A stretch of 43,105 nucleotides of DNA from a virus (Duplodnaviria > Caudoviricetes). The DNA is taken from IMG/VR virus record IMGVR_UViG_3300037458_000852, positions 1-43,105 of that record; one strand, given 5' to 3'. The notes beneath the pieces are model-generated. The model had not been told where the DNA came from. It saw only the letters and a program-made list of their open reading frames with translations, and did not search any database. Shown piece by piece: positions 1 to 43,105 of the stretch (positions within the stretch are counted from its first letter, which is position 1; each line of letters starts with the position of its first letter). The position numbers and the translations under genes are program-made.

Positions 1-411
1 CTCAGCGGAGAGCTCGGTCTCGGTCGACGTGGTCTCAGCGGACTCGTCACTGAAGGTCGGGGGAGCCGCGGGGACTTCCTCTTCATCCTCAGTACCCACT
101 GGCACCTCTTCGTCCTCTTCCGGGGTCTCCATCTCCTCGTCGGGCATCTCCTCAGCTGCTGTCTCGTGAACACGAGCAGCAGCCTCGGCAGCCTTCTGCG
201 TGAGCATCTGCTGCTCTTCCGCACGGCGAGTGCGCTCGTTTCGGACTGCCTCAGCAGCCGACGCGAGAGCGTCGAGCGTGTCAACGACCTGCTGAGAGAG
301 GTCCTGGCTCTCAACCGTCTCGAACTCACTCACGATCTCAGACTCGAGCGACTCAAGGTCGCTGTCGTTCAGCTCTGCGATCTGAGAAAGCATCTCCTGG
401 ATGCGATCCAC
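1..411 (-). CDS. Major capsid protein, N-terminal part (acidic scaffold/delta-like domain); continues beyond window
   Basis: Not in ORF track because it is open at the window edge. GGAGG-N4-GTG start at 411, reading MDRIQEMLSQIAELNDSDLESLESEIVSEFE... with no stop to base 1; directly follows the prohead protease gene. Confidence 0.7.
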   Translation of the reverse strand, partial: MDRIQEMLSQIAELNDSDLESLESEIVSEFETVESQDLSQQVVDTLDALASAAEAVRNERTRRAEEQQMLTQKAAEAAARVHETAAEEMPDEEMETPEEDEEVPVGTEDEEEVPAAPPTFSDESAETTSTETELSAE

Positions 412-559
412 TGGTCCTCCTCAAGGCCAGTCATGGAGCGGTCAGGTGTTTAGGTTCCCCTGCCGCAATGACAACGTTCAGTCGAGAGGGGCTTCTGCAA
501 ATCGATATACAGAAGACGCTCTAGTAGTTGCAAGTGTATAGTACACCGCACTTGGAGAT

Positions 560-3277
560 CTACGTGAGAAGTCGAAGCATTGTCGCCAATTCACGTGAGA
601 TGTCCATCTGGCTGAACGTGAGCCCACCACTCATGAACTTCCGGAGAAGCTCCGTCGCGTCACGACCCTCTTCAGCGCCGATCTTCTCGTTGACTCGGTC
701 GATCATGTCGTTGATCATCGTCTGAATCGCCGGAGGTAGGTCGGAGTAACGAACCTTCTCGCCCTGCTCGCCGAACGCCAGTGGCAGGTTGGCGATCGCG
801 CTCCCAAGCTGACGCGCACCCTCGCGGATGCCGGTCACGCTCGTCGGGTCGATCCCGCCGGTGTCGACGCGGTCGACGATGTTGATGACCTCGAGCGCAC
901 TCTTCGCGGCCTCAGCGTAGTCGCCAGCGTCGTCGAGGTTCTCGGCCTCCTCGACCTTCTCGACGACCGCCTGCATCGACTTCGCGTTGCCGAGATCGAC
1001 CTTCAAGCGCGCCAACACCTGCCGGAACTTGCCGTGCGCGTCACGTGGCTGAGTGTCTGCCGTGTACTTCTTGCGGAGCGTGCTCCACGTGCCTCCACCG
1101 TCACCAACCGCGAACTCCGCTAGGGAATGCTCCGAATCGTCGGCACACGCGGCCTTCTTCGGGCTCCGCTTGCGCCGCTTGCTCCGCATGGCGAGTGCTC
1201 GGTCGGGAGACAGGCTGCTCATCAGCACGGCGCGGGTGTCGAGGTACGAGAGGCCGAAGTCGTCGACCGAGAGCTCAGTCCACGACGCTGGCACCACATC
1301 GGTGTGGCCGAGAGCTCGTGCCTGGCGTACGATGTGGCGGCGGGTGGCGGGACGAGACGCCTGGTCGAGGTGGCCGTACGCGTGGACCGCTGCCTTGAGG
1401 TCAGCGAGGTTGGTGATCGGCCGCTTCTCCGGGGGGACGTCACTGAACTCGCTGATGTACGCCTCCGCGGTCGCCAGCACCCAGCGGTCTGGGATCAGGT
1501 CGGCCTTGCCAAGTGCGCGAGCGCGCTTGGCGATGTGACGACGTGCAGCGGACTTGTTCTTTGCCCGGCCGTACGCGGAGATCGCTCGCTTCAGGTCCGC
1601 GACGTTCTCGATCGGGTACGACCCGTCCGGGAGCGCCTTCCCTGCCTTGGCCAGCTTGTCGCGCTTCGCCGGCGGCATGGTCTCGAACGACTCGATGTAC
1701 GCGTCGACGTTCATCATGCGCTCCTCAGCGGCGGTTGCCGCGGCGGTCAGCGCCATCGTGGTGTCCAGCCGCTTGTGAGCGCGCAGCGACGCGACGCGAA
1801 GCTCGGCAAGCTGCTTCCTCCGCTTGAGGACGAGCAGCTCGCCGTTGACCTGCGACACGGACACGGGCTCGTGCAGCGCACCAGCGGCGACCAGCGAGAC
1901 GACCGCGCCGCTGGCGACCTGGGCGCGCGCCACAGGGAAGCCGGGCACGTTGACCTGGCACACGGCAACCAGCTCGAGGCGGCCTCGGATGGACCGCCAG
2001 TCACCGGACGGAGCAGACGCGCGGAACGCTCGGATCTGCTCTGGGGTGACGCCAGGGCGAAGCGCTCCGGACACCCAGATGCCGAACTGGTCCTCGCCGG
2101 CGTGCACGTCCGCGATCGCGCTCTGCGTGTCGTCGTAGTGCTTCATCGCCGCAGCGGCGTCGGCGTGCATCGGCGCGTGCCCGCCGGACAGCGTGAGCTG
2201 CCCGACCGTGACGTCCACGCCCTCAGCGGTGCGAAGCGCGCCCGTGTGGAAGTACTGGTAGCCGCTGGCGCTGCGCGGAGCGCGGGTGCCGAACGACATC
2301 CCGATGTGGTCCACGTCCCATGATGCGATGTGGCCGAACACGCGGCCATCATCGGTGACGGTCAAAGCCGTTGGCTTTGACAGCTCGGGATCGGTGAACC
2401 ACTCCTTCGGAGGATGCACCGGGACGTTGAACACGTTCCCGCCGGAGGCGACGATCGCGAACTCCTGGCCCGACTCGTCGACGTCGGTGTACGTACCGTC
2501 GGGCACGATCTGCTCCTCGTTGAAGTCGTCGACAAGCTGGATGGTGCATTCCTGGAATGCCGGCTTTGGAACCAGGGTAATGCCCATGAGTCGAGCAGCG
2601 TCGATCTCCATCTTCTGGCTCTGGATCTTGTTGTCGTCGTCCTCTGCGGAGTTCTCGATCTCGTTTGCAGAGAACTGGTCGAGGTCTGCGGAGATCCAGC
2701 GGAGCATGTTGTCGCCGACCAAACGCTCGGCCTCACGGCCGTACGGGCCGGTGTCGAACACGCCGCGCGCGTTGCCCAACCCGTTCTCGACGCGCTCGCA
2801 GGAGTCGACGCGGCCGACCAGCACCGAGCCGTTGTGCCCCTCGCCGGTCGAGATCTGCCAGAGCAGCGGGATCGGCATGTCCCGCATGGTGAGCGAGCCT
2901 GGCTTGAACGTGCGGCCGTCACCGGTCTCAGCACCCTCAGGGATGACGAGCGGGATGAAGAAGCTCCGGCCAGCTGAGATCTCCGGCATCGGCAGGTCAC
3001 CGGCGGGGAGCTCCTGCTCAACGATCGGGCCCTGCTCCTCGTCGACAGGCGCGATGAGACCCTGGACGAGCTCCTTGCGGCTGCGCTTGGCCATGCGGCT
3101 GTGCGCGGCCTCGACGCGGGCGCGCAACTGATCCTGCTCCGACTGAGCGCCCGACGCGGTCAGCCGCTGGCGCTGGACGTCTCGGCGAGCGCGCATCACG
3201 GCGAGCGAGACGACGTCGTCGATCGGAAGGATGTCCGGGCTGTACTCCGGGACGTAACCGTCTTCAACTTCAATCAT
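560..3277 (-). CDS. Capsid maturation (prohead) protease fusion protein
   Basis: PEGAETGDGR..PIPLLWQ..GHNGSVLVGRVD..ISADLD..TLVPKPAF protease region and PPKEWFTDP..DDGRVFGHIASW region, as recalled from cluster-B-type actinophage proteases; two C-terminal PI(E/T)N.ADLK.A..AYG repeats; position upstream of capsid. Confidence 0.8.
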   Translation of the reverse strand: MIEVEDGYVPEYSPDILPIDDVVSLAVMRARRDVQRQRLTASGAQSEQDQLRARVEAAHSRMAKRSRKELVQGLIAPVDEEQGPIVEQELPAGDLPMPEISAGRSFFIPLVIPEGAETGDGRTFKPGSLTMRDMPIPLLWQISTGEGHNGSVLVGRVDSCERVENGLGNARGVFDTGPYGREAERLVGDNMLRWISADLDQFSANEIENSAEDDDNKIQSQKMEIDAARLMGITLVPKPAFQECTIQLVDDFNEEQIVPDGTYTDVDESGQEFAIVASGGNVFNVPVHPPKEWFTDPELSKPTALTVTDDGRVFGHIASWDVDHIGMSFGTRAPRSASGYQYFHTGALRTAEGVDVTVGQLTLSGGHAPMHADAAAAMKHYDDTQSAIADVHAGEDQFGIWVSGALRPGVTPEQIRAFRASAPSGDWRSIRGRLELVAVCQVNVPGFPVARAQVASGAVVSLVAAGALHEPVSVSQVNGELLVLKRRKQLAELRVASLRAHKRLDTTMALTAAATAAEERMMNVDAYIESFETMPPAKRDKLAKAGKALPDGSYPIENVADLKRAISAYGRAKNKSAARRHIAKRARALGKADLIPDRWVLATAEAYISEFSDVPPEKRPITNLADLKAAVHAYGHLDQASRPATRRHIVRQARALGHTDVVPASWTELSVDDFGLSYLDTRAVLMSSLSPDRALAMRSKRRKRSPKKAACADDSEHSLAEFAVGDGGGTWSTLRKKYTADTQPRDAHGKFRQVLARLKVDLGNAKSMQAVVEKVEEAENLDDAGDYAEAAKSALEVINIVDRVDTGGIDPTSVTGIREGARQLGSAIANLPLAFGEQGEKVRYSDLPPAIQTMINDMIDRVNEKIGAEEGRDATELLRKFMSGGLTFSQMDISRELATMLRLLT

Positions 3278-3935
3278 GAGAGTTCCTCTCGCTCATCGCG
3301 ATCTTGGTCGCCAAGGCGATGTTGGCGCATACCTCATCGTACCGTCCTTCAGAGCGGATTCGCTCCCAACGGCGCTTGTGTGCTTCACTCATCTTGCGCT
3401 TCACGTCGTCTGGGAGAGTCTTTCCACGCCAGGCCTTACCAGTGTCACCATGGACAAATGGGACTGCCGACAGAGACCCGTATCGCTCAATCATTGTCTC
3501 ACGTCGAGCGGCACTCTGTCTCGACTTGAGAGTGGGGTCGTTGACGAAGGACTGTTTGATACTTGCTGACAGCTTGGCGTTCCACTCAGAAGTACGAGGA
3601 GCAGCGAAGCCTGCCAGCCCGTCACCACCGTCTGTCGCGTTCGTCAACCGATGACCAGTCGATCGTAGGTGCGCAATCCACCACTGCTCAGCTTCAGCAA
3701 GCTCACTCTTCTTCATCTCGCTGCACTCTAGCACTAAGTACGTTGGCTCAACACCTTCTTGCGCCAGTGAATAGATCCAACACTCGACGTGACGAAGACG
3801 AGGGCAGCGATCACTTGTCGACCACTTGTTGCGACGAGTGATGTAGCCGTGAAGCTCACGCGTGGTGATGCCTACGTACCTGATGTGCTCAGGCTCACGT
3901 GGGTCCATCAGTGCGTAGACGTATGAGTAGGTCAT
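3270..3935 (-). CDS. GIY-YIG homing endonuclease with NUMOD3-like tail
   Basis: YVYALMDPR..IRYVGIT, AEQWWI, LTNATDGGDG, KRKMSEAHK; lower GC than flanks; overlaps both neighbours. Confidence 0.85.
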   Translation of the reverse strand: MTYSYVYALMDPREPEHIRYVGITTRELHGYITRRNKWSTSDRCPRLRHVECWIYSLAQEGVEPTYLVLECSEMKKSELAEAEQWWIAHLRSTGHRLTNATDGGDGLAGFAAPRTSEWNAKLSASIKQSFVNDPTLKSRQSAARRETMIERYGSLSAVPFVHGDTGKAWRGKTLPDDVKRKMSEAHKRRWERIRSEGRYDEVCANIALATKIAMSERNSHD

Positions 3936-6787
3936 TTGCGACCATACATCGCACGATGAAGCTGATCACCTGTCCACATACCGGTGACCTCTCTATGGCG
4001 TAAGCTGCAGTATCCCTTGGCCCTCACTCCCAGGTACTTGCTCAGGTGACGCACGCACCGGCGCCAGTCTCCACCGGTGCCCCAGCGAATCTTAGCGCCA
4101 CCCTCGCCAACAGTCCAGTAGCGACGGAGCCGTTCAGCGTTCCCGCGATTCCGATCAGCGCCACCAGCGGAGACGAGAGCCAGCAGCTCATTGTCGACGC
4201 TCCAAAGTGGCATGAGCATGATGTCCTGAATCGACGCGAACATCACCTCGTCGTCTACACCCTCGACGTCGACGGTGTCGTCATCAGGTCGCAGGCCAAG
4301 CAGGTACTCGTCACCCTGGTAGTCACCTTCCCAGAGAGCGAGCTTGTCGAACGTGATTGATGATGGCGGCTCACCTGTGGCCGGGCTCGGCGGGTAGCCA
4401 AGTGTCAGGTGCGGTGTCCACTTGGGATACTGCTTCGTGGACTCGTACGCTGACCTCACCGTCGGATCCTCGAGCAGGCTGTCACGCGCCCAAGTGAACA
4501 CGCCTGGGTCGAGCATGACCACATCAGCCTCGTCGTCACCCAGCTTCTCGCGGCCCACCACGTCCAGCGTGGTCGGCTCCAGCTCCTGAGCCTCGCGCGC
4601 GACAGCTGCGTGCATCACGTCGAGTGACTCCGGCGGAACGTCCTTGCCGAAGAACAGCATCGTCATGTGCGGGACCTGCTCGCTGGATGCGTCCCACACC
4701 GGGTCACCCTCGGCCGGCACCGCGACGAGCACGATGTTGCTCTTGTCGGGGATCCCGCCAGCCGCGGTGACGGCAGGCTCGCCCTCGGCGGGAGCAGGCT
4801 CGTCGCCCGCTGCGTCAACCTGGGCGAGCACGTTGTCGAAGAGCTCACCATCGAGAACCACGACTGGCGGCGGCGTTGGCGACTTGAGGTCCTGGATGAT
4901 CGCGGGATCCTCGACCCACTCGTCACTGACTCGCTTGAACGAGGTCGTCGTCGGCGAGCCCTCCTCCTCGGGAGCGATGGCGACCAGCTCCATGACTGCC
5001 TGCGGGTCGTCCTTGGCGACGATCGCGAAGTAGATCGGCTTGACCTCCTCGGTCGCGCCGCCAGGCAGCTCAGCCGCGGCGAGCAGCACGTCGTCGATGC
5101 TGGTGGTCTTCTTCTGTGTCGGGTACTTCTTGTGCTTGTACCGAGCGTCGTGGCGGGCCTTCTCCTTGGCCTTGGCACGGTCCTCTGCCCGGATCTTCGC
5201 TGCCTCACGGCGACGGGCCTCACGAGCGATCTTCGCACTCTGGGCTGGAGCCGCCGCCACCTCAGCTGCGCGACGCACCCGCTCCTCGTAGGAGTTGAGC
5301 ATGCCGTGCAGTTCCTTGGTCAGGATCTTCGACAAGTACTCGGGCAGCCGGACGCCGGTGACTCGCCGACCGTACGTGGTGCCGCCGGAGATGCGCCGCT
5401 CACGCTCAGCGCGCCAGGTGTTGGCGTCCTCGCGTGCCTTGACCGCGGCCTTGTCCTTGCGAGCCTCGTCGGCGGCCTTCTTCTTCTTGATCGCGTCGGC
5501 CTTGCGCCGCGCGTCCGCGGCCTTGTTGTACGCGGCGATGTCGGGGTAGCGCTCGGCGTTCGTCTGCCTCTTCCCGCTCGTGGTCGCCTTCGACCCGGCC
5601 TTCTTGTCGAGCTTGAGCTGCTTCCCGTCGACCGCGTACAGCGTGCCCGACTTGCCCCGCACGATCACCTTGCCGTCGGACGGGCGCGTCCCCACAACGG
5701 TGACAGGAGTGCTCCCGGCCATCGCCCTGTCACCCTGCTGGATGAACATGCCCCGCGCGTCACGTGCCTGGCGCTTCGCGTTCTTGGACCGCTCCTCCGG
5801 CGTGTACACGCCGTCACCGTGGTTGATGCTCGGGTCTGCCGTCCGCTGCGGGCGAGGCGCGGCCGCGGTCATCACGCTGTCGACGAGCACGTCGTCGATG
5901 GAGAAGACGAGCTCCTGCATCATCGCCCACTCGGCGGGGTCGATGTCACTCAGCGCAACGGGCATCTCGGGTGCGTCGTAGAGCGCGGCGGCCACGTACA
6001 TCGCCGCGTCGTCGTCCAGCTCACAGACCGGGTTGTACATGAGGCTCGGGTCACCGGCCGGGTCGTCGCACTCGGCCCAGTCGCCGTTCGACCAGACAAG
6101 CCAGCCACCGTCTGGGCGCTGCGCGAACAGCGCGATCACGCGCTCCATGGATGGGCCGTCGAACTGGCCCCACAGCGCGTGCTCGCCAGCTTCACCGGTG
6201 AGCAGGCCCAGGTTGACGCCAGCGTCCGCGACGAGCGTGTCGGTGGCGCCGATGATCTTGGCTGCCCAGCGCTGTCCAGCGTCTCCGCCCCACAGCGACC
6301 AGCTGACCCGCTCTGGTGACGGGAACTCGGCTCCACCCGGCTGCCAGCCGGCGGACTTCCGATCGACGTCACGCGCGCTGAAGTACCGGTTGACGTGCTT
6401 GACTGTCTCGACGTCGACGTGCCCGCCGGCAAGCAACGTGTTCGCGACACTCAGGCCAACCACGGTGCTGCAGTCGTCGTGGTCGAAGCACCAGTCCAGC
6501 GCCCGCTCGACCTCCTTCTGCACCACCCTCGGAACCGCGAACGTGCGCTGCTCACCGGCTGAGGCGACGATCGCGATCTCGGAGTTGATCATCTCAGCGG
6601 CCGTGGCGGCGAGCTCGGCGAGCGCACCCATGCCCTCCGGGAGGAGGACGGCGCCACCGTTGACGTCGATGATCGAGTGCTGACGAGTCTGCTTCGTGAT
6701 GGGGTCGACGGCGATGCCAACGCCGCCGACGTCGAAGACGACGTTCCTGCCTTCGATCCCAACCAGCTTTGGCTGGACTGCCATCAC
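3932..6787 (-). CDS. Multidomain head-associated protein with 2H phosphoesterase (2'-5' RNA ligase/Acb1-like fold)
   Basis: Two HxT motifs (PHMTM ~4660-4675, PHLTL ~4400-4415); SWSLWGGDAG domain; C-terminal RYW..GEG.AKIRWGT.GD..RC..GYC..RH domain; lies between portal and protease. Confidence 0.75.
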   Translation of the reverse strand: MMAVQPKLVGIEGRNVVFDVGGVGIAVDPITKQTRQHSIIDVNGGAVLLPEGMGALAELAATAAEMINSEIAIVASAGEQRTFAVPRVVQKEVERALDWCFDHDDCSTVVGLSVANTLLAGGHVDVETVKHVNRYFSARDVDRKSAGWQPGGAEFPSPERVSWSLWGGDAGQRWAAKIIGATDTLVADAGVNLGLLTGEAGEHALWGQFDGPSMERVIALFAQRPDGGWLVWSNGDWAECDDPAGDPSLMYNPVCELDDDAAMYVAAALYDAPEMPVALSDIDPAEWAMMQELVFSIDDVLVDSVMTAAAPRPQRTADPSINHGDGVYTPEERSKNAKRQARDARGMFIQQGDRAMAGSTPVTVVGTRPSDGKVIVRGKSGTLYAVDGKQLKLDKKAGSKATTSGKRQTNAERYPDIAAYNKAADARRKADAIKKKKAADEARKDKAAVKAREDANTWRAERERRISGGTTYGRRVTGVRLPEYLSKILTKELHGMLNSYEERVRRAAEVAAAPAQSAKIAREARRREAAKIRAEDRAKAKEKARHDARYKHKKYPTQKKTTSIDDVLLAAAELPGGATEEVKPIYFAIVAKDDPQAVMELVAIAPEEEGSPTTTSFKRVSDEWVEDPAIIQDLKSPTPPPVVVLDGELFDNVLAQVDAAGDEPAPAEGEPAVTAAGGIPDKSNIVLVAVPAEGDPVWDASSEQVPHMTMLFFGKDVPPESLDVMHAAVAREAQELEPTTLDVVGREKLGDDEADVVMLDPGVFTWARDSLLEDPTVRSAYESTKQYPKWTPHLTLGYPPSPATGEPPSSITFDKLALWEGDYQGDEYLLGLRPDDDTVDVEGVDDEVMFASIQDIMLMPLWSVDNELLALVSAGGADRNRGNAERLRRYWTVGEGGAKIRWGTGGDWRRCVRHLSKYLGVRAKGYCSLRHREVTGMWTGDQLHRAMYGRK

Positions 6788-7386
6788 GCCTCCTCGGTCA
6801 CGGGCTGGTCGAACGTCAGGTACATCTTCTCATCTCCCGGGCGGGGGTTCCCGTCGATCTCGCGGAGGATCCAGCCGTTCGGGCCCTCCGGGTCGATCGG
6901 GCCGAGCATGCTCAGGATGAAGTTGGTCGTCGCCTGAGCTTCTTCGTCGTCGTCCAGCTCGCCGAACTCCGGGTAGTCCTCGGTGACCTCGTCGAACGCC
7001 CGAGCGGCCTCGCCCAGATAGTCTGCTGTGTTCTCTGCAGCGGTCTCACTGTAGACTGGCTCGCCATCTTCGTCAAGCTCAGGCTCATCCATGTCGTCGA
7101 ACGCCTTGCGCACAGCGTTGACGCCGGACTCGACGCTTGGCGCCCTCTCGACGTCTGTCGTGTACGTTCCACCGAGGTTGTACGTCGCGACGGACAGCCA
7201 ATCCTCGGCCGATGCCGGCTGCACGGGCTTGTCGTCAGTCAGACGAGCGAGACGCGCGGCGTCGTCTTCCCAGAACGGAGTGACACCTGGCGCCCAGACG
7301 TACTGCGCTCCAGCATCGTCGGCAACAACGGCCATGTACGTCTGATGTGTTTCACTGTCCTTGACGTACGTGAGCAGTGCTGTCAT
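6784..7386 (-). CDS. Acidic hypothetical protein (possible partner/immunity protein of upstream kinase domain)
   Basis: ATG at 7386 with GGGAG SD, 16 nt after the giant gene stop; very D/E-rich; 4-nt overlap with next gene. Confidence 0.7.
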   Translation of the reverse strand: MTALLTYVKDSETHQTYMAVVADDAGAQYVWAPGVTPFWEDDAARLARLTDDKPVQPASAEDWLSVATYNLGGTYTTDVERAPSVESGVNAVRKAFDDMDEPELDEDGEPVYSETAAENTADYLGEAARAFDEVTEDYPEFGELDDDEEAQATTNFILSMLGPIDPEGPNGWILREIDGNPRPGDEKMYLTFDQPVTEEA

Positions 7387-7402
7387 GTCGCTCCCATCGC
7401 TT

Positions 7403-10400
7403 TCAGTAGCCGAGCTTGCGTTCGAACGTGCCATCCGCTACCTCACCGCGTAGCTGCTGCAGCTGCGCGTCGATGTAGTCAGCGAGGCTAGACGTCGCGT
7501 AGTCGGCGCTTGCCTTGCTGTTCGCGTCGATCGCCTCGTCAACCAGCTGGGTCATGAGCGTCTTGAAGCGCTCTGAGCCAATCCTGTCATGGATCTTCTG
7601 GAGGTACCGTGAGTACGCTCCACTGTAGGCACCGGTGATGCGGTCAGACGGCGTGCTCCAGCCGTTCATCGGGTCCCACCGGAGGTTGTCGCCATGCCGA
7701 GCGATCGCGTTGAACGCGTTGTCGACCGGGATCAGGTAGAACTTCCCGTCACTGGCACGCTGCGCGTACTGGTAGTTCCCGTCGTGACGGTCGCCGTTGC
7801 CGAAGAGCCCGTCAAGCATCTGGAGTCGGATCGGGTCACGGTAGTCGACGTACTCCTCAGGTGAACGAGGGCGACTACGCGCCACGGCAGCATTCTTCGG
7901 CCGCTCAACGAGGTCGAGGTTGTCACCAACGCGCTGCATGACGATCATCGCGTCCTCGACTCGGCTACGCTCGAACCCTGGGATGCCGTTGTAGCCCATT
8001 GCAGCGAGGTACTTGTTCGGGTCACGCTCGCCATTCGCTCCGTGGATGGGGTCTTGTCCCTGCCACTGGCTGGCGATCTTGTCCCACTTGACGAAGTACA
8101 CCTGGCCGGTTGCCTTGTGGGTGACCTTGAACGTATAGTTGACGCCACCCTCTCCGCGCGTGAGCTCCTTCACCTTGTAGTCAGCAAGTTTCCCAGGAAC
8201 AGCACCAGCGCGACCGCGGCCGGCTGCCGTCTGAAGATCTGCGAGACTCACGTCGCGGAGCGCGTCGCCAGCTTGCGGTAGCGTTCGCTGGGCGGGGAAG
8301 TCCAGCCCGATCTCGGCGTCAAGAGCGTTATTCAGCGCGTCCAGGTCTGCGTCCATTCCGCTGTACGCCCATCCAGCACGCTCGTTGCGCTTCCAATCGG
8401 CGAGGACCACGTTCACCATCGTCTTCAAGTCACGCTTGACGAGCGGCGGCAGCGTGGCGAGCGAGTCGCCATTCAGAAGCGCGTCGCCGACCTGGCGCGA
8501 CCACTTCTGGAGCCGGTCGCTGCCTCCCATCGCCTTGATGTTCACCGGGTCGACAACCACGCGAGCAAGATCAGGAGACTGGACTGTGTTCTGCTTGTTC
8601 TTGGCACGCGCCTCGGCGGCCTTGAGCCCATCATACGCGACCTTCTGCCTGTACGCGTAGTCTTCAGGCTGCAGGCTCTTGGCACCGTGCCAGTCCATGC
8701 TCCGCATCGTCTGCTTGCCGACCCAGTCCTTCTTCCCAGGACGCCACCCGACGAGTGCCAGCTCCATCGGAGTCGGGATGACGCCCGCTGCGCCGCCGCG
8801 GATGCTGCTGACTCGCTTGCTCAGCTCGGTGATCTGCGCACGCTCAGCGTCGGTCGAGGCCATCCTGCCCATCATGCCGAGGATGCTGTCGACCTTGCGC
8901 ATCGTAGCAGTGCGCTGTTGCACCGGGTTCGTGCCCCAGATGCTCATGTCCCAGCCGAAGCCGTTGACCGACCAGACGTAGCCACCAGTCCAGTCTCCGC
9001 CACCAGCTGCGTGGACCTTGACCTTCTTGACACCGTTGGCGATGTACCAGTTCTCCATCCAGCGGTTGTACGCTGACGAGAAGCCACCACCTCGCTTGTC
9101 GCCTTCGATACGCATGAGCATGTTCTCAGGCACGTACTCTTCAGTGCTGCCGTTGTACCTGATCTTGCGCTCGACCTTGCCGATCCGCTCGTCTCCGTCG
9201 TAGATGTACATCGAGATGTTCAGCGTCTTGTTCCGACCGCTCTTGGTGACCTCGTGGTACCCGTACTTGAGCGTGTACTTGCCGTCGCCGAACGCGAAGT
9301 CGCTGCCAACGCCGAACACCTTCTCGATGTCCGCGCGGTTGTTCTCGCCGGCGAAGATGTTCTCGATGGACGTCCGAGTGCGTGCTGCAGTCGCGATTTC
9401 AGCAGCTCGCGTGCGCCAAGCCGCGAAGTCGACCTGTTTGGCGTCAGGATTGGCCGAGTTCTCGTTGACGTCGAGCGGCTCGGACACTCCAGGCGTCTTG
9501 CCAGACTGCTCAACGTCACCGACGTTCGGGTTGAACGATTCGACGTAGTCGGCTGGTGTCACCGGCGAGCTTGGGTCAACCGGCTTCTCGCCAACCTGGC
9601 GACGGGCACGGTTCTGTCGCTGCAACGCGGTTGCGTACTTGGTGACCTGCGCTGCGACATCGTTCTGACCAGCGCGACGGAGCAGGAATGAGGCACGCTG
9701 GAACTTGAGCAGCATGCCCGCCATGTCGCCGTCTTCGAACGCTGACCGTGCGTCGTCGAGTGCGAAGCCAGCGTTGCGGCGATCGCGCTCAGGTGCACCG
9801 AGTGCACGGCGAGCGCGCATCGGAAGACGAACGCGGATCTTGGACAGCCCGTCAAGCAGCTCGGCTTCGTCGAGGTTCGCGAGATCGTCAGCAACTGCTG
9901 GCGCGGCTGGCGCGGCTGGAGCGGGAGGTGCAGCTGGCGCTGCTGGAGCGGCAGGCGCAGGCGCAGGCGGAACCGCGCCATCTCCACCGTCTGGGGCGGG
10001 CGGTGGATTGTCGATCCGGACCAGTCGGCGCCCTGAGCGCACAATCACGCGGCCGTCATCGAGCTTGATCCGAGCGTATGCAGGCTCCTGCTGAACGACC
10101 GTGACTGTACCTTCGAGACCGTCGGCGCCGCGAACTCGGATGCCCTTGTAGATCGTCCGGCCAAACCGGTCGTTGATCACGCCGTTCGGCACGTAGCGGT
10201 TGATCTCATCTGGTGCTGCACCGGCAGGCTGTGGTGGCGTGGCAGCGGGACGGGGCGCGACAGGTTCGCCAGGCGTGCTCTCCTCTGGGATGTCTGCGCC
10301 AGGAGGCCATGCCCACTGTTCGGGAGGCTGCGGACGCGCCAGCTCCTCCTCGATCATCCGGCCAATGTCGTCGTCACTGATCCGGCCGTCGATGCCGAGG

Positions 10401-13400
10401 TTCTCCCAGACGCGCTCGCCACGAATCTCGCCACCGTTGTCGATCCGCTCTGCGATCTCCTCATCGGTAAGCTCGCGAACGAGGTTGGCACGCTCGAGCA
10501 CAGTCATGACGCGGATGAGCTCGTCGTACTCCCAGTCAGGGAACATGTCCATGACGTCTTGCGTGTCCCACTCGACAACGCCGTTGTCCCCAACGAGTGC
10601 GCCCATCGCGTCGATCACGTGGCGACGCGGGATGTCGTCGTTGATCGCAACCGGGTTGTTGCCCTCGATCTCGTCGGCGAGAGACAGCATCGCGTCTCCC
10701 TCTGGACCGTCGAACGTCGCAGCGAGAGCACGCAGCGCAAGTGCGGCCTCAATATCTCGCCCGTCATTGAGCAGCGTGTCAACCGACTCGATAGCATCGA
10801 GCGTGGCAGAGTCGGCGCCGCCAGCCTCGAGATCGTCACGGAGCACGTCGAGGCCGTACCGGATACCGATGCGGTCGTTACCCTCCTCAGGAGTGGCGAC
10901 GTAGCCGGCTCCGTCAGCACGGTTGCGCAGGAACTCATTGACCTCGCCGGGAGTCCAGTCGTTGGAGACGATGTACGTCGAGCCGTCGATCTCGGCCATG
11001 CGCCCGGTCGGGGACGCCTCGATCCGGCCGTCAGGCAAGCGCGTCAGCGCGAACGGGATGTCCGGGTCGATCTCGGGGAGTGGACGCTCAGCGGCGACCG
11101 GCGGCGCGACGTATGGAGCGTTCGCGGGCGCGGGCGCGGGCCGAGGCCGAAGTCCGACCGCGACACGCGCGGAGTTGAGGTCCGGGTACTCCAAGTACGT
11201 CCACTGGCCGTCGATGGGCTTGGTCTCAACCACGTAGACGCCGGGCTCGGACTGACTCCGGTAGATTGCCATCTCCACGCCGTTGTCGAGACCGGACCAC
11301 TCTGGGTCGACTGTGTTGAGGTCAAGAGCCTCACGGCGATCCCAGTCGATGATCTTGCCTGGCACTGGGCTCCACTCAGCGACAGGGACGACAGGCGCCT
11401 CGACCGGTGCACGTTCAGGGCGACCGGTGACGTCAGGCTCACGAGGTTCTGGCGGCGGGCCGTTCATGCCGTCGCGCAGCGCTTGGATGATCTTGGCGAT
11501 CTCAGGCTTGTGGTTGAAGGGCTGAAGGTTGTCCACCATGTTCTCTGCCGGTGACGGGTTGTCCATCCACCGATTCCAGAACTCATCCGGAGTGTCCCAC
11601 AGGTCACGGACCAGTGAGGTGAGCAGTCGGTCGAGCTGGTTGCCTGGACGCTCCTGCTGCTCTCCGTACTCAGGCATCGCGCGCACAGCGTCAACGTAGT
11701 GCATGAGATCCTGCTGCGGATTGTTGATCTCAGGGAGCGCAAGTGCAGCTGGCGCCTCGTCAGGCGGGTTGAGCTCATTGTCAAGCTGGATGCGATGCTC
11801 GTCTACCTGCTGCAAGATCCGCTCTGGGATCACGTCTTGGTGCTTGTTGCCCCAGGCCGAGAGCTTCTCGGGCGTCATGTTCCTGGCCAGGATCTCGTAG
11901 AGGTCGGTGATCGCCTGGTCCAGGTCCTCCATCCCGCGGTCGTCACGGAGCTCGATCAGCTGGCCGATGTCGTCGTACAGGCCCTCACGTGCTGAGTCAG
12001 GTGACGGCTTCATCAAGCGCATCACCCAGTCCTCGGTGATGCGCGCGTCAGCAGGAGCGGCGGGCACCTGCACGTCTGGGACGTACTCGCGACCCTCACC
12101 GGTTTCCGGGTCGTACTGGATCATGCTCCCGTCGGTCGGGTCGTAGTCAACCCACGAGCCGTCGGGGAGCAGCCAGCGATGTCCGACCATGCGATCGAAC
12201 TCGACCGGGACGGCGTCGACGCGATCGAGCGGGCCTTCAGGTTCAGGCTGCGCAGCGGGCGGCGTCTCAGGAGCAGCGACGCGCTGGAGCCGTCCCTGCT
12301 CGAGGTCGCGCATGATCTGCTCACGCATGGGCACCATGTTGCCGGGCTCGCCCATCCGGTCGCCCTCGTTGTACCAGCCGCCCGGGCCGCGGTACTCGAT
12401 CGAGCCGTCCTTGTTCTGGTAGACGATCGCCATGTTGTAGCCGTCGCCGCCGTACGCGATGACGCGCGCGTCTGGGTCGATCGGCCACGGCTCGTTGCCG
12501 AAGTCGTCGAGGGTCAGCAGCTCGTTGCCGGCGAGGAACTCGGAGACGCTGACCGCGGGCACGTCCTCGGCGATCTGGTCGAGAGCGTCGCGCTGGCGGG
12601 CGGGTGCGGCAGGCTCGTCAGCCTCAGGCAGCGCTGAGTCAGGGACGTCAGGCATGTCGAACACCTCGGGAGCGTTGTCCATGCCACGGCGCTCGTTGAC
12701 CAGGTTCTCGATCTCGATCCACTGCATGTCGATCGCGTTGGCGATCGTCTCCGGGACGTTGTAGTCGCCGTCTGCGTTGATCAGGATCTTGTCGATCCTC
12801 TGGCCGACCAGCGTGATCTTCGCGTACAGCGAGTCAAGCTCTGCAGCGTCGGCGGCCGGGTTCTTGAGCTTCTGAGAGTACGACTTGAGCAGCTTCGCGT
12901 AGCTGCCCAGCTCGGTCCCGTACGTGCCCTGTCGGCCGCGGCGGAGCTCTGCAGCAATGCTCGACAGGTTGTCAGCTGCGTTGGCGAAGTCGTTGCCCCA
13001 CTGCTCGAGATTGACGCCAGGCGCAGGCGCCTCGACGCTCTCTGGGGCAGCGTCAGGCTCAGGTGCGGCGGGAGCCTCGTCGACAACAACCTGGTCGCGG
13101 ATTTCATCCCAGGTGTCGCCACCCTGGTAGTGGTCATCATAGAACTCGCGGATCGCGTCCTCACGACCGGAGAGCTTGACAGCATCACCGTTCGGCCCTG
13201 GGATGAGCTCAGCGGTGATACCTGCGTCCTCAGCGTCAGACATGAACTGACTGATCTCGTCTTGATCCTCGAAGAAGGAGTCAAGCTCGACGGTGATCGG
13301 CCGCTCGGCGGCTGCCCAGTCGCGGACCGCGGGAGCGTTCTGCTCCTCGATCAGGTCGTCGATCCGGCCAGCCTGCTCATCAACGTCATCGGCAGGCTGC

Positions 13401-15661
13401 GCGTTGAGCATCGGCTCAAACAGCTGGCCGTCCTTCATCCAACGCTCACGCTGTGCGGGAGTGGGCAGGTCGACGTTCTCGCGAGTCTCCCAGTCGAAGA
13501 ACCGGTCGCCACGAGCCTCGTCCTGGCGGAGCGCGTCGGCGATCTGCTCGCGGTCGCCAGTTTTGATCGCGTCCTTGACCGCCTGCCCGACGCCAGCCCG
13601 TTCAGCGGCCGCCTGAGCCTCCTCCTGTGAGACCGGGACAGGCAGGTTCTCACGGGCAGCGTCAACGCGAGCCTGGCGACGCTGGCGCTCGCCCTCAAGA
13701 GCGTCGTCGCGCGCAATCTGGATGTCATCGGCGCTAGGTGCGATGTCCTGCACGATCTCGCGTCGAGCGACGTCTGCGTCACGGCGAGCCTGGGCGGCGT
13801 CCTGTGGGTTGTTGAACCCTTGGTACGGGTTGCGCGGGTCGAACCACTTGCCGTTGTGCTTGTTCAGACCAACCATGACCCCGTCATCAGCACGGACGAT
13901 GCGGCTCCATGTCTCAGCAGCGTTGGCCGAGACCGGCATCTCGGTCCAGCCAACCGGGATGCCCGCGTCACGCGGGTCAGCTGCAGGCAGCTCAGCAGGA
14001 ATACGTGCCTTCGCGCCATCTGCGGCACCAAGTGGAGTGGCGAACTTCGCGTCCTCCATCCCATTCGGGCCCTTGGCGATACGCCAGGCAGCGGGACGCC
14101 GCCGTCGATCGGCTCCGAACTCATCCTTCGGCCGACCAACGATGGCGCCGTCAGGAGTCTTCCACTTCTCCGCCCAGATGCGCTTCTCGCCAGGGCTGAG
14201 GCTCTGCTGCTCCCAACCGTCTGGGATGAAGAACCGCTCCATCCCAGCGCGAGCACCAGCGTCACGCGCTCGCTGCAGCTCGCCATCCAGGTCGGCGACG
14301 CCGTTTCGCTCAGCTCGTGCCTGCTCACGCAGATCTGGAGCGGCAGGAGCGGCCTCGGCAGGCTCGGCATCGGGGATGCGCGCTTGGACGAAGTCACGCA
14401 GAGAGGCCAGCCCGTCTGCGTCCTCGGAGAAGCCGCGGAACGCGTCCGCGTCCTCTGGGCTGGCGTCCAGCAGCTCCTGGTGGATCGCTGCGGCGTCGTC
14501 AGCGAGGCGAGCGAGGCTCTCCTTGTCCGTGGAGGCCGGGTCCGAGCCGGACAGCCGCTCAATCAGCGCGTCCCGGCGGGTCGCGTTCGGCGAGTTGTCC
14601 GGGACCAGGCGCTTCAGCTCGGCGACGGCCTCATCTGCGGCCTTGCGGAACTCGTCCGCGTCAACCGGGTCGGTCGCCATGTCCTCAGCGGTTGGCGTGA
14701 CGTGCTTCAGGTCGAGGTGCGCGATCGCGGGAGCCGGGTCGTTCGGGTCGTCCGCGTCGCCAGTCTGCATGCGCGCGGCGAGCGCCTCCTTGATCTCATC
14801 CATCTGGACCTTGAGCGCGGGTGCGTCCTGGCCGCCCCGGGAGAACGCGGTGTTGAGCTTGTTCCACTGCTCCTGCAGCTGTGCGTCGGATCGGCTCTCG
14901 TACTTGCGGGCGACCGCGGCCTTGCGGAGAGCGGCGGGGTCGGGCAGCGTGGCCTTGATCTTCTCAACCTTCGCGGCCGGGACCTTGACCTGTCGCCCGT
15001 CCTCGAGCTTGACGTTCACCTTGCCGTTCGCAACGTCCATGCCGTTCGCGACGCCGTGCAGCCAGCGGAACCCGGGGCCGACGCCCGGCATGTCAACCTT
15101 GAAGCGGATCCCGCCGCCCATCTCGATCCACTTGCCGAACCGGTCACGCAGCTGGCGCATCGCGCGCAGCCGGCGCGCCATGCTCGAGTTGCCGTCCGCA
15201 ACCAGAACCGTGAGCGCGTCGGTCAGGGCGAACAACTGCGGATCCCGCGTGGACCGAGCCAGCGCCCGGTTCAGGTTGAACGCGCGGCGCGGGTCTGCAT
15301 CACTGTAGAGCGCAGCGGAGGCGATCAACGCACGGACCTCGACCGCGTTCAGCTCGCGCGCCAGGTGCGCAGCGTCCGCCAGGCTGGCGACCAGAGCCGT
15401 GCGCCGCGGGTAGAGGTCTGAGTCCTGGCAGGGGCGGTTGGAGGAGAGCGCGGCCAGGTACGCGTCGACGCGCTTGAGCGCCTGCCGCTCACGGAGCATC
15501 GGTCCGCCGGAGCGCGACTGCTCGACGCCGCGGACATACACCGTGGCCAGCACGGTCGGGCTCACTCGGGCGCTCGGCCGGGCCTTCGCGTTGTGGACCG
15601 CGGCCTTCGCGCGGAGCGCGTTCTTGGCGACCGGTGGAACTCGGACCTCGCTCGCGCTCAT
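7403..15661 (-). CDS. Giant (2752 aa) multidomain virion/head protein with GNAT-like and C-terminal HipA/PI3-4-kinase-like domains
   Basis: ATGA-coupled to portal stop. Kinase motifs GGVN..YFVK..E..DRHDGN..IPVDN (~7400-8170); GNAT-like RGGGFSS..GVKKVKVHA..GGYVW..GF (~8680-9300); SH3/KOW-like segment ~10020-10170; long acidic Pro/Ala linkers. Confidence 0.75.
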   Translation of the reverse strand: MSASEVRVPPVAKNALRAKAAVHNAKARPSARVSPTVLATVYVRGVEQSRSGGPMLRERQALKRVDAYLAALSSNRPCQDSDLYPRRTALVASLADAAHLARELNAVEVRALIASAALYSDADPRRAFNLNRALARSTRDPQLFALTDALTVLVADGNSSMARRLRAMRQLRDRFGKWIEMGGGIRFKVDMPGVGPGFRWLHGVANGMDVANGKVNVKLEDGRQVKVPAAKVEKIKATLPDPAALRKAAVARKYESRSDAQLQEQWNKLNTAFSRGGQDAPALKVQMDEIKEALAARMQTGDADDPNDPAPAIAHLDLKHVTPTAEDMATDPVDADEFRKAADEAVAELKRLVPDNSPNATRRDALIERLSGSDPASTDKESLARLADDAAAIHQELLDASPEDADAFRGFSEDADGLASLRDFVQARIPDAEPAEAAPAAPDLREQARAERNGVADLDGELQRARDAGARAGMERFFIPDGWEQQSLSPGEKRIWAEKWKTPDGAIVGRPKDEFGADRRRRPAAWRIAKGPNGMEDAKFATPLGAADGAKARIPAELPAADPRDAGIPVGWTEMPVSANAAETWSRIVRADDGVMVGLNKHNGKWFDPRNPYQGFNNPQDAAQARRDADVARREIVQDIAPSADDIQIARDDALEGERQRRQARVDAARENLPVPVSQEEAQAAAERAGVGQAVKDAIKTGDREQIADALRQDEARGDRFFDWETRENVDLPTPAQRERWMKDGQLFEPMLNAQPADDVDEQAGRIDDLIEEQNAPAVRDWAAAERPITVELDSFFEDQDEISQFMSDAEDAGITAELIPGPNGDAVKLSGREDAIREFYDDHYQGGDTWDEIRDQVVVDEAPAAPEPDAAPESVEAPAPGVNLEQWGNDFANAADNLSSIAAELRRGRQGTYGTELGSYAKLLKSYSQKLKNPAADAAELDSLYAKITLVGQRIDKILINADGDYNVPETIANAIDMQWIEIENLVNERRGMDNAPEVFDMPDVPDSALPEADEPAAPARQRDALDQIAEDVPAVSVSEFLAGNELLTLDDFGNEPWPIDPDARVIAYGGDGYNMAIVYQNKDGSIEYRGPGGWYNEGDRMGEPGNMVPMREQIMRDLEQGRLQRVAAPETPPAAQPEPEGPLDRVDAVPVEFDRMVGHRWLLPDGSWVDYDPTDGSMIQYDPETGEGREYVPDVQVPAAPADARITEDWVMRLMKPSPDSAREGLYDDIGQLIELRDDRGMEDLDQAITDLYEILARNMTPEKLSAWGNKHQDVIPERILQQVDEHRIQLDNELNPPDEAPAALALPEINNPQQDLMHYVDAVRAMPEYGEQQERPGNQLDRLLTSLVRDLWDTPDEFWNRWMDNPSPAENMVDNLQPFNHKPEIAKIIQALRDGMNGPPPEPREPDVTGRPERAPVEAPVVPVAEWSPVPGKIIDWDRREALDLNTVDPEWSGLDNGVEMAIYRSQSEPGVYVVETKPIDGQWTYLEYPDLNSARVAVGLRPRPAPAPANAPYVAPPVAAERPLPEIDPDIPFALTRLPDGRIEASPTGRMAEIDGSTYIVSNDWTPGEVNEFLRNRADGAGYVATPEEGNDRIGIRYGLDVLRDDLEAGGADSATLDAIESVDTLLNDGRDIEAALALRALAATFDGPEGDAMLSLADEIEGNNPVAINDDIPRRHVIDAMGALVGDNGVVEWDTQDVMDMFPDWEYDELIRVMTVLERANLVRELTDEEIAERIDNGGEIRGERVWENLGIDGRISDDDIGRMIEEELARPQPPEQWAWPPGADIPEESTPGEPVAPRPAATPPQPAGAAPDEINRYVPNGVINDRFGRTIYKGIRVRGADGLEGTVTVVQQEPAYARIKLDDGRVIVRSGRRLVRIDNPPPAPDGGDGAVPPAPAPAAPAAPAAPPAPAAPAAPAVADDLANLDEAELLDGLSKIRVRLPMRARRALGAPERDRRNAGFALDDARSAFEDGDMAGMLLKFQRASFLLRRAGQNDVAAQVTKYATALQRQNRARRQVGEKPVDPSSPVTPADYVESFNPNVGDVEQSGKTPGVSEPLDVNENSANPDAKQVDFAAWRTRAAEIATAARTRTSIENIFAGENNRADIEKVFGVGSDFAFGDGKYTLKYGYHEVTKSGRNKTLNISMYIYDGDERIGKVERKIRYNGSTEEYVPENMLMRIEGDKRGGGFSSAYNRWMENWYIANGVKKVKVHAAGGGDWTGGYVWSVNGFGWDMSIWGTNPVQQRTATMRKVDSILGMMGRMASTDAERAQITELSKRVSSIRGGAAGVIPTPMELALVGWRPGKKDWVGKQTMRSMDWHGAKSLQPEDYAYRQKVAYDGLKAAEARAKNKQNTVQSPDLARVVVDPVNIKAMGGSDRLQKWSRQVGDALLNGDSLATLPPLVKRDLKTMVNVVLADWKRNERAGWAYSGMDADLDALNNALDAEIGLDFPAQRTLPQAGDALRDVSLADLQTAAGRGRAGAVPGKLADYKVKELTRGEGGVNYTFKVTHKATGQVYFVKWDKIASQWQGQDPIHGANGERDPNKYLAAMGYNGIPGFERSRVEDAMIVMQRVGDNLDLVERPKNAAVARSRPRSPEEYVDYRDPIRLQMLDGLFGNGDRHDGNYQYAQRASDGKFYLIPVDNAFNAIARHGDNLRWDPMNGWSTPSDRITGAYSGAYSRYLQKIHDRIGSERFKTLMTQLVDEAIDANSKASADYATSSLADYIDAQLQQLRGEVADGTFERKLGY

Positions 15662-17445
15662 CTCAGCAGCTCCTGTGGTGACACGGTGTCGCTTGGCGTT
15701 GGTGACGTGGGTGGCGCGGGCGCGGTGGGTGGCGCGAACGGGTCAACGCCCTCGGGGATCACCTCGGCGGGCTCAGCGGGAGTGGCCGGCGTGCCGCCAA
15801 TCGCCTGCATGATCTCGTCCGGGACCGGGTTCTCCGCGCTGGCCTGGCTCGCCTCGCGCATCGACGCCATCAGCTTCGGCGCGAGCACCTGCAGCATCGC
15901 CTCGGTGAACTCAGGAGTGATCGAGCCACGCTCCATGACCAAGCGCTTGGCGAGCTCGTCAGGAGTGGGGACGTCGTCGTCCGTGAACCCGTGCGAGCGA
16001 CGCCAGGCGTCGTCTGAGACGATGTAGCGGTCGTAGCCGGCGTCCGCATCCTCCGCGCGGTTCGGGCGGGTGGTGACCTCGCTGGGGTCGTACCAGACGA
16101 CGTACTTCTCGATCTCGGGCTCGTCCACACCCAGCGCACGGAGCATGGGTCGCAGGTACACGTACGTGAGCGCGTCGCAGATCAACAGGGCCAACGGCTC
16201 GATGTGAGCCTTGTACAGGGACTCGTCGATCTGCAGAGCGTTCGCGTACTTCACGTTCGCCAGGCCGGTGACGATATCCTTCGGCACGTCCAGGCCCTGC
16301 ATGATCCGCTCGAGCACTCGGTCCGAGCGGGCAGCCAGCGCCGGGTCGAACGAGCGCTCGAACTTGAACTGCTTGATCTTGTCCGCCAGCTCGGCGGGTC
16401 CGCGGATGATCAGCGGCACAACGGCCGCGGCGGAGTCCTCGTCGCTGATCGGCGTGGTCATCGCCTCGATGAGCGCTTCCTCGAACTCGTCCTCGTCGGC
16501 GGTGACTGAGGCGGACGCGCCCGCCAAGGCGGCCGCGTCTACTGAGTCGTCGCCCAGCAGGTCAATGTCCGTGGGATCCGGGCTCGCCGAGACCGAGAGG
16601 CCGTCCGGCATGTACATCATGCCCGCGTTCAGGCGTGAGCGCGCAGTTGCGCGGAACGTCCGGTTCAGGAGCAGCAGCTCCGCGCAGAGGTCCAGCATCC
16701 CGCGCAGGCTCGAGTCGGCCTCGTTCGAGAACCGGGGGTGCTGTCGCCAGATCCGAGCGACGAACGCGTTCTTGGGGAGCAGCTGGATGTCCTGCATCCG
16801 CGCATCGCGCGCGGTCTTCACAGAGACGCGGCCGTTCCCGACCACCATCTCGTCGACCGAGCGGATGTCCCAGGACTCATCGACCTTCGGGAACGCAGAG
16901 GCGGGGGTCTGCACCAGGTTGCACTCACCGGTCACGCACAGGTTCAGGGCCGCGTCGCGGAGCATGCCGGGCTGGCCGCCGAACGCGGAGCTCAGCCGGA
17001 CCAGCGCGCCCACCACCATCGCCTCGACCTTGTCGTCCGTGTCCGGGTCGAGCTGGGTCGGCGCCTCGGCCGGGTCGTCGATCCGGGCCGAGTACAGGCG
17101 GACGCGGCTCATCACGTTCGCGACCAGCGTGAACGCGTACTTGATCTCGCCGATCGCGTCGTAGTACTCCCACGCTTCGCTCTGCCACTCGTTTCCTGAG
17201 CGCGCACGCGCGAGGAGCTCAACCGCGTTCTGGTCGTCCAGGTTGATCCGCCGAGCGGACGCTGTCATTGAGCGGACAGCTGAGTAGGGGAGCGGCTGCT
17301 GCACGCGGGTGCCGTCAGGGTTCGTGGGCCGGACGGCCGTACGAGCACGCTGAGAGTTCGAGGCGGGTGACAGGCCAGCGCGTGCTCGACGCGCGGCGAC
17401 CGCTGCTGGAGTGGTGCTGGGCTCTCCACGCGTGAACATGCCCAC
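15658..17445 (-). CDS. Portal protein
   Basis: WQSEAWEYYDAIGEIKY..MSRVRLY, RIWRQHPRFSNEADS, ATARSRLNAG, SAAAVVPLI, GLDVP motifs recalled from cluster-B-type actinophage portals; GAAGGAGG SD. Confidence 0.85.
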   Translation of the reverse strand: MGMFTRGEPSTTPAAVAARRARAGLSPASNSQRARTAVRPTNPDGTRVQQPLPYSAVRSMTASARRINLDDQNAVELLARARSGNEWQSEAWEYYDAIGEIKYAFTLVANVMSRVRLYSARIDDPAEAPTQLDPDTDDKVEAMVVGALVRLSSAFGGQPGMLRDAALNLCVTGECNLVQTPASAFPKVDESWDIRSVDEMVVGNGRVSVKTARDARMQDIQLLPKNAFVARIWRQHPRFSNEADSSLRGMLDLCAELLLLNRTFRATARSRLNAGMMYMPDGLSVSASPDPTDIDLLGDDSVDAAALAGASASVTADEDEFEEALIEAMTTPISDEDSAAAVVPLIIRGPAELADKIKQFKFERSFDPALAARSDRVLERIMQGLDVPKDIVTGLANVKYANALQIDESLYKAHIEPLALLICDALTYVYLRPMLRALGVDEPEIEKYVVWYDPSEVTTRPNRAEDADAGYDRYIVSDDAWRRSHGFTDDDVPTPDELAKRLVMERGSITPEFTEAMLQVLAPKLMASMREASQASAENPVPDEIMQAIGGTPATPAEPAEVIPEGVDPFAPPTAPAPPTSPTPSDTVSPQELLR

Positions 17446-17498
17446 TCGCTCACTCCTCCTTCAGTCGTCACTCATCGGCGAGAGCACGGCTGAAAGGG

Positions 17499-17786
17499 CT
17501 ACCGGCGCTCGTAGGCGAGGCTCACCACCGCGGACAACGCGAGAGCGCGAAGGACGGGGCGGGCGAGCCGCGGCACCATCATATCGGCCATCACGATGCC
17601 CACTGAAGCGTACATGCTCACACAGTGCGGACAGTGCACGAGGTAGCTCAGCTTCGAGTCTTGTGGAGCGCCGAACCGAGCGACAACCTTGTCACGGAGG
17701 GGCTCGGTGATCTCGTCCTCGATGACAAGGCGGGTGAGCCGGTACGCGGCGAGCGCCGAGACGGCTGCGTCGAGCGAGTCAGACAT
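17499..17786 (-). CDS. DUF1360-like membrane protein
   Basis: LAAYRLTRLVIEDEITEPLR..LVHCPHCVSMY; GGAGG SD before ATG 17786; next to portal. Confidence 0.75.
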   Translation of the reverse strand: MSDSLDAAVSALAAYRLTRLVIEDEITEPLRDKVVARFGAPQDSKLSYLVHCPHCVSMYASVGIVMADMMVPRLARPVLRALALSAVVSLAYERR

Positions 17787-17985
17787 CGTGGTCCTCCTCG
17801 AAGGAGAGCATGGTCGAGGCGGGGGGCAGGTAGATCCAGAGCGCCGGGCCAGCCTTGATCCGGTGGCCGCCGTCGTCGTAGACGTGCTCAATGGTCGCCT
17901 CGGTGGTGCGGCCGAACAGGTCAACGGTGACCGAGTCGCCGGGGCGGTAGGGAAGCGCGTCCTGGTCACTCGGGTCGTGGATCAC
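17779..17985 (-). CDS. Hypothetical protein (SH3-like beta protein)
   Basis: 68 aa, YRPGDSVTV motif, overlaps both neighbours. Confidence 0.6.
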   Translation of the reverse strand: MIHDPSDQDALPYRPGDSVTVDLFGRTTEATIEHVYDDGGHRIKAGPALWIYLPPASTMLSFEEDHDV

Positions 17986-18251
17986 GATGTAGCCTGCAGG
18001 CGGGAGAGCTCCTGCTCAGCCGCGAAGAACGCGCTCGCTCGGCCGGCGTAGTACTCGCTCTCAGTGCGAGACTCGGACAGCTGCTCCTCCTTGTGGGCGG
18101 CGACGCCCGAGTCCAGCAGCCACTGGGTGAGCCTGTCCAGGCGGGTGAGCGCCCAGCCCACGTCCTCGGCGACCGAGAGGTCGGCCTCGTACCGCTCCTG
18201 CACAGCGTCGCGATCCAGGTGGCGGAGCGGGCGGTCGTGCGGGTCACACAT
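17982..18251 (-). CDS. Hypothetical protein
   Basis: Helical 89-aa ORF in a chain of overlapping genes. Confidence 0.6.
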   Translation of the reverse strand: MCDPHDRPLRHLDRDAVQERYEADLSVAEDVGWALTRLDRLTQWLLDSGVAAHKEEQLSESRTESEYYAGRASAFFAAEQELSRLQATS

Positions 18252-18507
18252 CTGCAATCCCCCAGAGGTATGCGTTCAACTTGTCGACAGTGGCCTGGTA
18301 CTCGTCGACCTTGCGCTGGTGCCGAAGACGCTCGAGGTCAGCGTCGTTGCGGACGAACCGTATCATCTCACGGAGGTGCGGAGCGCAGGCGGGCCGGTGT
18401 ACGGGGCCGGTGGTGAAGACCCCGGCCGCCTGCGAGGTGCAGTTTCGAGTTCGGCACTTCTCGGGCACAACGGATGGGGAGAGCGTGTAGAAGTCGGCGT
18501 CGCTCAT
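18244..18507 (-). CDS. Hypothetical protein (Cys/His motif + coiled coil)
   Basis: ATGA overlap with upstream stop; C-x4-C...C-x2-H. Confidence 0.6.
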   Translation of the reverse strand: MSDADFYTLSPSVVPEKCRTRNCTSQAAGVFTTGPVHRPACAPHLREMIRFVRNDADLERLRHQRKVDEYQATVDKLNAYLWGIADV

Positions 18508-18929
18508 GACGGTACGTCGTTGCAGCCGTGTGAGCAGGAGTCGTCGTGCCCCTCGGTGAGCTGCGGAGTGGCGGTCGGGTCCAAGCAGCCGCAGTGCTCG
18601 CAGCACGCGAACGGCCAGGTGGTGACTGGGTCGAACGTGTCCGCGAACGGCTCGGGCTTGACCGGGTAGAACTCGCCGCGCGTGCCGAGGACCAGCCAGT
18701 CGCCGCGGTTCGCGGTCATGCGGCCCTCAAGAGTGTCGACGTAGAACGCCGCGTCGCCCGGAGAGGTGGAGCCTGCGGGTGCGGCCTCGGAGGTGAATGC
18801 GTAGCTGGCCGAGCCGCCCGAGTTGATGACCCACAGGAACGCCTCCTGGAAGGAGGCCTGGTCGGTGAGCTGGAGAGCCTGGACGCGAACCGGGCGCTTC
18901 TGGAACGTGGCGGGCGGTGGCGGAGTCAT
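18504..18929 (-). CDS. PGDYG-like phage protein with Cys-rich C-terminal module
   Basis: FQKRPVRVQA..DTLEGRMTANRGDWLVLGTRGEFYPVKPEPFADTFD is a common phage family signature; tail CCEHCGC..GH..CSHGCND. Confidence 0.7.
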   Translation of the reverse strand: MTPPPPATFQKRPVRVQALQLTDQASFQEAFLWVINSGGSASYAFTSEAAPAGSTSPGDAAFYVDTLEGRMTANRGDWLVLGTRGEFYPVKPEPFADTFDPVTTWPFACCEHCGCLDPTATPQLTEGHDDSCSHGCNDVPS

Positions 18930-19348
18930 GGGAGAGCGAGCGTCCTTCCGTCGGAGTACGGGTTGAATGAGCGGAGGCGTGAGCCGCAGCCGCAGCCGGG
19001 GTTCCGGCTCCACGCGAGCGTGGTGCCGTTCGCGGTGGTGACGGTGGCGTCCGAGGTGCGGGAGGCGACACCCCGCGGGAGCGTGTTGGGCGGGAGTGGG
19101 AGCGCCAGGACCCGCTCAGCGGTTCCGGGGCGGGCGGTTGAGTCGACGAAGACGAAGACGCCGCCGTTGAAGATGATGACCCTCGCCTTGTCGTAGTGGG
19201 CAGAGCCCGGGGGGAGATTGGTGTCCGTGGGGATCGTGCGCGAGGTGATCGGCGTGGGCAGGTGCGTGGTGGGGTCGTAGAGCACGGCCGGCGGGAGCGC
19301 GATGGTGACGTACGCCGGGAACACGTCCGCGAGCGGGCGGCCGCTCAT
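18926..19348 (-). CDS. Hypothetical protein ending in GCGCGSRLR motif
   Basis: 140-aa ORF, ATGA overlaps on both sides. Confidence 0.65.
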   Translation of the reverse strand: MSGRPLADVFPAYVTIALPPAVLYDPTTHLPTPITSRTIPTDTNLPPGSAHYDKARVIIFNGGVFVFVDSTARPGTAERVLALPLPPNTLPRGVASRTSDATVTTANGTTLAWSRNPGCGCGSRLRSFNPYSDGRTLALP

Positions 19349-20055
19349 GCGGGGTCGTCGGGGGCGGGCGGCGCGGCCTCAGCGGCGGCGTCTTGGGGAG
19401 TGGCCGGGTGCGGGTTGGTGGCGGCGATGCGCTGCGCTCGCGTGGACATCGCTCGGTGGGAGACGCCGGCCGCACGGGCGAGTGCGGCAACGGTGACGCC
19501 GCGGCTGAGCTGAGCGGAGACGATGCTGTCGAGCTCGTCGGAGGCTCGCCGTGAGCGCGACGTCGAGGACGTGCCGGCGCGGACCTTGGCAGCGAGGGGC
19601 GCGAGGCGGGCGATCTCGGCGGAGAGGTCGGGAGGGAGCGAGGGTGCAGGAGCGGGAGCGGGAGAGTCTGAGTCGCGAGCGAGGCGGTCTGAGCGGTCTG
19701 GGCGAACTCGCTTGTCTGAGCGGCCAGGGGGCGACGGGACCGGGCGGTCTTTGTCCTTGTCCTTGTCCTTGTCCGCGCTTGGGGCAGGAGCGGGGGCAGG
19801 GGCGAGGGCGTCGGGGGCGAAGCGACCGGAGGCACGCCGGGCAGCGACCTCCCAGGAGCGGATGGTGCTGCGCGGGAGCGGGGGGTCAAGGGAGACGGAG
19901 ATCTCCTGGAGAGACCAGCCTGCTGCACGCAGGGCGGTGACGCGCTCACGGAGGGCTGGGGAGTCGGGGTCGGAGGAGAGTGAGGCGAGGTGGGCGACCT
20001 CGTCAGGGGGGAGTGGTGTGAGGCGGGAGGAGGAACTGGCGACGCCGGGGGACAT
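19345..20055 (-). CDS. Double helix-turn-helix DNA-binding protein
   Basis: HTH1 LRAAGWSLQEIS..RSTIRSW and HTH2 RGVTVAALARAAGVSHRAM joined by a Pro/Ala/DK-repeat linker; leaderless start. Confidence 0.7.
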   Translation of the reverse strand: MSPGVASSSSRLTPLPPDEVAHLASLSSDPDSPALRERVTALRAAGWSLQEISVSLDPPLPRSTIRSWEVAARRASGRFAPDALAPAPAPAPSADKDKDKDKDRPVPSPPGRSDKRVRPDRSDRLARDSDSPAPAPAPSLPPDLSAEIARLAPLAAKVRAGTSSTSRSRRASDELDSIVSAQLSRGVTVAALARAAGVSHRAMSTRAQRIAATNPHPATPQDAAAEAAPPAPDDPA

Positions 20056-20061
20056 GTGGAC

Positions 20062-20090
20062 ATCCTATCACGGCGGGGAGGAGTGTACAG
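20062..20090 (-). promoter_or_regulatory. Leaderless promoter for the HTH gene
   Basis: CTGTAC-17-TAGGAT with TG extension, then 6 nt to ATG 20055; same -35 class as the cassette promoters. Confidence 0.55.
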
Positions 20091-20237
20091 GGGAGGACGA
20101 GGAGGATGTACAGCAGGAGGAGGGATGATAGGTTAGGGATGAAAGTTGGTTTGGCGAAAGAGAGGGTTGCGCCAGGTGTGCGCGCTCCGCGCTCACGCTT
20201 TCTGCTTTTTCTCGCGTGCTCTGCCCTCTGTGCGTGC

Positions 20238-20590
20238 GCCTGTCCCCGGCCATGGCCACCTGCCCCGGCCTGTGCGCCTGTCCTCGCCTCCCTGTTGCGC
20301 CCCCCTGGTCAGCGCCCAGGCGCCTGGCCATCCCTCCTGTCGAGGGTGCCTGCCTGTCCTCGCCCAGCCCTGGCCACCTGCCTGTCCTGCCTGCCCATCT
20401 CGTCCCTGCCTGCCTGCCTGCCTGGCCATGCCTGCCTGTGCCTGCCTGCCTGGCCATGCCTGGTCTCCTGCGCCCTGCCTGGTGCCATCGTCCCTGCCCT
20501 CGGCCTTGCGCCTGCCTATGCCTGCCATCGCGTCACCCCGCCGAGCTCTGGCCAACCCGCATGCGAGCGCAGCCCACACTTGCCTGCCTC
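20238..20590 (+). repeat. CCTG/CCTGC low-complexity repeat tract
   Basis: Roughly 30 CCTG on the + strand (e.g. cctgcctgcctgcctgcctggccatgcctgcctg) against about one CAGG; several TGGCCA palindromes. Confidence 0.85.
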
Positions 20591-20758
20591 ATCGCGCTCG
20601 GTCCACGCTCGTCAACCCGCATGCAATCGCGTGCTCGCTCAACTGAGTTGAGTGCACAAGAGATGCGCAATGTGTACCCGCATCCGCATGCAATCACTCA
20701 ACGTTCGAGTTTCCGCTCAATCGTGCGTGTGAACCCGCGCTCAATCGTCACCCGCATG
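20553..20758 (+). repeat. Iteron-like short direct repeats
   Basis: ACCCGCAT at ~20555, 20615, 20676, 20750; CCGCATGCAATC at ~20617 and 20685; CGCTCAATCGT at ~20714 and 20738. Confidence 0.6.
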
Positions 20759-20902
20759 GATCCGATCAGCGCGTCGCTGACGGACGATGAGCAGTCCGAT
20801 GACCGCATAGATGACCAGGTCGATCAGGGCAGCGACCGGCAGGATGACCTTCAGCAGCGCGATGACGGCAGCGGCGTACGCGGTGACGTACTCGCCAGCC
20901 AT
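20741..20902 (-). CDS. Small membrane protein (53 aa)
   Basis: Read manually: MAGEYVTAYAAAVIALLKVILPVAALIDLVIYAVIGLLIVRQRR... Confidence 0.6.
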   Translation of the reverse strand: MAGEYVTAYAAAVIALLKVILPVAALIDLVIYAVIGLLIVRQRRADRIHAGDD

Positions 20903-20910
20903 GAGAGAGC

Positions 20911-21075
20911 TCAGCGCTTGGCGGTCCGCGGTACCCGGCCACCCGGCAGGCGCGGGTTGACAGGCACGGCCACCGGGACCGGGACCTCCACGGCCGCCTC
21001 AGCCTTCTTGGCGGGCACCTTCTTGGCCGCGGCAGGCTTGGGCTTGGCGGCAGGCTTGCTCTCGTTGTCGGGCAT
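20911..21075 (-). CDS. Small Lys/Ala/Pro-rich basic protein (54 aa), leaderless
   Basis: KPAAKPKPAAAKKVPAKKA; TG-n-TACCGT lies 6 nt upstream of ATG 21075. Confidence 0.6.
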   Translation of the reverse strand: MPDNESKPAAKPKPAAAKKVPAKKAEAAVEVPVPVAVPVNPRLPGGRVPRTAKR

Positions 21076-21091
21076 GACCGTACGGTAACAC

Positions 21092-21129
21092 GCGAAAGGC
21101 GCCAACCCTCTCGGGCTGGCGCCTCTCGC
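21092..21129 (-). terminator. Stem-loop terminator
   Basis: gcgaaaggcgcca-accc-tctc-gggc-tggcgcctctcgc inverted repeat just after the SWIM gene stop. Confidence 0.65.
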
Positions 21130-21135
21130 TCCAAC

Positions 21136-21330
21136 TCAGCGGGCCGCCTGCGCGCTGAGCTGGCCGGCGAGCGCCCTGATGTGCTTGCAGGAGCGGTCGG
21201 CGGGGGCCTTGTGCTGGAACTTCCAGGCGGGGCAGCTGCAGTACCAGGAGGCGCCGTTCCGGGCGCGCTTGATCGTGTACTCGGCGCCGTTGGAGCCGGG
21301 GACCTTGATCTCGAACTGGGTGGCGGCCAT
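21136..21330 (-). CDS. SWIM zinc-finger protein
   Basis: GSNGAEYTI..WYCSCPAWKFQ..CKHI (CxC...CxH); preceded by cassette 1. Confidence 0.8.
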   Translation of the reverse strand: MAATQFEIKVPGSNGAEYTIKRARNGASWYCSCPAWKFQHKAPADRSCKHIRALAGQLSAQAAR

Positions 21331-21335
21331 CTGAC

Positions 21336-21406
21336 TGTCCTTTCGTCGTTTACCGGGCTTCCTGCCCGATGTTTCTATTATAACAGGTACATGCTCCGGA
21401 TGGCAA
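21336..21406 (-). promoter_or_regulatory. Cassette 1
   Basis: TTGCCA-18-TATAAT (CCTGT ext.) ...AACGACGAAAGGACA. Confidence 0.85.
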
Positions 21407-21427
21407 CCCCACTGGGCGGCCAGTTTC

Positions 21428-21601
21428 TCACCGGACGTGGCGGGAGACGATGGGCCAGCCGTCCCAGCCGTTGACCTCGATGAAGAGCTGCGCCGCGTCG
21501 AGCGCGTGGTGCTTGGTCAGCGCCTCGACCTCGAGCTCGAACCGGCCCGTTGAGCTCTGGCAGGTTACCGCGTACTTGGTGAGCTTGAGCTGGGTGATCA
21601 T
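21428..21601 (-). CDS. Hypothetical protein (57 aa)
   Basis: Read manually: MITQLKLTKYAVTCQSSTGRFELEVEALTKHHALDAAQLFIEVNGWDGWPIVSRHVR; after cassette 2. Confidence 0.7.
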   Translation of the reverse strand: MITQLKLTKYAVTCQSSTGRFELEVEALTKHHALDAAQLFIEVNGWDGWPIVSRHVR

Positions 21602-21606
21602 CGTGC

Positions 21607-21658
21607 GTCCCTTCGTCCTTATGATTCCATTATATCAAGCTGGAGCTCCGGTGTACAC
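21607..21658 (-). promoter_or_regulatory. Cassette 2
   Basis: GTGTAC..CTTGATATAAT..GGACGAAGGGAC. Confidence 0.85.
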
Positions 21659-21700
21659 CCCTGACGCCCGCGAACTCGCTCAAGTTTTCCTGCTCGAGGG

Positions 21701-21756
21701 CTGTACCAACTCGAGTGAACTTGATATAATGAAACTAGAAGGAAGGACGAAGGGAC
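21701..21756 (+). promoter_or_regulatory. Cassette 3 (only + strand copy, divergent from cassette 2)
   Basis: CTGTAC-18-TATAAT (CTTGA ext.) ..GGACGAAGGGAC. Confidence 0.85.
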
Positions 21757-21761
21757 GGAAG

Positions 21762-21875
21762 ATGAGCGCCAACCGAGTCGGACAAGAGATCGAGAGCCTC
21801 GTGGCGAGTGGCATGGACCCCGACCTGGCAGTCAAGACCGCGATCAAGGCAGCGTGTAGGAGGTGGCACCGATGA
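21762..21875 (+). CDS. Hypothetical peptide (37 aa)
   Basis: MSANRVGQEIESLVASGMDPDLAVKTAIKAACRRWHR directly after cassette 3. Confidence 0.65.
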   Translation: MSANRVGQEIESLVASGMDPDLAVKTAIKAACRRWHR

Positions 21876-21946
21876 TGACCGCCCTCGCTCTGGCGGGCGT
21901 GACCTTCATGGTCTTCTGGTCAATCCGCAGCGAACACAGAAGCTGA
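21872..21946 (+). CDS. Small hydrophobic peptide (24 aa)
   Basis: AGGAGG SD, ATGA overlap, MMTALALAGVTFMVFWSIRSEHRS, followed by terminator. Confidence 0.5.
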   Translation: MMTALALAGVTFMVFWSIRSEHRS

Positions 21947-21951
21947 CACAA

Positions 21952-21980
21952 GAAAGGCCGCCCAGTTCGGGCGGCCTTTC
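21952..21980 (+). terminator. Intrinsic terminator
   Basis: gaaaggccgccc-agttc-gggcggcctttc perfect stem. Confidence 0.75.
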
Positions 21981-22006
21981 GCATGTCCAAGATGTACAAT
22001 AGTCCT

Positions 22007-22480
22007 ATGCCCTGCGTCTACGTCTTGGTGTCGGCAGCAGCACCAGATGTTGTCCGCTACGTCGGGATCACCAGCTACGACTCGCCGGACCGCCGGTTCG
22101 CTGCTCACAGGGCAGAAGCCCGACCTGGTGGCACAAGATCACCACTCTACGACTGGATGCGAGACGAAGAGCACGTGCAGGTCCGCGTGGTGAAGGTGAC
22201 GACGACACAAGACGAGGCAGCACAGCTTGAGCGCGAGATGATCGCTGAACTTCGAGCCAGTGGCGCTAAGCTGTTGAACGTGTCAAGCGGCGGTGAACGA
22301 GGCTTCACCTTCGCCCACAGCGACGCTGCGAAGATGAAGATCAGCGTTGCATTGAAAGGCAAGCCAAAGAGTGACGCGTTCCGTGCAAACCTGACTGGCA
22401 GAACGCTGAGCCCAGAGACTCGAGCAAAGATCGCTGCTGCGAATCTTGGTAGGCGAAAGCCTCGGCGAACAAGCCCATAA
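22007..22480 (+). CDS. GIY-YIG endonuclease with NUMOD3 motifs (leaderless)
   Basis: CVYVLVS..VRYVGIT, EREMI, LLNVSSGGE, HSDAAKMKIS, SPETRAKIA; TACAAT 6 nt before ATG 22007. Confidence 0.85.
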   Translation: MPCVYVLVSAAAPDVVRYVGITSYDSPDRRFAAHRAEARPGGTRSPLYDWMRDEEHVQVRVVKVTTTQDEAAQLEREMIAELRASGAKLLNVSSGGERGFTFAHSDAAKMKISVALKGKPKSDAFRANLTGRTLSPETRAKIAAANLGRRKPRRTSP

Positions 22481-22484
22481 ATGA

Positions 22485-22698
22485 AGAGAAGACCACCCGA
22501 AGGTGGCCTCTCCCCTGGGTCGGTCGCTCGGCCCTGAGGCTGTGCGTCGTTTCCCCGACAGACCGGGCCGCCCTGTCCATTCCTCACTGGCTATCCGAGG
22601 ACCGCCAGCTTGGTGCGCCGAAGCGCAGGGCCGTTCTTGTCTGCCGATGACTCGTTGCCGGGTCATCTATTCGCTACCGCCGAGGCTGCAGCGCGTAG
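22485..22698 (-). ncRNA. Candidate structured non-coding RNA (~210 nt)
   Basis: Bounded by a CTGTAC-18-TATAGT promoter (22704-22733) and a terminator hairpin (22489-22511); GCAA, UUCG and GAAA tetraloop hairpins, nested long-range stems and a possible pseudoknot; no credible ORF. Confidence 0.6.
22489..22511. terminator. Terminator hairpin between convergent units
   Basis: - strand reads gaggccacc-uucg-ggugguc(uu)-cucuucauuu. Confidence 0.7.
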
Positions 22699-22703
22699 GA
22701 TGA

Positions 22704-22733
22704 ACTATACACGGTTCATTCTGACTTGTACAG
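22704..22733 (-). promoter_or_regulatory. Promoter lacking the RBS half of the cassette
   Basis: CTGTAC-18-TATAGT; no AACGACGAAGGGAC downstream. Confidence 0.6.
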
Positions 22734-22889
22734 CTCGCGAACCTCGCGCACGATCAGAGCCTTGCCCTCTTGCCGCGACCCCTTATGAAGCTTGCGCCAG
22801 GTTCGCATCTTCGACGCGGCGCCCTTGCGCGTGTGACACCAGAACTCGCTGCTCCGGCCGGCGCGGTGATCAAGGTCACGGTTACTCAA
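22716..22889 (-). CDS. Small basic hypothetical protein (57 aa)
   Basis: GAGGAGG SD, TTG start overlapping the upstream stop; read manually. Confidence 0.45.
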   Translation of the reverse strand: MSNRDLDHRAGRSSEFWCHTRKGAASKMRTWRKLHKGSRQEGKALIVREVRELYKSE

Positions 22890-23238
22890 CGTCTTCCTCC
22901 TCGTCCGTGAACGCGTCAGCCATCGTCGGCAGCGTCTGGACCAGCTGTTGGAAGCCCTTGTCGTTGCGCATGTTGCCGATCACCCGGGCCACCGTCGCCA
23001 TGTCGGGCGTGGCCGAGCACCCGCGGCAGCGGACGAAGTACTGGGGGATCCCGTCGTTCAAGCGTGCCATGCCGAACCAGGTGTGCAGCCCGAGCACGTG
23101 CTTGAACCAGACCACCAGCTGGTCTCGCCACTGGAACTCCCACCGGTACGCCAGGTGCCGGCGACGTCCACCCGGATAGCCCACGCACTCAGCGAGCGTG
23201 TGGTCAAGCGGGTGGAACTGGCTGAAGTCGATGTTCAT
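22882..23238 (-). CDS. Hypothetical protein with CxxC
   Basis: ATGA overlap with LuxR stop; GACGAAGGGA SD; H..W...CRGC. Confidence 0.7.
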   Translation of the reverse strand: MNIDFSQFHPLDHTLAECVGYPGGRRRHLAYRWEFQWRDQLVVWFKHVLGLHTWFGMARLNDGIPQYFVRCRGCSATPDMATVARVIGNMRNDKGFQQLVQTLPTMADAFTDEEEDVE

Positions 23239-23543
23239 ATGATCCCTTCGTCTTTTGCGATTACAACCATGTGTGTCGTGTTGCGCGCGCCCCACCGGCG
23301 CGTGACCCGGTACACGTGCGTCTTCACCGTGTTCAGTGTCAGCCCGATCTCCTCGGCAATCTCATCCTTGGTCAAGCCCTGGGCCAGGAGCTCGAGGATC
23401 TGGACCTCACGAAGTGACGCGCGCCGGTCATCGGGCTCGTCAGGGACGGTGAGCAGCAGCTTGTACCCGGCGATCTCGGCGTTGAGCCGGCTGATCTCAG
23501 CGGTGAGCCGCTGGATGGTGATCTCGGCCTCGGGGTCAGACAT
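23235..23543 (-). CDS. LuxR-type HTH transcriptional regulator with N-terminal coiled coil
   Basis: SLREVQILELLAQGLTKDEIAEEIGLTLNTVKTHVYRV..WGARN. Confidence 0.9.
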   Translation of the reverse strand: MSDPEAEITIQRLTAEISRLNAEIAGYKLLLTVPDEPDDRRASLREVQILELLAQGLTKDEIAEEIGLTLNTVKTHVYRVTRRWGARNTTHMVVIAKDEGII

Positions 23544-23868
23544 CAGTGCTGACCCGGGCGTCAACGGCGAACCGGTCGCGTCGCTTGTCGATGGAGTAGT
23601 GAGCCCACTCGAGCAGCGCCTCCTCATGTGAGCGAGCGTGGTGAGCGCAGGTGAGGATGTGCTGGTTGTCGCGCACCCACCGAACCCAGGCCTCCGCGCC
23701 ACAGCGGTCGCACCGGTCGGCGGCGGTCAGCGCCTGGCTGATGACCTGGTCGTTCAGCGTCTCGACCGGCACCGGGTGCCACCTCCCTCGCTCGTCCCGT
23801 TCATGGTACTCGCCCTGGAGCGCCCGTCGGAACTCCTCCCAGTCGACGTTGATCTTCTCTCCGGTCAC
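23536..23868 (-). CDS. Small actinobacterial Zn-binding protein (DUF7455-like)
   Basis: LTAADRCDRCGAEAWVR..LTCAHHARSHEEAL. Confidence 0.7.
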   Translation of the reverse strand: MTGEKINVDWEEFRRALQGEYHERDERGRWHPVPVETLNDQVISQALTAADRCDRCGAEAWVRWVRDNQHILTCAHHARSHEEALLEWAHYSIDKRRDRFAVDARVSTDV

Positions 23869-24788
23869 AACACGTTCATCTCCTTTGCCAGCGCGTACGC
23901 AGTCTCAGCCCACACCGTGGGCGTGAGATCCTTCGGGCGGTAGCCTCCGGCGCCACCCATGATAACCCTTGCCCCCAGGTCTCGAGCGGCTCTACCGACC
24001 ATCCTGGCGGCCTCCCGGTACCCTTCAAGCGTGTAGCCAAGGGATGACAACGGGTCGCCCACCACTCCGTCGGCGCCGGCGACCAGCAGGATTGTCGTCA
24101 CGCCCGGGCGCATGTGGGGAGAGTCAACCGCCTCTTGAACGGCTGCCAGGAACTCGTCGTCACCTGACCCCGGCCCGAGCGCATGGTTGTACACGTTCTC
24201 ACGTGGGCTGTCAGTCAACCCAGTCCCGGGGAAGATCCCCTTCTCATGGATGCTGAACGTGGTGATGCGTTGGTCAGCGCGGGTCAGTGCCTCGACTCCA
24301 TCGCCGTGATGCGCATCCCAGTCCAGGTAGAACACGTGCTCGCCGTAGTGAGCCAAGTAGCGAGCCGCGTACGCCATGTCGTTCAGCACGCAGAACCCGC
24401 TGGAGTGGTTGAACCCGGCGTGGTGCTTGCCTCCTTGCCAGTGGATCCCCAACTCACCGGGCTTCACCTCGTGCACCAGCTCAGCGGTTCCGTTGAACAT
24501 GCGAACGGCGAGGGCGCCCAGGTCTGGGCGGTGATCGTCCCAGCCGTTGGTTCCCCACTCGGTGCTGTAGCCCTGGGCCACGCGGCGCACGTAGACGTCG
24601 TCGTGCACCCCCAGGGCTACAGCTGTGCGCAGCACGTCGTCGCCGCTGGCAGGCCCAGACACTCGAACCGACGCGGTGCCAGCCAGCTCGAGGAACTGCT
24701 TCGTGGCCAGCCGTGAACGGATCCCGTTCGTGGGTCCGCCGAAGTGCCAGCCGTCGTATGCGTCGGTGTGCTTGAGGTGAATGGTCAT
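23865..24788 (-). CDS. Zn-dependent histone deacetylase/AcuC-family deacylase
   Basis: GGKHHA..SSGFCVLND, YLDWDAHHGDGV, SIHE..FPGTG, GADG..GDPLS, GGY motifs all present. Confidence 0.92.
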   Translation of the reverse strand: MTIHLKHTDAYDGWHFGGPTNGIRSRLATKQFLELAGTASVRVSGPASGDDVLRTAVALGVHDDVYVRRVAQGYSTEWGTNGWDDHRPDLGALAVRMFNGTAELVHEVKPGELGIHWQGGKHHAGFNHSSGFCVLNDMAYAARYLAHYGEHVFYLDWDAHHGDGVEALTRADQRITTFSIHEKGIFPGTGLTDSPRENVYNHALGPGSGDDEFLAAVQEAVDSPHMRPGVTTILLVAGADGVVGDPLSSLGYTLEGYREAARMVGRAARDLGARVIMGGAGGYRPKDLTPTVWAETAYALAKEMNVL

Positions 24789-24979
24789 CCGGTACCCCCG
24801 TCATCTGGCGCGTTTCGCACCCACTTGTAGTACTGCTCAGCGATGCCCAGGAGTACCTTGTCGGGCATGGTCGGCTGCGCCTCACGGGCGAGCTCGAGGC
24901 AGCGCATCCGGATCTCGGTGCGCTGGACAAGCATCCAGTCCTTCGGGTGGATGTTCGTGCCGGAGGGTGGGTTCATCAT
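24785..24979 (-). CDS. Hypothetical protein (64 aa)
   Basis: GAGGA SD; EIRMRCLELA..AEQYYKWV; overlaps neighbours. Confidence 0.65.
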   Translation of the reverse strand: MMNPPSGTNIHPKDWMLVQRTEIRMRCLELAREAQPTMPDKVLLGIAEQYYKWVRNAPDDGGTG

Positions 24980-25260
24980 CGGAGTTCCTCCCTCATCTCG
25001 AGCGCGCGGGCAACCCGGACGACCTTCTCCTCCCACACCCAGAGCAGGTGCTCCAGGTCTCGGGTGGTGACCACCTCGGTGGCTGCTCTCACCTTGGCGT
25101 GGAAGTCGATGAGCATCTCCGCGTACTGGTCACGCTCCTCCTCGACTCGGCTGAGCAGCGTGTTGGTGGTGCGGGCCAAGCTGTCGGAGTTTGCCTGGAT
25201 GATGTCGGCCATGAGCCGCACCCCAGCGCCGTCGTAGCTGTCGGGGCCGTCGGTCACCAT
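24976..25260 (-). CDS. Hypothetical coiled-coil protein (94 aa)
   Basis: GGAGG SD before ATG 25260; the longer track ORF overlaps the phosphatase. Confidence 0.65.
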   Translation of the reverse strand: MVTDGPDSYDGAGVRLMADIIQANSDSLARTTNTLLSRVEEERDQYAEMLIDFHAKVRAATEVVTTRDLEHLLWVWEEKVVRVARALEMREELR

Positions 25261-25769
25261 GCGATCACCTCCAGCTCGTCGAGCTCGCGGATTGCGCGCT
25301 CGAAGTCTCGGTTGCAGAGCACCCACTTGCTGCGCGTCTGCCGAAGGAGCTCGATCGCGTTCTCGGCTGTCCAGCCGGCGCGAATCAGGACCAGTGCCGT
25401 GATCAACCCGGACCGGTTCAGCCCGGCCTGGCAGCGGATCAGCACCCGGTCGCCGGCTTCCCAGCGTCGGTGGGCCCAGTTCACCGTCTCGGCCAGCTTG
25501 CCCCACTCGGGCAGCTCTTGCGAGTCGTAGAAGCCCCATCGGAGCTCCTCGACCTCCCAGTCGACGGGCCGTGCCCACGCGTACAGCGTGACAACCGCGT
25601 CGAACTTGGCCTTGGTGATCTCCCGGTTGCCGTAGTACGTCTTGGCCGGGACGTCGATCGTGTCGTCGTCGTCGGTGCCACCTTGCCAGAGGCCGGGCAG
25701 TACCTCGGTCCACAGCTCGTCGGGAACTGTGATCAGTCGTTGGTGTGTGAGTTCTTCGAATGTTGCCAT
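25254..25769 (-). CDS. Dual-specificity/tyrosine protein phosphatase
   Basis: EVLPGLWQGG; catalytic CX5R loop VLIRCQAGLNRSG; AIELLRQTR..N.DF. Confidence 0.92.
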   Translation of the reverse strand: MATFEELTHQRLITVPDELWTEVLPGLWQGGTDDDDTIDVPAKTYYGNREITKAKFDAVVTLYAWARPVDWEVEELRWGFYDSQELPEWGKLAETVNWAHRRWEAGDRVLIRCQAGLNRSGLITALVLIRAGWTAENAIELLRQTRSKWVLCNRDFERAIRELDELEVIAW

Positions 25770-25776
25770 GTCGTGC

Positions 25777-25829
25777 GTCCTTCCGTCGTTGTTATTATCA
25801 TTATATCAGGTTTTCGAACATACGTACAA
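25777..25829 (-). promoter_or_regulatory. Cassette 4 (drives phosphatase-HDAC-LuxR operon)
   Basis: TTGTAC-18-TATAAT (CCTGA) ..AACGACGGAAGGAC. Confidence 0.88.
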
Positions 25830-25870
25830 CCCGCTAGGCGACGCCCGCGGGTTGTGCGTGATGAGTGAGC

Positions 25871-26101
25871 TCAGGGTGCCCAGATGGGCGTGTAGTAACC
25901 CTCTCCGCTGTAGTCGACGTCGTAGTCGATCTTGTCGGTCGTCGCGCCGCAGTCCTCGCACGTGGCGAGCGTCGGGCCGTGGGTGGGAGTCTCGCCGCTG
26001 AACACGACCTCGTCGTGCTCGCACGTGTCCTCGCAGATGCAGTCGCGTGCCCAGTCGCCGCAGCGCGGGCACTTGCCCTCTGGGGTCATTGCCGGTGCCA
26101 T
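25871..26101 (-). CDS. Cys-rich zinc-finger protein
   Basis: CPRC..CIC..CEH..CEDC. Confidence 0.7.
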   Translation of the reverse strand: MAPAMTPEGKCPRCGDWARDCICEDTCEHDEVVFSGETPTHGPTLATCEDCGATTDKIDYDVDYSGEGYYTPIWAP

Positions 26102-26105
26102 GTTC

Positions 26106-26228
26106 GTCCCTTCATCTCGTTCGTCTTTGCGTCCGCCAACTCACCCAGACTTGCTCACCGGGTGGGCCAGGGTTCCCGCCTTCCTTGCCTTGTAGTATCA
26201 TTATATCAGGTGCTGCTCAAGATGGCAA
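26106..26228 (-). promoter_or_regulatory. Cassette 5 (long leader with hairpin)
   Basis: TTGCCA-17-TATAAT, ~90-nt leader, GATGAAGGGAC. Confidence 0.8.
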
Positions 26229-26390
26229 CCCCTCGCGCCTCAGGTGCTGCTCGAGGCGCTCCTCTGCAATGTCCTTGAAGTACCAGTTCGACCGGTACCC
26301 ACACGAACAGCGCACGCGGTGCGTGTACAAGCTGAACCGCTTGGGGTCTCTGACCGGCTCGCGAACCTCGAGAAGCGTCCTGTGTTCCAT
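26217..26390 (-). CDS. Hypothetical protein (57 aa, CSC motif)
   Basis: Read manually: MEHRTLLEVREPVRDPKRFSLYTHRVRCSCGYRSNWYFKDIAEERLEQHLRREGLPS. Confidence 0.7.
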   Translation of the reverse strand: MEHRTLLEVREPVRDPKRFSLYTHRVRCSCGYRSNWYFKDIAEERLEQHLRREGLPS

Positions 26391-26394
26391 GTTC

Positions 26395-26447
26395 GTCCCT
26401 TCGTCGTTTGTAATTCAATTATAACAGGTACGTGCCTGAGAGTACAC
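26395..26447 (-). promoter_or_regulatory. Cassette 6
   Basis: GTGTAC-18-TATAAT ..AACGACGAAGGGAC. Confidence 0.88.
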
Positions 26448-26500
26448 CCCCGGCCGAGCCCCCTTGGCTTTACGAGGCTCGGACGGGAGTGAGCTGTCAG

Positions 26501-26899
26501 CTACCAGACCTGCGAGTACGTCACGTACCGGACGCCGGCCCAGCACGTCTTCGTGTTCCAGGCGCGAACCTCGAAGTGGACGTACCGGCCCTCGTCCTCG
26601 GAGCCCCAGTACTTCCAGCTGGAGAACGTGACCAGCTTGCTGGTCTTGCCGCGGGGAAGCTCGATGTCCACGTACGCGGTCTCGTCGTCAGGGTTCTCGC
26701 GCATCATGAACAGCCGGATCCGGCCGTCCTCAGTCGCGCCAGTCGGGAGCGAGTACGTGATGTTCATGTACACCGTGAAGTCCAGCCGAGCACTAGTGCG
26801 CGTGGGCTTCCACCGGGAGTCGTCCAACTGCTTGTAGTAGCTGGTCGGGATGACGAACTTGTCGGTGTTCTTGCCCATGAACTCGTAGTTGAGCCCCAT
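26501..26899 (-). CDS. Hypothetical beta-rich protein in lysis cassette
   Basis: AGGA SD; directly follows endolysin. Confidence 0.7.
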   Translation of the reverse strand: MGLNYEFMGKNTDKFVIPTSYYKQLDDSRWKPTRTSARLDFTVYMNITYSLPTGATEDGRIRLFMMRENPDDETAYVDIELPRGKTSKLVTFSSWKYWGSEDEGRYVHFEVRAWNTKTCWAGVRYVTYSQVW

Positions 26900-26914
26900 G
26901 TCTCTGCTTCCTGT

Positions 26915-27604
26915 CTACGCGAGAACGGTCAAGCCGAGGGCCTCGGCCTGCTTCGGCCCGACGAAGCTCTTGCCCTTCGGGTCTGGGTTGAGCTTCATCT
27001 TCTTCTGATGTGCGCGCACCGCATTGTCGGTTACCGGGCCGTAGTAGCCGTCGGGTGCGACCTTCAGCTTGCGCTGCAGGTCCTTCACGTCGGCGTTGCT
27101 CTTGCCGTACTTCAGGTTTGCGATCTTGACGTACACCTTGTGACTGTTGTCTGGGATGTGCTGGCCAGGCAGCGCGAACTTCTTCTGTGCTGGGCGGGGG
27201 TGGGGATCCCTGCGCTTGCTGGCCAGGCCGTTCAACCCGTTGTTGTAGTTGATGACCTGCCGGCGCGCGCCGTACGACAGTCCCGGCGTGTCCTTGACGA
27301 TGCCGTGGATGTGCACGTTCCTGGGCTGGTTCCAGCCGTAGCCAGGTGCCCGGAGCCACGCAGCGACGTTGCGCTTGCGCAGCTCATTCACCAGTCGGAG
27401 CGCCTGGGCTCGGGTCATCCCCCTCACCGAGAGGTCGAACGCACCAGCTCCACCGTGGGTGCCAGCACTCAGAGAGCCTCGTGACCACGATCCCTGCACA
27501 ACCCGGATTGGTACACCGGCCGCCTTTCCGGCGTCGTCCAGGAGGGCCCAGTCGCGTCTCGTGAGGCGCTTCCCGCCTCGCCACACCCGGTCCCATGGGC
27601 CCAT
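26915..27604 (-). CDS. Endolysin: M15/LAS-type Zn peptidase + peptidoglycan-binding domain
   Basis: SAGTHGGAGAFD (H-x6-D)..HIH; VKDLQRKLKVAPDGYYGPVTDNAVRAHQ PG_binding_1-like; next to holin. Confidence 0.85.
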   Translation of the reverse strand: MGPWDRVWRGGKRLTRRDWALLDDAGKAAGVPIRVVQGSWSRGSLSAGTHGGAGAFDLSVRGMTRAQALRLVNELRKRNVAAWLRAPGYGWNQPRNVHIHGIVKDTPGLSYGARRQVINYNNGLNGLASKRRDPHPRPAQKKFALPGQHIPDNSHKVYVKIANLKYGKSNADVKDLQRKLKVAPDGYYGPVTDNAVRAHQKKMKLNPDPKGKSFVGPKQAEALGLTVLA

Positions 27605-28014
27605 CAGTTGAAGACCTCGTCCTCACCCATCGGCTCGCCGGGCTCGAAGTCGTCGTCACCCTTGACGTCGGGCGTCACGTACGCTGCCTTGACCAGGTTG
27701 GTGCTCACGCCGAACACGCCGGCGAGCAGGGTTGCCCACAGCGGTGCCTGCTGCGCGTTCAAGATGTTGTACCCGACCAGCAGCCCGACGATCGCGAGAC
27801 CGACGCCGTACAGGGCAGCTCGGCCGACGGACGTGGTGTTCTTGATCGCGGTCAGGTCGGACAGCGCCCACAGGATCGCGGCGATCAGCCCGGCCCACAG
27901 CGCGGCCTGGTCCTGAGTCAGCAGGCCGTAGCCGACCAGCAGAGCAAGCACAGCTCCGGTGATCCCGTAGAGCCAGGTCCGCCCGTTGGCGTTGAGAAGC
28001 TTGGTGATGTCCAT
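27604..28014 (-). CDS. Holin
   Basis: Four TM segments in two repeats (GRTWLYGI..LLVGYGLL / GRAALYGV..LLVGYNIL); GGAGGG SD. Confidence 0.85.
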   Translation of the reverse strand: MDITKLLNANGRTWLYGITGAVLALLVGYGLLTQDQAALWAGLIAAILWALSDLTAIKNTTSVGRAALYGVGLAIVGLLVGYNILNAQQAPLWATLLAGVFGVSTNLVKAAYVTPDVKGDDDFEPGEPMGEDEVFN

Positions 28015-28084
28015 CGTGCCCTCCATCGTTGTGATGTCGAGCAGATCATCTCACCGAAGCGCAGGTGTCGTGAGAGTTTGTGCA

Positions 28085-28125
28085 GGGAAAAGCAAGAGAG
28101 CGGGCAGCTTTCGCCACCCGCCCTC
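28085..28125 (-). terminator. Intrinsic terminator upstream of lysis genes
   Basis: - strand gagggcgggtggc-gaaa-gctgcccgctctc followed by ttgctttt. Confidence 0.7.
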
Positions 28126-28615
28126 AAGACTGTCTGGCTCTGTGTTTGTCCCAACGCGCTTTACGCGCGCGGTCTCCCGGGTCACCTCTCATTCGTGCTG
28201 AACGTTCTTCGCTAGTTTGCGCAACGTATCCACGCATTCGTCCCTTGCGCACCGCATCCTGGAGATTGTCCTTCTGCGTGCCGATGAACAGATGCTGTGG
28301 GTTGTAGCAGTCTCGGTTGTCGCAGTGATGGCAGACCTGCTCCGGCATCACCACATCACGACCGAAGGTGACGAACGCGACGGCTACGTAGAGCCTCACC
28401 TTCTTGTCCTTCAGCCGACACCCACGCTTCCCGCCACCCAGCCAGCACCCGTTCTCATCCACGTCGAGGATCGGGTAGATCTTCAGCAGATTCTCGAGAG
28501 TGTAGGGGAACCAGCACTGTTGGACGTGTCTGCCCATGGGCGTGCGTCTGGTCCGGTAGCCACACCCGTTCGGGCATTCGACTACCGGACCAGTTCCTTG
28601 GATCCCATCTGTCAT
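28124..28615 (-). CDS. HNH endonuclease
   Basis: [32 protein letters not shown]; N-terminal CPNGC..H..C finger. Confidence 0.88.
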
Positions 28616-29140
28616 TCAGATCTTCCCTGCGCACACAGGGCCGATGCCATCAGCAATCGACCTCTCGTCAGTTAGAGTGCGACCACAACGCACACAAGTT
28701 CCGTACAACGCTCCCCAGGCTTTCGCCTCCTCGAGCGTCATCTTCTGCTCGGGCATGAGCCCACGCAGCGCGCCCGGCGCGTAGATGAACTCGGCGTTCC
28801 CGCCGAACTCAGCCGGCGGCACCAGCTTCTTCGCGTACACGTGGCCGGAGCCGTGGACCGCCTTCTGCACCTTGTAGATCGTCCCGTCAGCGGTCTTGTA
28901 CATTCCCGGGTCCAGCTCGACGCGCCCGGGCCGGGGAAGCGCCTCTGCGCGCTTCGCGTTCCGCTTGGCGATCAGCTCGTCGATCACGCCGGACACCAGC
29001 ATCCGGGTCTGCAGTGCGCCGTCCTCGTGCAGCTTGACGATGAACTGGTTGGCCAGGTCGTCCGAGCCCAGGATCTCCGAGGCCAGGCTCTTGATGAAGC
29101 TGAGCTGCTTCTCGGTGGCTGCCAAGATGGTCATGTTCAT
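28616..29140 (-). CDS. DUF6011-like zinc-ribbon protein
   Basis: N-terminal ATEKQLSFIKSL; C-terminal CVRCGRTLTDERSIADGIGPVC. Confidence 0.75.
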   Translation of the reverse strand: MNMTILAATEKQLSFIKSLASEILGSDDLANQFIVKLHEDGALQTRMLVSGVIDELIAKRNAKRAEALPRPGRVELDPGMYKTADGTIYKVQKAVHGSGHVYAKKLVPPAEFGGNAEFIYAPGALRGLMPEQKMTLEEAKAWGALYGTCVRCGRTLTDERSIADGIGPVCAGKI

Positions 29141-29144
29141 TTCG

Positions 29145-29184
29145 TGTCCCTTCGTCGTTGGCTTGATGGTATCATTATATCAGG
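29145..29184 (-). promoter_or_regulatory. Cassette 7
   Basis: CCTGATATAATG..AACGACGAAGGGACA. Confidence 0.88.
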
Positions 29185-29351
29185 AGGCCCCGACAAAGCG
29201 AACACACCCAGCGGCCAGCTTCAGTCTTCACCCAGCCAAGGTACCGAGCCTCATGCTCAGCCAGCTCGAGGGTGGCGAAGGACTTCCTCACGCAGGCGAA
29301 TCCCTCGGCCCACAGGTCCAGGCCACACCCCCCGCACGAAAGTGTGACCAC
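29175..29351 (-). CDS. Zinc-ribbon protein (58 aa)
   Basis: GGAGG SD; MVTLSCGGC..AEHEARYLGW..WVCSLCRGLLI; stop TAA lies in TATAAT of cassette 7. Confidence 0.7.
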   Translation of the reverse strand: MVTLSCGGCGLDLWAEGFACVRKSFATLELAEHEARYLGWVKTEAGRWVCSLCRGLLI

Positions 29352-29406
29352 GCTCGCCTCCCCAGCCGTTTCAATGGTACGGCCGGGGAGGAGAGAACTC
29401 GAGCGA

Positions 29407-29616
29407 TCAGGCGAGCGCGGGATCGTCCACGTCGACCATGAAATACTCGACCACGTCCATGAGGTCGCTGCCCTCGATGTCCGCGCCGTCTGGAGTAGTC
29501 TCCAGACGACGCAGGTAGCCCAGGTGGTCGAACCCGTTCTGGTACGGGTCGGCGAGCGCGTACGTGAGCACCATCTTGAGCTCGGTCCGCAGCGCGGGGG
29601 TGAGGGTGACTGCCAT
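29407..29616 (-). CDS. Hypothetical protein
   Basis: 69 aa after cassette 8. Confidence 0.75.
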   Translation of the reverse strand: MAVTLTPALRTELKMVLTYALADPYQNGFDHLGYLRRLETTPDGADIEGSDLMDVVEYFMVDVDDPALA

Positions 29617-29620
29617 GTTC

Positions 29621-29687
29621 GTCCCTTTCGTCGTTGGTGGTTCCTTGCCTTGGTATCATTATATCAAGTTCTGGCCGGACATGACAA
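29621..29687 (-). promoter_or_regulatory. Cassette 8
   Basis: TTGTCA-18-TATAAT ..AACGACGAAAGGGAC. Confidence 0.88.
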
Positions 29688-29712
29688 TGCCCCGGCCGTT
29701 TGGCCGGGGCAT
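29687..29712 (-). terminator. Hairpin abutting the -35 of cassette 8
   Basis: atgccccggcc-gttt-ggccggggcat perfect stem. Confidence 0.7.
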
Positions 29713-29717
29713 GTTTG

Positions 29718-29996
29718 TCAGCGGCATTCTCCTGCGTGGACGAGCCAGCAGGCTGCGCAGGCGGTCGGGCCAGTGTGGGCTTGGACGGCTGCGCGGGGCT
29801 GGGCAATGCCCAGAACCTGTGAGCGGGTCGAGACGGCGTAGTAGGTGCGGCCGAGTCGGCGGGCGATTTCGGCGATTGAGAGGCCGTGCGAGCGAAGCTG
29901 GATGAGCAGGCTGTCGTCGCGGGAGGTCCACTCATCGGCGTGATGGTTGGCGGCGGGCAGAGTTGCGGCTTGCTGAACGAGCTGCCAGGTATTCAC
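29718..29996 (-). CDS. HTH protein with C-terminal Cys/His motif
   Basis: WTSRDDSLL..GLSIAEIARRLGRTYYAVSTR; CAACWLVHAGEC. Confidence 0.75.
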   Translation of the reverse strand: MNTWQLVQQAATLPAANHHADEWTSRDDSLLIQLRSHGLSIAEIARRLGRTYYAVSTRSQVLGIAQPRAAVQAHTGPTACAACWLVHAGECR

Positions 29997-30002
29997 CTGA
30001 GT

Positions 30003-30128
30003 TGTCCCTTCGTCGTTTTTCTCGAAACTCGAACTCGAATCTCGAGCTTTCGCTTTTTCTTGCTCTCTGTTTTTTTATCAAGCTGCGTTGTTAGTTCTAT
30101 TATAACAGGTGCACTCAAGCTTGTACAG
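30003..30128 (-). promoter_or_regulatory. Cassette 9 (long A-rich leader)
   Basis: CTGTAC-18-TATAAT, ~100-nt leader, AACGACGAAGGGACA. Confidence 0.85.
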
Positions 30129-30139
30129 CCCTCGGGCAT

Positions 30140-30190
30140 GCAGAACCCCGCCGGGGACGAAAGGGACAGTAACGACCCGGCGGGGTCTGC
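30140..30190 (-). terminator. Hairpin whose loop is antisense to the cassette RBS motif
   Basis: gcagaaccccgccggg [gacgaaagggacagtaacga] cccggcggggtctgc. Confidence 0.7.
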
Positions 30191-30209
30191 GGTCAGGGGA
30201 GCGCGATCG

Positions 30210-30470
30210 TCAGAAGGCGCCGATCTCACTGGAGAATGCGTCGAGGTCCATAGCAGCCTGGGCGATCTCGGTAGCCTTGTTGTAGAACTCACGGGAGTTC
30301 TCCAGCACCGCGACGAACTCAGTTGCGCCGCTCTTGATCTCGACCTGCGCCTTCTCGCACCACATCCCACTCAGCTCGACCAGCTCGCTCGCGACTGCGA
30401 CAAGCAGGTCGGTGAGTTGATCTTCGCGGAGCGTCTCCACCAGCTCCTGGACGTCGATAAGCTCTTGCAT
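30210..30470 (-). CDS. Acidic helical hypothetical protein
   Basis: 86 aa after cassette 10. Confidence 0.75.
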   Translation of the reverse strand: MQELIDVQELVETLREDQLTDLLVAVASELVELSGMWCEKAQVEIKSGATEFVAVLENSREFYNKATEIAQAAMDLDAFSSEIGAF

Positions 30471-30475
30471 GATTG

Positions 30476-30514
30476 TGTCCTTTCGTCGTTTCCCCGTAGT
30501 TCGATTATATCAGG
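30476..30514 (-). promoter_or_regulatory. Cassette 10
   Basis: CCTGATATAAT..AACGACGAAAGGACA. Confidence 0.88.
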
Positions 30515-30761
30515 ATTCCACGATGTAGTCGACCATGGAGTCGGAGTAGATCGCGTAGGTGCGGTCGTAGTAGTTGGCGATGACCTTGAGCGGCAGGTGC
30601 TTCTCGCAGGTGAGCCGGATGACCGGCCAGTCGCCCATCTTCTCGACCGGCTCGAGCTCGCGAGCGTCGACCTTGACGTCGAAGTCGCGGAGTCCGAACG
30701 ATTCGATCGCTGACTCGACGTCAACCTGCGCCGGATCGATCTCGAGGTCTAGAGTGAACAT
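30510..30761 (-). CDS. Hypothetical protein
   Basis: 83 aa; GDWPVIRL; stop TGA is the CCTGA of cassette 10. Confidence 0.75.
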   Translation of the reverse strand: MFTLDLEIDPAQVDVESAIESFGLRDFDVKVDARELEPVEKMGDWPVIRLTCEKHLPLKVIANYYDRTYAIYSDSMVDYIVES

Positions 30762-30765
30762 TTCG

Positions 30766-30807
30766 TGTCCCTTCGTCGTTTTGTCCTTGTAGTATCATTA
30801 TATCAGG
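30766..30807 (-). promoter_or_regulatory. Cassette 11
   Basis: CCTGATATAATG..AACGACGAAGGGACA. Confidence 0.88.
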
Positions 30808-30925
30808 TATCTTGGCGCTTGAACACCTCTCTCATGTGCCCGAGCACCGCGCTGAAGCCAGTCACCGTGAGGATGAACACTCCAACTGCGATGATCCCGA
30901 GCCAGAACTTCTCCTCGCCGGTCAC
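30803..30925 (-). CDS. Small membrane protein (40 aa)
   Basis: MTGEEKFWLGIIAVGVFILTVTGFSAVLGHMREVFKRQDT; GTGA overlap; stop in cassette 11. Confidence 0.6.
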   Translation of the reverse strand: MTGEEKFWLGIIAVGVFILTVTGFSAVLGHMREVFKRQDT

Positions 30926-31155
30926 GCGGTCTCCTCGTAGGCCAGGCACCACCGTAGGTGCGTCAAGATCACTCGCGCGCTCCCGTCACGGCGGATGAGC
31001 AGCGTCTTCAGAAGTGCGATCACCTCATCGGGGATCTCGCCGACGACTGTGCGGTAGATGCTCAAAAGCTCTGTGCTCTCATGCAGCTCATCCAGCGTGA
31101 GCCGCTCCTCGCTCGACCACAGGGGCATCATCGGCGGCTGGTTGTCGTCGGACAT
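30922..31155 (-). CDS. Hypothetical protein
   Basis: GAGGA SD before MSDDNQ; start uncertain. Confidence 0.55.
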   Translation of the reverse strand: MSDDNQPPMMPLWSSEERLTLDELHESTELLSIYRTVVGEIPDEVIALLKTLLIRRDGSARVILTHLRWCLAYEETA

Positions 31156-31300
31156 CGGGTTCCTCACGTTGTGGTGTTTTGTCCATCCTAGGTCCATCAT
31201 TGCACCCCATTGAGCACGGGATGTGATGACCCAGCTGGTCACCCTCGACGCAGAAGCAGTGTTCGCAGCATGGGAACAGCGTGTCCGGTCCGTCACTCAT
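31088..31300 (-). CDS. Cys-rich metal-binding peptide
   Basis: FPCCEHCFC..GHHIPCSMGCND, same module as the tail of 18504..18929; overlaps next gene by 68 nt. Confidence 0.55.
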   Translation of the reverse strand: MSDGPDTLFPCCEHCFCVEGDQLGHHIPCSMGCNDGPRMDKTPQREEPDVRRQPAADDAPVVERGAAHAG

Positions 31301-31403
31301 CACTCTCACCTCTCATCGTCAGGTCGTCTAGCACTCCCATCACGCGAACCGCGACGGTGAGGAATCCGATGACCACGACAGCGAGCGCCTTCTTGAAGAT
31401 CAT
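31293..31403 (-). CDS. Small membrane peptide (36 aa)
   Basis: MIFKKALAVVVIGFLTVAVRVMGVLDD... Confidence 0.5.
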   Translation of the reverse strand: MIFKKALAVVVIGFLTVAVRVMGVLDDLTMRGESDE

Positions 31404-31408
31404 GGCGT

Positions 31409-31582
31409 TCACTGTACTCTGCTCTTGAGTGCCCAGTGGGAGTAGTACTTGTCCCACGACTCACCGGTGCTCTGCCCCGTGAAGCGCTGGCCGCAGTTGC
31501 ACGTCACAACACCCCTCTCAGCTCGAGCGACCCCGTGTGGGTCGAGTTGCTCAGCGGTGCGCGACGCGCGTTTCCGAGTCAT
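31409..31582 (-). CDS. Hypothetical protein (57 aa, CNC..H)
   Basis: ATGA overlap; read manually. Confidence 0.55.
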   Translation of the reverse strand: MTRKRASRTAEQLDPHGVARAERGVVTCNCGQRFTGQSTGESWDKYYSHWALKSRVQ

Positions 31583-31812
31583 CTAGGCACCTCTCCCCAG
31601 CGCTTGACGAGAGTGACGACGCTGTCGTCAGGGTAGATACGCACCCTAGTGCTGTTCCACAAGACGTAGAAGACTGCGCCAGGAGCGATCTCGCGTAGCT
31701 CGAGATACGTCTCGAGTGCGACTGGGATGAAGTTGGAGATCGTGCCGTACCACGAGTCCGGCTTGATCGTGAACTCGACGGAGACGCAGACCTTGTCTGC
31801 CGTAGCAACCAT
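31579..31812 (-). CDS. Hypothetical protein
   Basis: GGAGGT SD; 77 aa. Confidence 0.6.
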   Translation of the reverse strand: MVATADKVCVSVEFTIKPDSWYGTISNFIPVALETYLELREIAPGAVFYVLWNSTRVRIYPDDSVVTLVKRWGEVPR

Positions 31813-32066
31813 CACTTCACCTCCAGCGCGTCTTGAAGATCTAGGTCGTAGACGAACACCGTCTCGCCCTTGACGGTGACGTAGAGCGACGCGGCGTTGC
31901 CGTAGCACATCGCGTACACGCGGCGGAAGCGCTCCGTCGGGCTGTCGCTGTACAGGCGGACCCAGTAGCGAGTCGGGATCTTGGCGCCGTAGCCGCTGGC
32001 GGTCCGGCCGTACGCTGGAGCGCTGTCGTCAGCCTTCGCGGCTCGGACGGTGTCGTAGGTCACCAT
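31812..32066 (-). CDS. Conserved-looking phage hypothetical protein
   Basis: SGYGAKIPTRYWVRL..RRVYAMCYGNAASLYV. Confidence 0.75.
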   Translation of the reverse strand: MVTYDTVRAAKADDSAPAYGRTASGYGAKIPTRYWVRLYSDSPTERFRRVYAMCYGNAASLYVTVKGETVFVYDLDLQDALEVK

Positions 32067-32230
32067 CACTCCGTCTCCTTTGGGTAGCCCATGAGGTCGA
32101 GCAGGTTGTTGAACCGCTCTCTGGAGCTTGTCATGGCTTCGTCGACAGCTGCCATGTCGCCGGCAAGTGCCGCGTCGGCAGCTGCGTCAAGCCCGTCGTT
32201 GATCGCGTTCCACTCGTCCATGATGCTCAT
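32066..32230 (-). CDS. Hypothetical protein (54 aa)
   Basis: MSIMDEWNAIN...; TGATG coupling. Confidence 0.65.
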   Translation of the reverse strand: MSIMDEWNAINDGLDAAADAALAGDMAAVDEAMTSSRERFNNLLDLMGYPKETE

Positions 32231-32403
32231 CACTTCCACCCCTCTGCGATCCAGGCGCGACGCGCAGCGTTGCGAGCGCGCTTGCGCTTCACGCCCACGC
32301 GCTTCGCGTTGGCGTGACGCTGAGCCGCGGCGCTGCGCCGGAGCTCCTGCGTGCGGCGGATCTGCTCTGGCGAGGCAGCCACCGCGATGACCGTGATGCT
32401 CAT
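32230..32403 (-). CDS. Arg-rich basic protein (57 aa)
   Basis: MSITVIAVAASPEQIRRTQELRRSAAAQRHANAKRVGVKRKRARNAARRAWIAEGWK after cassette 12. Confidence 0.7.
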   Translation of the reverse strand: MSITVIAVAASPEQIRRTQELRRSAAAQRHANAKRVGVKRKRARNAARRAWIAEGWK

Positions 32404-32407
32404 GATG

Positions 32408-32446
32408 TGTCCCTTCGTCGTTTGTTGACATGTTCATTATATCAGG
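32408..32446 (-). promoter_or_regulatory. Cassette 12
   Basis: CCTGATATAATG..AACGACGAAGGGACA; hairpin ~32450-32477 covers the spacer/-35. Confidence 0.88.
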
Positions 32447-32487
32447 ATGGACGGGCCGCGCGTTCGGCGGCCCGCCCTCCTGGCTGA

Positions 32488-32742
32488 TCAGCCTTGCGCG
32501 TCCATGACCCAGCTGAACAGTGCGTCGCGCAGTCCCTCGTAGTCGCGGAATGACCCGTCCATGTCGAGGCGGCTGGTCGTCCAGTTCTCAGCGGCGGCGA
32601 GGACGTCGGAGTCGGTGAGGATGGGCAGCTCCTCCTGGAGCTCCTCCATGAGGTCCATGTTCCGCTCGGCGGCCATCTTGAGCTCGGTCGCGGCGAGCAT
32701 GAACCGATCCATCGGGGCCAGCGGGGTGGGCTTGGTCTGCAT
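32488..32742 (-). CDS. Hypothetical protein
   Basis: 84 aa after cassette 13. Confidence 0.75.
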   Translation of the reverse strand: MQTKPTPLAPMDRFMLAATELKMAAERNMDLMEELQEELPILTDSDVLAAAENWTTSRLDMDGSFRDYEGLRDALFSWVMDAQG

Positions 32743-32746
32743 GATG

Positions 32747-32794
32747 TGTCCCTTCGTCGTTGGTTTCCTTGCCTTGTAGTTCTATTATAACAGG
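32747..32794 (-). promoter_or_regulatory. Cassette 13
   Basis: CCTGTTATAAT..AACGACGAAGGGACA; hairpin agggccgcagg/cctgcggccct 32796-32826. Confidence 0.88.
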
Positions 32795-32832
32795 CAGGGC
32801 CGCAGGATGTAACCCCCTGCGGCCCTACTTGC

Positions 32833-33084
32833 TCAGCTTTCTTCGATCAGCTCGTCCTTGGCCCACTCAGCCTGCTCGAGATCGTCTGACCAGTAGCGGT
32901 CCACGACTGTCTCGAGGTCCTTCCGACTGTCCGAGGCAAACCGCACCAGCGGCCACCCGCCCCCGGGGCCCTGCATCGTCACGACTGACGGGACCACCCG
33001 CAACCCGCGGGTCAGCTCGTCCACGCCCTGCTTGAATGGAAACTCATCATCGAATGCGATGTCCAGCTGGATTGAGTACCTCAT
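32833..33084 (-). CDS. Hypothetical protein
   Basis: 83 aa; GPGGGWPLVRF. Confidence 0.75.
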   Translation of the reverse strand: MRYSIQLDIAFDDEFPFKQGVDELTRGLRVVPSVVTMQGPGGGWPLVRFASDSRKDLETVVDRYWSDDLEQAEWAKDELIEES

Positions 33085-33089
33085 CGTTC

Positions 33090-33154
33090 GTCCCTTCGTC
33101 CAGGCTCCCTGCCTGATAGATTCATTATATCAGGCAGGGAGCCTCGGAGTACAC
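33090..33154 (-). promoter_or_regulatory. Cassette 14 (-10 inside a 17-bp inverted repeat)
   Basis: aggctccctgcctgata-gattcatta-tatcaggcagggagcct. Confidence 0.88.
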
Positions 33155-33514
33155 TCAGCGGATCAGCTTTCCGTCCCGCGCCTCGCGGAACATCCGGCCC
33201 ATCGCGCGGAGGTCGAGCTGCATGTCGCGCCACGTGTAGTCGGGGTACTTGGCCTGCACAGCCTCGAGCGCACGCTGGCCAACGATCTCGAGCAGCGAGG
33301 CCTTGTTGAAGCCGTAGGAGCGCTTCGGGTAGAAGTTCAGCCCAGCCATGGGGTTGCCCTCCGAGCCCACCACCATGGAGGCTGCCTTGCACGGACGCTC
33401 CCAGTGGTCGTACGGGTAGCTGTTCTCCCACTGGCCGTCGCTGACCTGGCCGCTCATCTCCTCGTCCCAGAGGATCTTCTGCTGCTGGTTCTCCCAGACG
33501 ATCTTGTCGTACAT
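33155..33514 (-). CDS. Conserved-looking phage hypothetical protein
   Basis: LWDEEMSGQVSDGQWENSYPYDHW. Confidence 0.8.
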   Translation of the reverse strand: MYDKIVWENQQQKILWDEEMSGQVSDGQWENSYPYDHWERPCKAASMVVGSEGNPMAGLNFYPKRSYGFNKASLLEIVGQRALEAVQAKYPDYTWRDMQLDLRAMGRMFREARDGKLIR

Positions 33515-33518
33515 CTTC

Positions 33519-33575
33519 TGTCCTTTCGTCGTTTCCCCGTTAGAATCATTATATCAGGATTGAAGCATGAGGCAA
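33519..33575 (-). promoter_or_regulatory. Cassette 15
   Basis: TTGCCT..CCTGATATAATG..AACGACGAAAGGACA. Confidence 0.88.
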
Positions 33576-33597
33576 CCCCGGGGCCGAAGCCCCGGGG
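33576..33597 (-). terminator. UUCG hairpin abutting cassette 15
   Basis: ccccggggc-cgaa-gccccgggg. Confidence 0.7.
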
Positions 33598-33604
33598 CTC
33601 GGGC

Positions 33605-33775
33605 TCAGCACCAGCGGAACCCGTTCCAATGCATCTTGACCAGCTTCCCGAACCGGCAGTACGGGCAGGTCATGCTATGCCCGTTTCCGATCGAGATCCC
33701 GTCCTTCTTCGTGAACCCCGCGTGTCCGCAGTGCCCGCAGGAGTACTGGACTGGGTAGCGCTTCCGAGCGTCCAT
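33605..33775 (-). CDS. Zinc-ribbon protein (56 aa)
   Basis: YSCGHCG..MTCPYC; after cassette 16. Confidence 0.75.
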   Translation of the reverse strand: MDARKRYPVQYSCGHCGHAGFTKKDGISIGNGHSMTCPYCRFGKLVKMHWNGFRWC

Positions 33776-33780
33776 CTTCG

Positions 33781-33841
33781 TGTCCCTTCGTCGTTTCCGT
33801 GCCTTGGTATCATTATATCAGGCATCGCTCCGGATGTACAC
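33781..33841 (-). promoter_or_regulatory. Cassette 16
   Basis: GTGTAC-18-TATAAT..AACGACGAAGGGACA. Confidence 0.88.
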
Positions 33842-34108
33842 TGTACGCTGCCCGCGGCGGGGGCCAGGCTGCCCACCGACCGAGACGGGGCGGGGGTTCG
33901 GCCAGACCCGCGGGTCCGCGCCCTCGCGGTCCATTCCCGCGAACTCACGGGCCTCCTCCCAGCGGTAGTCGAAGTACTTGACCGTACGCCCGTCCGATGC
34001 GTAGACGGTCCCCAGCATGCACTCCCACATCGCGATCCGGTGCTTGAGCGTCGGCTTCATGGCCCGCGATCCGGCGTACGGCCCGTGGGTCCAGATCTTG
34101 GCTGGCAT
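33818..34108 (-). CDS. Hypothetical protein
   Basis: WECMLGTVYA..KYFDY.WE.AREFAG; stop in cassette 16. Confidence 0.8.
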   Translation of the reverse strand: MPAKIWTHGPYAGSRAMKPTLKHRIAMWECMLGTVYASDGRTVKYFDYRWEEAREFAGMDREGADPRVWPNPRPVSVGGQPGPRRGQRTVYIRSDA

Positions 34109-34113
34109 CTGCT

Positions 34114-34169
34114 TGTCCTTTCGTCGTTGTTGGTATCATTATATCAGGTGCCAACCGGAGCTGTAAACA
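34114..34169 (-). promoter_or_regulatory. Cassette 17
   Basis: GTTTAC..CCTGATATAATG..AACGACGAAAGGACA. Confidence 0.88.
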
Positions 34170-34175
34170 CGAAGA

Positions 34176-34200
34176 AGCCCGACCCCGAAGGGCCGGGCTC
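34176..34200 (-). terminator. UUCG hairpin terminator
   Basis: agcccgaccc-cgaa-gggccgggct, followed by U-rich run on - strand. Confidence 0.7.
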
Positions 34201-34212
34201 CTGCGCTGGGGA

Positions 34213-34653
34213 TCAGGCGGTGGCTGCCTCGGCCTCCGCGAATGCGGGGATCACGTACCCCTCGCTCCGCATCTTGTTCGTGATCTCGCGCGCCTCGCGA
34301 GTGGTGCCGACGACCTCACGCCCGCCGCTTCGCGTATCGAGGACCATCCAGGACTTGGAGGTCAGGCTGCGGTAGACCACCGCGCCGACGCGCTTGCGAG
34401 TGTAGGCCGGGCGCCAGTCGGCCATGTGGGGCGCCACGAACTTCGGGGTCTCAATCCGGGTCCAGGGCACGAAGTGTCCGGGGCTGAGCGGACTGGTGAC
34501 CGCGATCACGGCGCCAGTGGCCTCGTGCACGACCTCGAGCTCGATGCCCTCCTCGGTGGAGAGCTCCTGCGCCTTGTCGACCAGCGGGAGGACCTCTTCG
34601 CCGGTCTCGCGAACGATCTCGCCGTCTGCGATCTTCTGGATGAGCTTGTACAC
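34213..34653 (-). CDS. Hypothetical protein
   Basis: 146 aa, GTG start after cassette 18. Confidence 0.8.
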   Translation of the reverse strand: MYKLIQKIADGEIVRETGEEVLPLVDKAQELSTEEGIELEVVHEATGAVIAVTSPLSPGHFVPWTRIETPKFVAPHMADWRPAYTRKRVGAVVYRSLTSKSWMVLDTRSGGREVVGTTREAREITNKMRSEGYVIPAFAEAEAATA

Positions 34654-34658
34654 TTTCG

Positions 34659-34728
34659 TGTCCTTTCGTCGTTACCAGGCTCCCTGCCTGATAGATCTAT
34701 TATATCGGGTCTTCAGTGCGTTGTACAG
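34659..34728 (-). promoter_or_regulatory. Cassette 18
   Basis: CTGTAC-18-TATAAT (CCCGA variant)..AACGACGAAAGGACA. Confidence 0.85.
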
Positions 34729-34748
34729 CCCAGAGTCGGGCTAGTTTC

Positions 34749-35192
34749 TCAGATCAAGCCAAGCTCCTGAGCGAACCCGCGCTGGATGTTGACGGTCTCG
34801 GTCTTGACGTCGTTGTCCAGCCGCACGAGCCACGCCTCGAGCTCGAGCTTGGTGGTCGCCACGTACTGCTTGCGTCGGAGCTGCTCTTGGAGCAGCCAGA
34901 GCTCGTTCTTCGCCTCATCGACCGCATCCTTCTGCACGTCGAGTCGATCCCGCTCGACGCGGGGCACGTTGACTGTGATGTGGAGTCGGCTGTCGTAGTT
35001 GTCTGCAGCCATGTGAGAGACTGTCGTCGGGTTCGCGGCCAGCTTCGTGAAGAGAGCGAGCCGTGCCTCTCCGTACTCCTTCGCGAGAGTGGCGTACTTC
35101 TCCCGTGCTGTCTCCACAGTCGGTGGCAGCGCGACGTCGGCGGCCAGCCTCTTGGCGATCGCCTCTCGGAGGTCTGTCTTCTTCACGTACAC
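34749..35192 (-). CDS. Hypothetical coiled-coil protein
   Basis: 147 aa after cassette 19. Confidence 0.8.
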   Translation of the reverse strand: MYVKKTDLREAIAKRLAADVALPPTVETAREKYATLAKEYGEARLALFTKLAANPTTVSHMAADNYDSRLHITVNVPRVERDRLDVQKDAVDEAKNELWLLQEQLRRKQYVATTKLELEAWLVRLDNDVKTETVNIQRGFAQELGLI

Positions 35193-35196
35193 GGTG

Positions 35197-35245
35197 TGTC
35201 CTTTCGTCGTTGGTTGGTGGTGCCTTGCAAGTTCATTATATCAGG
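35197..35245 (-). promoter_or_regulatory. Cassette 19
   Basis: CCTGATATAATG..AACGACGAAAGGACA. Confidence 0.88.
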
Positions 35246-35250
35246 TTCGA

Positions 35251-35436
35251 TCAGCGGAAGACACCGGTTCGCCGCATCAACTCTGCCCGCACCTCTGAAG
35301 TGCAGTCCCAAGCGACGGCCTCAACGATGTCCGCGTACCCGGCCTCGACGGCGTCCTCACCCATGTCGGCCCGCACGTCCTCCTCCGCACTCTCAAGTGC
35401 AGCGAACGCCTTCTCGATCGTGTCGTACTCCTTCAT
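35251..35436 (-). CDS. Small acidic protein
   Basis: 61 aa after cassette 20. Confidence 0.75.
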   Translation of the reverse strand: MKEYDTIEKAFAALESAEEDVRADMGEDAVEAGYADIVEAVAWDCTSEVRAELMRRTGVFR

Positions 35437-35440
35437 CGTC

Positions 35441-35482
35441 TGTCCCTTCGTCTCTGTGTCCCCGTAAGTCCATTATATCAGG
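35441..35482 (-). promoter_or_regulatory. Cassette 20
   Basis: CCTGATATAATG..AGACGAAGGGACA. Confidence 0.85.
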
Positions 35483-35661
35483 CTGATGCCCTCAGCCCGC
35501 ACCCACTTGGCACAGTCGGGGCAGTAGTCCTTCCGGTTGACGCGACCTCCGCCAACGCGCCAGCCTGCGGCCTCGGCCTCCTTCCGCGCCAGCTCCGGCG
35601 AGCCCTTCGCGATGAACCTGGTGGTGCAGCGGTCGCATTTGACGGTGGTCTCAACGCTCAT
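35473..35661 (-). CDS. Zinc-ribbon protein
   Basis: CDRC..ARKEAEAAGW..DYCPDC; stop TAA in TATAAT of cassette 20. Confidence 0.75.
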   Translation of the reverse strand: MSVETTVKCDRCTTRFIAKGSPELARKEAEAAGWRVGGGRVNRKDYCPDCAKWVRAEGISLI

Positions 35662-35879
35662 CGGTCATCCCATCCGAACGCTCCAGTGCGTGATGATGTG
35701 CCGGTTGCGTCCGCGCGGTCCAGCCGCTGGACGTCGATGCCGTCCTTCTCGGCCTCCGCTCGAGTTCCGATCCACGCGTCGGTGTGCCAGAGCGTGCGTG
35801 CGACGTACCAGTCGACGTCACGCTCCGGCTTGATGATCATGCACGTCGCGTACGCTGTGCGCCTGAGCGAGCTGCTCAT
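35658..35879 (-). CDS. Hypothetical protein
   Basis: IIKPERDVDWYV..WIGTRAE..RLDRADATGTSS; ATGA overlaps. Confidence 0.7.
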   Translation of the reverse strand: MSSSLRRTAYATCMIIKPERDVDWYVARTLWHTDAWIGTRAEAEKDGIDVQRLDRADATGTSSRTGAFGWDDR

Positions 35880-36085
35880 CCCTTTTCATCTTCCTTAAGC
35901 TCGAACAGCTTGGCGAATGCCGCGGCGCGCTCGCGCTCCCGTTGAGCGATCGCTTCGTCGTACGCCTTCCGCTCGACTCCACTGTTGATGCGTTCTCGAA
36001 GGTAGTCTCCGAAGGTTCGCCCGCAGGCGCAGGGCTGCTCGTGGAAAAACACACACTCGCTGGTTGGGTGTCTCTTGCTGCTCAT
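35876..36085 (-). CDS. Hypothetical protein (Cys motif + coiled coil)
   Basis: ATGA overlap, GGAGG SD; MSSKRHPTSEC..PCACG. Confidence 0.65.
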   Translation of the reverse strand: MSSKRHPTSECVFFHEQPCACGRTFGDYLRERINSGVERKAYDEAIAQRERERAAAFAKLFELKEDEKG

Positions 36086-36189
36086 CGCCTCCGACCTCCG
36101 CATCCGGCGTGCCCGCACCCACCGCAGAATCCTCCGCGCGAGCACTCGCACCCGCAGGGCCTGACGTCTTGTCCTCGTCCGTAGCTCAT
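36082..36189 (-). CDS. Cys/Gly-rich peptide (35 aa)
   Basis: MSYGRGQDVRPCGCECSRGGFCGGCGHAGCGGRRR directly after cassette 21. Confidence 0.7.
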   Translation of the reverse strand: MSYGRGQDVRPCGCECSRGGFCGGCGHAGCGGRRR

Positions 36190-36193
36190 GTTC

Positions 36194-36231
36194 TGTCCCT
36201 TCGTCCGTCCCCGTAGTTCAATTATATCAGG
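36194..36231 (-). promoter_or_regulatory. Cassette 21
   Basis: CCTGATATAAT..GGACGAAGGGACA. Confidence 0.85.
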
Positions 36232-36302
36232 ATCGGCATCGCGAAGCATGTCGGGCGTCACAAGCTTGCCGCGCGCCATTGCGTCGATCACTCGGTTGAA
36301 GT

Positions 36303-36452
36303 TCACCGCCACGCACACTCCTCCACGGAGTACCCAGCGTCGACACAGTGCTGCGTGGCCGCACGGTCGTTCGCGACCACGTACGCGACCAGCGCGATGA
36401 CCGCGACAATCAGAGCAAGCAGTGGCCAGAGTGACTCGCCCTCGCGCTCCAT
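36303..36452 (-). CDS. Small membrane protein (49 aa)
   Basis: LWPLLALIVAVIALVAYVVA..C..GY...C; TGATG coupling. Confidence 0.6.
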   Translation of the reverse strand: MEREGESLWPLLALIVAVIALVAYVVANDRAATQHCVDAGYSVEECAWR

Positions 36453-36676
36453 CAGGCGTCCATCTGAACTCGGTCGAGCTTGCTCCAGCCGAGCCGCGAG
36501 CTGTACGCCCACGGAGCGCCCAGGTGGTCTCCCCGGCTGTTGTACTTGCGCAGGTACGCGGTCGCAGGCCCGAACAGCTCGACCTTGCGCTTCGCGTCCT
36601 CGATGTTCTTCGCGAACACTGTGGCCCGGCGGAAGTCTCCGTCGGGCATTGTCATCGATACTGTGTAGTCTCGCAT
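36452..36676 (-). CDS. Hypothetical protein
   Basis: 74 aa after cassette 22. Confidence 0.75.
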   Translation of the reverse strand: MRDYTVSMTMPDGDFRRATVFAKNIEDAKRKVELFGPATAYLRKYNSRGDHLGAPWAYSSRLGWSKLDRVQMDA

Positions 36677-36680
36677 GTTC

Positions 36681-36714
36681 GTCCCTTCGTCGTTGGTAAT
36701 ACCATTATATCAGG
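36681..36714 (-). promoter_or_regulatory. Cassette 22
   Basis: CCTGATATAATG..AACGACGAAGGGAC. Confidence 0.88.
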
Positions 36715-36955
36715 TATCTACTGAAGTGAACACCACCACGCCGTCCTCTTTGCACTCAAGCTCCCAGAGCTTCCGCCACGAGTTCGGTGCGAACGCGATG
36801 ATGCGGAGCGTACCGTTCTTGTCGAGCGTGATGCCCGCACCCCAGAACATCATCGAGTTATCGCCGTGAATCTTCTTCGAGTGGTAGACTCGGTCCATCC
36901 ATGCGTCGGAGATCTTCTTGCGCCGCGTCATGAGCTTGTCGTAGTCGTCAGTCAT
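36710..36955 (-). CDS. Hypothetical protein
   Basis: 81 aa from MTDDYD; stop in cassette 22. Confidence 0.7.
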   Translation of the reverse strand: MTDDYDKLMTRRKKISDAWMDRVYHSKKIHGDNSMMFWGAGITLDKNGTLRIIAFAPNSWRKLWELECKEDGVVVFTSVDT

Positions 36956-37053
36956 CACTTCCTCTTCCGTCGTAGCCGGCACTGCTTCTGTGCAAAGCCG
37001 ATCCCGATGCCGATGATCACGCCGATGACGACGGACGTCCAGTCCCAGCTCAT
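36955..37053 (-). CDS. Small membrane peptide (32 aa)
   Basis: MSWDWTSVVIGVIIGIGIGFAQKQCRLRRKRK; coupled on both sides. Confidence 0.6.
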   Translation of the reverse strand: MSWDWTSVVIGVIIGIGIGFAQKQCRLRRKRK

Positions 37054-37226
37054 GCCATGTCCCGAGAGTTGAGCAGGGAGTCTACGTACGTGCTGTAGTC
37101 GATCAGCGTGACCGTTCCGTCGTCGTTGACCCGCATGAAGACCTTGAACTCGAAGCCGTTCGCAATCAAGTGATCGCAGGCCGACTGTACGCTGGGCTTG
37201 ATGAAGTCCGGATCATAGGCGCTCAC
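37050..37226 (-). CDS. Hypothetical protein (58 aa)
   Basis: GTGA overlap with upstream stop. Confidence 0.6.
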   Translation of the reverse strand: MSAYDPDFIKPSVQSACDHLIANGFEFKVFMRVNDDGTVTLIDYSTYVDSLLNSRDMA

Positions 37227-37489
37227 GGCGTCACCGTGTCCTGATCCTCGCGGTCCTTCAGGAGCAGGATGACCACGCCCCACGTCACCTCGGAGCTGAC
37301 GTGCACGCCGGCCTTGTGCTCGAACATGCGCCGCAGGCTGTCGCCCATGCCAAGCGCGTCCTCGAGCGTGATGTCGTTCGCGATGAGCTGGCCCGCAAGC
37401 TTGAGGGCCTTCTTCATCTGAGCGTGAGCCTTGTACGCGTCGCTCGGAACCCAGCTGTCGTGCAGCGGGCTAACCGCAACCTCTGTCAT
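37223..37489 (-). CDS. Hypothetical protein
   Basis: 88 aa after cassette 23. Confidence 0.75.
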   Translation of the reverse strand: MTEVAVSPLHDSWVPSDAYKAHAQMKKALKLAGQLIANDITLEDALGMGDSLRRMFEHKAGVHVSSEVTWGVVILLLKDREDQDTVTP

Positions 37490-37493
37490 GGTC

Positions 37494-37527
37494 TGTCCTT
37501 TCGTCGTTGTATGTTCATTATATCAGG
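37494..37527 (-). promoter_or_regulatory. Cassette 23
   Basis: CCTGATATAATG..AACGACGAAAGGACA. Confidence 0.88.
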
Positions 37528-37717
37528 ATTGGTCAGGCGGTGGCACCCTGACGGTGACAGGCCGAGGCGTCCGCAGCCACGTCAGATGACCAAGAGGCTT
37601 TGCCTCTTGGTCCCCCTTCGGTGGCTTGAACTGCGCGACGTATTGCGGATAGCACCGTGCCGGCGTGCACCGCTCATCACACTGGTCGAGTCGGATGTGG
37701 GTGGTGGTGGAGGTCAC
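37523..37717 (-). CDS. Hypothetical protein (64 aa)
   Basis: GTGA overlap; stop in cassette 23. Confidence 0.5.
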   Translation of the reverse strand: MTSTTTHIRLDQCDERCTPARCYPQYVAQFKPPKGDQEAKPLGHLTWLRTPRPVTVRVPPPDQS

Positions 37718-38136
37718 GCCTTGACCACCTCCACCTTGCTCGCGTGCACCGCAGTGACCATGTGGATCGGAGCAGTCACGTAGCGGTTGTCGTCTCCGCC
37801 GAGCTTGGCGACCTTGATCTTGCCGCTCTTGACGGTGGCGATGACCACGTAGTACTCGCCGCGCCCGTCGAGCGTGCACACCGTGCCGAGCGTGAGCTCG
37901 TGGTACGCCTCGCCCTGCTCGCGGATGGAAGCCAGGTACGCTCGACTCGCGATCTCCTTCTCCTCAACGGTTGGCTCCTCGAGGTGCCGGAAGGAGCAGA
38001 CGTAGACCTTGCCGCCGTCGACGAGCGTGACGTGATAGGGACGCGCACCGCGCGTGATCTTGTTGACGTATCCCAGGCCGAGGCCCGTGATCGTGACCGC
38101 AGACCCGCTGTAGAGGCTGTATTCGTTGAATGACAT
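37714..38136 (-). CDS. Hypothetical protein (tandem SH3-like beta domains)
   Basis: 140 aa after cassette 24. Confidence 0.75.
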   Translation of the reverse strand: MSFNEYSLYSGSAVTITGLGLGYVNKITRGARPYHVTLVDGGKVYVCSFRHLEEPTVEEKEIASRAYLASIREQGEAYHELTLGTVCTLDGRGEYYVVIATVKSGKIKVAKLGGDDNRYVTAPIHMVTAVHASKVEVVKA

Positions 38137-38140
38137 GCTG

Positions 38141-38177
38141 TGTCCTTTCGTCGTTGGTGTAATACCATTATATCAGG
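38141..38177 (-). promoter_or_regulatory. Cassette 24
   Basis: CCTGATATAATG..AACGACGAAAGGACA. Confidence 0.88.
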
Positions 38178-38320
38178 AAACATGGTGGCTGGCACGCCGC
38201 AGGGCATGTCACCGCAGGTGAAAGGTTTCCCCGCTCTCTACCCTTAGCTCCGCACTCGGGTGAAGAAGGCTGCGCAAGAAACCCCGGCGTGCGGTGACCT
38301 TGACGACGTGCCAGCTGGTC

Positions 38321-40231
38321 TCATCTCTCGTTGCGGGCCGAGGCCCTCTCGATTGCAGCGGCGGCAGCCTTCCCGACGGCGAGTGCCGCGTCCGCGGGGG
38401 ACAGGGCTTCGTCGACGATCGTGGCGCCGAGCTTCGTGTATGCGTCTCCGTACTCGATGCCACCGTACCCCATGATCAGGACTGCGACTCCAGCGTCCGT
38501 CAGGCGCTTGATCCACTTCCGAGCCGCGTGGGTCTGTGGGCCGGTGTAGTACATGTCGCTCGAGATGACGAGCAGTCGCGCGCCGGACCCGTGCAACAGG
38601 TTGAGCGTCCCGTCCAAGGCCTTGAACGCTTGGTCGAACGACTCCGTTCCGTCCGGCGCGGAGTAGACCCGCACGTCCGGCTGGTACTCACCAGGCCGCA
38701 ACGTCGCGAACACGCTGTTGCCGTAGTACACCTGCGCCACCTTGGCGCCAATCCTCCGGGAGGCCTCGGCGAACACCCAGGCCAGGACGCCCATGGGCTC
38801 CATCGCCGCGTACATCGACCCGGAGATGTCACACATCACGCCGATCTGGAGCGTCGGGTCGTCGACGTGCTTCCGGTGCTTCGCTCGCCACGGCTCAGCG
38901 GTCTGCATCGCGCCGCGTGCCCGCTCAGCTCCGGCCTGGACCATCGCCCGCGAGCGCAGCCGTCCCGGCGGGAGCACAGACGCGACGTCCGTGACGAGCC
39001 GCTCCTGGTACCGGGCCCGCTCCAGCAGCTGCGCCACCTTCACCGCAGCAGCCCGCTCCGGACCGCTAGCCTTGCGTGTCTCGACCAGGCGAGACGACGT
39101 TGCGCCGCTTCCCGGGCCGGTGCCCTTGCCGAACACCTTGGCTGCCGTGCCCTTGTGGTCACGCTCCTCCGCGGCGTCCTTGCCGCGCGCCGCAACTTGG
39201 TCGGCCCAGTCGCGTGCCTCCTGCTCGTCGGCGATCGCACCAAGCGCCTCGATCTCCGCAACGTCTGCGGCCTCACTGAGAGCGTCCGCAAGTGCTTGAG
39301 CAAGTTCCTCGCTGATGGCCATGCCACCCTCGTTCTCCTCGCCCTCGTCGCCGACTCCGCCGGACTCACCCTCTTCGCTCGGCTCTCCGCCGCTCCCGCC
39401 GGTACCCGTGCCGGTGCCACCAGGCTCGCCCTTGCGCTTGGTCGGGTCGGGGATCATCTCGCTCTCAACCAGGAGGTCGATCCACTCCTGCGCCAGCTCG
39501 GTCATGTTGCCGAGCGTGCCGTCCTCGCGGATCGCCTGCGCTCGGATCCAGATGCTCCGGAACTTAGCGAGCAGCTCGTCGCCGAACAACTGCTCGAAGA
39601 CGTCCCGCAGCGCGGAGACGTCTGAGCTCTCGAGCACGCCGGCGTCGATCCGGCCCAGCGTGAGCTGAGCGTTCAAGCTCATGCTCAGCGGGTTGAGGTC
39701 CTTGCTCGCCACTCCCTCGAGCAGTGCCGGCATGTCCCGGATGACGAGCTTGACCGCGGTTGCGCGCAGGTACTCTCGCATCTTCGGGTAGTGCTTGAGG
39801 CCAAGCCCCTCGATCCGGGTCTCCTCCAGGTTGACCACGATCTCGGCGATCAGTCGTGAGTTCTCCTTGTAGAGCGTCGGGATGTCCCAGAGCGAGTGAC
39901 GCGCGTGCATCGCCTCGTGGAACAGCGCGCCAACCAGGACCGGGTTCTCCTCGCGGATGACCACGCCGTCCGTGTCCACGCCGGCGATGCCCTTCAGCTC
40001 GTTGGGCTTGATCTTCTCGTGACACGCGACCGCGACGTTGACCTCCATCTCGGCAAGCCCCGGGTTGAAGCAGGCCGGGACGTCTCCGCCCGCGCCGGGG
40101 CCGACGTACGCGATGATGTCCTCGCGCCGGGCCCACTTGTTCACGAGTGAGGCGAGCTCCACGCCGATCGGTAGCCACTCGGGCGGCGTCGCCTCAGCCT
40201 TGGTCTCCTTGTGCTCGAAGTGTGCTGGCAT
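38321..40231 (-). CDS. CobT-like VWA protein with N-terminal HEXXH motif
   Basis: FHEAMHAR..NLEETRIE; acidic/Gly linker; PGRLRSR; MIDAS DISGSM..T..SD. Confidence 0.88.
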   Translation of the reverse strand: MPAHFEHKETKAEATPPEWLPIGVELASLVNKWARREDIIAYVGPGAGGDVPACFNPGLAEMEVNVAVACHEKIKPNELKGIAGVDTDGVVIREENPVLVGALFHEAMHARHSLWDIPTLYKENSRLIAEIVVNLEETRIEGLGLKHYPKMREYLRATAVKLVIRDMPALLEGVASKDLNPLSMSLNAQLTLGRIDAGVLESSDVSALRDVFEQLFGDELLAKFRSIWIRAQAIREDGTLGNMTELAQEWIDLLVESEMIPDPTKRKGEPGGTGTGTGGSGGEPSEEGESGGVGDEGEENEGGMAISEELAQALADALSEAADVAEIEALGAIADEQEARDWADQVAARGKDAAEERDHKGTAAKVFGKGTGPGSGATSSRLVETRKASGPERAAAVKVAQLLERARYQERLVTDVASVLPPGRLRSRAMVQAGAERARGAMQTAEPWRAKHRKHVDDPTLQIGVMCDISGSMYAAMEPMGVLAWVFAEASRRIGAKVAQVYYGNSVFATLRPGEYQPDVRVYSAPDGTESFDQAFKALDGTLNLLHGSGARLLVISSDMYYTGPQTHAARKWIKRLTDAGVAVLIMGYGGIEYGDAYTKLGATIVDEALSPADAALAVGKAAAAAIERASARNER

Positions 40232-40234
40232 GCT

Positions 40235-40271
40235 TGTCCCTTCGTCGTTGGTGTATTTAGATTATATCAGG
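40235..40271 (-). promoter_or_regulatory. Cassette 25
   Basis: CCTGATATAAT..AACGACGAAGGGACA. Confidence 0.88.
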
Positions 40272-40280
40272 ATTGACGTG

Positions 40281-40325
40281 CACCCGACAGGCAGGGACCA
40301 GCGACCCTCACCTGCCTGCCGGGTG
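40281..40325 (-). terminator. Hairpin after GIY-YIG gene
   Basis: cacccgacaggcagg...cctgcctgccgggtg. Confidence 0.65.
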
Positions 40326-40326
40326 G

Positions 40327-41094
40327 TCATGGGTTTTCGCGTCTCCGCCGCAGACCGTCAGCGATCGCTTGCCTGTGCGCGTCACTTAGCTTTCGTCCTG
40401 ACCTAGCCGCGCTCATCTTTGCTCGAGCCTCTTCGCTTCGCTTTTGACCTTTGTTTGACTCACTGATTTGACGCTTCACCTCTTCTGAATGCTTACGCCC
40501 AGTGCCCGCCTTGCTGAGCTTTTGTTTATGCTCATCTGAAAGTTTGCGCCCTGCGTTGACACCTTTCAACACCTCGCGAAGATGTTGCTTCGTCTCCTCG
40601 GTGTGCTTGTGCCCTGGACGACCGGTGAGAGATGCGCTGATCTTTTGGCGCACGTCCTCTCGCTTTGACGGGTTACCGTCACCACTGAACCGCTCACGTT
40701 GTCGCTGCTTGAACTCCTCAGTGTGGGGGTGAGAGTTCCCTCGGTTTGCGTCTCCGATCTTGCGTCGTGTCTCATCAGACGGTACCCACCCAAGCGAGCC
40801 TTCTCCACCACCAGTCTTGTTGAAGAGACTGCAACTGTCTTTGAGCATCGCGATGACAATTCGCTCAGTCTTACGTGACTCCTTGAATGTCAATGCCGAC
40901 TCAAGCGTGAGCGCTTCAATGCTGTACCCTGCTGCAGTTTCGTCTTGAAGCCATTCATGTAGTGGTGTTGACGGACGGCTCGCGTGCCACAGATGCATCG
41001 TGAGGCGAGATGTCGGTGTTTCACCTTTTGTCGCACCGATGTATCGGATTTCAGACTTGTCGCGTGTTGACACAAGAGCGTAGACGCATGCCAT
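40327..41094 (-). CDS. GIY-YIG endonuclease with multiple NUMOD3 repeats (leaderless)
   Basis: CVYALVS..IRYIGAT, LFNKTGGGEG, repeated H(T/S)EE.K..IS; CCTGA-TACGGT 7 nt before ATG; lower GC. Confidence 0.88.
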   Translation of the reverse strand: MACVYALVSTRDKSEIRYIGATKGETPTSRLTMHLWHASRPSTPLHEWLQDETAAGYSIEALTLESALTFKESRKTERIVIAMLKDSCSLFNKTGGGEGSLGWVPSDETRRKIGDANRGNSHPHTEEFKQRQRERFSGDGNPSKREDVRQKISASLTGRPGHKHTEETKQHLREVLKGVNAGRKLSDEHKQKLSKAGTGRKHSEEVKRQISESNKGQKRSEEARAKMSAARSGRKLSDAHRQAIADGLRRRRENP

Positions 41095-41134
41095 AGCATG
41101 AACCGTATCAGGTCAGCACGTCAGCTATGTCAGA

Positions 41135-42154
41135 TCAAAGCTTTAGCGCATTGACAGGCTCTCCAGTAGCCCTCACCAAGACGTCTTGTACTACCGGCCG
41201 GTCCATCTCGCTAGCCACCGCAACCAGGTTGTTGAGCGCGAACTGCGTGCCGAACACCTTCTCGTTGTCCCGGAAGGCCAGGAGCTCGCGGAGCTGCGGC
41301 GCCCAGGAGACCTCGCCGCTCGTCATCTTCTTGCTCAGGTTCTGCGCCGCGGTGACAACCTTGCTGCTCACACCAAGCTTGCGGGCCAGAGCGTAGTCGG
41401 TCGTGACCTCGAACTGGGTCACGAACCGCGAGACCAGAGCCTCGGACATGCGAGCACCGGGAGCGTGCGGGTTGCAGGCCGCGACCACGTAGAAGCCGGG
41501 CTTGGCCTTGACCACGCCACGCTCCGGGTTGGCCGTGATCCGGATCTCACCGCGACCGTCCATCGTGCCGTACAGGCCGGCAAGCGCCTTCGGGTCGATG
41601 AGAGCGATCTCGTCGACGTACAGCGGCCGCCCCTCCTCCATCGCTCGGATCAGCGGGCCGTCAACCCACTCGAACTCTCCGCCGGGGAGCTGGACGTAGG
41701 AGCCGATGAAGTCCGAGAACTCGGTGTCACCCGAGCCCTGCACCACGTAGACCGGGCTCCACTCTCCGACCTCGTCCTGCGCGCAGAACGCCGCCTCGAT
41801 GAGCGCCGTCTTGCCCGTGCCGGCCTCACCGTACAGGAGCACGGAGAGCTTGTTCTCCCGGCACTTGCGGAGCACGTCCACGTCGAGCAGGTCGCCCAGC
41901 AGCTTCCGTGTGTGATAGAGCGAGCCGTTGGGCCGCAGGATCGTCTCCGGGCCGGCGGCCACAACAGGCGCGCCAACCAACACGGGCGGCTTGGGTACCC
42001 GTGCCGCTCGCCCGTTCAGACGGCCGCCCGGCTCGACCATCGCGCTCAGCCGGTCGAGGCTGGCGGAGGTGGCCTCCGTGTCTGAGGCGACCCGCTTCAG
42101 GCCGCTCATGATCTCGTCGACCAGGTCGGCCGGCGTCTTCTCTACTGTTGCCAT
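41135..42154 (-). CDS. CobS/MoxR/NorQ-type AAA+ ATPase
   Basis: Walker A GEAGTGKT, WVDGPL, Walker B LYVDE, NP, ALVSRF, LRELL; start placed at ATG 42154 after GACGAAGGGAC. Confidence 0.9.
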   Translation of the reverse strand: MATVEKTPADLVDEIMSGLKRVASDTEATSASLDRLSAMVEPGGRLNGRAARVPKPPVLVGAPVVAAGPETILRPNGSLYHTRKLLGDLLDVDVLRKCRENKLSVLLYGEAGTGKTALIEAAFCAQDEVGEWSPVYVVQGSGDTEFSDFIGSYVQLPGGEFEWVDGPLIRAMEEGRPLYVDEIALIDPKALAGLYGTMDGRGEIRITANPERGVVKAKPGFYVVAACNPHAPGARMSEALVSRFVTQFEVTTDYALARKLGVSSKVVTAAQNLSKKMTSGEVSWAPQLRELLAFRDNEKVFGTQFALNNLVAVASEMDRPVVQDVLVRATGEPVNALKL

Positions 42155-42158
42155 CGTG

Positions 42159-42319
42159 TGTCCCTTCGTCTCTACTGTGTGGATGTGTGGATGTTCTTCT
42201 GAGACCAACCGTGCCGTTGCCCACAGGCCTTCCCACGTCTTGATCTCGTCAACCCAGCCGCCCCAAGCTTTGGCGCCCTTGATTGATTCCATTATATCAG
42301 GAAGTGAGCTCGGGTGCAA
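42159..42319 (-). promoter_or_regulatory. Cassette 26 (~130-nt leader)
   Basis: TTGCAC-17-TATAAT (CCTGA)...AGACGAAGGGACA. Confidence 0.8.
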
Positions 42320-42794
42320 GAAGCCGGGTAAGCTCGCGGAGCACGTCAGCCGGCTCAGCCGCGGGCGTGACCAGCTTCCGGTGAGTGAGCACTCGCTTGA
42401 TCCGGGTCAGGACCGGGTACGGAGTCTTGTATGCGTGCTCCCGGACCTCGGCAGCGGTGCACTCGACCACGATCGGAGACTCCCACTCCCACTGCTTGCC
42501 CTCGGGGTTCCGCTGGTTCTGGCGGTAGTGGCCGCCAAGCGTGTTCACGACCTGGTTGATCGCGATCTCGGAGCGGTCCGCTCGCTTGAACTGATCACTG
42601 AGCGCCGGGTTCTTGGTTCCACGCCACACCGGGCGCGCGCCCTCCTTGTCGATGTAGCGTGTCCACACGTTGACTGGCATCACGTCGGTCGCCGGCATGA
42701 CGATCCACTCGCGGTAGTTGTGCTCGCTCCGCTTGTGGACCAGGTACAGAGCGTAGTACTTGCGCTCGACTGGTGTCACCTTCAGTGCGGCCAT
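42297..42794 (-). CDS. Hypothetical protein
   Basis: 165 aa after cassette 27; stop in cassette 26. Confidence 0.8.
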   Translation of the reverse strand: MAALKVTPVERKYYALYLVHKRSEHNYREWIVMPATDVMPVNVWTRYIDKEGARPVWRGTKNPALSDQFKRADRSEIAINQVVNTLGGHYRQNQRNPEGKQWEWESPIVVECTAAEVREHAYKTPYPVLTRIKRVLTHRKLVTPAAEPADVLRELTRLLAPELTS

Positions 42795-42798
42795 GCTG

Positions 42799-42840
42799 TG
42801 TCCCTTCGTCGTTTCGTTGTCGTATATTCATTATATCAGG
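42799..42840 (-). promoter_or_regulatory. Cassette 27
   Basis: CCTGATATAATG..AACGACGAAGGGACA. Confidence 0.88.
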
Positions 42841-42857
42841 TACGAGGCCGGAAGGAA

Positions 42858-42925
42858 ACACAGGTACGGCCGGCCTCAACACTCGGGCTGGGAGGGACGA
42901 GGCGAGGCCGGCCGTACGCCTGTGT
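42858..42925 (-). terminator. Long inverted repeat
   Basis: acacagg-tacggccggcctc ... gaggccggccgta-cg-cctgtgt. Confidence 0.65.
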
Positions 42926-42931
42926 GGGCGG

Positions 42932-43105
42932 TCAGTCCTCGAACGCCGCCCGTGCCCTCGCCAGCTTCGCCCGGAGCGCGTCGACCTCATTCCGAAGCCG
43001 AGTGTTCTCCTCCTCGAGCAGGCCGTTCATGGTGCGCAGGTCCTCGAGCTCCGCGGGGTTCGCCGTGATCGAGACCAGGTGGTCGAGGTAGTACGTGATC
43101 GCCGA
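42932..43105 (-). CDS. C-terminal part of a coiled-coil protein (starts beyond window)
   Basis: ..ELEDLRTMNGLLEEENTRLRNEVDALRAKLARARAAFED*. Confidence 0.65.
   Translation of the reverse strand, partial: SAITYYLDHLVSITANPAELEDLRTMNGLLEEENTRLRNEVDALRAKLARARAAFED

Follow-up and report, generated by a model that had tools for sequence, protein, structure and literature searches.

Abundant intergenic non-coding RNAs have been described in actinophages, among them nc_1-3 of Rhodococcus phage WC1 and the RNAs of cluster A mycobacteriophages (accessible part of PMC10986025). In bacteriophage T4, the free-standing GIY-YIG endonuclease SegB is encoded among tRNA genes and the genes for RNA species I and II and, in the available sections of PMC2330249, is described as driving the inheritance of the tRNA region, the two RNAs included. 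Viral single-guide RNAs sequester Cas9 (bioRxiv 10.64898/2026.06.01.729453, available text), and the translational T-box of actinobacterial ileS genes is a structured leader RNA with a specifier stem, an S-turn, stem II pairing, a T-box sequence and a downstream synthetase gene (PMC10651847, available text).

The RNA gene considered here shows partial likenesses to each of these systems. It resembles the actinophage RNAs, as far as the accessible part of PMC10986025 portrays them, in belonging to an actinobacterial phage, in its intergenic position, in lacking an ORF and in having no exact function assigned; it differs in being compact and multi-hairpin, in carrying its own terminator and in having no sequence match in INPHARED. 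Like T4 RNA species I and II, it is a non-tRNA gene close to a free-standing GIY-YIG endonuclease, which in either setting could spread the flanking DNA. The T4 RNAs arise by processing of a tRNA-cluster precursor, whereas this RNA has its own promoter, and, unlike the segB region as it appears in the available sections of PMC2330249, the locus is convergent to the endonuclease gene in a window without tRNA. Viral single-guide RNAs are phage RNAs that act as protein decoys, the mode proposed for this RNA; they measure ∼90 nt and consist of a guide and a repeat:anti-repeat stem, in contrast to the ∼216 nt found here, and they are set apart by description, the available text of bioRxiv 10.64898/2026.06.01.729453 carrying no mention of Actinobacteria. 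The likeness to the ileS T-box amounts to six short words in the same order with partly similar spacing, and none of the T-box hallmarks listed above for PMC10651847 is present.

The locus is very probably a non-coding RNA gene, as it has its own promoter, its own terminator and no ORF. A sequence-only reading had proposed a stand-alone structured RNA of no recognised family, and Rfam, the promoter context, the fold and the relatives all support that proposal. The RNA represents a family not described before, of a kind already known: stand-alone phage non-coding RNAs of so far unassigned function. No description of it was found in the literature. The screen of PMC10690425, with 10,006 candidates, was covered in part: seven of its supplementary files held no match to the words tried, and the RNA may still be present among the candidates.

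The DNA analysed, referred to as the window, comprises all 43,105 bases of a virus record. Its portal protein (15658-17445) shares 59% identity with the portal of Actinomycetia phage DSL-LC01 and 50-53% with those of large Microbacterium phages, and the window is therefore regarded as a fragment of a large actinobacterial phage. Small cassettes line up to the right of the head genes, and each has a promoter of the TATAAT type and, ahead of the start codon, the leader motif GACGAA(A/G)GGA. The motif occurs in 24 copies on the minus strand of the window and recurs in DSL-LC01 as well as in further relatives. Gene cassettes with a common promoter (often CCTGA TATAAT) and the leader motif, at least 27 in all, extend over 21382-42835, mostly on the minus strand. 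Further minus-strand genes of the window encode a phage-borne protein of the histone-deacetylase family (23865-24788), with at least 94 relatives in viral contigs, a phage-borne dual-specificity phosphatase (25254-25769) and, within the group of head genes, a 951-aa protein (3932-6787) that has a domain resembling 2'-5' RNA ligases. On the same strand, the portal gene is directly followed by a 2752-aa ORF (7403-15661) for which Pfam gives no match.

A scan of the window yields 28 promoters. The leader motif follows within 114 nt in 24 of them and is found as a variant or a more distant copy in three more; only the candidate promoter at 22709 leads into a terminator with no such ribosome-binding motif in between. 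Its -35 hexamer is the commonest of the set (5 of 28 cassettes), and the promoter overlaps the last codons of an upstream 57-aa ORF, for which a homologue search found nothing. Another minus-strand promoter, at 30104-30000, shares the CTGTACAAG -35 context with the RNA gene and drives a 90-nt leader that is unusually A-rich and bears short GAGTT(T)C repeats ahead of the ribosome-binding motif. Two other minus-strand cassettes (42296-42155 and 26205-26100) have leaders of 90-130 nt before that motif, which are possibly regulatory.

The predicted transcript (Table 1) has a start inferred from the -10 spacing and an end placed at the terminator tail. The UUCG terminator is present as proposed and may also stop the convergent plus-strand unit, in which the GIY-YIG/NUMOD3 gene is preceded by a promoter at 21725; the tail-to-tail arrangement of the two genes holds. 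The endonuclease gene is inverted relative to its surroundings and is located between two minus-strand terminator-like hairpins. Altogether, three free-standing homing-endonuclease-like genes are distributed over the 43 kb: GIY-YIG/NUMOD3 (21983-22480, plus strand), HNH (28124-28615, minus strand) and NUMOD3 (40327-41094, minus strand).

Table 1. Coordinates of the RNA gene, its neighbours and a second phage RNA (window positions unless a locus is named; motif halves in the 'earlier motif' lines are those of the sequence-only reading)
Feature	Position	Strand	Details
Upstream 57-aa ORF	22716..22889	-	present in run X4, replaced in run X5
Promoter	22704..22732	-	-35 TGTACA 22732-22727, 17-nt spacer, -10 TATAGT 22709-22704
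Earlier motif, promoter	CTGTAC 22733-22728, TATAGT 22709-22704	-	
Predicted transcript	22481..22696	-	∼216 nt
Hairpin 1	22672..22693	-	CGCUGC/GUAGCG, cCUCGg loop; pair probability 0.99
Earlier motif, outer stem	CUCGGC 22684-22679, GCCGAG 22532-22527	-	
Hairpin 2	22646..22667	-	GAUGAC/GUCAUC, GCAA (GNRA) loop; pair probability 0.98
Earlier motif, GNRA hairpin	GAUGAC 22667-22662, GUCAUC 22651-22646	-	
Central domain	22557..22645	-	GGCAGAC/GUCUGUC stem, purine-rich internal loop, GCCCU/AGGGC stem, three-way junction
Earlier motif, central stem	GGCAGAC 22645-22639, GUCUGUC 22563-22557	-	
Junction arm a	22615..22626	-	GCGC-UUCG-GCGC, cUUCGg cap
Junction arm b	22586..22609	-	GCUGGC/GCCAGU, inner GUC/GAU stem, cCUCGg loop; pair probabilities 1.0, 0.94
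Earlier motif, crossing pairs	GCUGGC 22609-22604/GCCAGU 22591-22586; UCCUC 22601-22597/GAGGA 22585-22581	-	
13-mer CGGGGAAACGACG	22545..22557	-	identical to 5' half of phage leader motif at 33539 and 30496
3' irregular hairpin	22517..22555	-	cUCAGg loop; pair probabilities 0.69-0.99
Intrinsic terminator	22481..22515	-	cUUCGg loop, hairpin 22510-22489
GIY-YIG/NUMOD3 homing-endonuclease-like gene	21983..22480	+	free-standing; Pfam PF01541 and PF07460, phrog_314
Second RNA	L534:874-1094, L477:1209-1420, L502:1363-1583	+	
Second RNA, further loci	L506, L504, L533, L470, L527, L468, L483	+	

The predicted transcript folds at -102.7 kcal/mol with a z-score of -3.16 (1/200 shuffles), and the interval first singled out gives -2.76 (0/200 shuffles). 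Folding is strand-specific: the z-score is -2.1 without the terminator and close to 0 for the opposite strand. From 5' to 3' the ensemble prediction places hairpin 1, hairpin 2, a central domain, an irregular hairpin and the terminator. The two stems of the central domain have pair probabilities of 0.99 and 0.77, and the domain on its own reaches a z-score of -2.4. Five stems of the predicted fold are capped by cYNMGg loops and one by a GNRA loop; five cYNMGg stems within 217 nt occur in 3/5000 shuffles and at no other site of the window, the motif having been chosen for counting after the fold was seen. The hexamer CCUC(G/A)G is found three times in the RNA, as in 3/2000 shuffles. YNMG loops are general stability caps, and their repetition thus need not denote a binding site.

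All the motifs of the sequence-only reading are found on the minus strand, and its GNRA hairpin and GGCAGAC/GUCUGUC stem are recovered in the predicted fold; other parts of its model fare less well. The GCCCUG/CAGGGC motif exists and five of its pairs are predicted as GCCCU/AGGGC; the model uses G 22626 twice. Forcing the proposed outer stem CUCGGC/GCCGAG yields -69.2 instead of -80.7 kcal/mol, a cost of 11.5. Both halves prefer local hairpins (pair probability 0.99), among them hairpin 1, which that model missed and which competes with the outer stem. The crossing pairs had been interpreted as an H-type pseudoknot. In the classical form the middle loop measures 0-1 nt, and a last loop of several nucleotides crosses stem 1. 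The loops here would be 2, 5 and 0 nt, which is non-classical, and no energy is gained: the cCUCGg-capped stem is worth 4.5 kcal/mol and the competing crossing helix 5.6 before loop costs. A classical H-type pseudoknot RNA was accordingly rejected, and the hint of self-cleavage finds no support.

Near-identical copies of the locus exist in public sequencing runs. A run index for 22300-22900 lists 22 runs of 15 studies, and in the four runs aligned, from four studies, the relatives of the RNA are 95-99% identical. Of the other 18 runs, two may be the source, and those with a small share do not count as evidence. Two RNA libraries (studies P7 and P8) hold one contig each, 22554-22686 and 22523-22676, both wholly inside the predicted RNA, with zero depth on the flanking ORF parts (601 nt compared, ∼370 nt of flank). 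These are Logan contigs of depth <4, devoid of strand, ends or level and possibly due to DNA carry-over, and one RNA run matches possible source runs in habitat and year; they give a weak to moderate hint of a discrete transcript.

The DNA run X5 matches 22452-22687 and 22683-22734 in two contigs, possibly from different genomes, and turns unrelated beyond 22734, just outside the -35 box. The promoter, retained at 51 of 52 letters, and the RNA are thus kept behind other DNA, and a cassette boundary lies at the -35 box. By manual reading, the changes in X5 leave the terminator stem unbroken; the change at 22581 favours neither fold model over the other. Run X4 shows no listed substitution in 72 nt of the RNA, as against three in 149 nt of the upstream ORF, and has a 2-nt insertion that, read by hand, would add two pairs at the base of hairpin 2. 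At a loose contig end (one contig, depth 4), X4 reads GCAC-CUCG-GUGC in place of GCGC-UUCG-GCGC in arm a: a compensatory change that introduces another YNMG loop and a fourth CCUC(G/A)G copy. The covariation record consists of this hairpin and three structure-compatible changes, all in near-identical copies; with relatives as close as 95-99% identity, the evidence of covariation comes down to one hairpin at the end of a single low-depth contig. The same relatives bear on the coding alternative that had been raised, an ORF of 127 codons from ATG 22666, which starts inside a hairpin. No Shine-Dalgarno sequence precedes this or any other start codon of the RNA, and the frame is broken by indels in four relatives (+2 in X4, +1 in X8, -1 at a loose end in X7, -1 in X5), although single low-depth contigs can hold errors.

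Searches for distant homologues were negative within the sets covered. In INPHARED, blastn returned 101 records with short matches, a best coverage of 16% and no real homologue; the plasmid search gave no match. Five exact-word scans of IMG/VR returned at least 5, 43, 39, 75 and 34 loci, none of which extends beyond the seed. Among the loci inspected in word scans of metagenomes (120 of ∼190, from 42 of 64 parts) and genomes (120 of ∼710, from 11 of 64 parts) none is real, and the latter include no T-box. A DNA search of 401 genomes found 20 with short matches of ≤58 nt, and none of the seven of 15 loci inspected extends further; the locus L652 from this search is the antisense of a long ORF. 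Two of these genomes are unpublished and count in this tally alone. A covariance model of this single sequence (R1), weak on distant relatives, finds one copy in the window, no match in the best 80 of 584 portal-linked loci, in DSL-LC01, in 80 of 94 deacetylase-linked loci or in 70 related phage records (31 + 34 + 5, mostly fragments), and one partial match (E 0.049) in 151 actinobacterial genomes. As some of these counts are lower bounds and many of the records are fragments, homologues are to be called not found rather than absent; the search sets may also leave out the nearest relatives of the window. Not having been found in the 70 related records, the RNA does not count among the core functions of the phage group.

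A second orphan stand-alone structured RNA emerged in related actinophages: ∼215 nt plus a terminator, ∼5 kb before a deacetylase gene and mostly behind a CCTGATATAAT-type promoter. Eight of its 22 predicted pairs are compensatory, far better covariation than that of the RNA at 22481-22696, and the four loci scanned have no Rfam match. The two RNAs are alike in promoter type, stand-alone character, proximity to a deacetylase gene and lack of Rfam match. Membership of the present RNA in this L534-type family was rejected, as neither model R2 with filters off nor profiles give a match at the locus.

Catalogued families offer no home for the RNA. Rfam 15, which covers riboswitches, ribozymes, 6S/Ms1, SRP, RNase P, raiA, OLE and others, has no match in the window at gathering threshold; at E ≤10 it returns rsmX (0.28), RNAI (3.2) and one lncRNA fragment, the first two leaning on the terminator. 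ARAGORN finds no tRNA or tmRNA gene in the window, and apparent likenesses to SAM-I, c-di-GMP-I, HDV-like and RNase P RNAs have no Rfam support. Sponge RNAs of the CsrB/Rsm type present many GGA motifs in hairpin loops. With five GGA where 6.2 would be expected, and not one of them in a predicted hairpin loop, the RNA shows no GGA enrichment and does not belong with the CsrB-like RNAs. That it is a ribozyme or riboswitch centred on the pseudoknot is highly improbable: the crossing UCCUC/GAGGA complement exists and would stay paired as U-G after the only change seen in it (X5, 22581), but no ribozyme or riboswitch family of Rfam appears at the locus even at E 10, the loop lengths are non-classical with no gain in energy, and no downstream gene is there to be regulated. 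Just as slender is the chance that the RNA is a remodelled descendant of a host ileS-type T-box aptamer, captured, rebuilt with ultrastable loops, spread by the endonuclease and freed to grip or shield tRNA in trans. For comparison, 30 leaders, 28 of them distinct, were extracted from 40 ileS loci. The words shared in consensus order are GACCCGGC (22664), AAGAAC (22638), CCAGU (22590), GGCCCG (22569), CACAGCC (22544) and GAGCG (22529). On a whole-length profile of the 28 leaders the RNA outscores 499 of 500 shuffles and takes second place in a set of 780 phage windows, a shuffle p-value that is inflated because the T-box was picked out of many families, and one of five pairwise alignments beats all 200 shuffles. 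Yet the profile gives -15 bits, where real T-boxes score 49 or more, and nhmmer returns no match at E 10. The covariance model R3, built from 21 leaders (16 pairs hold in 99% of cells), gives only negative scores at the locus and 131.7 and 24.5 bits on two held-out leaders. The ileS stem I, CCGG/CCGG with a CAUCA specifier loop, is invariant in 21/21 leaders and absent here, the stretch forming hairpin 2 instead. In the consensus stem II, AAGAA and AGUAGAA strands are closed by a 5-bp helix; the RNA has AAGAAC, but AGUGAGGAA stands in place of the 3' strand, and no closing helix is possible. The S-turn strand is missing, as are the T-box sequence GGUGGUACCGCG and the synthetase gene: there is only a GGUGGU inside the terminator stem, and no gene follows. 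T-box membership was therefore rejected on the negative R3 result, the profile score and the missing specifier stem and T-box sequence; distant descent is a small possibility.

Other explanations concern what the unit does, if anything. That it has no function, as a decayed G+C-rich cassette folding by chance or as the mRNA of a short peptide, is distinctly unlikely: the narrow distribution, the two low-depth RNA contigs and the 127-codon frame would fit, but strand-specific folding, the excess of tetraloops, structure-keeping changes, frame-breaking indels and the missing Shine-Dalgarno sequence weigh against it. Nor is a local role likely, in which the convergent unit and the shared terminator restrain a potentially toxic homing endonuclease and the two form one mobile module. 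The RNA terminator abuts the endonuclease stop codon at 22480, X5 keeps the RNA together with the last 28 nt of the endonuclease gene behind different upstream DNA, and T4 SegB, in the available sections of PMC2330249, offers a parallel. For such a role, however, promoter and terminator alone would suffice, leaving 180 nt of ordered, conserved fold unexplained; in addition, the RNA does not overlap the endonuclease gene, and no RNA partner of this sort accompanies either of the two other endonuclease-like genes in the window. A base-pairing small RNA, whose CCUC loops would bind host Shine-Dalgarno sequences of the GAGG type and spare the GAA(A/G)GGA mRNAs of the phage, seems decidedly unlikely as well. 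The repeated CCUC(G/A)G is in its favour, as is the lack of GAGG in the phage leader motif, but the C-rich stretches sit inside cYNMGg tetraloops, which are compact and poor pairing seeds. The 13-mer CGGGGAAACGACG raises a further alternative, namely a decoy copy of the phage's own leader element that titrates leader binders and helps to time gene expression; this is very improbable. The RNA contains the 13-mer without the Shine-Dalgarno half of the motif, and identity of this length with any of 23 leaders arises in 5/2000 shuffles and 0/77 coding windows. Against this, the match was noticed after the fact in a single copy, X7 seems to miss one G of the 13-mer at a loose end, the 13-mer may be a scar of cassette recombination, and no leader-binding factor is known.

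A stable RNA acting in trans during infection, as a protein-binding decoy or scaffold, is tentatively predicted. A cis switch is unlikely, as no gene follows the RNA; with no antisense match of ≥12 nt to the phage's own minus-strand transcripts and no support for catalysis, binding remains. The thrice-repeated CCUC(G/A)G cap and the large purine-rich loops fit such a decoy or scaffold best, an assignment whose chances fall somewhat short of even. Host RNA polymerase would transcribe the RNA along with the neighbouring accessory cassettes, each from its own promoter, and the tetraloops and the terminator stem would make the product long-lived. Hairpins with the recurrent CUC(G/A) cap, together with the purine-rich loops at the three-way junction, may form a protein-binding surface, by which the RNA would titrate a host RNA-binding protein, such as a defence, regulatory or translation factor. 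It would spread as a promoter-to-terminator cassette, possibly aided by the adjacent homing endonuclease, which may account for its spread whatever its function.

Phage RNAs that act by shape, such as the Cas9-soaking RNAs, are emerging as counter-defence tools, and few are known in actinophages. The RNA described here has a compact form, lends itself to synthesis in vitro and travels as a cassette. The presence of a second, unrelated RNA under the same type of promoter in related phages points to a place reserved for stand-alone folded RNAs in this group.
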